Assembly: GCA_937873555.1 (NCBI GenBank)
Contig: CALMWN010000410.1
Coordinates: 1-45,813, forward strand
Reading direction: 5' to 3'
From: an uncultured Clostridia bacterium
GTDB taxonomy: Bacteria > Bacillota > Clostridia > Acetivibrionales > CALMWN01
DNA: 45,813 bases
Shown: one piece after another, positions 1 to 45,813 of the stretch
Numbering within the stretch: position 1 is the first letter of the stretch
Layout of the letters: each line of letters opens with the position of its first letter
Translations under genes and position numbers: made by a program
The notes under the pieces: generated by a model
The model's input: the letters and a program-made list of their open reading frames with translations, nothing else
What the model was told of the DNA's origin: nothing
Database searches by the model: none

Positions 1-244
1 ACTAATTGACAAGTTTTTAATCTACGGGATAAAGACATATAGGTTTATGTCTCATATATGGATTCATGCTTCTGAAAAGTAATTATCGTCAAATAATCGT
101 AACTTAGTAGTACTTCGTTAAGTACGCAGAGGATGGTAAATCCTATCCCTCTGCTGTGGCTAAATAAGCCACAAGATATACATAGCATATAGTTTTTGAA
201 CAATCTTCTTTCTTACAGAGGAAATACTACTCATCACATATTGC

Positions 245-733
245 TTAAAGGGAAAAAAAGTTCCCAGCATTGAAAGTAGGTGATTTTACTACAGAACTAT
301 TCTCTACAACTTCATACTGATGATTTCCTGAATAGTGGCGTGCAACCTCGACAGAGTGCTTAACGTCTTTGGGGAAACCTGTATCATCAAATATGATAAC
401 ACCATCACCTTTGATAGCATTTTCCGCCATGTACTTTACTCTCTCTTTGTTTAGTTCTTCATGGTTCCACTTGCTGTCAGTAATGAATTGTTGCAGTGCT
501 TGCATGGATGTACCTTCTATAAATTCAGACATCATTCCACAGTTTTTATAAGGTATATCAGTTAATAGTCCTGTAGTATAACGTTCTGCCGACCTCATGG
601 TATCAGAACGCTTGAATATATTTTTAAAATTATTCAAAAACCTTTGTAGCTTTAGCATTGGATATGGCGGAACTTTCTTTAATATTATGTCCATTGTTAT
701 TTGACCCCCTGTACCTATGATACAGGTATTCAA
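245..733 (-). pseudogene. IS701-like DDE transposase, N-terminal fragment only
   Basis: 162-aa ORF with the GVIIFDDTGFPK...ARHYSG pattern typical of the first catalytic Asp region of IS701-type transposases. It stops far short of a full-length enzyme. Confidence 0.5.
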
Positions 734-1174
734 GCCAAAGTTACATGGAAATACAAGCTAACGAAATACTATAGTATTGCTATGTTAAGTATATAGAGGC
801 AGGAAAGGAATCCTCCTCTGTCTGGGTTGTGAAACTCACAAAATATAAAAAGCATTGAGTTTATCGAGTATGCGTTTCCTTTTTTACATTGGTCTGAGGC
901 TTATTGGCATTGGAATTGCAAGGTGGGGTCTTTGGTAAATCAATATTGTAGTATTAATATGGGCAAGACTAACAAACTAGCATATAACGTGTTTTATAAG
1001 TATGTCTATAAAAACGGCATAGTTCAATACTTTTCCGATTATTATATAAGAAAATATACGGATAGATGGGGGATAAGGTCAAACTACTTATATACTTAAT
1101 GTACAAATCGGATGTTATATCAAACAAAATTTACAGCCTTTTATGGTAATGCAATAGGTATAAGATGTTGTCCT

Positions 1175-1203
1175 TTGACATAGTAGAAGAGCTAAGTTAT
1201 GAT
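1175..1203 (+). promoter_or_regulatory. candidate sigma-A promoter for the sugar operon
   Basis: TTGACA (1175-1180), 17-nt spacer, TATGAT (1198-1203), about 105 nt upstream of the first gene. Confidence 0.35.
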
Positions 1204-1308
1204 TTTTACTTTGTTCTTTCTCGAAAGCCAATATTACAGAAGCATATTGTGACTACAAAAGATATAATGCCATTATTAGCTGAACTTTAAAATATGTAGG
1301 AGACAAAG

Positions 1309-2631
1309 GTGATGAATGAAAGAAAAATGCTTAATAGTAATATGGAGGAATATGAAAAAATTTCCGTTATTGGACTTGGCTATGTTGGGCTCCCATTAGC
1401 AGTTGCATTTTCAGAAAAAGTAGAAGTAATTGGTTTCGATATAAATAAAGAAAAAATTGATGCATTTAAAAATGGGCATGACATAACTAAACAAGTTGGT
1501 GACCAAAAACTGGCTAAATCGAGTGTTTTTTTTACAACCGACCCTAGTGAACTCAGGAAGGCTAAATTTCATATTGTAGCGGTTCCGACGCCTATAACTA
1601 AAAATTATACTCCAGATTTGAAGCCCCTTAAATATGCAAGTAAAATAATAGGACAGAATTTAACAAAAGGGTCTATCGTCGTATATGAATCAACAGTTTA
1701 CCCTGGAGTAACTGAAGGAATTTGTGTCCCAATACTACAGGATGAATCAGGATTAAAATGTGGTGTAGACTTTAAGATTGGGTATTCTCCTGAACGTATA
1801 AATCCAGGAGATAAATTGCATACAGTTGATAAAATAAGAAAAATTGTTTCAGGTATCGATAAAGAGTCGCAAGAAATTATTGCAAATGTATACAGGCTAA
1901 TTGTGACAGCCGGAGTGTTTACAACATCATCTATTAAAGTTGCAGAGGTAGCCAAAATAATTGAAAATTGTCAAAGAGATTTGAATATTGCATTTATGAA
2001 TGAGCTATCTATTATTCTCCATAAGTTAGAAATTGATACTAATGAAGTGCTTGATGCAGCTTCCACAAAGTGGAATTTTTTGAGGTTCAGTCCAGGGCTT
2101 GTCGGGGGACACTGTATAAGTGTGGATCCATATTATTTGACATACCATATGCAGGAGATAGGTTATTATCCTCAGCTTATCCTTTCGGGTAGAAATATTA
2201 ATAATAATATGAGCAAATATATAGCCGAGAATACTGTCAAACAACTCATTAAAGCAGGACACCAAATAAATAGTTCGAAGGTATTAATTATGGGTGTAAC
2301 GTTTAAAGAGAATGTCCCAGATATTAGAAATTCAAAGGTAATAGATATTGTGAAAGAACTTTTAGATTATGGAATTGAAACATATGTTACAGATCCTATA
2401 GCGGATCCATATGAAGTAAAGGATGAATATCAATTAGAATTAGTAGACATAAGGGATGTAAGAAATGTTAACGCAGTTATTCTTGCGGTACCACATAATG
2501 AATACAAGCAAATCAGTTTAAATAATTTAAAAGAAATATTTGTGGATGGAGAGCCTGTATTAATTGATGTGAAAGGCATTATGAGCAAAGATGAAGCAAA
2601 AACATTGAATTACACCTATTGGAGGTTATAG
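1309..2631 (+). CDS. nucleotide-sugar 6-dehydrogenase, UDP-GlcNAc/UDP-ManNAc dehydrogenase class (TviB/WbpO/CapL-like)
   Basis: N-terminal Rossmann motif ISVIGLGYVGLPLAVAF. Length (440 aa) and overall pattern match the UDP-glucose/GDP-mannose dehydrogenase family. AGGAG lies 10 nt upstream of the GTG/ATG start. Confidence 0.85.
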   Translation: MMNERKMLNSNMEEYEKISVIGLGYVGLPLAVAFSEKVEVIGFDINKEKIDAFKNGHDITKQVGDQKLAKSSVFFTTDPSELRKAKFHIVAVPTPITKNYTPDLKPLKYASKIIGQNLTKGSIVVYESTVYPGVTEGICVPILQDESGLKCGVDFKIGYSPERINPGDKLHTVDKIRKIVSGIDKESQEIIANVYRLIVTAGVFTTSSIKVAEVAKIIENCQRDLNIAFMNELSIILHKLEIDTNEVLDAASTKWNFLRFSPGLVGGHCISVDPYYLTYHMQEIGYYPQLILSGRNINNNMSKYIAENTVKQLIKAGHQINSSKVLIMGVTFKENVPDIRNSKVIDIVKELLDYGIETYVTDPIADPYEVKDEYQLELVDIRDVRNVNAVILAVPHNEYKQISLNNLKEIFVDGEPVLIDVKGIMSKDEAKTLNYTYWRL

Positions 2632-2632
2632 G

Positions 2633-3613
2633 ATGAATTTTAATGATTTTAATCTTTTAAAGAATAAAAGATTTTTAGTAACGGGTGGAGCTGGATTTAT
2701 TGGATCTAATATTGTAGATGTGCTTATAAAAATGGGCAATATAGTAAGAGTTCTTGATAACTTTTCTACGGGTAAATGGGAAAACATTTATGCTCATCTA
2801 AATAACAATTTGTTTGAGCTTATTGTAGGTGATATTAGAGATATAGAAACATGTAGAAAGGCATGTGAGGGAATAGATTATGTACTTCATCAAGCTGCTT
2901 TAGGAGGGGTTACGCGTTCTATATTATATCCAAAGGAAACAAATGATGTTAATATTACGGGCACAATAAATATGTTCGTTGCTGCAAGAGATCAGGGAAT
3001 AAAAAGATTTGTTTATGCATCATCGTCATCGGTATATGGAGATGAAAAGAATCTAATTAAGGAGGAGAAAAAAACAGGGAAACCGCTATCGCCTTATGCG
3101 GTTTCAAAAAGAGCAAATGAACTATATGCAAAAAATTTTTATGACCTCTATAAGCTTCAGTGTATAGGACTTAGATATTTTAATGTGTTTGGAAAAAGAC
3201 AAAATCCTAATTCTATATATGCTGCTGTAATTCCTACCTTTATAAAAAAGTTAATAGACAATGAATCCCCGATAATAGATGGTGATGGTATGCAGTCAAG
3301 AGACTTTACTTATATTGAGAACGTTATTGAAGCAAATTTAAAGGCTTGCGTTTCAGGAGTTGAATCTTATGGTGAAGTATTTAACATTGCATACGGAGAA
3401 AGAACAAGTATTATTGATTTGTTTAAAAAATTATGTGAGTTAATAGGTAAAGATATTAAACCTACTTTTGGCCCTAGGCGTATTGGGGATATAATGCATA
3501 CAAATGCAGATATTAGTCTTGCTAGAAGGGTACTAGGTTACAATCCCAAATATGATATCAATAAGGGGCTGGAATTAACGACGCAATGGTATAAACATTA
3601 TATTTTGTATTAA
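2633..3613 (+). CDS. NAD-dependent nucleotide-sugar 4-epimerase (TviC/WbpP/CapI-like SDR)
   Basis: Motifs VTGGAGFIGSN, SSSSVYG and YAVSK (extended SDR YxxxK). The start is 2 nt after the upstream stop, with GGAGG upstream. Confidence 0.85.
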   Translation: MNFNDFNLLKNKRFLVTGGAGFIGSNIVDVLIKMGNIVRVLDNFSTGKWENIYAHLNNNLFELIVGDIRDIETCRKACEGIDYVLHQAALGGVTRSILYPKETNDVNITGTINMFVAARDQGIKRFVYASSSSVYGDEKNLIKEEKKTGKPLSPYAVSKRANELYAKNFYDLYKLQCIGLRYFNVFGKRQNPNSIYAAVIPTFIKKLIDNESPIIDGDGMQSRDFTYIENVIEANLKACVSGVESYGEVFNIAYGERTSIIDLFKKLCELIGKDIKPTFGPRRIGDIMHTNADISLARRVLGYNPKYDINKGLELTTQWYKHYILY

Positions 3614-3892
3614 TGAAACTAATCAGTATTCTCAATTCACCAAGGAAATTTGATATAAGAAATTATAATCAGAAGAACAGTAATGGTGTAAGTTGAGAAC
3701 ATTACAGTGCGGGAAAATAGTTGATAGCTTTAATGACAATTGCACCAAGAGAAAGTAATAACAATTTAATTCCCTATTTCTTATTAACATAGATTTATAA
3801 TTGAGGAAGTTATTTTGCAAACATAAGTCATACTTCATTATTAAAAGTGCTTAACTGCATATACTTAGAATGATTTGATAAGGGAGGCTTCT

Positions 3893-4993
3893 ATGAAAAT
3901 TTCAAATGAAACAGCATCATTTTTTAGTAACTATGTCTTGGATTATTACTCTAATAGGAAATTTAATGAAATTGGAAAAGAACCTAATGCCGTGGTTATC
4001 AAGCCTACTTTAAAATGTGTAGCCAATTGTAAACATTGCGAGGGACGATTAAAAGATTTTGAGTCTAAAAACCTTCTGGAGATTAATGAATATATTAGTT
4101 TTTTTAAAGATTTAGTTGACCTTGGATGTAAATATTTATGCATAAGCGGTGGTGAACCATTAATATATAAAGATCTATTAAAACTAGTGGATGTTGCTAC
4201 ACAATTGGGATTAATAGTTTCTATAAATACTAATGGCTGGCTATTAGATAATGAGAAACTTAATTCATTATTAAAAAATGGCGTATTACAAGTTAATCTT
4301 TCTTTAGATTCACCTGACTCAGATATGCATGATTCTCTACGTGGATTATGTGGTTTGTTTAATAAAGTAACAAATTTGTTTTATACGTATAATCAGAAAA
4401 GGGAATATGATTATATTTTAAATATTAGAATGATATTATCAAAATATAGTTATAGAAAGTTACCAGAAATGATTGATTTAGCAATATATTTAAATGCAGA
4501 CATACTTAGTATTGATATGATTGAAAACGATTATAATTGCAAAGAATTTCTGCTAAATGAAGAGGATATATATACTTTTAACAAAGTTGAAAAAGGACGA
4601 ATCTTTAGAAAAATTGAAACAATCCTTAATGATAATAAGTTAAGAAAGGCCGCGCTAGAACAGATTCAGTGTATTTATGATACTAACTTTAACTCAGAAT
4701 CTAATTATGCAAATGGTATATATTGGCCAGATGAAAACATAAAAAATAAATGCACTATACCCTTATCCTTTATGATTTTAGAAGGTGATGGTTCAATTTT
4801 ACCTTGTAATAATGTTGAATATACCAGAAGACCTATAGTTGGCAACCTTAAGCAACAATCTATAAAGCAAATCTGGAACAATGAAAATTGGAATATTTTT
4901 AGAAAGGATAAGGATATATATTGTAGATTTTGCCCTATGAATATGAGTCATTCTATTATCTTAAGAAATAAGAGAGTATATAGGGATATATAA
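3893..4993 (+). CDS. radical SAM enzyme with partial SPASM/twitch-like C-terminus
   Basis: CVANCKHC (CX3CX2C), GGEPL, C-x13-G-x4-C then CRFC near the C-terminus. Start moved to the ATG at 3893 behind AGGGAGG; the ORF track starts at 3875. Confidence 0.8.
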   Translation: MKISNETASFFSNYVLDYYSNRKFNEIGKEPNAVVIKPTLKCVANCKHCEGRLKDFESKNLLEINEYISFFKDLVDLGCKYLCISGGEPLIYKDLLKLVDVATQLGLIVSINTNGWLLDNEKLNSLLKNGVLQVNLSLDSPDSDMHDSLRGLCGLFNKVTNLFYTYNQKREYDYILNIRMILSKYSYRKLPEMIDLAIYLNADILSIDMIENDYNCKEFLLNEEDIYTFNKVEKGRIFRKIETILNDNKLRKAALEQIQCIYDTNFNSESNYANGIYWPDENIKNKCTIPLSFMILEGDGSILPCNNVEYTRRPIVGNLKQQSIKQIWNNENWNIFRKDKDIYCRFCPMNMSHSIILRNKRVYRDI

Positions 4994-5102
4994 TAAGTTG
5001 AAATTTACGGTGAAATATTTACTAGTCATTCAAATTATTGAGATATAAACACATGTTAAATTTTTTCTCGGATTTTTCAGAATAAGGTATGGAGGTAATT
5101 TG

Positions 5103-6209
5103 ATGAATGTATTAATAGGTGTATGTGGAATAGGATTTGGCCATACAACTAGACAAATTGAGGTAGCAAAGGAACTAGTAAAAAGGAACCATCGGGTTAA
5201 GATTTTTACCTTCTCTGATGCTAGAGAACATTTTGTTAAGGAAGGATTTGATGTTTCCGAAGTATGGGTGCCATGGATCTCATTTAAGGGTGATAAATTA
5301 AATTACCGTGATTTAATATTAAAAAATTATAATAGTTTATTTAAAGGGTTATTTTTATACAAAAGAAATTTGCAAAACTTAATAAAAGATAACTTTATAC
5401 CAGATATATGCATTTCAGATTACGAACCAAATGTAGCAAAAATCGCTTACAAATTTAAAAAGCCTTTAATAAATATAGATCAACAAAGTAAATTTTGGCT
5501 ACTTGACTATCCTGAGATAAATGGTTTTTCATCTATTGAGGAGAAAAAACGATTAAACCTTTTTTTCCCCAGATATGATCAAAAAATAATCTCATCATTT
5601 TATAAACTTCCTGATATAAAAATGGAGAATATTACTGTAATTGGGCCAATTATCCGTGGAGATTTAAAGGAGTTAGCCCTTAAAAATGAATTCAAAGAAA
5701 TAGACCAGGTTGTAATTTACTTATCACAATACGGGGCATTTTCCATATCTGACAATTTCGGAGGACTCGTAAAAATTCTTGAAAAGTTTAAAGAAATCAA
5801 TTTTGTAATATATTCTAATTCATTTCACTTAAGTGGAAAATTAGGTGATAATATAATAATAAAGAGAGTAGATCGAAAAGAGTTTATAAAAGATATTTCT
5901 ATGTCAAGAGGAGTAATATCAACTGCGGGATACACACTGATAACAGAGTGTCTCTTTATGAATAAACCCATGTACTTAATCCCTTTACCGACATTTGATC
6001 AGCATTATTGTGCAAAGTTTATTTATGAAAATAGTTTTGGGTATTCCTCAAGTACTTTGGATTGCTCAGAAATTAGAGATTTTTTAGAGAAAATTGATCA
6101 TTACAAAAACAATATAATAATTGGGAAAGGAATTCACGGTAAATTATTTGATATGCCGAATGTTTTAGATAAAATTGTAGAGGTCATTGAGGGATGTAGT
6201 AATGGGTAA
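5103..6209 (+). CDS. glycosyltransferase (GT-B, MJ1255/TIGR00661-like)
   Basis: N-terminus VLIGVCGIGFGHTTRQIEVAKEL resembles the glycine-rich acceptor-domain start of this GT family. GGAGG lies 7 nt upstream of the ATG at 5103. Confidence 0.55.
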   Translation: MNVLIGVCGIGFGHTTRQIEVAKELVKRNHRVKIFTFSDAREHFVKEGFDVSEVWVPWISFKGDKLNYRDLILKNYNSLFKGLFLYKRNLQNLIKDNFIPDICISDYEPNVAKIAYKFKKPLINIDQQSKFWLLDYPEINGFSSIEEKKRLNLFFPRYDQKIISSFYKLPDIKMENITVIGPIIRGDLKELALKNEFKEIDQVVIYLSQYGAFSISDNFGGLVKILEKFKEINFVIYSNSFHLSGKLGDNIIIKRVDRKEFIKDISMSRGVISTAGYTLITECLFMNKPMYLIPLPTFDQHYCAKFIYENSFGYSSSTLDCSEIRDFLEKIDHYKNNIIIGKGIHGKLFDMPNVLDKIVEVIEGCSNG

Positions 6210-7098
6210 GCTTTATATTACAGCTGATGATTTTGGGATTGATTTAGACAGGGACATTGGAATTTGTGTTTTAGCAATTTTTAATGTCATTAATTCAATA
6301 AGTATTATTGTAACTAATGAAGGGAGCTATCAAAGGATTAGAAGACTTATTTCTATTATTAGGAAATGTAATCCTAATATAGAGCTGGGATTACATATAA
6401 ATTTAACTGATCCTCAATTAAGTCTATTTAATTTAACCGAGATATGTAGGAAAGAAAATCATTTATCAGTTTCAAATAGTAAAATATTATTTTATGAAAA
6501 TTCAATTTTAAACAATATAGAATTTTATAAGGTCCGCTCAGAGATAGATAATCAATTAAGAATTTATACTAATATCATTGGCAGGCTTCCCAATCATGTA
6601 GATGGACATAATCACTGTCACATTACAAATGTAGCAATTTTTAGTTATCTTCATGATCTGTGCAGAAAATATAATATACATAGGATAAGAATCCCGAGGG
6701 AAAAATTAAATATAAAAGAATTTTTAAAATATAAAAAGGTATATGATATTGAACTGGATAAAGATTTACTATACTTAATTCGTACAATGAGGGAAAATGC
6801 GTTAAGTGATATATTGCTTTATGAAAGTCTATGCAAAAAGTTAACAAAAGAAAGCAGCTGTTTTTGTGCTTTGTGTAAAGAATATGAATTTTTTGGTACT
6901 ACATATGGACATATAAGAAAAATAAAATATCTTATTGAAAACATTCATACTAGCAGTGGAATACAAGAATTAATGATACACCCTGGTTTCTACTGGCCTC
7001 TTATAAAACATAACACACCTTTTTCAAACTTAGATAGGCAAAGGGAGTTATTTAATATTATTGTCGCAAAAATATATTGGAGATTAAATGTTCTTTAA
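6202..7098 (+). CDS. YdjC/ChbG/HpnK-family carbohydrate N-deacetylase
   Basis: N-terminal LYITADDFG motif and mid-protein DGHNHCH are characteristic of YdjC-like proteins. The start overlaps the stop of the upstream GT gene. Confidence 0.6.
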   Translation: MGKLYITADDFGIDLDRDIGICVLAIFNVINSISIIVTNEGSYQRIRRLISIIRKCNPNIELGLHINLTDPQLSLFNLTEICRKENHLSVSNSKILFYENSILNNIEFYKVRSEIDNQLRIYTNIIGRLPNHVDGHNHCHITNVAIFSYLHDLCRKYNIHRIRIPREKLNIKEFLKYKKVYDIELDKDLLYLIRTMRENALSDILLYESLCKKLTKESSCFCALCKEYEFFGTTYGHIRKIKYLIENIHTSSGIQELMIHPGFYWPLIKHNTPFSNLDRQRELFNIIVAKIYWRLNVL

Positions 7099-7162
7099 TA
7101 GTATAATATAGTTTTACATTTTATTGTATAAACAAAATTCATAATAAAACCATAGAAATGGA

Positions 7163-8536
7163 GTGTTAGAATTGGAATCTGTTGAAAGATTAATTATGGT
7201 TGATCCAATGAATGATTACAGTGAAGAAAGAAAAGAAGAATTTTTAGAATTTTTTAACCTTGATTCTAATTTTATCAAAGCAATTGATAGTAAATATTCT
7301 GTTGAATTAGATAAATATAAATTAGAATTCTTGCATAAATGCTATTTTAATAAAATGAAAAATAAAGATGACATATTTAACAGTTATTGTAATGCATCAG
7401 TGTATTATGCATTACGTCATTTATATGGTAGGCCAGAAAAGTTTAAGAGTGAGCAAAAACTAGTCGAATTTTTAAAAAATAATCTGAAAGAAGGCAGTGA
7501 TATACTAGATTACGGATGTGATGTAGGAGATTTTAGTATCCTGTTTTCACGGTTAGGCTATAATGTAACAGTATGTGATTTAGATACGGCGTTGCTTGAC
7601 TTTGCAGAGTTTAGGTTTATAAAGCGTAAACTCAAAATAAACATAAAGCGTATAAGTAGTAATCTAGAGATACCTGAGTTTAACAAAAAATTTGATTTTA
7701 TATTTTGTAGAAATGTTTTAGAACATACATTAAATCCGTTATCTATATTATACAATAACTATCGATACCTTTCGAAGAATGGATTGTTCTATACATCAAC
7801 CTTAAACCCACAACAAGATACATATGCGGGCGGTAGACATTTAAAAGGAGCACTTCAAGAAGCAAAGTCTATTGAGTACATTAATTTTTACAAAAATAAC
7901 CTAAAAGAAATAGATGACATTAGTGGACTATATCATAAAAAAAAGAAATTATTCGTTTTTGAAGGCATAATTGGATCTGGAAAGACAACATTAATTAATC
8001 AGTTACTAGGCAAAGTAGAAAGTTCATCTAAAATAAACATAAAATCTACGAAGATTTTTTCTAAAGATATGACAAACATAGATTTTGATTTTAGAAGAGG
8101 TAGATACTATACAATTTTTGATGAATTAAAATACATGTTATTTGATGACTCAATAGTTTCATATAATTTTATGGAAAGAAATTATTTGTCAACTTTGGCA
8201 CATACTTATGCAAAAGCTATATTAACAAATGATGATGAAGAGTATAGCGACATGATAAAGTGGTATAAACAAAATATTAATAGTACGGTATATATTCCAG
8301 ATGCTTATATTATTCTAGATATTCCGGTAAATTTAGTCACGGAGCGTCTTACCCAAAGAGGTCAGGCAAATGTATGCAATCCACTATGGAATAATAAAGA
8401 CTATTTAAATATTGTAAAAGACTTCTATTCAAAATTTACTAATGAAAATGAAGTAGATTCAAAAGTATACATAGTTGATGGAACTCAAAAGCAAGATGAA
8501 GTTTTAAAAACAGTAATAAAAATAATTAATGAGTAG
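7163..8536 (+). CDS. fusion protein: class I SAM-dependent methyltransferase + deoxynucleoside-kinase-like P-loop kinase
   Basis: The N-terminal half has ILDYGCDVGDF...VTVCDLD...FCRNVLEH (MTase motifs I, II and post-II). The C-terminal half has FVFEGIIGSGKTTL (P-loop), ERNYLS and DAYIILDIP...ERLTQRG (dNK/NMP-kinase pattern). Start codon uncertain (7163 GTG or 7196 ATG). Confidence 0.7.
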   Translation: MLELESVERLIMVDPMNDYSEERKEEFLEFFNLDSNFIKAIDSKYSVELDKYKLEFLHKCYFNKMKNKDDIFNSYCNASVYYALRHLYGRPEKFKSEQKLVEFLKNNLKEGSDILDYGCDVGDFSILFSRLGYNVTVCDLDTALLDFAEFRFIKRKLKINIKRISSNLEIPEFNKKFDFIFCRNVLEHTLNPLSILYNNYRYLSKNGLFYTSTLNPQQDTYAGGRHLKGALQEAKSIEYINFYKNNLKEIDDISGLYHKKKKLFVFEGIIGSGKTTLINQLLGKVESSSKINIKSTKIFSKDMTNIDFDFRRGRYYTIFDELKYMLFDDSIVSYNFMERNYLSTLAHTYAKAILTNDDEEYSDMIKWYKQNINSTVYIPDAYIILDIPVNLVTERLTQRGQANVCNPLWNNKDYLNIVKDFYSKFTNENEVDSKVYIVDGTQKQDEVLKTVIKIINE

Positions 8537-8601
8537 TGTTGGTCTATTTATATTTATGATAATTTTATACTCCCTTAGCCCCGTGTCTACTAAAGAGTAA
8601 G

Positions 8602-8841
8602 GGAAGAAAATTTACACTGGAACAAAAGGCTCAGATATTGCTTGAACTTCTGAAAGAATACAAGATAATATCTGGGCTCGCCGCTGAGTACGAAATGTTC
8701 CCTAACCAGCTCCAACGCTGGAAGTCGGAAGCTACCCAAAAAATGCATCTCATTTTCATAAAGGACAGCGACGAAGCCGAAAAGCTACAAAAGAAGCACG
8801 AATCCGAGGCTGAGGACTTAACAAAGCAGATAAACAATTAG
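8602..8841 (+). pseudogene. IS3-family OrfA (HTH transposase) remnant lacking its start
   Basis: RKFTLEQKAQILLELL...EYEMFPNQLQRWKSE matches the IS3/IS911 OrfA pattern. There is no start codon at the proper N-terminus and no OrfB follows. Confidence 0.6.
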
Positions 8842-9238
8842 ATGCCTATTTAGGGGGAGAAGAGAGAAAGATTTTGGAGTTTCCGAAGAATCAAAATTGT
8901 ACAGAAAACGTTAGTTGCAGACATTTTAGTATGATTAGCAATATCAAAGAGATATAGCATAATCAAAATAAGTTATTATTTTGAAACTAACAAGTATAGA
9001 TAAGTATAGAAAACTATTTTGAAAAAGTTTCAAAGAATTAATTCTGATGCTTAATATTCTGTATAATGAGTAATTTTTGAACCACCTAGTATTCATCTAT
9101 GTGTATAGGTGTTAAATGTTCATAGCTCATAAAATCTTAGGATAACTAAACGATTTTTTTCTCTGTGAAGAATATAATTTAAATATATTTTACATAATGT
9201 AAAGACACTATAAAAATTAAAGCTTAGAGGTGAAATTA

Positions 9239-10231
9239 ATGCAAAATACAACATTTCTTGTTACAAACAAATGCAATTTGTTCTGTTATCATTGTTTTTC
9301 AAATTCTGGACAAGTAATTGAAAATGAATTATCTTTTGGTGATAAACTGAAAGCAGTAGATGTACTAAAACAACTGGGGACAAAAAGATTAGTGTTTAGT
9401 GGTGGGGAACCTTTGCTTTATGAAAATATATTCAGCCTGATTTCGTATGCAAAATCTAAGGAACTAAAGGTTTCATTGTTAACTAATGCAACAAAGCTTG
9501 ATTACAACAAAATAATAAAGCTTAAGGGACTAGGGATTTCAAGTTTAGCTATAAGTATTTATTCTAGAGATATTTTAAGATATGATGAAAATAACTATTT
9601 GAAATATCTTGTTACAGTTAAAAGCGCTACCAGACTTCTAACTGATGAAAAAGTAAAGTTTAAAATAACTATCCCAGTTACATCGAGAAATTCCGAATTT
9701 GTGATAAATATTATAAAAGAATTTCAAACATTAAATATTACTCCTAAAAAAATAAGATTATTTATTGTTACTCCTGTTGGGAAATGTTGCGAAAATTTAG
9801 AATTAAGTCCGTCCCATTCGATCTGGTTAAATACAATAGCAAAAGTTAAAAGTCAGTGTAAAGAAACTGGTTATGATATATACTACGAAGAAAATTATAC
9901 ATCAAATACTGATATTTATTGTGGATGTCAAATTAAAGAATATTCTTATGCTCATGATAACGATTTTGCAGACCCGCATGTAGATGCAAATGGAGATATA
10001 TATTTATGCGGGTTACTACTTAGAAATAAAAAATATCTTATTGGAAATATAAACGAATGTAACATTATGGAGATTAAAAAAAACATTCACTATCAAGCAG
10101 AATGTGTTAAAAGAGTGGAATCAGGTAAAATTGATGGCGATTTTTGTATGGCATTAAATAGAGAAGTTCCAAATAAAAAATATAAGACAAAATTAGTATG
10201 TCCAATTGTTTACAATTCTAATAGTTTGTAA
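9239..10231 (+). CDS. radical SAM enzyme with SPASM/twitch-like Cys-rich C-terminus
   Basis: CNLFCYHC (CX3CX2C), SGGEPLLY, then CGC...GDIYLCG (G-x4-C) and further Cys residues. Start set at the ATG at 9239 behind AGAGG. Confidence 0.8.
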   Translation: MQNTTFLVTNKCNLFCYHCFSNSGQVIENELSFGDKLKAVDVLKQLGTKRLVFSGGEPLLYENIFSLISYAKSKELKVSLLTNATKLDYNKIIKLKGLGISSLAISIYSRDILRYDENNYLKYLVTVKSATRLLTDEKVKFKITIPVTSRNSEFVINIIKEFQTLNITPKKIRLFIVTPVGKCCENLELSPSHSIWLNTIAKVKSQCKETGYDIYYEENYTSNTDIYCGCQIKEYSYAHDNDFADPHVDANGDIYLCGLLLRNKKYLIGNINECNIMEIKKNIHYQAECVKRVESGKIDGDFCMALNREVPNKKYKTKLVCPIVYNSNSL

Positions 10232-10265
10232 GAATTGGCTAGCTTTTATGTAATAGTCACGGAGA

Positions 10266-11468
10266 CACCTGACTAAAACAAAATAAAACTATGAGATATG
10301 AAGATATTCAAGATTTAGGGGGGCTATATGAACGTTGTTTCTAAAATATTGAACAAATTTGATGAACAAGAAAAATTTAAATTAAATGTATCTATCTTTG
10401 ATTATAGTATAGAGATATTTAGCACAAGTCAAGAAGCTCTAAATTATTTAAAAGAATTATTTTACCCGGATAATACTAATTGCCTATCTCAAAATAAAGT
10501 GTTTTTAGGGAAGAGAGATTTACTTATTAAAAATATAAATATGGATGAAAGTGAACTTAAAGATATAATGCATAATATTATAATAAGTTGGATTTATTTA
10601 GGAATAGTTCATCCAATAAAAACTGCAGAAGTTAAAAAATATATATATAATTCTTGGCAAGCATACATACAGTCCAATAAAGATAAACATTCTAACCCTT
10701 ACATACTTTTCAAAAGAGAAAATGAAATAATTATCATAACGACTAAAGGTTTTAATAATTATAAATTGCTTTCCTGGATAGTACGAGAAATTGCTGGGCG
10801 CAGATTAGAGAATAATGGGTATTCCATTTTTCATGCAGGCGCAGTCAATATAAATGGCAAAGGAGTTGCAATTTTTGGTAATTCTGGTGCAGGAAAAACT
10901 ACTTTAGCTTTAGGTCTATGTAAATATGAAGGTGCAAAATATATTTCTAGCGACAGACTTTATATTAAGAACAACGATATTAATAATTGTTTAGAATCTA
11001 CATCATTTAGTTTTCCTATACGTATAAACTATGGAACTTTATTAACACTTCAAGAAATGAATAATTACGAAAAATGGAATTTGCAAACACCAGTTCCTGG
11101 CGAAGATACTACTTGGAAACAATTTGATGGTAAAGATAAGCTTGAGATTACACCTTATGAGCTCGAACAAAAATTATTATTACAAGTTAGCGCTAAAACA
11201 AACATTGATATTGTAATATTTTTGAATTTATTAACTAACTCAAATATGAACGAGTATATTTATGAGACTAATTCTGAACTTTTAGAGACAAATTGCTGGA
11301 CACCAACTGATCCATCATTCGCATATGATTGGCTGTCACAACGCAATATTTCTGATGAGTTACTTTTACATAGCTCAAAGAAGATCATTAATAGTCTAAT
11401 GAATTTAACAAATATTAAAGTTAAATATTCATTTTTACATTTCAGAGATTTATGTAAAGAAATAGCTA
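10266..11468. repeat. direct repeat copy 1 (1203 bp) containing the kinase-like gene
   Basis: Offset of exactly 2976 bp to 13242..14444. The encoded proteins are identical over 380 aa and the nucleotides matched wherever I spot-checked. Confidence 0.85.
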
Positions 11469-11479
11469 GATTGACCTGA
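10328..11479 (+). CDS. HPr-kinase-fold P-loop protein, copy 1 (last codons replaced by IS sequence)
   Basis: FHAGAVNINGKGVAIFGNSGAGKTTLALGL...SSDRLYI resembles the HPr kinase/phosphorylase C-terminal domain. The native C-terminus is cut 6 codons before the stop by the IS at 11469. Confidence 0.65.
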   Translation: MNVVSKILNKFDEQEKFKLNVSIFDYSIEIFSTSQEALNYLKELFYPDNTNCLSQNKVFLGKRDLLIKNINMDESELKDIMHNIIISWIYLGIVHPIKTAEVKKYIYNSWQAYIQSNKDKHSNPYILFKRENEIIIITTKGFNNYKLLSWIVREIAGRRLENNGYSIFHAGAVNINGKGVAIFGNSGAGKTTLALGLCKYEGAKYISSDRLYIKNNDINNCLESTSFSFPIRINYGTLLTLQEMNNYEKWNLQTPVPGEDTTWKQFDGKDKLEITPYELEQKLLLQVSAKTNIDIVIFLNLLTNSNMNEYIYETNSELLETNCWTPTDPSFAYDWLSQRNISDELLLHSSKKIINSLMNLTNIKVKYSFLHFRDLCKEIARLT

Positions 11480-13054
11480 TAAAAACAGTTTTCATGAAGT
11501 AACATACTTCAGAAGTATAAATTTATTGATCTTTGACACTTGAATATGTGAGAAACCAGGCTCCTTTTGCTCCTTTATGCCATCATCTTGGCTACTTGCC
11601 TTAGATTATGGGCAAGAATACCCAAGCCGGTCCATATTTGCGTTTTCCGATATCTATTCAGCATGCTACAGTTTAATCCGAACCGGCGTTTTAAGCAACT
11701 AATACGGCCTTCGATTCCTGATCGCCATCGTTTTAATCGTCGGAATGTCGGAGTGTTTTCACATATATGGTTCGCTCTTTGGACTTTCTACCAATCTTGG
11801 GTATGCAAACATGCTTAACACCAGCTCCGTATGCTAATTCCTCATTGTCGGAATCTTAATATCCTCGATCAAGTGCCATCTCTGATGGGGCCTGACCGAA
11901 TAAGTCAACATGCTTTTGCAGAGCATCATTCACCAGAATTTTGTCGCATGGATTGCCCTTATACAGTTGGTAGCCTGTTATGATCCCGCCATCTACCTCC
12001 TGTATTTGTAACTTGTATCCGAATTCAACACGCTTCCCAAGCTTACCTTTGACAATGGGGCGGGCGTCAGGATATTTGAAACTGATAAGGCGGTCGGCAA
12101 GTTTTGTATTCCCGGCATTGACGGATTCGCTTTGTTCAATGATCTTACGGACCTTTTTGGCGGTGTCCAGCAAGTTACCACAGATCTTTCGGTCATTCTT
12201 TGTTTCAGGAATCAGCTTCTTTGCCAAACGGTCTGTCTGGATCAAGACTTTCCCGGCTTCTACGGCCATCTGTCCAGTGATTTTCCGAACTTTCGTGCGG
12301 GCATCCTCTGTTCTGCGGCGGAGTACCTTGTTGATGGACAGCAAGTGGTCCTTCATTTTACGAATCGATGTCGTACTTTGTAGGGAAGCCTTTCCACAAG
12401 CTTGTTTTATGCGGGTGACTGCTTTTGTTAGCTTTTTTAAGCCTTCGTAAAGCAGGCCGCATCCGTAGGGTGGACGATATTGGCCTCCACTACCGTTGAA
12501 TCAACCCGAGTCTTACGACCTTTTAGAGGTTTCATCTGCGCCAGGGATTTCAGCAGTTTTTGATTCATCTCTTCGATGACTTCCTCGCCATACTTGGTGG
12601 TAATTTTCATTAAGGCGGTAGGATCCGGTACTTTCTGCACAATTGGGATACGACAGAAAAATCGATACATGAGGTTATGAGTAACTTCGGGGGCAGATCT
12701 TCATAGCTCAGTCCAGTGTAATGCTTGAGAAACATCATGTGGATGTATACACGAGCCGGTACGGATGGGCGTCCACACTGGGTATTAAACCGATCAACGA
12801 TGGGATATTCGTATGATTTGTCCTGTAAATATTTAACAATCTTCTCAAGTTCGGGAGTAAGCCGGTATGTGGCTTCTGATATAAGGAATTGTGCTAGGGT
12901 TGGCTGATTCCAATCTGGATAATCGAGTATCAGCATAGCTATTACCTTTTGTAATTTTTGTATTGTGCTGTATTATTCGACATCTGGAGTTAAAATTTCT
13001 GCCTCAAACTCACTATATTCAAGGTTTTCAAGGATCATTTATCAGGTGAAACTA
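11469..13054 (-). mobile_element. IS5/IS1182-family insertion sequence with a degraded transposase
   Basis: Imperfect terminal inverted repeats (GATTGACCTGATAAA at the left, TTTATCAGGTGAAACTA at the right). Flanked by a 4-bp direct repeat (GCTA or CTAG, register ambiguous). Removing it restores the kinase reading frame. Confidence 0.65.
11560..12936 (-). pseudogene. IS5/IS1182-family DDE transposase, multiple frameshifts
   Basis: Collinear minus-strand ORF pieces (12610..12936, 12437..12670, 11856..12356 and a further out-of-frame tail). They carry CGRPSVPARVYIHMMFLKH (InsH N-terminal type) and DSTVVEANIVHPTDA. Confidence 0.7.
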
Positions 13055-13096
13055 GCTAGTATTGCCAGAAGTTTATAAATTAATTTGTTACGATAT

Positions 13097-13130
13097 AAAA
13101 AAGCGTTTTTTCACTTCTGAGAAAAAACGC
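13097..13130 (-). terminator. orphan rho-independent terminator-like hairpin
   Basis: 10-bp perfect stem GCGTTTTTTC/GAAAAAACGC with an 8-nt loop. An A6 run on the plus side gives a U-tract on the minus strand. No minus-strand gene feeds into it. Confidence 0.35.
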
Positions 13131-13241
13131 AAGAAGGCAAATTGAGTGTGAAAAAACTTGTTTTTTACATCGCCTGAATGGCTGAAATGTAAGGTTGAAA
13201 AATGGACTAACGTTCAAACTGGTATATAATTGGGGTCAGGT

Positions 13242-14444
13242 CACCTGACTAAAACAAAATAAAACTATGAGATATGAAGATATTCAAGATTTAGGGGGGC
13301 TATATGAACGTTGTTTCTAAAATATTGAACAAATTTGATGAACAAGAAAAATTTAAATTAAATGTATCTATCTTTGATTATAGTATAGAGATATTTAGCA
13401 CAAGTCAAGAAGCTCTAAATTATTTAAAAGAATTATTTTACCCGGATAATACTAATTGCCTATCTCAAAATAAAGTGTTTTTAGGGAAGAGAGATTTACT
13501 TATTAAAAATATAAATATGGATGAAAGTGAACTTAAAGATATAATGCATAATATTATAATAAGTTGGATTTATTTAGGAATAGTTCATCCAATAAAAACT
13601 GCAGAAGTTAAAAAATATATATATAATTCTTGGCAAGCATACATACAGTCCAATAAAGATAAACATTCTAACCCTTACATACTTTTCAAAAGAGAAAATG
13701 AAATAATTATCATAACGACTAAAGGTTTTAATAATTATAAATTGCTTTCCTGGATAGTACGAGAAATTGCTGGGCGCAGATTAGAGAATAATGGGTATTC
13801 CATTTTTCATGCAGGCGCAGTCAATATAAATGGCAAAGGAGTTGCAATTTTTGGTAATTCTGGTGCAGGAAAAACTACTTTAGCTTTAGGTCTATGTAAA
13901 TATGAAGGTGCAAAATATATTTCTAGCGACAGACTTTATATTAAGAACAACGATATTAATAATTGTTTAGAATCTACATCATTTAGTTTTCCTATACGTA
14001 TAAACTATGGAACTTTATTAACACTTCAAGAAATGAATAATTACGAAAAATGGAATTTGCAAACACCAGTTCCTGGCGAAGATACTACTTGGAAACAATT
14101 TGATGGTAAAGATAAGCTTGAGATTACACCTTATGAGCTCGAACAAAAATTATTATTACAAGTTAGCGCTAAAACAAACATTGATATTGTAATATTTTTG
14201 AATTTATTAACTAACTCAAATATGAACGAGTATATTTATGAGACTAATTCTGAACTTTTAGAGACAAATTGCTGGACACCAACTGATCCATCATTCGCAT
14301 ATGATTGGCTGTCACAACGCAATATTTCTGATGAGTTACTTTTACATAGCTCAAAGAAGATCATTAATAGTCTAATGAATTTAACAAATATTAAAGTTAA
14401 ATATTCATTTTTACATTTCAGAGATTTATGTAAAGAAATAGCTA
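13242..14444. repeat. direct repeat copy 2 (1203 bp)
   Basis: See copy 1. Identity ends at the position equivalent to the IS insertion point in copy 1. Confidence 0.85.
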
Positions 14445-14464
14445 ACATTACCAGAAGTTTATAA
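13304..14464 (+). CDS. HPr-kinase-fold P-loop protein, copy 2 (intact)
   Basis: 386 aa, identical to copy 1 up to ...CKEIA, then the native end NITRSL. AGGGGGG lies 5 nt upstream of the ATG. Confidence 0.7.
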   Translation: MNVVSKILNKFDEQEKFKLNVSIFDYSIEIFSTSQEALNYLKELFYPDNTNCLSQNKVFLGKRDLLIKNINMDESELKDIMHNIIISWIYLGIVHPIKTAEVKKYIYNSWQAYIQSNKDKHSNPYILFKRENEIIIITTKGFNNYKLLSWIVREIAGRRLENNGYSIFHAGAVNINGKGVAIFGNSGAGKTTLALGLCKYEGAKYISSDRLYIKNNDINNCLESTSFSFPIRINYGTLLTLQEMNNYEKWNLQTPVPGEDTTWKQFDGKDKLEITPYELEQKLLLQVSAKTNIDIVIFLNLLTNSNMNEYIYETNSELLETNCWTPTDPSFAYDWLSQRNISDELLLHSSKKIINSLMNLTNIKVKYSFLHFRDLCKEIANITRSL

Positions 14465-14638
14465 ATTAAATTTGTTACTTTCCATTAGCCCTCTATCATA
14501 CTATTTTTGTGAAATGCTTATGCAGACTAATTAGGCATTTATCTTTAAAAGCAATTTTGTGAATCAATGTGCGGATATTTTATAATGACCCCAGAAAACA
14601 AGACAGACAAAGCAGCCCAAATAAGTTAGAATGTAATT

Positions 14639-14722
14639 ATGGATAAGAGAAGAAACTTTACACCCGAACAAAAAGCAAAAATCGTTATGGAAGTCTTACG
14701 GGAAGAAAGAACACTGAATTGA
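14639..14722 (+). pseudogene. IS3-family OrfA remnant (first 27 codons only)
   Basis: MDKRRNFTPEQKAKIVMEVLREERTLN followed by a stop, the N-terminal HTH of IS3/IS911-type OrfA. Confidence 0.55.
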
Positions 14723-14909
14723 TGAACCGGACAAACAATGGAAACCAAAAACGCATGCAGCAAGCAAAATTTCCTCAACACAAGAGCATGGAAGAATTTA
14801 ATTTCAACTATCAGCCAAGTATCAACCGCCAAACCATATATAACCTGGGTGCCTGCGAGTTCATCCGGAAGAATGAGAATATAGCCTTTATTGGTCCGAC
14901 CGGTACCGG
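14719..14909 (+). pseudogene. istB: IS21-family IstB helper ATPase, 5' fragment (5'-truncated, then interrupted in the Walker A motif)
   Basis: AKFPQHKSMEEFNFNYQPSINRQ...IAFIGPTGTG matches IstB up to the first half of the P-loop. Continuation is at 18427. Confidence 0.75.
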
Positions 14910-14925
14910 ATATGACAACATTTTA

Positions 14926-14992
14926 GTTATGTAAAGATTTTGCCGAGAATGCCAGTAATAATAGGAGCTTTTAGCAAAAAACTTTACATAAC
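14926..14992. repeat. left subterminal 67-bp palindromic module of the RIT element
   Basis: Bounded by GTTATGTAAAG (14926-14936) and CTTTACATAAC (14982-14992). Confidence 0.75.
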
Positions 14993-15068
14993 AGTTTAAT
15001 ATAAATATAGTTCAAGATAAATTTGATACATACTCCTTTTATCATATAAAATAAAGGAGTGTTGTCAA

Positions 15069-16304
15069 ATGACAGATCAAAAAACAATTCTTGAGCTGAT
15101 TGAAACCGTGAGCAAAGAGATGCGCGAGCTGGAGTATTCAGAAAAAACCCTGACATCATATGAAAAGGTTTGGAAGTCATTCAAAGCCTTTGCCAAAAAG
15201 AAAAACATCAATTTCTATTCAACCGAAGTTGGGCTTGCGTTTTTAGAGCAGAAGTGCAAATTCGTTTCCAAATACCCAGTAAAATATACTATGGAAGAAA
15301 AGGTAAGAGCAGTCAATAGGATTGACGAGTACTACAAATATAGCATAATTTCAACCAAAAGAGCTCATAGAAAAAAATATACTTTTCCGGAGGTGTTCAG
15401 GGAACAAGTCCACTCATATATAGTTTACAGAAAGACAGAAGGCTTATCGGATAGTCGGATTAAAGCCATCAGTGCATACATGGAGCGATTTACCAATTAT
15501 TTGTATGACATTGGCCTGCGAAAGATTGCAGAACTGGACGTCTCTCATATTCATGGTTTCATTGAATTCTCCACCAAATATACAGCTTCAACGGTCAGAA
15601 ACACCTTTACATGCCTACGGGGATTTTTATCCTTTATTCATGAGAAAGGCTACCTGGATAAGAATTTAACATTTATGATTCCATTAATACGCATAAGCAG
15701 AGAATGCACAATCCCCTCTGCATATTCAAAAGATGAAGTGGAAAAGATCCTTAATTGTATAGACAGATGCAATACCAAGGGAAAGCGCGATTATGCCATG
15801 CTGCTTCTTGCTGCAAGGCTGGGATTACGTGCTTCCGATATCTGCAGTTTGACTTTCACAAACTTGAATTGGGAACAGAATTTGATCGAAATAGTCCAGG
15901 AAAAAACAAAAAAGACATTGCAATTACCGTTGCTGAACGAAGTTGGTGATGCAATTATCGATTATCTGCATTTCCGTCCGAAAGTTCCACTCAAATATGT
16001 CTTTCTCAGGGTTGAAAATCCACCGGAAAAATTGCACAATCATTCCCTATACGAAATTGTGTCTAAATACATGAGCAGGGCTGGAGTTCACGTCCCACAA
16101 GGCAAAAAACATGGTCCTCATGCATTAAGACATTCTCTCAGCAGTATAATGTTGGAAAACAGAGTTCCTCTGCCGGTGATATCAGAGATATTATCACACA
16201 CCAACTCGGACACTACCAAAATATATTTAAAAATTGATATCTCCCAGCTCAGGGAATGTGCACTCGATGTGCCGGGGATTGAAAATTTGGGTATGGAGGT
16301 GTAA
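15069..16304 (+). CDS. tyrosine recombinase, first of trio (RitA position)
   Basis: 411 aa. C-terminal catalytic pattern ARLGLRASD...HALRHS...LSHTNSDTTKIYLK. Confidence 0.85.
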   Translation: MTDQKTILELIETVSKEMRELEYSEKTLTSYEKVWKSFKAFAKKKNINFYSTEVGLAFLEQKCKFVSKYPVKYTMEEKVRAVNRIDEYYKYSIISTKRAHRKKYTFPEVFREQVHSYIVYRKTEGLSDSRIKAISAYMERFTNYLYDIGLRKIAELDVSHIHGFIEFSTKYTASTVRNTFTCLRGFLSFIHEKGYLDKNLTFMIPLIRISRECTIPSAYSKDEVEKILNCIDRCNTKGKRDYAMLLLAARLGLRASDICSLTFTNLNWEQNLIEIVQEKTKKTLQLPLLNEVGDAIIDYLHFRPKVPLKYVFLRVENPPEKLHNHSLYEIVSKYMSRAGVHVPQGKKHGPHALRHSLSSIMLENRVPLPVISEILSHTNSDTTKIYLKIDISQLRECALDVPGIENLGMEV

Positions 16305-16309
16305 GAGTT

Positions 16310-17302
16310 ATGGTCAACATGAATATCAACAATGAAAATATAGCTTTTTACAAAAATCTCGTCGCGCAGTTCCTATCCTACAAACGGGCGCAGGGATACA
16401 AATATAAAGCAAACGAGGAAAGTTTGAACAGATTCATCAAGTTTTTAGTTGCCTTCGGACTGACGGAATGCCGACTCTCAAAGGAACTGGTTGAAGCATA
16501 TGCCATCAAGCGCCCCGACGAGGCACCCAAGAATCATGCAAACAGGGTAAGCGATTTTAGACAGTTCGTCATATATTTGAATGAGCTCGGGTACGAGGCA
16601 TATATTCCAACTGTAAGCAAGGTCTCAAAACGCTCATCATCCTTCGTCCCGTACATATTTACACATGATGAGATTTCAAGAATTTTTCAGGTGGTTGACA
16701 GGTTGAAGCCCAATTCACGTTACAACAGTGCGATTGTTTATCCGGTATTGATAAGAATGCTATACGGATGTGGTTTGAGAATTTCGGAAGCACTTGATTT
16801 GAGAGTGGGAGATGTAGATTTGGTCAATGGTGTCCTGACTATAAAAAAATCAAAATTTGATAAGGACAGGCTTATACCCATGTCGGAGTCTTTGAATTCC
16901 ATATGCAAAAGATTCCTCAAGCAGATGCACAAGAACTCAGCCGAAAATGACTACTTTTTTAAAAACAGAAATGGCAGCCGACGTAGTAAAAACACAGTAT
17001 ACCATCGATTTCGTGAAATTCTTTGGTCAAGTGGAATTTCTTACGGTGGTAAAGGCAAAGGGCCGAGACTTCATGATATGAGGCATGTATTTTGCTGTCA
17101 TTCATTAAAAGAAATCTCCGATAAAGGCATTGACTTGTACTGCGCATTACCGGTATTATCCACCTACCTGGGGCATAGTTCGGTAACGGCAACAGAAAAA
17201 TATCTCAGACTAACAGAGGAATTATACCCCGACATAATTAAACGCATGAATGGCACCACCTCGTATGTTTACCCGGAGGTGTATAAAGTTGAAGCCTACT
17301 GA
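16310..17302 (+). CDS. tyrosine recombinase, second of trio (RitB position)
   Basis: 330 aa. GCGLRISEAL...HDMRHVF...LGHSSVTATEKYLR. Confidence 0.85.
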   Translation: MVNMNINNENIAFYKNLVAQFLSYKRAQGYKYKANEESLNRFIKFLVAFGLTECRLSKELVEAYAIKRPDEAPKNHANRVSDFRQFVIYLNELGYEAYIPTVSKVSKRSSSFVPYIFTHDEISRIFQVVDRLKPNSRYNSAIVYPVLIRMLYGCGLRISEALDLRVGDVDLVNGVLTIKKSKFDKDRLIPMSESLNSICKRFLKQMHKNSAENDYFFKNRNGSRRSKNTVYHRFREILWSSGISYGGKGKGPRLHDMRHVFCCHSLKEISDKGIDLYCALPVLSTYLGHSSVTATEKYLRLTEELYPDIIKRMNGTTSYVYPEVYKVEAY

Positions 17303-18305
17303 TTTCGCATATTACCTTACTAATTTTCTGTCCAAATACCTGCCGTGCATTGAAGGATGTAGTGTGAATACGATTTCAGCTTATCGGGATGCGTTCAAAT
17401 TGCTGCTGATGTTTGCAAGGGAGAGGGAAGGCATAAAAGAGGAAAAACTGGAACTGTCTCTAATTGACAAAGCCTTCGTCATACGTTTTTTGTTATGGAT
17501 TGAAAATGAACGCGGTTGTGCTGTTATTACAAGAAATCAAAGGTTGGCTGCAATTCATGCGTTCTATTCGTATCTTCAAAGAGAATTGCCGGAACGCATG
17601 TACCAGCTTCAGGAGGTTTTATCAATACCCTTTAAAAAGCACCCACAGAAAACAGTAAATTTCTTCTCAACCGAAGGAATTAAAGCTCTTCTTGCGGAAC
17701 CAAACATAAATACAGAAAGCGGCCGAAAGCATCTTGTGCTTCTAAGCTTAATGTATGCAACCGGCAGCCGTGTACAGGAAATTGCTAATCTGACAGTATC
17801 GGATGTCATGTATAACGGTAATTCTCTTGTGAAGCTGACGGGAAAAGGAAACAAAAGCAGATTTGTACCTCTGGAGCCTCCTGTTGTTAAATTACTCTGC
17901 CAGTATCTCGAAGATTTTTCATTGATTGACCCTTTCAGAAGGATGGAATTGCTGTTTACAAATCACTCACAAAAAAAGTTAACGCGGCAAGGCATAACCC
18001 ATATTCTTAAAAAATATGCTGACAAAGTGAGAAAAAAGCGGCCTGAACTGATACCTGGAACCGTTTCACCGCATTGCCTTCGGCACTCACGAGCAGTCCA
18101 TTGGCTACAGGCTGGAGTGGATTTGATATACATCAGAGATTTATTGGGCCATACCAGTGTTCAAACCAGTGAAATTTATGCACGTATTGATGGGGAAATG
18201 AAAAGAAAAGCTTTAGAAAAAGTTTCTTCACATGCTATCCCAAATGAAATGCCGTCATGGCAAAAAGACAAATCATTAATGGAATGGTTGAAAGAATTGG
18301 ATTAA
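17250..18305 (+). CDS. tyrosine recombinase, third of trio (RitC position)
   Basis: 351 aa. ATGSRVQEI...HCLRHSRAVHW...LGHTSVQTSEIYAR. Overlaps the previous gene; exact start uncertain (17250, 17265 or 17289). Confidence 0.8.
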   Translation: MAPPRMFTRRCIKLKPTDFAYYLTNFLSKYLPCIEGCSVNTISAYRDAFKLLLMFAREREGIKEEKLELSLIDKAFVIRFLLWIENERGCAVITRNQRLAAIHAFYSYLQRELPERMYQLQEVLSIPFKKHPQKTVNFFSTEGIKALLAEPNINTESGRKHLVLLSLMYATGSRVQEIANLTVSDVMYNGNSLVKLTGKGNKSRFVPLEPPVVKLLCQYLEDFSLIDPFRRMELLFTNHSQKKLTRQGITHILKKYADKVRKKRPELIPGTVSPHCLRHSRAVHWLQAGVDLIYIRDLLGHTSVQTSEIYARIDGEMKRKALEKVSSHAIPNEMPSWQKDKSLMEWLKELD

Positions 18306-18315
18306 CTCGTTTATA

Positions 18316-18382
18316 GTTATGTAAAGTTTTTTGCTGGAGGTACTTGATATTATCAGTACTTTCAGCGAAATCTTTACATAAC
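18316..18382. repeat. right subterminal 67-bp palindromic module of the RIT element
   Basis: GTTATGTAAAG (18316-18326) and CTTTACATAAC (18372-18382), the same span as the left module. Confidence 0.75.
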
Positions 18383-18402
18383 CAAATACTTGTCATATCC
18401 GG

Positions 18403-18426
18403 CCTTATGTAAAGATTCACATAAGG
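18403..18426. repeat. 24-nt hairpin between two CCGG copies just outside the RIT right end
   Basis: CCTTATGTAAAGATTCACATAAGG has 8-bp arms and contains the TTATGTAAAGATT core also present in the RIT ends. It is flanked by CCGG at 18399-18402 and 18427-18430. Confidence 0.7.
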
Positions 18427-18947
18427 CCGGGAAAACCCACTTATCCATAGCAATCGGTATTAAAGCTGTTACTCAAGGGTACTCCGTTCTCTTTATCACT
18501 CTGAATGATATGTTAGAAGATCTATATATGTCCCGTGTGGATAATTCATTTGGGCAGCGCCTGAAAAAATATACACAGCCTGACTTATTGGTCATTGATG
18601 AATTGGGTCTTCGAAAGCTAAACCAGACTAGCGTGGATGACTTCTACGAAGTTATTGCAAAGCGTTATGAGCAACGTTCGACTATCATCACCTACAACAA
18701 GACTTTCGAGGAATGGGGCAAAATCCTCTTCGACCCAGTGTTAGCTACCGCTATTCTTGATAGATTCGTCCACTATTGTAATTTCATAGTCATCAATGGT
18801 GACAGTTACAGAATGCGGGAGCGTGAAGGACTTGTTTCTCACACTGGTAAACGAGGGAGACCAAGAAAATCAGCTGTCCCTGAAGAATTGTCCACTGATA
18901 ATGTCGGACTGGAAGTCGAAGAAACGGAGGAGGAAACATTAAGATGA
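18427..18947 (+). pseudogene. istB: IS21-family IstB, 3' part
   Basis: Joining ...GGTACCGG (14902-14909) to GAAAACCCAC (18431-18440) restores GPTGTGKTHLSIAIG (Walker A). Downstream LLVIDELG is the Walker B. Confidence 0.75.
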
Positions 18948-19246
18948 TAAATCCGACATATGAACAATTACTGGATTTTTACTATGATTTTCTTTCACGC
19001 CAGCAAGAGCAGGAACAAGAAGAACAGGATATTATCGAGTTACTGCAGGCATTATTACAAGGCTATCATCTTCTGTCAGATAACATTGTAGAACTTCGAG
19101 ACACGATTAACAAACAATGTGTTCAAATGACAAGGGCGGGTATTATTAAATATTGCAAATTGCCTTTCTATGATTTATACAGCGACATAGGAGAAAATTT
19201 TACGCATTACAAGGCATATCAGAGATTTGTGACTTATTTAGATTAA
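18944..19246 (+). CDS. hypothetical protein coupled to istB
   Basis: 100-aa ORF whose ATG overlaps the istB stop (ATGA). Gln/Glu-rich segment; no recognisable motif. Confidence 0.35.
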   Translation: MINPTYEQLLDFYYDFLSRQQEQEQEEQDIIELLQALLQGYHLLSDNIVELRDTINKQCVQMTRAGIIKYCKLPFYDLYSDIGENFTHYKAYQRFVTYLD

Positions 19247-19307
19247 AGTAACCGTCTTGATATCAACAAAGACACCGGCAGTAGAGTAAAATAGGCAGTG
19301 TTTATGC

Positions 19308-19447
19308 CGCGAAAGCCTCTTGACAATGAGTAGGATGGCATGTTAGGCTCCCAAGCCAGGCATCAGCCATGCTACGAAGGATTTCTTACCTGTTCGGAAT
19401 GGGTGGTGCCGGTAGATGCCTGGTGACATGCCATCAGAGGCTCATTG
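19308..19447. repeat. about 140-bp imperfect palindrome (nested inverted repeats)
   Basis: Outer arms are CCTCTTGACAATGAG..ATGGCATGT (19308-19335) vs its complement at 19418-19447. Inner arms are CCAGGCATC (19348-19356) and GATGCCTGG (19407-19415). Appears GC-richer than its surroundings. Confidence 0.6.
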
Positions 19448-20037
19448 TCAAGAGGACCGTGGAATAAATGCGGTAAGAATGGGATCATACTCCGCCCAAA
19501 ACTGATCCCGTTTTTCCGCCCGATATTTTTAATATATTTTCGATACTTTTTGACCTGCTCAAATTTCTCCGCCTTTATTGCACTTTTTTTATTGACAACA
19601 ACAGAGTAGCCGATTCTGTGGACTAGATCATATAAACTGCCTGCTGCATAGTTGACACCAAACTTTCTATTAATCCATATTTTCAAGACCGACATGGTCC
19701 AGTTACTTTTGTTGAAGCCGTGTTCTCTGGGAGACTCCAAAAGTACCTGGTATACTTGAGCAAGTTGCTCATCCGTTAGTCGGCATAAAGGCCCCTTAGG
19801 TTTTTGAGGTATCAATCCATCAAGACCCAATGGATTATATCGGTTAAGCCACTCTCTTACTGTGGAATCTGATGTATTTAATAGCTCAGCTACTTTGAGG
19901 CTGGTGTAGCCTTCCATGAACTTGAGCATAGCGAGGTACCGGATTTTAAGGTCTGCATCGCTTGTCTCTCGGTAAAGTTTCTGGATTTGCTCATAGGTTG
20001 CATGCTTCATTTTTATTTCGACTTTTCTTCTGCTCAT
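19372..20037 (-). pseudogene. IS630-family transposase, N-terminal HTH part only
   Basis: The pattern LKFMEGYTSLKVAELLNTSDSTVREWLNRYN...LTDEQLAQV...NWTMSVLKIWI is typical of IS630 N-termini. The DDE domain is absent and the ORF tail looks out of frame. Confidence 0.6.
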
Positions 20038-20146
20038 AATATCAGTTTCTCCTTTATGGGGCGCTGATATTATGATAATATAGTTGAAAGTCTAGAACAT
20101 TGGCAATCACAGGCAATAAGCGGATAACCGGCTTAAATTATATAGC

Positions 20147-20175
20147 TTGAACGAATGTGAATGGTATGGTAAAAT
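20147..20175 (+). promoter_or_regulatory. candidate sigma-A promoter of metG
   Basis: TTGAAC, 17-nt spacer, TGG-TAAAAT (extended -10). The leader is only about 90 nt. Confidence 0.4.
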
Positions 20176-20271
20176 GCTGTTAGTAGAAATTTACAAAGTC
20201 AAGTAGGTATAATGTAATAAAAGTGGTTTAGATTAAGTATACAGTTTAAATACATGGAGGCTTTAAGTAGT

Positions 20272-21840
20272 ATGAACAATGAAAAGTATTACATTACAAC
20301 TGCAATCGCATATGCCTCACGTAAACCTCATATTGGAAATACCTATGAGGTTGTGTTAGCTGATGCTATTGCACGGTTCAATCGTCTTATTGGTTATGAT
20401 GTCTTTTTTTTGACTGGAACTGACGAGCATGGTCAAAAAATACAAAAGCAGGCAGAAATACAAGGTATTTCACCGCAAGAGCACGTGGATATAATTACTG
20501 ATGAGATACGCAGAATTTGGGACCTTATGAATATAAGTTATGACAAATTTATTAGGACTACCGACATCTATCACAAAGAAACAGTACAAAAAATTTTTAA
20601 AAAACTCTATGAGCAAGGCGATATATATCAATCTTCATATGAGGGTTGGTATTGTATACCTTGCGAATCCTTTTTTACAGATACTCAGATTACCAATAAT
20701 AAATGCCCAGATTGCGGGGGTATTGTTGAGAAATCCAGCGAAGAGGCCTATTTTTTTAAAATAGGTAAATACGCTAATCGACTTGAGAAATACATCGAAC
20801 GAAACCCCAATTTTATACAACCAGAGTCTCGTAAAAATGAAATAATTAGAAACTTTATACAAGTAGGACTACAGGATTTATGCGTATCTCGCACCTCCTT
20901 TTCATGGGGTATTCCAGTGAGTTTTGATAGCAAGCATATAATATATGTTTGGATTGATGCTTTGTCTAATTATATTACTGCGCTCGATTACAACCCCGAT
21001 GGTGAAAGTGGAGACCTCTTTAATAAATATTGGCCAGCAAATGTACATTTAATTGGTAAGGATATTCTACGTTTTCATACTATTTACTGGCCTATAATGC
21101 TTATGGCTCTTAATATTGAATTACCCAAGCAGATATTTGGTCATCCATGGCTCCTATATGGTACTGAAAAGATGTCTAAGTCTAAATGTAACGTAATATA
21201 TGCAGAGGATTTGGTCAGACACTTCGGTGTTGATGCTGTTCGTTATTACTTGTTGCATGAGATGCCCTTTGCACAGGATGGAACAATAACATATGAACTT
21301 TTAATAAGCCGAATTAATTCAGATCTTGCCAACATCCTTGGTAATCTTGTGAATCGTTCTATCGCAATGGTAGAAAAATATTTTTGTGGTATAATTCCTT
21401 TTTGTGGGGCTCTAGAAAGTATTGATAAGGAACTTATTGAATTTGCTCTTTCAGTTCCTTCAAAAGTTGAGAAGCAAATGGAACATCTACATGTATCTGA
21501 TGCACTTGATGAAATATGGTCACTGCTTAGACGAACTAATAAATATATCGATGAAACCGCACCTTGGCTACTTGGCAAAGAAGAAAACAAAAAGGAACGT
21601 CTGGGTACAGTACTTTACAATTTGCTTGAATGTATACGATTTGCCTCAGTATTAATTTTACCATTTTTACCCGAAACGGCTCAAAATATTCAGACACAAA
21701 TAAATGCCAAAAATATTACATGGGAATCACTTTCGAATTTTGTTGGCACTATTTCTGGCAAAGAAGTTAACAGGGAAAAACCTCTATTTAATCGCATTGA
21801 CGAAAAGGAAAAGATAATAGAAATTGAACTGAACCAATAA
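20272..21840 (+). CDS. metG: methionine--tRNA ligase, short form without C-terminal tRNA-binding domain
   Basis: KYYITTAIAYASRKPHIGN (HIGH-type), a CIPC...CPDCGG zinc knuckle, KMSKS and an anticodon-binding helical C-terminus. Start set at the second ATG (the ORF track starts at 20254). Confidence 0.9.
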   Translation: MNNEKYYITTAIAYASRKPHIGNTYEVVLADAIARFNRLIGYDVFFLTGTDEHGQKIQKQAEIQGISPQEHVDIITDEIRRIWDLMNISYDKFIRTTDIYHKETVQKIFKKLYEQGDIYQSSYEGWYCIPCESFFTDTQITNNKCPDCGGIVEKSSEEAYFFKIGKYANRLEKYIERNPNFIQPESRKNEIIRNFIQVGLQDLCVSRTSFSWGIPVSFDSKHIIYVWIDALSNYITALDYNPDGESGDLFNKYWPANVHLIGKDILRFHTIYWPIMLMALNIELPKQIFGHPWLLYGTEKMSKSKCNVIYAEDLVRHFGVDAVRYYLLHEMPFAQDGTITYELLISRINSDLANILGNLVNRSIAMVEKYFCGIIPFCGALESIDKELIEFALSVPSKVEKQMEHLHVSDALDEIWSLLRRTNKYIDETAPWLLGKEENKKERLGTVLYNLLECIRFASVLILPFLPETAQNIQTQINAKNITWESLSNFVGTISGKEVNREKPLFNRIDEKEKIIEIELNQ

Positions 21841-21865
21841 AACAGACATAGGAATAAAGGCTTCA

Positions 21866-22473
21866 AAATACATATGTCCGAAGGGATCATCCATGATACG
21901 GATAAAATATCTACCTTCTTGACAGTCCCCGATAGCACCTATCTCATTGATCGAGGATATCTGGACTGCAAAGAATACGACCGTTGCACCAAGGAAGGAT
22001 AAAGAAGTTATCCTCGGAGGCTTTTATATGCGGATGCAGCATTCACTTAGAGCAGTTGAGGTAATTGATTCTCTACAGGTGAACCCTTTTTCATTCTCAC
22101 GAACTGTTTTGATCTTAGTCCGGAAGAGATTGCAGATATTTATCTATTAAGGTGGCAGATCGAACTATTCTTCAAATGGATTAAACAGCACCTTAAGATC
22201 AAGAGGTTCTATGGGACCAGCTACAACTCTGTGTTGAACCAGCTTTATGCGGCACTCATATTGTTTTTGCTGCTAAAACTCATGCACATTCTTGTTGGTA
22301 CCCAGTATGATTTTCTAAAGCTGACAAGATTAATTGCACGAGGGCTTTGAAATACAATCGATTATCTTAAAAACTCTATATCTGTAGTAAAGCCCCCGGG
22401 GATAAAACCTAGGCGATTCAACTGGAAAATGGAGTATGCATCATTGTTAGCTCAGTGTCTGGTCAGTAAATGA
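21866..22473 (+). pseudogene. IS4-family transposase C-terminal remnant with internal stops
   Basis: LIDRGYLD and LRWQIELFFKWIKQHLKIKRFYGTS signatures, broken by stops and frameshifts. Confidence 0.6.
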
Positions 22474-22619
22474 TATTAAATTTTCAAATTTCATTGTGTT
22501 AGGTTTATATAGTTATTGCCTTTTTACTAACACTTCCCATATTTTTCTTATTGGAGCAGGTTATACTACATATTTCGGCTTAATCCGGGGCTCTTCCGCA
22601 TATTCGAGTATGGCAAAAA

Positions 22620-24255
22620 CTAACATAATACCTTGGCTCTCAATAGTGGAAGCCCCGCTCTTCCATACATCATTCTTTTAATCATTTTCAGTCTATTGTT
22701 TCCACCTTCTAAGAAGCCATTACTCAATTGACTTGAAACAGCATTTTCAACTGCTTCAATATCTTTTAATAATCCACTTACAAAAGTTCTTATGTTTCCG
22801 ATCACGGATTTCTGATACTTTTCAATAAATAGATAAAGATAAACGAGACTCTTTGTGATAAATATTTCTCTAAACTCCCTAATACATGCGTGCATATGAT
22901 GCAATACCGGATACTTCTTAAAAATGATCTCCTTGTCAGGGCTAGCTATTTCTCTATTCAACCACAGGAAATCAAAGATATCTTTTCTATTTATAAAATA
23001 GGCATGAAGCTTTGTCCGATTGATTGGTGCTCCTACAGTATTTTTACTTGTATGATATTCTATATCATTTTCTTCTATTAATCTTTTGCAATAATCATAA
23101 AAATTAGTTGTTTTCCCTTCATAGCCCTGACTAGTAATAATGGATAATATATCTTTCAATATAACTCCATCAGATAGTTTTGTAATAATGAGATTCCTGT
23201 AGGCATCAAGCTTAGACTCTCTCTTTTTTCCCGTTGAAATATTCCTGCATAGAACATCAGGATCCCCTGTTTTGTACTTGCGAATTGTCCTATAAGTATG
23301 TCCTGTAAGCTTTCTGACGTAGGAAGGTTGATACCCCTGATTTAAGAGTTCTTGTATCCGAATAATATCTTCCTTACGCTGTTTTTCACTATCTGTCAGC
23401 TCGTTTTTTTTTATTTTGTTCTATCAATAACCGAGGTTCTATTTCATTGTTTGAAGATTCATCTGGAATCATAATTTTGTTTGGGATCTCTCTTGATAAA
23501 GTATCCTTTATCACTTTCAACAAATTTTGGTGCAGGTGAAACCGATCTGCTATCTGCATGGCATCAGGTAACACTTCCGATATGGCTTTTGCATATGCAC
23601 TCGCTCTGTCGCGTGTAATCATTTTTATATGTTTATTATTCTGCAACCATTTCTTTAACTCACTACCATCACGTCCATCTAGTATTGCAACTGGCTTATG
23701 AGTTCTTCCATCGCAGATTAAGGTTCCGTATTTCTGCCCTTTCTTGTAAGCCCAATCATCAACACCGATAATTTCACTACAAGAAACATCCTGTTTTTCT
23801 GCATATTTAATAAATAATCGGATTATTGTATCGCCACTTACATCAATACCCATGTATTTGCAGATTCGTGAACAACCTTCACAGCTAGTGTTCAAAGCAA
23901 TTGTCAAAATGAGATCTTCTAACCGTTCTGTCTTTCTTCTATACCACCCCGCAAAACCATCTAATTCTTCTGCAAATACTTTCTGATCGCAGTCTGGGTT
24001 ATTACAATCGTACTTATATGCAGTAACTAAAAGAAGAACGGATTTGCCTAGAATCGGCAAATCAACTATCTTTCGCTTATATGTGCTGTGATATTGATTA
24101 GATTCACACCCACAGCTAGGACACTTTTGACTCTTTGTTCTTGACTTTAATTGCACTATTATTCTATCAGGTGTTTCATGTTTATTTGTTATTTCTATAT
24201 CTCCAGGGTAAAATTTCTGCAGATCCAATAAATGTGACAAAATGACCTCCACCAT
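22620..24255 (-). pseudogene. ISL3-family transposase, frameshifted
   Basis: The N-terminal piece (23389..24255) has the zf-ISL3 pattern CPSCGC...DLPILG and the GVDDWAYKKGQKYGT DDE region. The middle (about 23160-23388) and C-terminal (22620..23159) parts lie in other frames. One break coincides with a T9 run at about 23404-23412. Confidence 0.75.
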
Positions 24256-24339
24256 ACCAGTTTTCTGATAGTATAGGTCATCATAGCTTTTGTAGTGTAC
24301 TCAAAATGGCACCTCCCGCAAATGGCTTGTCAGCAACAC

Positions 24340-24507
24340 CTATTGCGATTTCCTTTTATCTAGAGGTTTCATAGAACCTTTAGGTATAGCCCAAGCTTTG
24401 CCAAGGCGTTGAATGCCATCAATACGTCCCTGCTTACATAGGACCTGTACCCGGCGTTCAGAAATTTCCCATTTTTGGGCAGCTTCTTTAAATGTGATGT
24501 AATCCAT
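24340..24507 (-). CDS. small helix-turn-helix DNA-binding protein (excisionase/MerR-like HTH)
   Basis: MDYITFKEAAQKWEISERRVQVLCKQGRIDG... GGGAG lies 6 nt upstream of the ATG at 24507. Confidence 0.6.
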   Translation of the reverse strand: MDYITFKEAAQKWEISERRVQVLCKQGRIDGIQRLGKAWAIPKGSMKPLDKRKSQ

Positions 24508-25007
24508 ATCATGCTCCCTGGTTAAAATTAACAAGACAACATGTTAAGTATATACGGAATTCCGAATAAAAGCAAGATATTAGGCCTAGAACCACCGTAA
24601 TATGCTCATGAAGCAACTAAAAGAACAGTATATATGAATAAATAAATCGTTTGTTTTATTGTCGGATAGATCAAGTTGCTTTTTGCATGAAAGGAGGAAT
24701 TCAAGTATCAAAAGTAATCGACCTTGACAATCAAAAAGGTGATATGTGATAAATGATCACAGCGGTAGATCAAAGAATCGGTCTTGCATTAAGGATAAAA
24801 AGTTACTGTGAGTGATTAACTGATGGTCATGCAGGACAATAAACAGCAGCAAAAAAAGAGAACCTTCACTGTGATTACAGATCTGGACATTGTATAGACC
24901 TTTTGTTTTTAAGTAAAATATATAAATTGATTTAAAAATTAACTATCATAAACATATAAAACTAGCAATGATTGGCAATAATTTTTATAAAAACATTTGG
25001 TGAGCTT

Positions 25008-25860
25008 ATGTGTAATGAAGAAAGTTACTTAAAAGAAGGTTCTTGTTTCTCCCGCAGTAAACTGTATAACATAGAACCTATAGGATTAAATACAGCGTAT
25101 ACGGAGAGCCTGACAAGTTATATTACTAGGATTTCAAAAGCTCATTCTGTATATGTCGGAACATTAATAAAATTAGAGCTGGCACCAATACTTGATAAGT
25201 ATTATATTTTGAACAGCTCATTCAACGGAGGAAATAGTTTCTACAGTTACACACATATATTAAATGGTAATGGCAAAAATGCGGATGATTTTGCTAATGC
25301 GCTTTCTGAAATGGTATGTAGAAAAGACATTCTTTTCACAACAATGCTCTCTTACCGGAATGTGATTCCTTATCAAGGTTTATCAAAAAATACAGCTTCA
25401 TGGTGTCCGTTTTGCCTTGAAGAATGGAGAATTGCAAATAAACCGATATATATGCCTTTGGCTTGGACTTTGAAAGTAAGTAACATCTGCAATATACATA
25501 ATACAAGGCTGGTGAGCAGATGTCCTATATGTAATAGCAAGATTCCATTTCTGCACAGAAAAATTTGTAATGGTTACTGTCCAAGGTGTAGAGCATGGTT
25601 GGGCAGAGGATACGATCAAAATGTAAGTCAGTTAATAAAAACAGACGACTGGGAGAAATGGGTGAATTGTAATATTGGTGAGTTAATTTCCATGGCTCCA
25701 GTTATAAGCATTCTTCCTTCCAGAGAAATATTGGAGGAGAATCTAAAACATATAATTAATACATCTAACAATATAACTCGTTTAAGTAAATTGACGGAGA
25801 TTCCAAAGTCAACAGTTTGGTATTGGGCAAATGGTAAGACTATTCCACGCTTGGATAAAT
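25008..25860 (+). pseudogene. tniQ: TniQ-family target selector (paralog 1), 5' part, interrupted by IS66
   Basis: The pattern SRSKLYNIEPIGLNTAYTESLTSYITRISKAH plus WCPFC...RCPICN...YCPRCRAWLG is shared with the TniQ at 31934. Confidence 0.75.
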
Positions 25861-27578
25861 GTTACTGCTCAGCCATTGACAAAATTGACGTACTAAGCAG
25901 ATGGTAATATTTTATCAATGAAAAGTCCCCAATTCAACCAATATAATAGTATCAAAGGTTGAATGGCGGTGAATATAGTGGATGAGTCATTAATAATAAA
26001 AACCTACAATGAAGGTATAAATTCAGTTATAACTCTTGTTAAAGAATCAATGGCGGGGCTAAATAAAGAGATATTTGATTTGAAGCTTGAAAACCAGAAA
26101 CTAAACGAAAGAATTACAGAGCTTGAAGCCCGCCTTAACAAAAATAGCAGCAACAGCAGCAAGCCTCCCTCATCAGACGGATACAAAAAGCCTCAAAACA
26201 GCCGGCAGAAGACAGGGAAGCCTACCGGTGGCCAGTGGGGCCACGAGGGAAAAACACTGGAAAAAGTGCAAAATCCTGATGAAGTGATTGAGTATAAAAC
26301 CCCGGGAGACTGTGATTGTGGTTGTGAATTGAATAACGTCAAGTGTACAAAGAAAACCCGGCAGGTATTTGATATCCCAAAACCCAAGATACGGGTAACA
26401 GAGCATGTTACCTACGAGGTAGTGTGCCCAAAATGCGGGAAGGTGCACAAAACAGATTTTCCGCCACAGGTTAGCCAACCTACACAGTATGGTGCAAATA
26501 TGCAGGCATTGATGAATTACCTCACACTATACCAGTTGATCCCCCTTGAAAGAGCTGCTGACACAATAAAGAATTTCACTGGACAGACGGTAAGTGAGGG
26601 GACCTTGGTAAATGCGGCATACGGGCTGTATAACAAGCTGGAAAACCCGGTAGAGGAAATTAAGCAACAGATCACCGATTCCGATGTAGCTCATTTTGAT
26701 GAGACGGGAATGAGAGCCCAAGGGCAAACCAAATGGTTGCATGTAGCTTCCACGGAGAACCTGACCTATTATGCCGTGCATGACAAACGTGGAGAAAAGG
26801 CTGCCAAAGACATCGGCATTCTGCCGCACTTTACGGGCACAGCCGTACATGACCACTGGAAGCCCTACTACCGCTTCATTGGATGCACCCATGGAGAATG
26901 CAATTCCCATCATCTGCGTTCCCTGAAGGATGTAGTTGAAAACTACCATCAGGAATGGGCAGATAAAATGGCGGACCTGTTGATTGAAATCTATCGCAGA
27001 GTAGAGGGCTTAAAGGAACAGGGTTTTACCAAAATGCCTGAGGAAGAAACAAAAATATGGTATGGCCGGTACCATAAAATTCTAACCGAAGGTATTACGG
27101 AAGATTCCATGAAAAGCCCGCAAGTACTGAATAAAAAGGGCAAACTGAAGAAAAGCAAGCCATTGCAGTTACTGCTAAAGCTTCAGCAGTTTGATATTGA
27201 AACCTTGGCCTTCATGTATGATTTTGACGTGCCCTTCCATAACAACTTGGCCGAACGGGACTTGAGGATGCAGAAGCTCCGGCAGAAGATATCAGGATGT
27301 TTCCGCGGAAAGGATGGGGCCAACGTATTTAGCCGGGTAAGAAGCTATTTATCCACGGCAAAGAAAAATGGAATTGATGCGATGGAGGCCATTGTATTGG
27401 CAGTAAAAGGGCAGCCATTTGTCCCTGTAAGGTAGGCGTATTCAGTTTTACACACTCAGGGGATGCCGGAATGGTATCCCTTGTTTTTCGACCCGATCTG
27501 GTCGGTGACATCACGCGCATAGGTGATGGTCTAATCCTACCATGAAACCGGGTCTGTTTGGAATGCCTGAGCAGTTAC
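25861..27578 (+). mobile_element. IS66-family insertion sequence (single-ORF type)
   Basis: Terminal inverted repeats are GTTACTGCTCAGCCATTG at the left and, as reverse complement, GTAACTGCTCAGGCATTC at the right. A perfect 8-bp target duplication GGATAAAT sits at 25853-25860 and 27579-27586. Confidence 0.9.
25963..27435 (+). CDS. IS66-family transposase
   Basis: 490 aa. Leucine-zipper N-terminus ending NSSNSSKPPSSDGYKKP, a CPKCG zinc finger and an HFDETG DDE region. Confidence 0.9.
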   Translation: MAVNIVDESLIIKTYNEGINSVITLVKESMAGLNKEIFDLKLENQKLNERITELEARLNKNSSNSSKPPSSDGYKKPQNSRQKTGKPTGGQWGHEGKTLEKVQNPDEVIEYKTPGDCDCGCELNNVKCTKKTRQVFDIPKPKIRVTEHVTYEVVCPKCGKVHKTDFPPQVSQPTQYGANMQALMNYLTLYQLIPLERAADTIKNFTGQTVSEGTLVNAAYGLYNKLENPVEEIKQQITDSDVAHFDETGMRAQGQTKWLHVASTENLTYYAVHDKRGEKAAKDIGILPHFTGTAVHDHWKPYYRFIGCTHGECNSHHLRSLKDVVENYHQEWADKMADLLIEIYRRVEGLKEQGFTKMPEEETKIWYGRYHKILTEGITEDSMKSPQVLNKKGKLKKSKPLQLLLKLQQFDIETLAFMYDFDVPFHNNLAERDLRMQKLRQKISGCFRGKDGANVFSRVRSYLSTAKKNGIDAMEAIVLAVKGQPFVPVR

Positions 27579-27586
27579 GGATAAAT

Positions 27587-28077
27587 TATTGCTTTTAGGA
27601 TATGTTTTTGGATTCAGGTTGCCAGATGTTTTTTTAAAAACTGATAATTTAACTAGGGAAAACGATATAAATGTTGTTAAGATTAATTCTGACATTTCGG
27701 GAACAAAACAAAAAAGAAAAAAGCTTGATTTTGAGAATATGAAAATAAGTTTGGAAACATATTTGAATGCTGAACATCCTTTACCAATGATAGAAGTCGC
27801 AGAAAAAATAGGCGTTAATAAGAGGATTATACTAAGATACTTTCCTGATTTATGCAAACAGATTTCAAAAAGATATAAGGAGCATTTAAGCAATAAAAGT
27901 AATCAAAGGAAAGTACATCTTTGCCACATCATTGAAGATGTCATTGAACGTTTGATAAAAGATAATGAGTACCCCAGTAGAAGGAAAATTGAATTAAATT
28001 TACCGGATGGGATAATACTAAAAGATAGTAGGTTTAAATCAATATGGAAATCAAAGCTGGAAGAGTATGGGCTATAA
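27587..28077 (+). pseudogene. tniQ: TniQ paralog 1, 3' part
   Basis: In frame with 25008..25860 once the IS and one duplication copy are removed (853+491 nt = 448 codons). The C-terminal HTH-like segment EVAEKIGVNKRIILRYFPDLCKQISKRY parallels AVAKRLGISVRTIQKRLPDLSRQISKKR of TniQ paralog 2. Confidence 0.75.
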
Positions 28078-28135
28078 AGAATTTTTATCAAAAAGTATTT
28101 GCTTATAAAGTAGGTATGGAAGGTGTCTATTTATT

Positions 28136-30796
28136 ATGTTTAGTGAAAAAGAATTTGATGTGTGGAGTATTGAAAATAAAATACAAAATGCCGCAAAAAC
28201 ATTAATTCAAAATATAAGAAATTCTCAACCTAGTAGAGTTGTCGGTGGAGGTAAATACAATGTATCTGGTAGGTATCCAAGTAGGAAAATGAGACTGACA
28301 ATACAATTTGAAAGCCATCGTGTTGAACTTGCTTCGATTTATGAGAAGGAACATGATCCTGATATTTTAGAATACTATGATCAGCCACCTTCAATAAAAC
28401 TTAACTACCCAACAAAGGACGATAAAAATATTGGAGTAATGTCTACACCGGATTTTTTTGTTATTCACAAGAATGGTGCATACTGGGAGGAGTGGAAAAC
28501 GGAAGAGGAACTATTAAAGCTTTCTGTCCGTTCTCCAAATAGGTATGTCAGGGAGAAAAACGGTACATGGAGATGCTCACCGGGAGAAGAGTATGCAGCA
28601 AAGTATGGTTTGCAATACAAGTTAAGGTCTTCTTCAGAAATTGATTGGATTTTTCAAAGGAATATCATTTTCCTGGAAGATTATTTAACAGATGCTTCAA
28701 CAGTTGTTACTGAGAATGCAAAAAGAGAAATAGAAACTTTGATAGGTGAAAATCTCGGAGTTTTATTATCTGAATTAATTACAAGTACAGCAAATGCAAC
28801 TTCAGATGATATTTATTTAATGATCAGTAGAGAAGAAATATACGTTGATATTTATAAGAACTGTATAGCTGAGCCTGACACAGTAAAAGTATATAGAAAC
28901 TTAGAGCATGCAAAAGCATATGGAAATATCATTGAAAGCAATTATGAATCCATATATGAAATATCTACTATGAATATTGAGGTTGGGCAAAGAGTACTTT
29001 GGGATGGAGTTCGGTGGATGATTATTAATGTTGGCGAATATGATATATCTTTGTCTTCAGATACAAAAAAGTATATTAATTTACCGAATGATATTTTTGA
29101 AGCATATGCAAATCAGGGTAGGATAAAAGGAATTAACAATGACAATGATATATATCCGGCTGCAAAACATAAGGATATTATTTTAAAAGCCGATAAAGAA
29201 GATCTGGAAATTGCAAATTACCGGTATAAGTGTGTTAAAAAAGTGTTGAGTGGACAGGAATCAGATCAATTACAAGTTCCTGCCAGGACAATAAGACGTT
29301 GGATAAAAAGTTTTAAGGATGCACAAGAGATTTATGGCAATGGTTATGTTGGATTAATACCGGATCATAAAATGAAAGGAAACAGAACTAATAAATTGCC
29401 GGACGAATCATTAGAAATAGCAAATGAATTTATAGAGAATGATTATGAAACGAAAAAACAGAAGTCAAGATTTGCTGTTTATGGTGCTCTACTTAATGAA
29501 TGTGAAAAAAGAGGATTACTTGCACCCAGTTATAAGACTTTCTGTAATATGATTAATAATAGAAAAAAAGAGGAACAAGTAAAAAAAAGGATGGGAAATC
29601 GAGCTGCTTACAAGTATGAAAAATTTTATTGGGAATTAACACTGACCACTCCAAGGCATGGAGACCGGCCTTTTGAAATAGGACATATTGATCATACTGA
29701 ATTGGATTTGGAATTAATTCACTCCCGCATACATAGAAATTTAGGAAGGTGTTGGATTACATTCTTATCTGATGCGTTTGCCAGGAGAATTCTATCAGTA
29801 TATGTTACATTTGATCCACCAAGCTATCGTTCAGTTATGATGGCTCTTCGTGAATGTGTTAGGAGACATAACAGACTGCCACAATCAATAGTAATTGATG
29901 GGGGGAAGGAATTTAACAGTGTATACTTCGAAACTTTTTTAGCACACTATGAGGTTTTGAAAAAACAAAGGCCTCCAGCTAAAGCCCGATTTGGATCAGT
30001 TATTGAAAGGCTATTCGGGACAACTAATACTGAATTCATTAACAATTTACATGGTAACACGCAGATTATGAAAAATGTCAGGCAGGTAACAAAAAGTGTC
30101 AATCCAAAACAGCATGCAATATGGACTTTGAATCTTTTGCATGAAAGGCTCTGTATTTGGGCCTATGAGGTATATGATACAATTGAACATCCGGCTTTGG
30201 GACAAAAACCACGAGATGCTTTTCAATTAGGTATGACAACATCGGGGAGTCGACCCAAGAGGTTTGTTCCATTTGATGATATCTTTAAGATAATCTCCCT
30301 GGCGACCACGGGAAAAGGTTGTGCTAAAGTCCAGGTTGGACAGGGAGTTAGAATAAATTGTTTATACTATTGGTCGGATCTGATGAAAGATCCGGGAGTT
30401 GAGAATAAACAGGTTCCAATTCGTTATGATCCTTATGATATTGGAATAGCATATGCTTATATAAAAGGGAACTGGGTAAAATGTATTTCAGAATACTATT
30501 CAATACTCAAGGGAAGGACAGAAAAAGAGTTGCAGATGATTACTGAAGAGATTAGAAAACAGAAGAAAAATTCATCTATGAAAGTAAGTATTACTGCAAA
30601 AAAAATTGCTAAATTCATCAGGGAAAATGAAGAAATTGAAGCTATTCAAATGCAAAGGCTAAAGGATTTTGAAGCAAAACAGGTATTTAACAACATTGGA
30701 AATCAATGCGAAGAATCCAAGGAAAACATAGAAAAAGATATTTGTTTTGAAGAAAATGCTAATATTAAAAACTTAAGTGTTTATGGAGTTTACTGA
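28136..30796 (+). CDS. fused TnsA-like endonuclease / TnsB (TniA)-like DDE transposase
   Basis: The N-terminus has QFESHRVE...STPDFFVIHKNGAYWEEWK (TnsA-type E...D...ExK). Beyond it come an HTH region, GHIDHTELD, IVIDGGKEFNS and NTEFINN (DDE) and a long Mu-transposase-like C-terminus. Total 886 aa. Confidence 0.75.
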   Translation: MFSEKEFDVWSIENKIQNAAKTLIQNIRNSQPSRVVGGGKYNVSGRYPSRKMRLTIQFESHRVELASIYEKEHDPDILEYYDQPPSIKLNYPTKDDKNIGVMSTPDFFVIHKNGAYWEEWKTEEELLKLSVRSPNRYVREKNGTWRCSPGEEYAAKYGLQYKLRSSSEIDWIFQRNIIFLEDYLTDASTVVTENAKREIETLIGENLGVLLSELITSTANATSDDIYLMISREEIYVDIYKNCIAEPDTVKVYRNLEHAKAYGNIIESNYESIYEISTMNIEVGQRVLWDGVRWMIINVGEYDISLSSDTKKYINLPNDIFEAYANQGRIKGINNDNDIYPAAKHKDIILKADKEDLEIANYRYKCVKKVLSGQESDQLQVPARTIRRWIKSFKDAQEIYGNGYVGLIPDHKMKGNRTNKLPDESLEIANEFIENDYETKKQKSRFAVYGALLNECEKRGLLAPSYKTFCNMINNRKKEEQVKKRMGNRAAYKYEKFYWELTLTTPRHGDRPFEIGHIDHTELDLELIHSRIHRNLGRCWITFLSDAFARRILSVYVTFDPPSYRSVMMALRECVRRHNRLPQSIVIDGGKEFNSVYFETFLAHYEVLKKQRPPAKARFGSVIERLFGTTNTEFINNLHGNTQIMKNVRQVTKSVNPKQHAIWTLNLLHERLCIWAYEVYDTIEHPALGQKPRDAFQLGMTTSGSRPKRFVPFDDIFKIISLATTGKGCAKVQVGQGVRINCLYYWSDLMKDPGVENKQVPIRYDPYDIGIAYAYIKGNWVKCISEYYSILKGRTEKELQMITEEIRKQKKNSSMKVSITAKKIAKFIRENEEIEAIQMQRLKDFEAKQVFNNIGNQCEESKENIEKDICFEENANIKNLSVYGVY

Positions 30797-31968
30797 TGAC
30801 AAAGAATAGTGGCTTCCCCATATGTTTATTGGAACAACCAATTGAGAACAGAGCAAAATATTTTCACGAATTTACTGTAGCTCACCCCTTACTAGTGAAG
30901 TCTACAAAACAGGTATTAGATACGATTAAAAACCCGGAAGGATATTCAATTTTTATGGTAATTGGACCGACTGGTGTCGGGAAAACCACATTAAGAAAGA
31001 AGGTCGAGAAAATTGTTATTCAGGAAATGCTATCAGAAATGGAAAATGATAAAAGTTTCATTCCGATAGTGGGAATGGAAATCGTTTCACCTGACTCAGG
31101 AAAGTTTAGCTGGATAGATTATTATAAAAGAGCACTTCAAGAATTAAATGAACCAATGATTGACAAAAAAATTGATTATGATCAGCTTTTTTTAAAATCT
31201 AATTTTAAAAGTAAATATGCACTTACAAGTAAAAAAACAACTGCTATGGAATTGAGGAAATCCTTGGAAAGTGCTTTTCATTATAGAAGGACAGTTACAT
31301 TTCTTATTGATGAGGCACAACATTTTACAAAAATGGCTAGTGGTAGAAGATATCAGGACCAACTTGATACAATAAAATCCTTATCAAATATGACAAATGT
31401 TATCCATGTTTTAATTGGGACATATGAGCTGCTGCCTTTTGTCAACTTAAGCGGGCAATTAAGCCGTAGAACTATTGATATACACTTTCCCCGGTATAAA
31501 GCTGATAGCAATGATGACCTATATATATTCAATAGTGTATTAAAAACATTTGAGAGCCATATGCCTCTAGAAAAAGAAAGTAACCTTATTAAGTATTGGG
31601 ATTTCATTTATGAGAGAACAATAGGATGTGTAGGTATTCTGAAAAATTGGTTGGAGAGGTGCCTTAATGAAGCCTTACATGAAGGTTATAAATCAATAGA
31701 TTTTGAATTGCTAAAAAAACACTCACTTTCTCTTTCTAAAGCCGAGAAGATGGCTATTGAAGCAATTGAAGGTGAATCTACTCTAGAAGATAATGAAGAA
31801 AAAAAGATAAATCTGCATAAAATACTTGGTATAAATTCTTCGAATGGTGAAAAAACTACAAATATCGACAAATGTGGTAAAAGTGTAGGGAAAAATAAGA
31901 AAAAACATAATGTAGGTCAGCGAAAACCGATGCGTGATGAAGTTGGACAATTGGAGAAAGCAAAATAA
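30796..31968 (+). CDS. tnsC: TnsC/TniB-type AAA+ transposition ATPase
   Basis: VIGPTGVGKTTL (Walker A) and FLIDEAQHF (Walker B). The ATG overlaps the upstream stop (ATGA). Confidence 0.8.
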   Translation: MTKNSGFPICLLEQPIENRAKYFHEFTVAHPLLVKSTKQVLDTIKNPEGYSIFMVIGPTGVGKTTLRKKVEKIVIQEMLSEMENDKSFIPIVGMEIVSPDSGKFSWIDYYKRALQELNEPMIDKKIDYDQLFLKSNFKSKYALTSKKTTAMELRKSLESAFHYRRTVTFLIDEAQHFTKMASGRRYQDQLDTIKSLSNMTNVIHVLIGTYELLPFVNLSGQLSRRTIDIHFPRYKADSNDDLYIFNSVLKTFESHMPLEKESNLIKYWDFIYERTIGCVGILKNWLERCLNEALHEGYKSIDFELLKKHSLSLSKAEKMAIEAIEGESTLEDNEEKKINLHKILGINSSNGEKTTNIDKCGKSVGKNKKKHNVGQRKPMRDEVGQLEKAK

Positions 31969-33364
31969 TAAATATATATCTTTTCAGGATCTTGACTTAG
32001 AGCTTCCGAATTTTTCAAAAAGAAGCAGGTTTTACTCATTGGATCCAATTGGAGTTGGAACACCTAATGTAGAGAACTTTACGAGCTACATTAACAGACT
32101 AGCTATCACACATAAAATTACTGTAAGTAGTCTGTTACAGTGCCTAATAAAAGAGGAGAGGGGAAATAATAGTTCTTTCAATATTCCGCATTTGAATTCA
32201 TTTTATAGAAATAATAGTACTGCTTTAAATGGTGTTAGTAGTAAATCAAATATTTTTTTAACAGCATTTAGTAATCAAGTGTGTAAAAATAATTTATCAA
32301 GTCTAACTTTAGTACCTTGGAGTAGTGTTTTACCTCAACACAACCTTATTAGAAGAATGAAGGGCTATTGCCCATTTTGTTATGAATATTTAAAAAAAAA
32401 TAACATTGAAATTTATGATCTATTATTATGGTCTTTTAGTTCTCTAACTATTTGCCCAGTACATAAAACAAAACTTCAATTTAACTGTACATATCATGAT
32501 TGCGGAAAGGTTCAATATAATTTAGATACTTGTTCGAGACCGGGATACTGCAATAAATGTCATCGTTGGTTAGGAAATGATTTTGCTGATCTAAAAAGAG
32601 ATGAAGAAGTGATGATTAATTTAGATTTCCAAGTTTGGGCTGCAGATCAAATTGGTAAGATAATATCAGAAACGAATAAATTGAAATCTTTACCCAGACG
32701 CGAGAATATTATGATAGCTTTAAATATATTAAAGAATAAGTATTTTAATGATTCTATTCCAAATATTTCAGAATTTTTCAATATACCTATAGCCAGTATA
32801 AGATTTTGGTGTGAAGGTAGGTGGATACCAAACATAGAAGCTTTATTAATAATATGTTATAGAATGCAAATATCTTTATTAGATTTATTAAAATACGGGA
32901 TACTGACAAAAGAATCGGAATGTGTGTTTCATATTGAAAATCAGAATGTGGATTATAAAAGGCGAGATTTTAAAAAAGCTATAATTGATGAAAACAAATT
33001 ACGTACAGATTTGCAAAATATTTTAGATAGCAATGAGATACCACCGCCACCCTTAACTGCAGTCGCAAAAAGGCTTGGTATATCTGTTAGGACAATACAA
33101 AAAAGATTGCCAGATCTGTCTAGGCAAATATCAAAAAAAAGGTTTGAATATAGAAAGTTGGAAAAGACAAAAAGACAAGAACAGTTTTATAAAGAAATAA
33201 AAGCTGCTGTAATTCAAATAACTAATGATGGATTATATCCAAACATTTTAAGAATAAGTGATTATATATCTAAATCACCACTTGTATTTTATGAATTTGA
33301 ATCATTAAAAGTTTGGAGAGAAATAATGGCTGAATTATCTCTTGAGCCTAAAATTGAAAAGTAA
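31934..33364 (+). CDS. tniQ: TniQ-family target selector (paralog 2, intact)
   Basis: RSRFYSLDPIGVGTPNVENFTSYINRLAITH, YCPFC...ICPVH...YCNKCHRWLG. Overlaps the 3' end of tnsC. Confidence 0.8.
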   Translation: MMKLDNWRKQNNKYISFQDLDLELPNFSKRSRFYSLDPIGVGTPNVENFTSYINRLAITHKITVSSLLQCLIKEERGNNSSFNIPHLNSFYRNNSTALNGVSSKSNIFLTAFSNQVCKNNLSSLTLVPWSSVLPQHNLIRRMKGYCPFCYEYLKKNNIEIYDLLLWSFSSLTICPVHKTKLQFNCTYHDCGKVQYNLDTCSRPGYCNKCHRWLGNDFADLKRDEEVMINLDFQVWAADQIGKIISETNKLKSLPRRENIMIALNILKNKYFNDSIPNISEFFNIPIASIRFWCEGRWIPNIEALLIICYRMQISLLDLLKYGILTKESECVFHIENQNVDYKRRDFKKAIIDENKLRTDLQNILDSNEIPPPPLTAVAKRLGISVRTIQKRLPDLSRQISKKRFEYRKLEKTKRQEQFYKEIKAAVIQITNDGLYPNILRISDYISKSPLVFYEFESLKVWREIMAELSLEPKIEK

Positions 33365-33480
33365 TTCTATTTAGAGTAATATCAACTCTATTATAACTCA
33401 GGTATTACTTATATTTTGATATATTTTTAGAAAATGTTATAATATTTATAGAAAAAAATTTATCACAGATAAAAAATTCT

Positions 33481-33595
33481 GGCAAGCTTATGCTTCAAAA
33501 AATTAATCTTGGCAAATATATGCTTCAAAATGCAATATTCTATCTCTTGAAAATAGGTTCAAAGGTACCTTTTTCGGCTAACTTATGGTTCAAAA
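33481..33595 (+). repeat. three direct 20-bp repeats GGCaAnnTTATGcTTCAAAA (candidate transposase-binding sites / transposon end)
   Basis: GGCAAGCTTATGCTTCAAAA at 33481-33500, GGCAAATATATGCTTCAAAA at 33511-33530 and GGCTAACTTATGGTTCAAAA at 33576-33595. A partial copy lies near 33553-33566. Confidence 0.5.
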
Positions 33596-33691
33596 CGTGG
33601 CCACTTTATAATTCAATTCACATGTATTAAAAACGTACGAAATATATAGCTAATAGAAAAGGAAGCAATCCTATTAATTTAAAAAGGGGTA

Positions 33692-34246
33692 ATGAATTTG
33701 AATAAATATTTCAATTCTTTCGACTTGCAATATTATATTTTTTTTAAAGAGTATAAATTTAAGCTTAATCTTATAGGCTTTACAGCTCAATTATTGCCAT
33801 TTTTACTGTTATTCATTTTTATACCGATGGAATATTTATTTAATGAAATTTTCTGGCCGATCCTCTTTGTTGTTTTCGTGCTTACCAGATTTCCACATGA
33901 ATATTTACATAAGTATGGCGGCTACATTATTGGAGTGAAATGCAAATGTGATTTTTTAAAGGTTAACGCCACGTGTACTCCGCTAGCTCCCATATTATGG
34001 TTTCAAGTTGTCATTATTGCAGCTACTCCGTTGATTGTATTGGGAATATTATTCTTAAGTACAATGTTTATATTCTACATTTTAAACCTAAGCTTATGGT
34101 TCTATATTGGGCTGGCATCCTTTTTGCTTTTAATAATATCCTGTGAGGGTGACATTGGATACATTTTCTATGCTCTCAGGTACAAAACGGGCTATGTCTT
34201 TGTTGATGAAGGAATAATGTTGAAGGTTTACAAACATAATATATAA
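33692..34246 (+). CDS. polytopic membrane protein with HExxH (DUF3267-like putative zincin peptidase)
   Basis: Several hydrophobic segments and the motif FPHEYLHKYGG. Confidence 0.45.
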   Translation: MNLNKYFNSFDLQYYIFFKEYKFKLNLIGFTAQLLPFLLLFIFIPMEYLFNEIFWPILFVVFVLTRFPHEYLHKYGGYIIGVKCKCDFLKVNATCTPLAPILWFQVVIIAATPLIVLGILFLSTMFIFYILNLSLWFYIGLASFLLLIISCEGDIGYIFYALRYKTGYVFVDEGIMLKVYKHNI

Positions 34247-34387
34247 TCCTCTTAATTTACGGTGGACAACTAATAAAAGAGGCGGAGTCAAATAAATATC
34301 TTTTAAACAGTTCCATAAATGGAGCAGATGCTAAAGAAATAAGTACCAGGATAAGTACCAAAATGCTTTAGAGATGGAGTTGAAAAA

Positions 34388-34549
34388 ATGAAATGCAAGG
34401 TTACTTTGAACGAAAAATATTATTTAGTTTATTATAATGAAAAGAAAATAATAGGGAAAATAACTATATTAAATGGAAATAGTGAAGAATATACAGATCG
34501 AGAAGAAAACCCCAAACTATATGACGCAATATCTGTAAAATTAAACTAA
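34388..34549 (+). CDS. possible small protein (53 aa)
   Basis: ATG preceded by GGAG about 11 nt upstream. MKCKVTLNEKYYLVYYNEKKIIG... Not in the ORF track because it is under 60 aa. Confidence 0.2.
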   Translation: MKCKVTLNEKYYLVYYNEKKIIGKITILNGNSEEYTDREENPKLYDAISVKLN

Positions 34550-34599
34550 CAACCCTCATATAATAGTTAATTAAATCATTAATTATCAAGGAGTCAATA

Positions 34600-35604
34600 A
34601 TGAACCAGCTATTATTAAAGGAAATTCCTGTATATGTGCAGGAATTTCTAAGACACATTCAAGTTAAAAAAGGAGCTTCTTTGAAAACCGTTGAGGATTA
34701 CTTTTATGAATTACGGCTGTTTTTGAGGCTTTATAAAAAGAATAAAAGTCATCTGCCTTCAGAATCCGGACTTGATAACATAGACATCCTTGACATTCAA
34801 TTGAAAGACTTGGAAAACTTAAAAACAACCGAGCTTACAGAATATTTAGCATATATAAAACCTTTAAAACAAGATAATCCGAAAGCCAATAAAAAATCAA
34901 TTACTAACGATGCTGACAGAGCTCCTGCTAAAAGAACAAAATCAAAGCGTCTGGCCTGTTTGAAATCATTCTTTAATTATTTGGAAATAACTGCAGAGTT
35001 GATAACCCGAAATCCTACACGGAAGGAAAGCCACATAAAGTTAGATAAGAGGGAAGTAAAATACCTGACCGACGAAGAGAGCATCAAGCTTCTGAGTGTA
35101 ATAAAAGGTGAGCACCATCAAAGGGACTATGCAATAATAACATTGTTTTTAGTATGTGCCTTGCGATTGTCTGAATTGGTAGGAATTAATTTGAGCCATA
35201 TCCAGAACAATGTTTTAACAGTAATAGGGAAGGGAGACAAGGAGAGAAAAATACCTCTTTCAGCATCATGTACCAGGGCAATAGATTCTTATAAAAGAGT
35301 ACGTCCCAAAAGCACGCAAGATAAGGATGCACTATTTCTTAGTGAAAGGCTACAAAGAATCAGTAAAAAAACAGTACAGTATATGGTCAAGAAATATATT
35401 GCCGCTGCCGGCCTGGATGTGAAAAAATATTCAACCCATAAACTTCGTCACACTGCAGCAACTCTAATGTATCTGCATGGCAATAAAGACCTCCGGGCCC
35501 TACAGGAACTTCTTGGTCATGAGGATATTTCAACAACTCAGGTGTATACGCATATAAGGGATAAGGAAAAGAGAGATCTGATTAACAGTAACCCTTTGGC
35601 ATGA
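34600..35604 (+). CDS. tyrosine recombinase (XerC/XerD-like or integrase)
   Basis: ALRLSELVGI...HKLRHTAATLMY...LLGHEDISTTQVYTH. AAGGAG lies 7 nt upstream. Confidence 0.85.
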   Translation: MNQLLLKEIPVYVQEFLRHIQVKKGASLKTVEDYFYELRLFLRLYKKNKSHLPSESGLDNIDILDIQLKDLENLKTTELTEYLAYIKPLKQDNPKANKKSITNDADRAPAKRTKSKRLACLKSFFNYLEITAELITRNPTRKESHIKLDKREVKYLTDEESIKLLSVIKGEHHQRDYAIITLFLVCALRLSELVGINLSHIQNNVLTVIGKGDKERKIPLSASCTRAIDSYKRVRPKSTQDKDALFLSERLQRISKKTVQYMVKKYIAAAGLDVKKYSTHKLRHTAATLMYLHGNKDLRALQELLGHEDISTTQVYTHIRDKEKRDLINSNPLA

Positions 35605-35804
35605 ATTATGAATTAGATATCCGTAATAAGAGAGCTCATAAGTAAAAAAATATTTTTTGAATAATTATGTGCTTTTTCATATAAGTAAACGATATAATTA
35701 ATTGTATGAACGTATGTTAAATAATAAATATCATGGCAATTCTACTTCACAAATGAAGGTAGTTTTGTTTCTTTAGAATGCTATAATTTTTAATATTATC
35801 TTCC

Positions 35805-35842
35805 CTCTGATTATACCTAATACAGTTTAGGTATAATCAGAG
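35805..35842. repeat. perfect 16-bp inverted repeat with 6-nt loop
   Basis: CTCTGATTATACCTAA-tacagt-TTAGGTATAATCAGAG, between the convergent recombinase and PLD genes. No U-tract on either side. Confidence 0.8.
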
Positions 35843-35905
35843 AGACTAAAAACGCTCTTTGCGTAGTAGATATTTATTTACCCGAAAACACTAGATATAT
35901 CGAAC

Positions 35906-37456
35906 TTACCAATCAATCCCTAATTCGATTAACATATCATCTTTTTTTATCTCGGTAACATTTCTGTCGATATAATCATTTTTGTTTTTAAATATAGTAT
36001 TATTTTTTATATAATACGTTTTTTTGCTTGATAAAATTATGTCTACCTCGGTTGCTTTCCAGAGCAGTTGATAATCATTATTTTTTATTAATCTTAATAG
36101 CTCCTTTTTACTAAGTTCTCTATCAAAACATTGATTCTTAATACTTGCCATAGACCTATAATACTTGCCTTCATATTTACAGAATATTAGTTGTTTTGAA
36201 GTAAGAGCATCAACTATTTTCATATCACCAAGTTCTATATCAAATACTTTTTCACAATTTGCTTTAACCGCGTGAATAGTGTTTTCAACTGGTTCTTCTT
36301 CAATTAACTGTCCGTTTTTAAATATTTGATAATAGTCTGCAAAATAGACGTACTCAGTACCTAATTCCGTATTAATCTTGAAAAAGGAGCAATTCAACTT
36401 ACGATACTGATTTATTAGTGCGGATATGGAACGAAAATCATAATGGCTTGTATTACTTGTTAGAAATTTACCGAGATCAGCCATAGAGTCATATATTTTA
36501 TCCCTAAAGAGTAGTTTTGTTTTTTCCTTATATTTCTCCTTAACCTCAGATTCCTTGTTTAACTCATCGATTTGGGCTTGAATTTCATTTTTGGACAGCT
36601 TTAAGTAATCATCCTCGAACCGCCATATGTCTCTTTTGTAATGCTCTTTTTTCCCCTTACATACATCACTAATGTATCCATAGCTGCGCTTTGAATAATA
36701 ATACTGTTCAGCGGCCTCTAACATAGAATTGTATCTTACCCCTGTATTTAGGCACACTACAGGTTTCGACAAATGAAGTTTTGCAGATTCATTCATCAAC
36801 TTTAAATGTTCTGGAGATATTACTTTTCCTTTATTAGCATCCGATATTTTCTTTTTCTGCTCATCTGTCGGGCTCCATGAACCTTTATTATTTTTTCTAA
36901 CTTCTCTAGCTTTTTCCATTGGTGTTTTTTTAAATACTTGATCTTCTAAATCCTGAGAGACGGTTGAATCAATTTTATTACCCTGATTATGATTTATTAT
37001 TTCTTTAAACCTATCTAATCTTTCCTTTGTTAATGTTGTGGCAGCTCTCCAATATTCTTCGTATAATTTATTTAGATCATCAAAGCAAGTGTCATCATAG
37101 GGTATTCCAAAATTAATTTCACGGTTATTTTTTAGACCTCCATTCGTAAAATTACTCGATCCTACTATTATATATAATTCATCAAACACAAAAATTTTAG
37201 AATGAAAATTCTGCTCTGTAAAAAATTTTATTGTGATATTTGGATTATTAATTATCTTTTCCAATGCAAAATATGATGTAGCAATGCATAATCGTACAAC
37301 CAATCTTATTTTACTGTTATTATCAATCAACTTATTGAGAAATTCATTTTCGGTGAAAAATGGGGCTGCAATTGATACACGCGGGCAGTTACTATAATTC
37401 AATAAAGTATTTATGAGATAATCTTCTTTATCTATTGAATTGGTAAACAATTCCAT
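35906..37456 (-). CDS. PLD-family (HKD) nuclease fused to NUMOD-type homing-endonuclease DNA-binding modules
   Basis: The N-terminus has HSKIFVFDELYIIVGSSNFT (HxK..D..GSxN). The middle has SPTDEQKKKISDANKGK and SPEHLKLMNESAK (NUMOD3-like), then KPVVCLNTGVRYNSMLEAAEQ...ISDVCKGKKEHYKRDIWRFED (NUMOD1/IENR-like). Further degenerate repeats follow. Confidence 0.65.
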   Translation of the reverse strand: MELFTNSIDKEDYLINTLLNYSNCPRVSIAAPFFTENEFLNKLIDNNSKIRLVVRLCIATSYFALEKIINNPNITIKFFTEQNFHSKIFVFDELYIIVGSSNFTNGGLKNNREINFGIPYDDTCFDDLNKLYEEYWRAATTLTKERLDRFKEIINHNQGNKIDSTVSQDLEDQVFKKTPMEKAREVRKNNKGSWSPTDEQKKKISDANKGKVISPEHLKLMNESAKLHLSKPVVCLNTGVRYNSMLEAAEQYYYSKRSYGYISDVCKGKKEHYKRDIWRFEDDYLKLSKNEIQAQIDELNKESEVKEKYKEKTKLLFRDKIYDSMADLGKFLTSNTSHYDFRSISALINQYRKLNCSFFKINTELGTEYVYFADYYQIFKNGQLIEEEPVENTIHAVKANCEKVFDIELGDMKIVDALTSKQLIFCKYEGKYYRSMASIKNQCFDRELSKKELLRLIKNNDYQLLWKATEVDIILSSKKTYYIKNNTIFKNKNDYIDRNVTEIKKDDMLIELGIDW

Positions 37457-37609
37457 CGTTTCACCTACCCTACAGCCTTAATTTATGTTAAATATTATAA
37501 CAGAAAATGGATTGAAATTTAACCTTGTTGGAGTAGTACCAGCATGCTGATACTTATCTACACTTGTTATAAATAATGATACAATGGTTGGATGTTAAAA
37601 TGTTGCACT

Positions 37610-38023
37610 TTATATCAACTTATTATATATAAACGTAAATCTGAGCCACTCAAAAATTTGAATTAACTCTCGGACTTCATAATTAGGCAGTCGTTTTTTG
37701 TTAGGGTTATTAACTTCTTGATTATGTACATGAAAGGGTTCCGTGACTGTCTGATCTTTTTTATCCGGATGCGATTCGCTATGAAACCTTATATGATCCT
37801 CAGCTCCGTTACAGCGAAACAAATCATAGAAGTATATATCAATTTTGCCGTCTTTAATATATTCCGTAATGTAAAATTTGGAACCATCAATCAAAGTATA
37901 CGTTTTTCTTCTTATAGAATAACTAGAAGGTAATCCAGTCTTATCAAAGTCTTTTTCGTTCTGGATAATATCCTTAAATCTCGCACTAATAAGAGTGAAA
38001 TTCGAAGGCGGCAAATTAGTCAT
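37610..38023 (-). CDS. TumE/DUF6516-like putative toxin
   Basis: The pattern HIRFHSESHPDKKDQTVTEPFHVH...ELIQIFEWL resembles the TumE family as I recall it. The start overlaps the upstream gene by 8 nt. Confidence 0.35.
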   Translation of the reverse strand: MTNLPPSNFTLISARFKDIIQNEKDFDKTGLPSSYSIRRKTYTLIDGSKFYITEYIKDGKIDIYFYDLFRCNGAEDHIRFHSESHPDKKDQTVTEPFHVHNQEVNNPNKKRLPNYEVRELIQIFEWLRFTFIYNKLI

Positions 38024-38654
38024 TCTTCACTCTTTCCAATAGATACTTCCATTCTTCTTCATCACGTTTTTGCTCAGAATTTTTAATATATATTTTCATA
38101 AGAGTGTCTTCATATTTTCCATTGTACTTTTCCTCAAAAAACTTTATTGTTTGCTTAAATGCAGCTGCTTCTTCTTCCAAAGACTGATTTACATACTTCA
38201 ATTGTTCCGATTTCCAAGATTCAACAACAGCCCTTATTGGAATAAGTTCCGTAGTTGCGGATACCCAAAGCACATTATCTGAAATCTTTATTTTCTGATT
38301 TTTTGCTGTTCTTTCAGTTCCAATAAACCGCTTATTATCAATCCAATTATTAATTGTCATTATAGATACACCGAAAAACTTTGCAAGCTCTCCTGTAGTA
38401 TAAGTCTTCACAATAGCCCTGGTCTGTAAATCAAGCATCGCCTTAAGAATCGTATGCATATTAACCTTAAACATGTTTTTGTCAGTAAACATTCTTTCAT
38501 CCAAAGCTATCTTCGTCCCAGGGTAAGTTAAATGTACAAAATTAGACAGGATCTTTACAAATAACTTTCCGTCCGAATTCTTATAAAAAGTATCAGTATA
38601 ATAGTCAACATTCTCAAGAAAATGTTCTTTTTCAACAGATGTAATCATAAACAT
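38016..38654 (-). CDS. HTH DNA-binding protein (excisionase-type HTH), putative regulator or antitoxin
   Basis: YTTGELAKFFGVSIMTINNWIDNKRF. Strong GGAGGTGAGGAG upstream. Confidence 0.5.
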   Translation of the reverse strand: MFMITSVEKEHFLENVDYYTDTFYKNSDGKLFVKILSNFVHLTYPGTKIALDERMFTDKNMFKVNMHTILKAMLDLQTRAIVKTYTTGELAKFFGVSIMTINNWIDNKRFIGTERTAKNQKIKISDNVLWVSATTELIPIRAVVESWKSEQLKYVNQSLEEEAAAFKQTIKFFEEKYNGKYEDTLMKIYIKNSEQKRDEEEWKYLLERVKND

Positions 38655-38841
38655 CACTCCTCACCTCCAATTCTAACACAACTTAAACCCAACTTCAAGG
38701 CACTTAAAAGATACATAAATATAATATGCACATTTTATACGAATTGATATACAGATGCAAAATATTTCCAGGATCGCTTGATTTGTACATTTACACAAAG
38801 ATTCAACAATGCAATATCGATGTTTAGCGGGTTTTACAGCC

Positions 38842-39023
38842 AATGTTGATATGTTTGTGTCCCGGATTCCATGACAGAAAGTTATCAACATTATATTTTT
38901 AGGACACAAAGTTCGCAACATTGTAACCGATCGTTGATATCTTTGTGTCCTGGGCGCATAGTTGCACATTGAATTAATCAATGTTGATAGCATTGTGTCC
39001 TGAATGTTGATATGTTTGTGTCA
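38842..39023. repeat. array of five 21-bp iteron-like repeats AATGTTGATAnnnTTGTGTCC
   Basis: Direct copies at 38842, 38931, 38980 and 39003, and an inverted copy at 38901-38922. A half-site AATGTTGATAAC lies inverted at 38881-38892. Confidence 0.8.
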
Positions 39024-39096
39024 TCCGACATGATTCGTAGCCCGAGGGAAAATACTTATTATATAGATAATAATCGAATAGTTTTATTTTGTTGCA

Positions 39097-39136
39097 ACAA
39101 AAAAGCAGCCACGAAGACAGATCTTCGCAGCTGCTT
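39097..39136 (-). terminator. rho-independent terminator
   Basis: The GCAGCCACGAAG/CTTCGCAGCTGC hairpin is followed on the minus strand by TTTTTTGTTG. Downstream of 39233..39508. Confidence 0.6.
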
Positions 39137-39232
39137 TAGAAAGTATTTAATACTTAGATTTTTATTGAATATTTATAAAATATTTGGTAAAATTTAATTG
39201 AGGGCAAACGATGCCTTGGGTTTAGTTGATAA

Positions 39233-39508
39233 TTATTTAATGTATATGCGGCAAGAAGCGCGTCGGAGCTTTTTACCGCATTTTACTTTTACAGAAAACG
39301 ATTCATCTTTTTCTTTTGATGTCTTTATCATTATGTAGGAATCCGCGTTCTCTGCCTCTGGTACTTCCGTTTTTCGCTGAATTTTATGTAGTACAATATT
39401 GGATACAACTCCGGATATTATCTTCGCGATAACTTCTCTTGTTGTATACAATAAAAAGCTTACTACAGAAGGTAGTAAATAAATAAGCCATACAAGTTGC
39501 TCCTTCAT
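39233..39508 (-). CDS. small membrane-anchored protein, unknown function
   Basis: AAGGAGG lies 6 nt upstream. N-terminal TM segment LVWLIYLLPSVVSFLLY. Confidence 0.6.
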   Translation of the reverse strand: MKEQLVWLIYLLPSVVSFLLYTTREVIAKIISGVVSNIVLHKIQRKTEVPEAENADSYIMIKTSKEKDESFSVKVKCGKKLRRASCRIYIK

Positions 39509-39685
39509 ACAACGTCCTCCTTTGTTCTTTAATCTTAGATAAGAAACCCACCGGCATCGTCACGCCCTCATATTAAGTGGTCTTATAAGATATCAAAGGA
39601 GGAAGGAATTTGCTACATATAAGCTGCGTTCGGGCTAACCCCTAACCCTTTATTTTAATAAACCTTTACTTTCAAGAATAGCAAG

Positions 39686-39713
39686 AAAAAACCATGTTGC
39701 TAGAAACATGGTT
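39686..39713 (-). terminator. rho-independent terminator
   Basis: 9-bp stem AACCATGTT/AACATGGTT followed by a T-run on the minus strand. Confidence 0.6.
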
Positions 39714-39763
39714 ATGAAATAAACCGGATACTGTTGTGGAGATAGAAACATATTATCAACTCC

Positions 39764-40312
39764 TTAAACCAATAGAGGTTCTTTTATAGGGTTTAATGAA
39801 CAAATAAAATTATCTTTCTGCTTCCCATAATAAAAGCTTTCTAAGCGTAAGCTCCTGAATTTAGAGAAATACATAACCTGATCACTTTCTGGAAATGTTT
39901 TTATACAAGTCTCAAATTCATCAAGTTGTGTAGAATCCAACAGGATCTCTTCCCCTTCTTTCAGTACATCCCAAATTTTCTTCGGAGATGTGACACCGGT
40001 TATCAAAAGGCGAAATTCCATAATCAATCTATTGTCTGCATTCCCGACAGGCTTTGCGTACCATTTGATACTATTATTATCAAATATGTAGTGACTGGCC
40101 CTGTCAAAAGACAACCAGTTTCCCTTGCCTCCATTTGCCTTGGAAAACTCATTATCTTTGTCTTCAAAAATTGCAGTATAGACTCCAACTTTCTTGGTAA
40201 TGGTAACCTCCCGTATTTGACCAACACATTGAGGTTTTTGATGGTCTATGACTTTAAAAGTCACACCTTTTCTTAGAGCCTTTTTCATCTGCTCCAGATT
40301 ATTAATTTTCAT
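39764..40312 (-). CDS. hypothetical protein
   Basis: 182 aa. GGAGG lies 9 nt upstream. No recognisable motif. Confidence 0.6.
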   Translation of the reverse strand: MKINNLEQMKKALRKGVTFKVIDHQKPQCVGQIREVTITKKVGVYTAIFEDKDNEFSKANGGKGNWLSFDRASHYIFDNNSIKWYAKPVGNADNRLIMEFRLLITGVTSPKKIWDVLKEGEEILLDSTQLDEFETCIKTFPESDQVMYFSKFRSLRLESFYYGKQKDNFICSLNPIKEPLLV

Positions 40313-40352
40313 TCAACTCATCCTCCTTATAATTTAATTTCACAGAATACTG

Positions 40353-40859
40353 CTAAAAACACTCTTCCTTCTGCCTTGCTCCTATTTCTGCGTACCAGGG
40401 CTGAATCCAATCAAACCATTCCTCGTCGCTTTTCTCAAGCGATAATTGGCCCAGATCCGCAGATTCATACCTGTATAGCTTCAATTCCCCACTTAATTTC
40501 GCCCTCAGCAAGTAAAACCATTTAAGCTCATACATAATGGACAATTTGTCAGCATAACATAGTTTGCTTGGCTTTACCAGATGACGTTTGGCATAATTTC
40601 TACTATGGTACAAGCAAAGGTAGAAATATTCACAGCCAAACCACTTATTAGCCATCAGCGCAGCTTTTTCAGGATGATTACTTCCAACCTTCCCATCCAT
40701 ATCCGGCGAACCCCAATAGCCCCAGTCATGAATGATTATACATATCAGTTCTTTAAAACTCGGTCTTCCATAAAGCCATTTCCATGCCATATAAACCGTT
40801 ATTGGGTGCCAAATAAACTGATGTACACCAATCAGTAAGCTCCTGGTTCCTACTTTCAC
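40353..40859 (-). CDS. hypothetical protein, possibly an HD-type metal-dependent hydrolase
   Basis: GTG start behind GAGGAGGGG. The H...IIHDWGYWG...NHPE...YHSR spacing is reminiscent of HD-domain ligands (weak). Confidence 0.5.
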   Translation of the reverse strand: MKVGTRSLLIGVHQFIWHPITVYMAWKWLYGRPSFKELICIIIHDWGYWGSPDMDGKVGSNHPEKAALMANKWFGCEYFYLCLYHSRNYAKRHLVKPSKLCYADKLSIMYELKWFYLLRAKLSGELKLYRYESADLGQLSLEKSDEEWFDWIQPWYAEIGARQKEECF

Positions 40860-40917
40860 TTATACCCCTCCTCTCTACAAAATGTTTTGAATCGTTATTC
40901 TATTGAATTATTGCAAC

Positions 40918-40946
40918 AAAAAAACCGCTAACGAATGTTAACGGTT
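40918..40946 (-). terminator. rho-independent terminator inside a 5' leader
   Basis: AACCGTTAAC-attc-GTTAGCGGTT followed by T7 on the minus strand. It lies between the promoter at 41039-41067 and the gene start at 40859. Confidence 0.65.
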
Positions 40947-41031
40947 ATATCCTATTTAATCTATCTGCCCATGAATCCCAGGGACTTTAAATATAAAGGT
41001 ATTGAAATACCATTTAGTAAAAAACAATTAA
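40947..41031 (-). promoter_or_regulatory. conserved leader RNA element, copy A
   Basis: The core 40966-41025 is shared with 45719-45776. On the minus strand it reads TTTTTTACYAAATG, a variable segment, then TATATTAAAGTCCCTGGNATTCATGGGCA. Confidence 0.55.
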
Positions 41032-41038
41032 TATAGTG

Positions 41039-41067
41039 ATTATACTATAACTAGAAAATTTTTTCAA
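41039..41067 (-). promoter_or_regulatory. sigma-A promoter driving leader copy A
   Basis: On the minus strand: TTGAAA (41062-41067), 17-nt spacer, TATAAT (41039-41044). Confidence 0.6.
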
Positions 41068-41404
41068 CAAAAAAGGTAGGGAGTAGAAGTCATAATCGAC
41101 CTCTCCCCCTACCTGCAAGCAAACACATATATTATTTGAAATTAACTTTGGATTAAACTTATACCTGCTTCAAATAGATATCTCTATAATTAATTATACT
41201 ACCGCTCATGAATTATCAATTCTGCCACCATACTCCGGCATATCTTCATATAGCTCACAACGGGCATCTACACCTTGCCAATACCAATCTGGCAATTTCT
41301 CAGCGTCCATATATAATCCTCCTTCATGTTGTGTATTTAGCATTATTTGTGGACATTACTTTAATATATACAAATAATGTTAAAAGAATTACAAGCCTAT
41401 ATCT

Positions 41405-41836
41405 TCATACCTCAACTCCGAAGTTCTCCTTCAGGTATTTCTTGCACTCCTCGACATCAACCTCTACCTTAACCTCTGCATCTGAATCTTCACTCTCATC
41501 ATCTTCGGCCCAAAATCTCCAGTCTATCTTAAGTTCCGGTACTGAAGATTCTTCAAGCTGAATAGGTATCAATACAGGTAATAACACCTCTTGCAGATAC
41601 TCCTGATCTGTACACTTGAATACGAATCCATACGAAGTATTCAAAAAGAATTGGTCGAGTTCTGTAGTAATAGTTATTTCAGGCACATATTGGGTAGCCT
41701 GTATTATCCCTGCAATTTGTTCCGGATTTTTCTCAATCACCAATGCCGGTGCACGATTACCATTACTATCATAGATATAAACTAATAATTTTTCATCCCT
41801 CACTAAACTCATCCTCCTTATAATTTGATTAATCAT
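41405..41836 (-). CDS. hypothetical protein with acidic C-terminal region
   Basis: The ATG overlaps the stop of the radical-SAM gene (ATGA). Contains WAEDDESEDSDAEVKVEVDVEE. Confidence 0.6.
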   Translation of the reverse strand: MINQIIRRMSLVRDEKLLVYIYDSNGNRAPALVIEKNPEQIAGIIQATQYVPEITITTELDQFFLNTSYGFVFKCTDQEYLQEVLLPVLIPIQLEESSVPELKIDWRFWAEDDESEDSDAEVKVEVDVEECKKYLKENFGVEV

Positions 41837-42489
41837 AGGCCTCTAGCGCAGTATTCGCATTCCGGATTTCGTCTGAGCTCTTCCATGATTGCAAACACTG
41901 ATTCCTTTGACTGCGGTTCGGCTTCCTCCCTGTGCAGCTGGATAACAAACTTTCTGCAACCGGCTACCGACTTACTGATCTCATGTATGTCTTCCCCTGT
42001 CAGTCCTGGAACAAGAGTAGTACGGAATTCATGGTCTACACCACTTTCAGATATGAGCTTGATTGATTTTTCTATCTTTCTGGTATCCACACTGCAGCCG
42101 ACAATCTCCTCATACCTGTGAATGGGCGCCTTGATGTCCATAGCCACGTAGTCCAGAACCGGGAGGACTTCTTCAAGAACTTCCGGATTGGTACCATTTG
42201 TGTCCAGTTTTACCATAAAGCCCAGCATTTTAAGCCTTATTACAAAAGTGTAAAGGTCTTTATAAATAGTTGGTTCACCGCCGCTAATACATATAGCATC
42301 AAGCTTTCCAATCCTAGACTTAAGGAAGCTGAAAACCTCGTCCTGAGATATAAGTTGAGTGCCTAAGGTTTCCTTACTGAAGCAATAAGCGCAATTTAAG
42401 TTGCACCCCTTCGTATATACAACTCCACATATCTTGCCAGGATAGTCCTCATTGCTCGTTTTAGTAATAGCTGAATAATACATTATCAA
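41833..42489 (-). CDS. NrdG-type (class III RNR activase-like) radical SAM protein
   Basis: DYPGKICGVVYTKGCNLNCAYCFS, ISGGEPTIY, KLDTNGTNPEVLEEV, DYVAMDIKAP, EFRTTLVPGL. This is the pattern of the about 230-aa NrdG2-type activases. Confidence 0.75.
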   Translation of the reverse strand: MIMYYSAITKTSNEDYPGKICGVVYTKGCNLNCAYCFSKETLGTQLISQDEVFSFLKSRIGKLDAICISGGEPTIYKDLYTFVIRLKMLGFMVKLDTNGTNPEVLEEVLPVLDYVAMDIKAPIHRYEEIVGCSVDTRKIEKSIKLISESGVDHEFRTTLVPGLTGEDIHEISKSVAGCRKFVIQLHREEAEPQSKESVFAIMEELRRNPECEYCARGL

Positions 42490-42582
42490 TATCCCCTTTT
42501 CGTCTATTTACTTAGTTGTTTATAATTTTACGAAAGGCATGTTTTTGGCTTCATACCGTGCATATGGTCATACTTGCTGCAA

Positions 42583-42969
42583 TTACTTTTTGCACTCGCA
42601 TTTTATGTCTTTATTGATTGGCTCCCCAAGCAGAGACTTTAAAAGTTTACCTGCTACAAGATCCTCCCAATAAAGCCCATCAAGCCTTATTTCCCTTAAT
42701 GTTTCGCATTGCTTATATTCAGCAATCACTACATTGTACAGGTCCAATCTCTCATCAAGTTCTACTGTAAACATATAGCCATGTACTACAGGAAGTTCGG
42801 TACCCGTGACAGGATCCATCTCCATCCTGATAGTGGTATACTTGACGATTAAGTTGCCTTTATGCTGCTGGTATGAAACCTTATAACCTTTAATACCAGC
42901 TCCATCACCCGAATAACCGTTTAAATACCTCCATGTTTTTGCTGCTTCTTGTATTTGATACGCATCCAT
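42583..42969 (-). CDS. hypothetical protein
   Basis: GGGAGG SD upstream. 128 aa, no motif recognised. Confidence 0.6.
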   Translation of the reverse strand: MDAYQIQEAAKTWRYLNGYSGDGAGIKGYKVSYQQHKGNLIVKYTTIRMEMDPVTGTELPVVHGYMFTVELDERLDLYNVVIAEYKQCETLREIRLDGLYWEDLVAGKLLKSLLGEPINKDIKCECKK

Positions 42970-43002
42970 AAATAAACATCCTCCCTTTAACCAAATTAGG
43001 CT

Positions 43003-43440
43003 TTAGTCCATGATGATATTCCCTTTTCTGTCCAGAATCCTGATATCATCAATACTGCCGCATTTCATAATAAGCTTCCTCATCTCCATTTCACTAACAC
43101 TATGGTAATACAAAAATATGGAATATATCTTGTCACTGTCCCCGAAGCTGACTCTGATATCCCAGGTAGAATCATAAAAAGGAGTGTAGGCAACACATTT
43201 CAATTCATGGATAGTTGCCTCTTTTTCAGTACCCGCTTTCATCTTCATACCATATAGGAGTGACAAATCACCCTTCAGGGATTCATTCAAGTATCCATAA
43301 TTTGCGGAATAGTACTCAACCAGCTCATTAAGTAAACTGATTACAGTAAAATCCTTTCTCTCAATAGCCATATTTATCGCCTTTGAGATGTTTTCATAAG
43401 TCACATTCCTTATAAAATTCATAGCCTCGCTGCTCAACAT
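43003..43440 (-). CDS. hypothetical protein
   Basis: ATG at 43440 lies 7 nt after GGGGG. 145 aa. Confidence 0.6.
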   Translation of the reverse strand: MLSSEAMNFIRNVTYENISKAINMAIERKDFTVISLLNELVEYYSANYGYLNESLKGDLSLLYGMKMKAGTEKEATIHELKCVAYTPFYDSTWDIRVSFGDSDKIYSIFLYYHSVSEMEMRKLIMKCGSIDDIRILDRKGNIIMD

Positions 43441-43477
43441 CAAAATACCCCCATTTGCACTGATAATTGGTATAAAT

Positions 43478-43515
43478 ACACAGGGGGATAAATAACTTTA
43501 TTTATCCCCCTGTGT
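43478..43515. repeat. perfect 18-bp inverted repeat (38-bp palindrome)
   Basis: ACACAGGGGGATAAATAA-ct-TTATTTATCCCCCTGTGT, intergenic between two co-directional minus-strand genes. Confidence 0.85.
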
Positions 43516-43524
43516 GTGTCTTTT

Positions 43525-44451
43525 TCAGCAATTAGCAAACTGCTCCTTAACTGCTGAAACCTTTGTATTGACTAATTCATAGTTTTCAATGCAGGCATCG
43601 CAATATCCAAGATTCCTTTGGCTCTCATCATTGGACATTTCACCACCGCAGTCTTTGCAGGCGCTGAATTTGGCTGCATCAAGAAACCCCTTAGTGCTTT
43701 TGTAATAGAAATTATGTATCGTCGGATACCCCCGGCTTAAAATTGCTTTTTCGCAAAGCTGGAAGGTATCGTCATAAATTTTTCCGAGTAGGCTGACAAA
43801 ATCCGACTCGATAAAATCCATTGCCAAGATTTCTAACGTCTCGCACAAATCAAGGTCCTTATAATGCTCGCCCACTATCAAGCTTTTCTCTATAAAAGGC
43901 TTGTCCCCATAAGAATTCAGGACTTCACTGTACTGAGGATACAAGTTTCGCAGCAACATAGCCGTGGTATGATCCACCCCAAATCTGGCATAATGGCAGC
44001 AGTTACATTTAAAAAGTGTGCACCGTCGGTCATTAACCCATTGCTCTCCAATTGCTTTGGCATGGATTATGGTCTTATTCTTTTCCTGGCACTCAACCTT
44101 GTAGTTGTATATGCCGTTATGGTACAAAAAAACCGGTTCATGTTGTATGCCCGGATAAGTAGGAAGCGTATGCTTGCTATATTCAGTTGTACCAAAACCC
44201 GTTCTCGACTCTATGGGGATGGGAACATTGAAAATAATGTCAGTAATACCCGCGTATTTCTTATCAAACGAATAGATAGTATCAGGATTATTGAGCATCC
44301 TTTCAAGACTGTCATCATATTCCCCGTCATAATACCCTTTATAACCGAGCTCCTTAATTTTCAAGAGATCTTCCCGGCTAAAAAAGCATTCATCAATGAC
44401 ACCAATTTTAATTTCTTCCCCACTTGTCGGGTGTCTTACGATTTCACCCAT
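43525..44451 (-). CDS. Cys-rich hypothetical protein
   Basis: GGGAGG SD upstream. 308 aa with the clusters CNCCHY and CKDCGG...CDAC. Confidence 0.65.
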   Translation of the reverse strand: MGEIVRHPTSGEEIKIGVIDECFFSREDLLKIKELGYKGYYDGEYDDSLERMLNNPDTIYSFDKKYAGITDIIFNVPIPIESRTGFGTTEYSKHTLPTYPGIQHEPVFLYHNGIYNYKVECQEKNKTIIHAKAIGEQWVNDRRCTLFKCNCCHYARFGVDHTTAMLLRNLYPQYSEVLNSYGDKPFIEKSLIVGEHYKDLDLCETLEILAMDFIESDFVSLLGKIYDDTFQLCEKAILSRGYPTIHNFYYKSTKGFLDAAKFSACKDCGGEMSNDESQRNLGYCDACIENYELVNTKVSAVKEQFANC

Positions 44452-44499
44452 AATTAAATCAACCTCCCTTTGATTACAAAATTAAACCATTAATAACTT

Positions 44500-44889
44500 T
44501 CAGATTGCGCTTGAAAATTTTAGTCTTGAAGCAAATCTTGAAGCAATCTTTTTGATAATCCAAAAGTCCACGGGCATGATTTTCAGCCCTGGGACAGTAT
44601 AGACATTAAAATTGTTGAAGTCCATATTACAGTACTCGGCAATTTTCTCATGCAAAACGTCTTCCTCACCCACTCTGCAGGAAATGATACCGACTTTGTA
44701 ATAATTACTTCCGAACAATTTCCAGACTTCGTATTCCATGACATTTACAGGGCTTAAGTTGCATGTGAAAAGAAGATTCCCTGATTCATAATATTCATGG
44801 CAAGGCCTGGCGCTGTCAAGAAGCGCAGCAACAGTTTTTTTCACTGCCTCAGAAGGTATTAAAGCTGGTTTCTCCGCTAATGCGTACAT
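44500..44889 (-). CDS. hypothetical protein, paralog of 44903..45292
   Basis: Shares C.EYYE.G.LL....S......EYEVWK.F...YY with the neighbouring gene. Confidence 0.6.
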   Translation of the reverse strand: MYALAEKPALIPSEAVKKTVAALLDSARPCHEYYESGNLLFTCNLSPVNVMEYEVWKLFGSNYYKVGIISCRVGEEDVLHEKIAEYCNMDFNNFNVYTVPGLKIMPVDFWIIKKIASRFASRLKFSSAI

Positions 44890-44902
44890 TCATCACCACT
44901 CC

Positions 44903-45292
44903 TTAGTATTCATCTAAAATTTTTTTGATTATTATTTTCTTTTCCTCCCACTGCTTCATAGGCATTTCTTTTAATATGCCTATGCCTTCGCAGTATTTTC
45001 CAAGCTTATTAAAATCAAATTTATCCTCGTTGTATACCAGTAGTAAATATTCCAGTCTATCCAAGTCCATCCAAGATACTGTAAGTCTCTCAAACCTGTA
45101 AAAAGTATTACTGAATTTCTTCCATACTTCATACTCTTGAGCTCCATTCTCGGACGTAGAGATATTAATCAGTAGAAGCTCTCCCACTTCAAAATATTCT
45201 CCTGGACAAAAGGTCCTTTTTGTTAGCATCTGCGAAAGATCCTTCAGCTTCTCCTCTGTTGTGTCCCCTTTTGGTTCCGTCTTAACGTGCAT
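44903..45292 (-). CDS. hypothetical protein, paralog of 44500..44889
   Basis: AAGGAGGG lies 9 nt upstream of the ATG at 45292. Confidence 0.6.
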   Translation of the reverse strand: MHVKTEPKGDTTEEKLKDLSQMLTKRTFCPGEYFEVGELLLINISTSENGAQEYEVWKKFSNTFYRFERLTVSWMDLDRLEYLLLVYNEDKFDFNKLGKYCEGIGILKEMPMKQWEEKKIIIKKILDEY

Positions 45293-45382
45293 AATCAAAT
45301 CACCCTCCTTTGAAAAAAATTGAAAATATGATATAATAAAAAACAGGAAAGATGCTTTTCAGCACCAATCCTGTTTTTCTGG

Positions 45383-45523
45383 TTAGGGGCGGCTATTTCG
45401 GGATAGCCGTCTTTTGTTTTTCCGACATCTGCGTACTCTTTGTGAGAAGAAGCTGTACAAAGCAACAAGCCCTGCAGCTATCCCAACAATTTTCGCTAAT
45501 GCGGACAACACCAAAGACAACAT
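45383..45523 (-). CDS. 46-aa single-TM peptide with strongly basic tail
   Basis: AAGGAGGTG lies 5 nt upstream of the internal ATG of the 78-aa ORF. MLSLVLSALAKIVGIAAGLVALYSFF then SQRVRRCRKNKRRLSRNSRP. Confidence 0.6.
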   Translation of the reverse strand: MLSLVLSALAKIVGIAAGLVALYSFFSQRVRRCRKNKRRLSRNSRP

Positions 45524-45621
45524 ACCGTTCACCTCCTTTCGGTGACTCAGGCAGCCATATATTGCTATATAACTGCCCTTATCATCGAAATAAAGATAAT
45601 AACCGGCACCACAAACCAAAT

Positions 45622-45660
45622 ATAAAAAGCCGCAGGCTCAAAGAACTTGCGGCTTTTTTG
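45622..45660. terminator. bidirectional-looking rho-independent terminator
   Basis: 8-bp stem AAGCCGCA/TGCGGCTT flanked by A5 and T6. Confidence 0.55.
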
Positions 45661-45661
45661 C

Positions 45662-45695
45662 AAATAAAAAACCCATCAAACAGATGTCTGACGGG
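45662..45695 (-). terminator. rho-independent terminator after leader copy B
   Basis: On the minus strand: CCCGTCA...TGATGGG (7 bp, one G-U pair) followed by TTTTTTATTT. Confidence 0.55.
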
Positions 45696-45796
45696 ATCAA
45701 TCTCCATAAAACCAAATATGCCCATGAATACCAGGGACTTTAATATACTTGCGTTAACACACATTTGGTAAAAAACTTAAACATAGACACATTATA
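45696..45796 (-). promoter_or_regulatory. conserved leader RNA element, copy B, with its -10 box
   Basis: Core 45719-45776 is homologous to copy A. TATAAT lies at 45791-45796 on the minus strand. The -35 would fall beyond the window end. Confidence 0.5.
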
Positions 45797-45813
45797 TAAT
45801 ACTTTTATAAAAA

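Follow-up and report, generated by a model that had tools for sequence, protein, structure and literature searches.

Activases of class III ribonucleotide reductase in the NrdG2 family (TIGR02495) are usually, though not obligatorily, encoded next to nrdD. A comparable association is known from phage nucleotide-metabolism genes, which include T4-type nrdD-nrdG pairs and phage thyX; phages normally have nrdD with nrdG, as in MT835493.1. The best solved relative of the protein studied here is PflA (PFL-AE; PDB 3C8F/3CB8), in which Asn38 forms hydrogen bonds to Gly734 and Ala736 in the substrate loop (PMC9326890). According to a recent review, the specificity of glycyl-radical enzyme (GRE) activases is poorly understood (PMC13450708).

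The subject of this study was a radical-SAM gene in a window of 45,813 nt (the whole stretch of DNA analysed). Its product resembles NrdG2 over the full length, with a score above the family cut-off and about 50% identity to copies encoded directly after nrdD. In contrast to these copies, it is carried on a mobile element, and no nrdD was found in the 49.6 kb viewed. ThyX and a ribonucleotide reductase activase occur together on this element, as among phage genes, but the activase stands alone.

Operon layout and genetic setting

The operon extends to the end of the window and comprises the following features (positions of the window).

45620..45813, minus strand: promoter, conserved leader TATTAAAGTCCCTGGTATTCATGGGCA and two terminator hairpins at the operon head, as read from the sequence; the window ends within this repeated cassette
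45383..45523, minus strand: 46-aa ORF preceded by a Shine-Dalgarno site; the product has one hydrophobic helix and a tail rich in Arg/Lys
44903..45292, minus strand: paralog 1, function unassigned, 129 aa from ATG (131 aa from TTG 45298)
44500..44889, minus strand: paralog 2, 129 aa, 30% identity to paralog 1
43525..44451, minus strand: 308-aa Cys-rich ORFan with a C-terminal CKDC...CDAC pair
43476..43517, minus strand: hairpin with a perfect 17-bp stem (-29.4 kcal/mol, z -6.4) between the 308-aa and 145-aa genes
43003..43440, minus strand: 145-aa ORFan, no relative found
42583..42969, minus strand: 128-aa ORFan directly upstream of the radical-SAM gene (93-nt gap), no relative found
41833..42483, minus strand: NrdG2-family radical-SAM activase, 216 aa, with C27-x3-C31-x2-C34, GGEP and Asp13, and CFS for CHN
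41405..41803, minus strand: 132-aa acidic-tailed protein with a GTG start, frame open back to ATG 41836
41206..41310, minus strand: 34-aa ORF with a strong Shine-Dalgarno site GAAGGAGG, also a called gene in L001 and L002
41068..41113, minus strand: operon-ending hairpin with a T-run, likewise read from the sequence, just before the next promoter-leader cassette

Terminator-like sites in the head cassette are located at 45695-45672 and 45639-45627, and a second copy of the cassette lies at about 41067-40923. A pattern scan of the genome contigs for the leader cassette gave 0 matches, and an Rfam search of 39000-45813 returned nothing meaningful.

The sizes of the neighbouring ORFs given in the original prediction were confirmed, as was its description of the two head genes as paralogs (30% identity, E 3e-10). 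Its count of seven uncharacterised proteins has to be corrected to six unknowns of at least 128 aa, plus the 46-aa and 34-aa ORFs. Strong Shine-Dalgarno sites and short spacers had been taken as signs of a real operon. Good sites were indeed found in most of the genes, and the spacers measure 13, 48, 81, 33, and 93 nt; a single operon is nevertheless called into question by the 17-bp hairpin between the 308-aa and 145-aa genes, which might act as a partial terminator or stabilise the RNA, so that the genes may not form a single simple transcription unit. Translational coupling (ATGA) of the radical-SAM gene to a downstream protein of 143 aa, also proposed, is doubtful because the downstream gene most likely starts at GTG 41803. 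This codon has AAGGAGG 9 nt upstream, is the start used by the public gene call (132 aa), fits the N-termini of the family and leaves a 29-nt gap to the radical-SAM stop codon. For ATG 41836, only a weak AGAGG is present, 3 nt upstream.

The expected phage- or ICE-like element proved to be a mobile element, with an integrase at 34600-35604. Sister contig L001, 100% identical where shared, added 3.8 kb to the view, and its upstream part encodes ArdC, a SHOCT protein, DUF7567 and a complete ThyX, the latter 7 kb upstream of the activase. The element is integrative and ArdC-bearing, with no phage structural genes in view. GC3 is raised in the operon genes (0.37-0.46) compared to the host MetRS (0.27). 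No matches were obtained when the operon was compared by blastn with phages and plasmids, and public data hold one sequence version of the activase locus, in three 100% identical contigs.

Identity and divergence of the activase

The radical-SAM ORF (41833-42483 or 41833-42489, minus strand) encodes 216 or 218 aa. The whole-length NrdG-type match of the original prediction was reproduced with NCBIfam TIGR02495 (NrdG2), which scored 173.7 bits against a cut-off of 131.15 and covered model positions 3-190 of 193. Pfam Radical_SAM matched at 1.3e-22, and the scores for the remaining radical-SAM families were far under their cut-offs. The protein aligned end to end with 119 relatives, the closest of which share only about 50% identity. 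In three of these closest relatives (P0002, P0007, and P0019, the three inspected), NrdD immediately precedes the activase, and on a fecal phage contig NrdD lies about 0.7 kb from its activase homolog.

The residues C27, C31, and C34 of the CX3CX2C motif as well as G68-G69-E70-P71 fall in invariant columns common to 17 relatives. Asp13, which corresponds to Asp16 in PFL-AE, is retained, and the N-terminal D-x-P-G loop is conserved. With PflA (E 1.9e-6) the protein shares the minimal activase architecture lacking a ferredoxin insert, but the similarity is only distant (TIGR02493, 60.5 bits; cut-off 231.75).

Two residues past the third cluster Cys, 119/119 relatives have Asn, as do the two fecal homologs and PFL-AE, whose Asn38 aligns with Ser36 of the present protein. 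As the preceding His is also replaced, by Phe, CHN becomes CFS, a change common to none of the 119 relatives. Among the residues that anchor the glycine loop in GRE activases, the Asp is therefore present and the Asn absent, leaving the feature set incomplete. Furthermore, the terminal branch is the longest among 120 family sequences (1.57; median 0.13), and 9 residues are deleted at the C-terminus compared to NrdG2 relatives. The columns conserved at 80% or more were nonetheless kept in 67 of 86 cases (78%), whereas the consensus was matched at only 34% of the variable columns. This pattern, which is also seen in other divergent members, points to purifying selection, not decay. On this alignment evidence, the gene encodes a genuine, unusually divergent NrdG2-family activase with intact catalytic motifs.

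Neighbouring genes and the search for a partner

The original prediction had noted that no NrdD or other glycyl-radical enzyme is encoded nearby, and this observation held. Neither nrdD nor a remnant of it was detected in the 45.8-kb contig or the additional 3.8 kb of L001: searches of the window and L001 by tblastn, with three NrdD proteins as queries, gave noise only (E >= 0.43), and the only ORF long enough for NrdD is TnsAB (886 aa). None of the neighbours matched Pfam Gly_radical, PFL-like or NRDD, and their local alignments with the NrdD C-terminal domain were not above shuffles (z -1.35 to 1.58). A single R..G[YFW] motif was present among the neighbours, in the 308-aa protein, and 21% of shuffles are expected to contain one. 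Two sequences, VVHGY of the 128-aa protein and RNLGY within the Zn-ribbon of the 308-aa one, were considered as glycyl-radical loops and discarded, both being at chance level. Similarly, a six-frame scan yielded no lone gene for an NrdD-type radical peptide, and no PFL or GrcA-type protein is encoded near the activase.

A new partner system of the activase with a small co-encoded protein had also been proposed, and is unsupported since the neighbours vary freely, an outcome that the original prediction had itself named as refuting. The 132-aa protein is a member of a family without a name that is common on mobile elements of Clostridia; an NrdG2-like gene was found within about 7 kb in 0/59 other loci of this family. 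Its structural model (pLDDT 82.8) had no significant fold match in PDB and BFVD, so the fold gives no function. Distant relatives of the paralog family occur on Bacillaceae and Leptolyngbya plasmids; in two Bacillaceae plasmid regions, no radical-SAM gene is annotated within 7 kb. The co-occurrence of the activase subclade with neighbouring families, suggested as a check, was thus not seen for either of these families.

The radical-SAM subclade and the 308-aa, 145-aa, and 128-aa proteins are singletons lacking detectable relatives. For the 308-aa protein, no homolog was found among 5.8 billion proteins, and a single-sequence AF2 model made with no alignment was unusable (pLDDT 34). IMG/VR scans with the 308-aa, 143-aa, 128-aa, and 145-aa proteins returned no relatives, nor did metagenome scans with the 128-aa and 145-aa proteins, the searches for these two being narrower than the large-database search for the 308-aa protein. 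PDB sequence searches with the ORFans gave noise only, and a PLS9-PPR match of the 128-aa protein was dismissed as an artefact of repeat summing, with no single stretch reaching significance. The neighbouring ORFs had no match in Pfam, PHROG, NCBIfam or PADLOC. On these results, the neighbours are independent of the activase and unrelated passengers. The operon is best read as a mosaic assembled from ORFans and small mobile-element genes that are unrelated and independently distributed, and not as a multi-part machine.

Possible roles of the solitary activase

The best reading of the locus, which we favour tentatively, is in-trans service to the host NrdD, the first option of the original prediction: a captured auxiliary NrdG2 activase, fast-evolved on the element, may act on NrdD of the host alongside thyX. 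An integrative element residing in an anaerobic host of the Bacillota type would have taken up a class III ribonucleotide reductase activase from the nrdD-nrdG locus of a cell, and the gene would have evolved fast on the element afterwards. It lies in an accessory operon with the promoter-leader-terminator cassette of the element at its head. C27, C31, and C34 would bind the [4Fe-4S] cluster, SAM would be cleaved, and the C-alpha hydrogen would be abstracted from the C-terminal loop glycine of the host NrdD. The active fraction of the anaerobic reductase would rise during replication or transfer of the element, with ThyX acting alongside as an auxiliary nucleotide-supply function. We infer the activity of the activase, the identity of its substrate and the benefit to the element.

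Action in trans is plausible, since NrdG2 can work unlinked from nrdD: on the bacterial chromosome fragment MT837067.1, NrdG2 has no NrdD in the 2.4 kb upstream or the 5.5 kb downstream of it. Cross-activation among GRE activases tracks the conservation of the Gly loop (PMC13450708), and the loop SR[VI]VGYIRPV was found in all three NrdDs read. Counting against service to NrdD, the longest branch and the lost Asn suggest that the substrate may have changed. That the captured activase has left NrdD is possible but rather unlikely. The same radical-SAM chemistry would then be directed at another target, namely one of the co-encoded ORFans of 128, 145 or 308 aa, a small molecule, or a protein of the host such as a defence factor or some other glycyl-radical enzyme, and the activase would have an element-specific conflict or counter-defence function. 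The loss of the otherwise invariant loop-anchoring Asn (CHN to CFS, 0/119) fits such a change, as does the position of the accessory operon downstream of the ArdC anti-restriction gene and other conflict-type mobile-element genes; the raised GC3 common to the operon genes is compatible with joint arrival. However, Ser can still donate a hydrogen bond, and the remaining activase hallmarks are retained. Moreover, a glycyl-radical-like domain occurs in no neighbour, the only two neighbour families with relatives are found elsewhere without this radical-SAM gene, and comparative support is absent because the subclade is a singleton. We consider it improbable that a repurposed NrdG-type activase with its anchor remodelled from CHN to CFS places a radical on, or modifies, a non-RNR protein (a co-encoded ORFan or a host defence or metabolic protein) in a radical-based conflict function.

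Still less probable is a relic, that is, a passenger from a captured nrdDG locus that lost nrdD, serves no function in the element and is subject to drift. The absent partner gene, the very long branch with the loss of an invariant residue and the singleton status in public data would agree with this, but the frame is intact with a Shine-Dalgarno site, every catalytic motif is retained, and no nrdD remnant remains. In addition, the retention of 78% of the conserved compared to 34% of the variable columns is not expected from neutral drift to about 50% identity. Membership in another known radical-SAM system is highly improbable. The weak generic matches (PADLOC pVip, 1.6e-15; PHROG "QueE-like", 4.2e-14) and the small ORFs of 46 and 34 aa flanking the operon might hint at one, yet all matches were far under the family cut-offs. 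Prokaryotic viperin (NF038283) reached 43.7 bits against a cut-off of 180, and QueE of the 7-deazaguanine DNA-modification set (TIGR03963) 44.1 bits against 260.1, with no FolE, QueC, QueD or DpdA genes. A RiPP maturase was rejected as no SPASM or RRE domain is present. The AAA+/DUF1257/DUF2997/radical-SAM module was rejected as well, with no such Pfam match in the operon proteins at E <= 0.1; an AAA+ domain gene was found neither in the operon nor in the upstream part of L001.

Since public data hold only singletons for the activase and three neighbouring genes, comparative genomics is of no help, which limits the value of the locus. If the activase simply serves the host NrdD, it would be a further auxiliary gene for nucleotide supply carried by a mobile element, of modest interest, and would mean that carrying an activase without its reductase can pay off. 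With a changed substrate, the locus would offer a rare example in which a glycyl-radical activase has been recruited to a non-GRE target. The natural replacement of Asn by Ser at the substrate-anchoring position can be regarded as nature's experiment on the specificity of GRE activases.

Family identity and genomic setting

The radical-SAM protein under study (216 aa) scored 173.7 bits against the NCBIfam model TIGR02495 (cut-off 131.15; model positions 3-190 of 193), and far under each cut-off for PflA, YjjW, QueE, viperin, MoaA, and other radical-SAM families. Three near relatives were checked (P0002, P0007, and P0019), each encoded directly after a PF13597 NrdD gene, and one fecal "phage" contig carries an NrdG2 gene with NrdD ~0.7 kb away. 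Because of these scores and of the relatives adjoining NrdD, assignment to the NrdG2 family of activases is sound and descent from an nrdD-nrdG locus is clear, in agreement with the NrdG-type activase of the original prediction. Among 5.8 billion proteins, identical copies were found on three contigs only; the next matches share ≤53% identity.

The gene lies in an operon with the following features.

Features of the operon region (strand in brackets)
45813 down to 41068 (-): whole region; promoter, conserved leader, and two terminator hairpins at its head
45523-45383 (-): 46-aa hydrophobic/basic ORF with a Shine-Dalgarno site, one hydrophobic helix, and a basic tail
45292-44903 (-): paralog 1, 129 aa
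44889-44500 (-): paralog 2, 129 aa
44451-43525 (-): 308-aa Cys-rich gene
43517-43476: 17-bp perfect hairpin (-29.4 kcal/mol, z -6.4)
43440-43003 (-): 145-aa gene
42969-42583 (-): 128-aa gene
42483-41833 (-): radical-SAM gene
41803 or 41836 down to 41405 (-): 132/143-aa acidic-tailed gene
41310-41206 (-): 34-aa acidic/aromatic ORF (MDAEKLPDWYWQGVDARCELYEDMPEYGGRIDNS) with a Shine-Dalgarno site
41113-41068 (-): terminator, with a second copy of the promoter-leader-terminator cassette directly after it

The two paralogs share 30% identity (E 3e-10), and apart from the radical-SAM protein no operon protein matched Pfam, PHROGs, NCBIfam, or PADLOC at E ≤ 0.1. The small 34-aa and 46-aa ORFs flank the operon on either side. 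The hairpin sits within the 81-nt gap separating the 308-aa and 145-aa genes; a T-run follows it on the plus strand, and its U-tract is weak on the operon strand. As a partial terminator or an RNA-stability element, it could divide the operon in two.

The window comprises the entire contig of 45,813 bp. Two sister contigs, L001 (ENA) and L002 (JGI), are 100% identical to it across 13,981 and 6,207 bp, respectively. The window and L002 end at the same base, 45813, within the repeated promoter-leader cassette, where the repeat probably broke the assembly. L001 extends 3,810 bp past the window end and continues across the cassette (3700-3900). Its genes upstream of the operon share one orientation and code for ThyX (complete), DUF7567, ArdC-N/MPTase anti-restriction, and SHOCT proteins; the SHOCT gene ends ~60 nt before the cassette. 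Downstream of the operon lie two further unknown genes, an HTH gene, a PLD-family nuclease, and an integrase. The carrier is an integrative element with conflict-type cargo. GC3 is 0.37-0.46 in the operon genes (41405-45298), versus 0.26-0.31 in the PLD and HTH genes of the element (35906-38657) and 0.27 in the host MetRS gene (20254-21840). In composition the operon is therefore foreign and fairly uniform, and its donor probably had a higher GC content.

In the window and L001, tblastn with three NrdD proteins gave a best E of 0.43, and Pfam scans of the large ORFs revealed no glycyl-radical enzyme. These ORFs comprise polysaccharide-synthesis genes, MetRS, IS transposases, three tandem integrases, a Tn7-like TnsAB/TnsC/TniQ set, and a further integrase. 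The radical-SAM protein is locally partnerless across both contigs, and the claim that neither NrdD nor another glycyl-radical enzyme is encoded nearby was borne out.

The low-GC sugar-metabolism region on the left of the window contains two radical-SAM/SPASM genes (3875-4993 and 9230-10231, plus strand), which are unrelated to the NrdG2 finding, together with a glycosyltransferase, YdjC, a methyltransferase-dNK fusion, and two near-identical HPr-kinase-C-like genes (10328-11479 and 13304-14464).

Neighboring proteins as candidate partners

For the gene directly downstream, an ATGA translational coupling had been proposed. The ATG at 41836, which would create this overlap, is without a proper Shine-Dalgarno site. 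The GTG at 41803 has AAGGAGG 9 nt upstream, is the public gene-call start, and fits the family N-termini; the coupling is doubtful, and the protein most likely has 132 aa. Its unnamed family has 122 representative relatives at 50% clustering (exhaustive phmmer) and 322 by profile search, mostly from Lachnospiraceae, Oscillospiraceae, and other Clostridia, with the motifs ENIA.FI and LLPVLIPMQ.GE. Members are sometimes duplicated in tandem, as in the double domain of L045 (6833-7708), or fused to DUF7768, Resolvase, or DUF4240. The settings vary among mobile-element accessory regions: some members immediately precede a PemK toxin, with three integrases, while others adjoin a T4SS coupling protein or lie within small-gene arrays. 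In a widespread Lachnospiraceae element, the family gene lies 14 nt upstream of a PemK/MazF-type toxin gene; from this adjacency, its role could be antitoxin-like or toxin-neutralizing. The AF2 model was confident (pLDDT 82.8) and had no significant PDB or BFVD match.

No NrdG2-like gene was found near the family in 54 named-genome loci (627 kb), nor were the other operon proteins, the 182-aa protein of the next operon excepted (2 loci). An NrdG2 HMM run over 59 family loci gave two weak matches only (25-27 bits), to longer, non-NrdG2 radical-SAM proteins. Non-NrdG2 radical-SAM genes of 328-354 codons, stop to stop, lie a few kb from the family gene in L010 (7823-8860; Pfam SPASM domain) and L043 (~5842); two of 59 loci are too few to call an association.

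Searching with the concatenated neighbors by tblastn recovered paralog-1 relatives only, on Bacillaceae and Leptolyngbya plasmids. Distant relatives (35-45% identity) on pBH-BAT-167 (L007, 6974-7387) and p25 (L008, 6812-7357) lie within long same-strand arrays of small hypothetical genes near replication genes, and no radical-SAM gene is annotated near them in these two Bacillaceae plasmids. On both, there is a PAPS-reductase-family gene within ~1-1.6 kb. No relative of the 308-aa protein turned up among 5.8 billion proteins. For the 128-aa and 145-aa proteins, phages, plasmids, IMG/VR, and JGI metagenome contigs yielded none either, a narrower search that makes "ORFan" less certain for them.

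The three NrdD partners end in C..CPEC..C..SR[VI]VGYIRPV. No operon protein aligned to the NrdD C-terminal domain above shuffles, and a six-frame scan revealed no lone gene for an NrdD-type radical peptide. Only one R..G[YFW] motif occurs in the operon proteins: the 308-aa protein has RNLGY inside its C-terminal Cys pair. It was rejected as a glycyl-radical site, such a motif being expected in 21% of shuffles. The original prediction had taken freely varying neighbors as a sign of no functional linkage, and the neighbors do vary in just this way. Its co-encoded partner system was not supported, with NrdG2 in 0 of 59 loci, paralog relatives without an annotated radical-SAM gene, and no glycyl-radical-like neighbor.

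Divergence and possible function of the enzyme

In a tree of 120 sequences (quick IQ-TREE search), the radical-SAM protein was placed in an unresolved polytomy with the longest terminal branch of all (1.57 versus a median of 0.13). It retains 67 of the 86 columns conserved at ≥80%, equal to P0080 and P0084, the most divergent bona fide members, yet follows the consensus in just 34% of the variable columns, a pattern that indicates ongoing purifying selection rather than decay. It has seven changes seen in no other member: I3Y, Q7T, F23Y, H35F, N36S, L39T, and F184H. Every one of the 119 relatives has Asn at position 36, as do both fecal homologs (CHN, CQN) and PFL-AE at the aligned site. In PFL-AE, Asp16 and Asn38 hold the Gly734 loop (PMC9326890), and another hydrogen bond joins Asn38 to the GGE loop (PMC10267522). 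The Asp16 counterpart is kept (Asp13), whereas that of Asn38 is replaced (Ser36). N36S is the single concrete hint of altered substrate handling.

That the protein is an auxiliary activase acting in trans on NrdD has slightly less than an even chance of being correct. Family membership, the purifying-selection pattern, the retained catalytic residues and Asp anchor, and ThyX on the same element all argue for it. In the literature view, cross-activation follows Gly-loop conservation (PMC13450708), and this loop differs little among the three NrdDs read. Unlinked NrdG2 genes also exist in bacterial chromosomes: in MT837067.1 (8.5 kb, labelled "Bacteriophage sp."), NrdD is absent within 2.4 kb upstream and 5.5 kb downstream of the NrdG2 gene. 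With genes for YlmH, a class I tRNA synthetase, a TadA-type deaminase, RsmF, and a PcsB-like protein, this record looks like a piece of bacterial chromosome. The lost Asn and the extreme branch length speak against activation of NrdD in trans. A changed substrate is rather unlikely, about half of that chance falling to a protein target other than RNR, co-encoded or not. A new partner has no positive evidence in its favor, yet with singletons this reading keeps a low probability. A relic is improbable, and other explanations share the remainder.

Apart from the translational coupling, the observation behind the original prediction was real; its new multi-protein system was unsupported. The radical-SAM protein is a known enzyme in divergent form, carried by a mobile element within a mosaic accessory operon, and its Asn-to-Ser change is the only feature of it worth an experiment.
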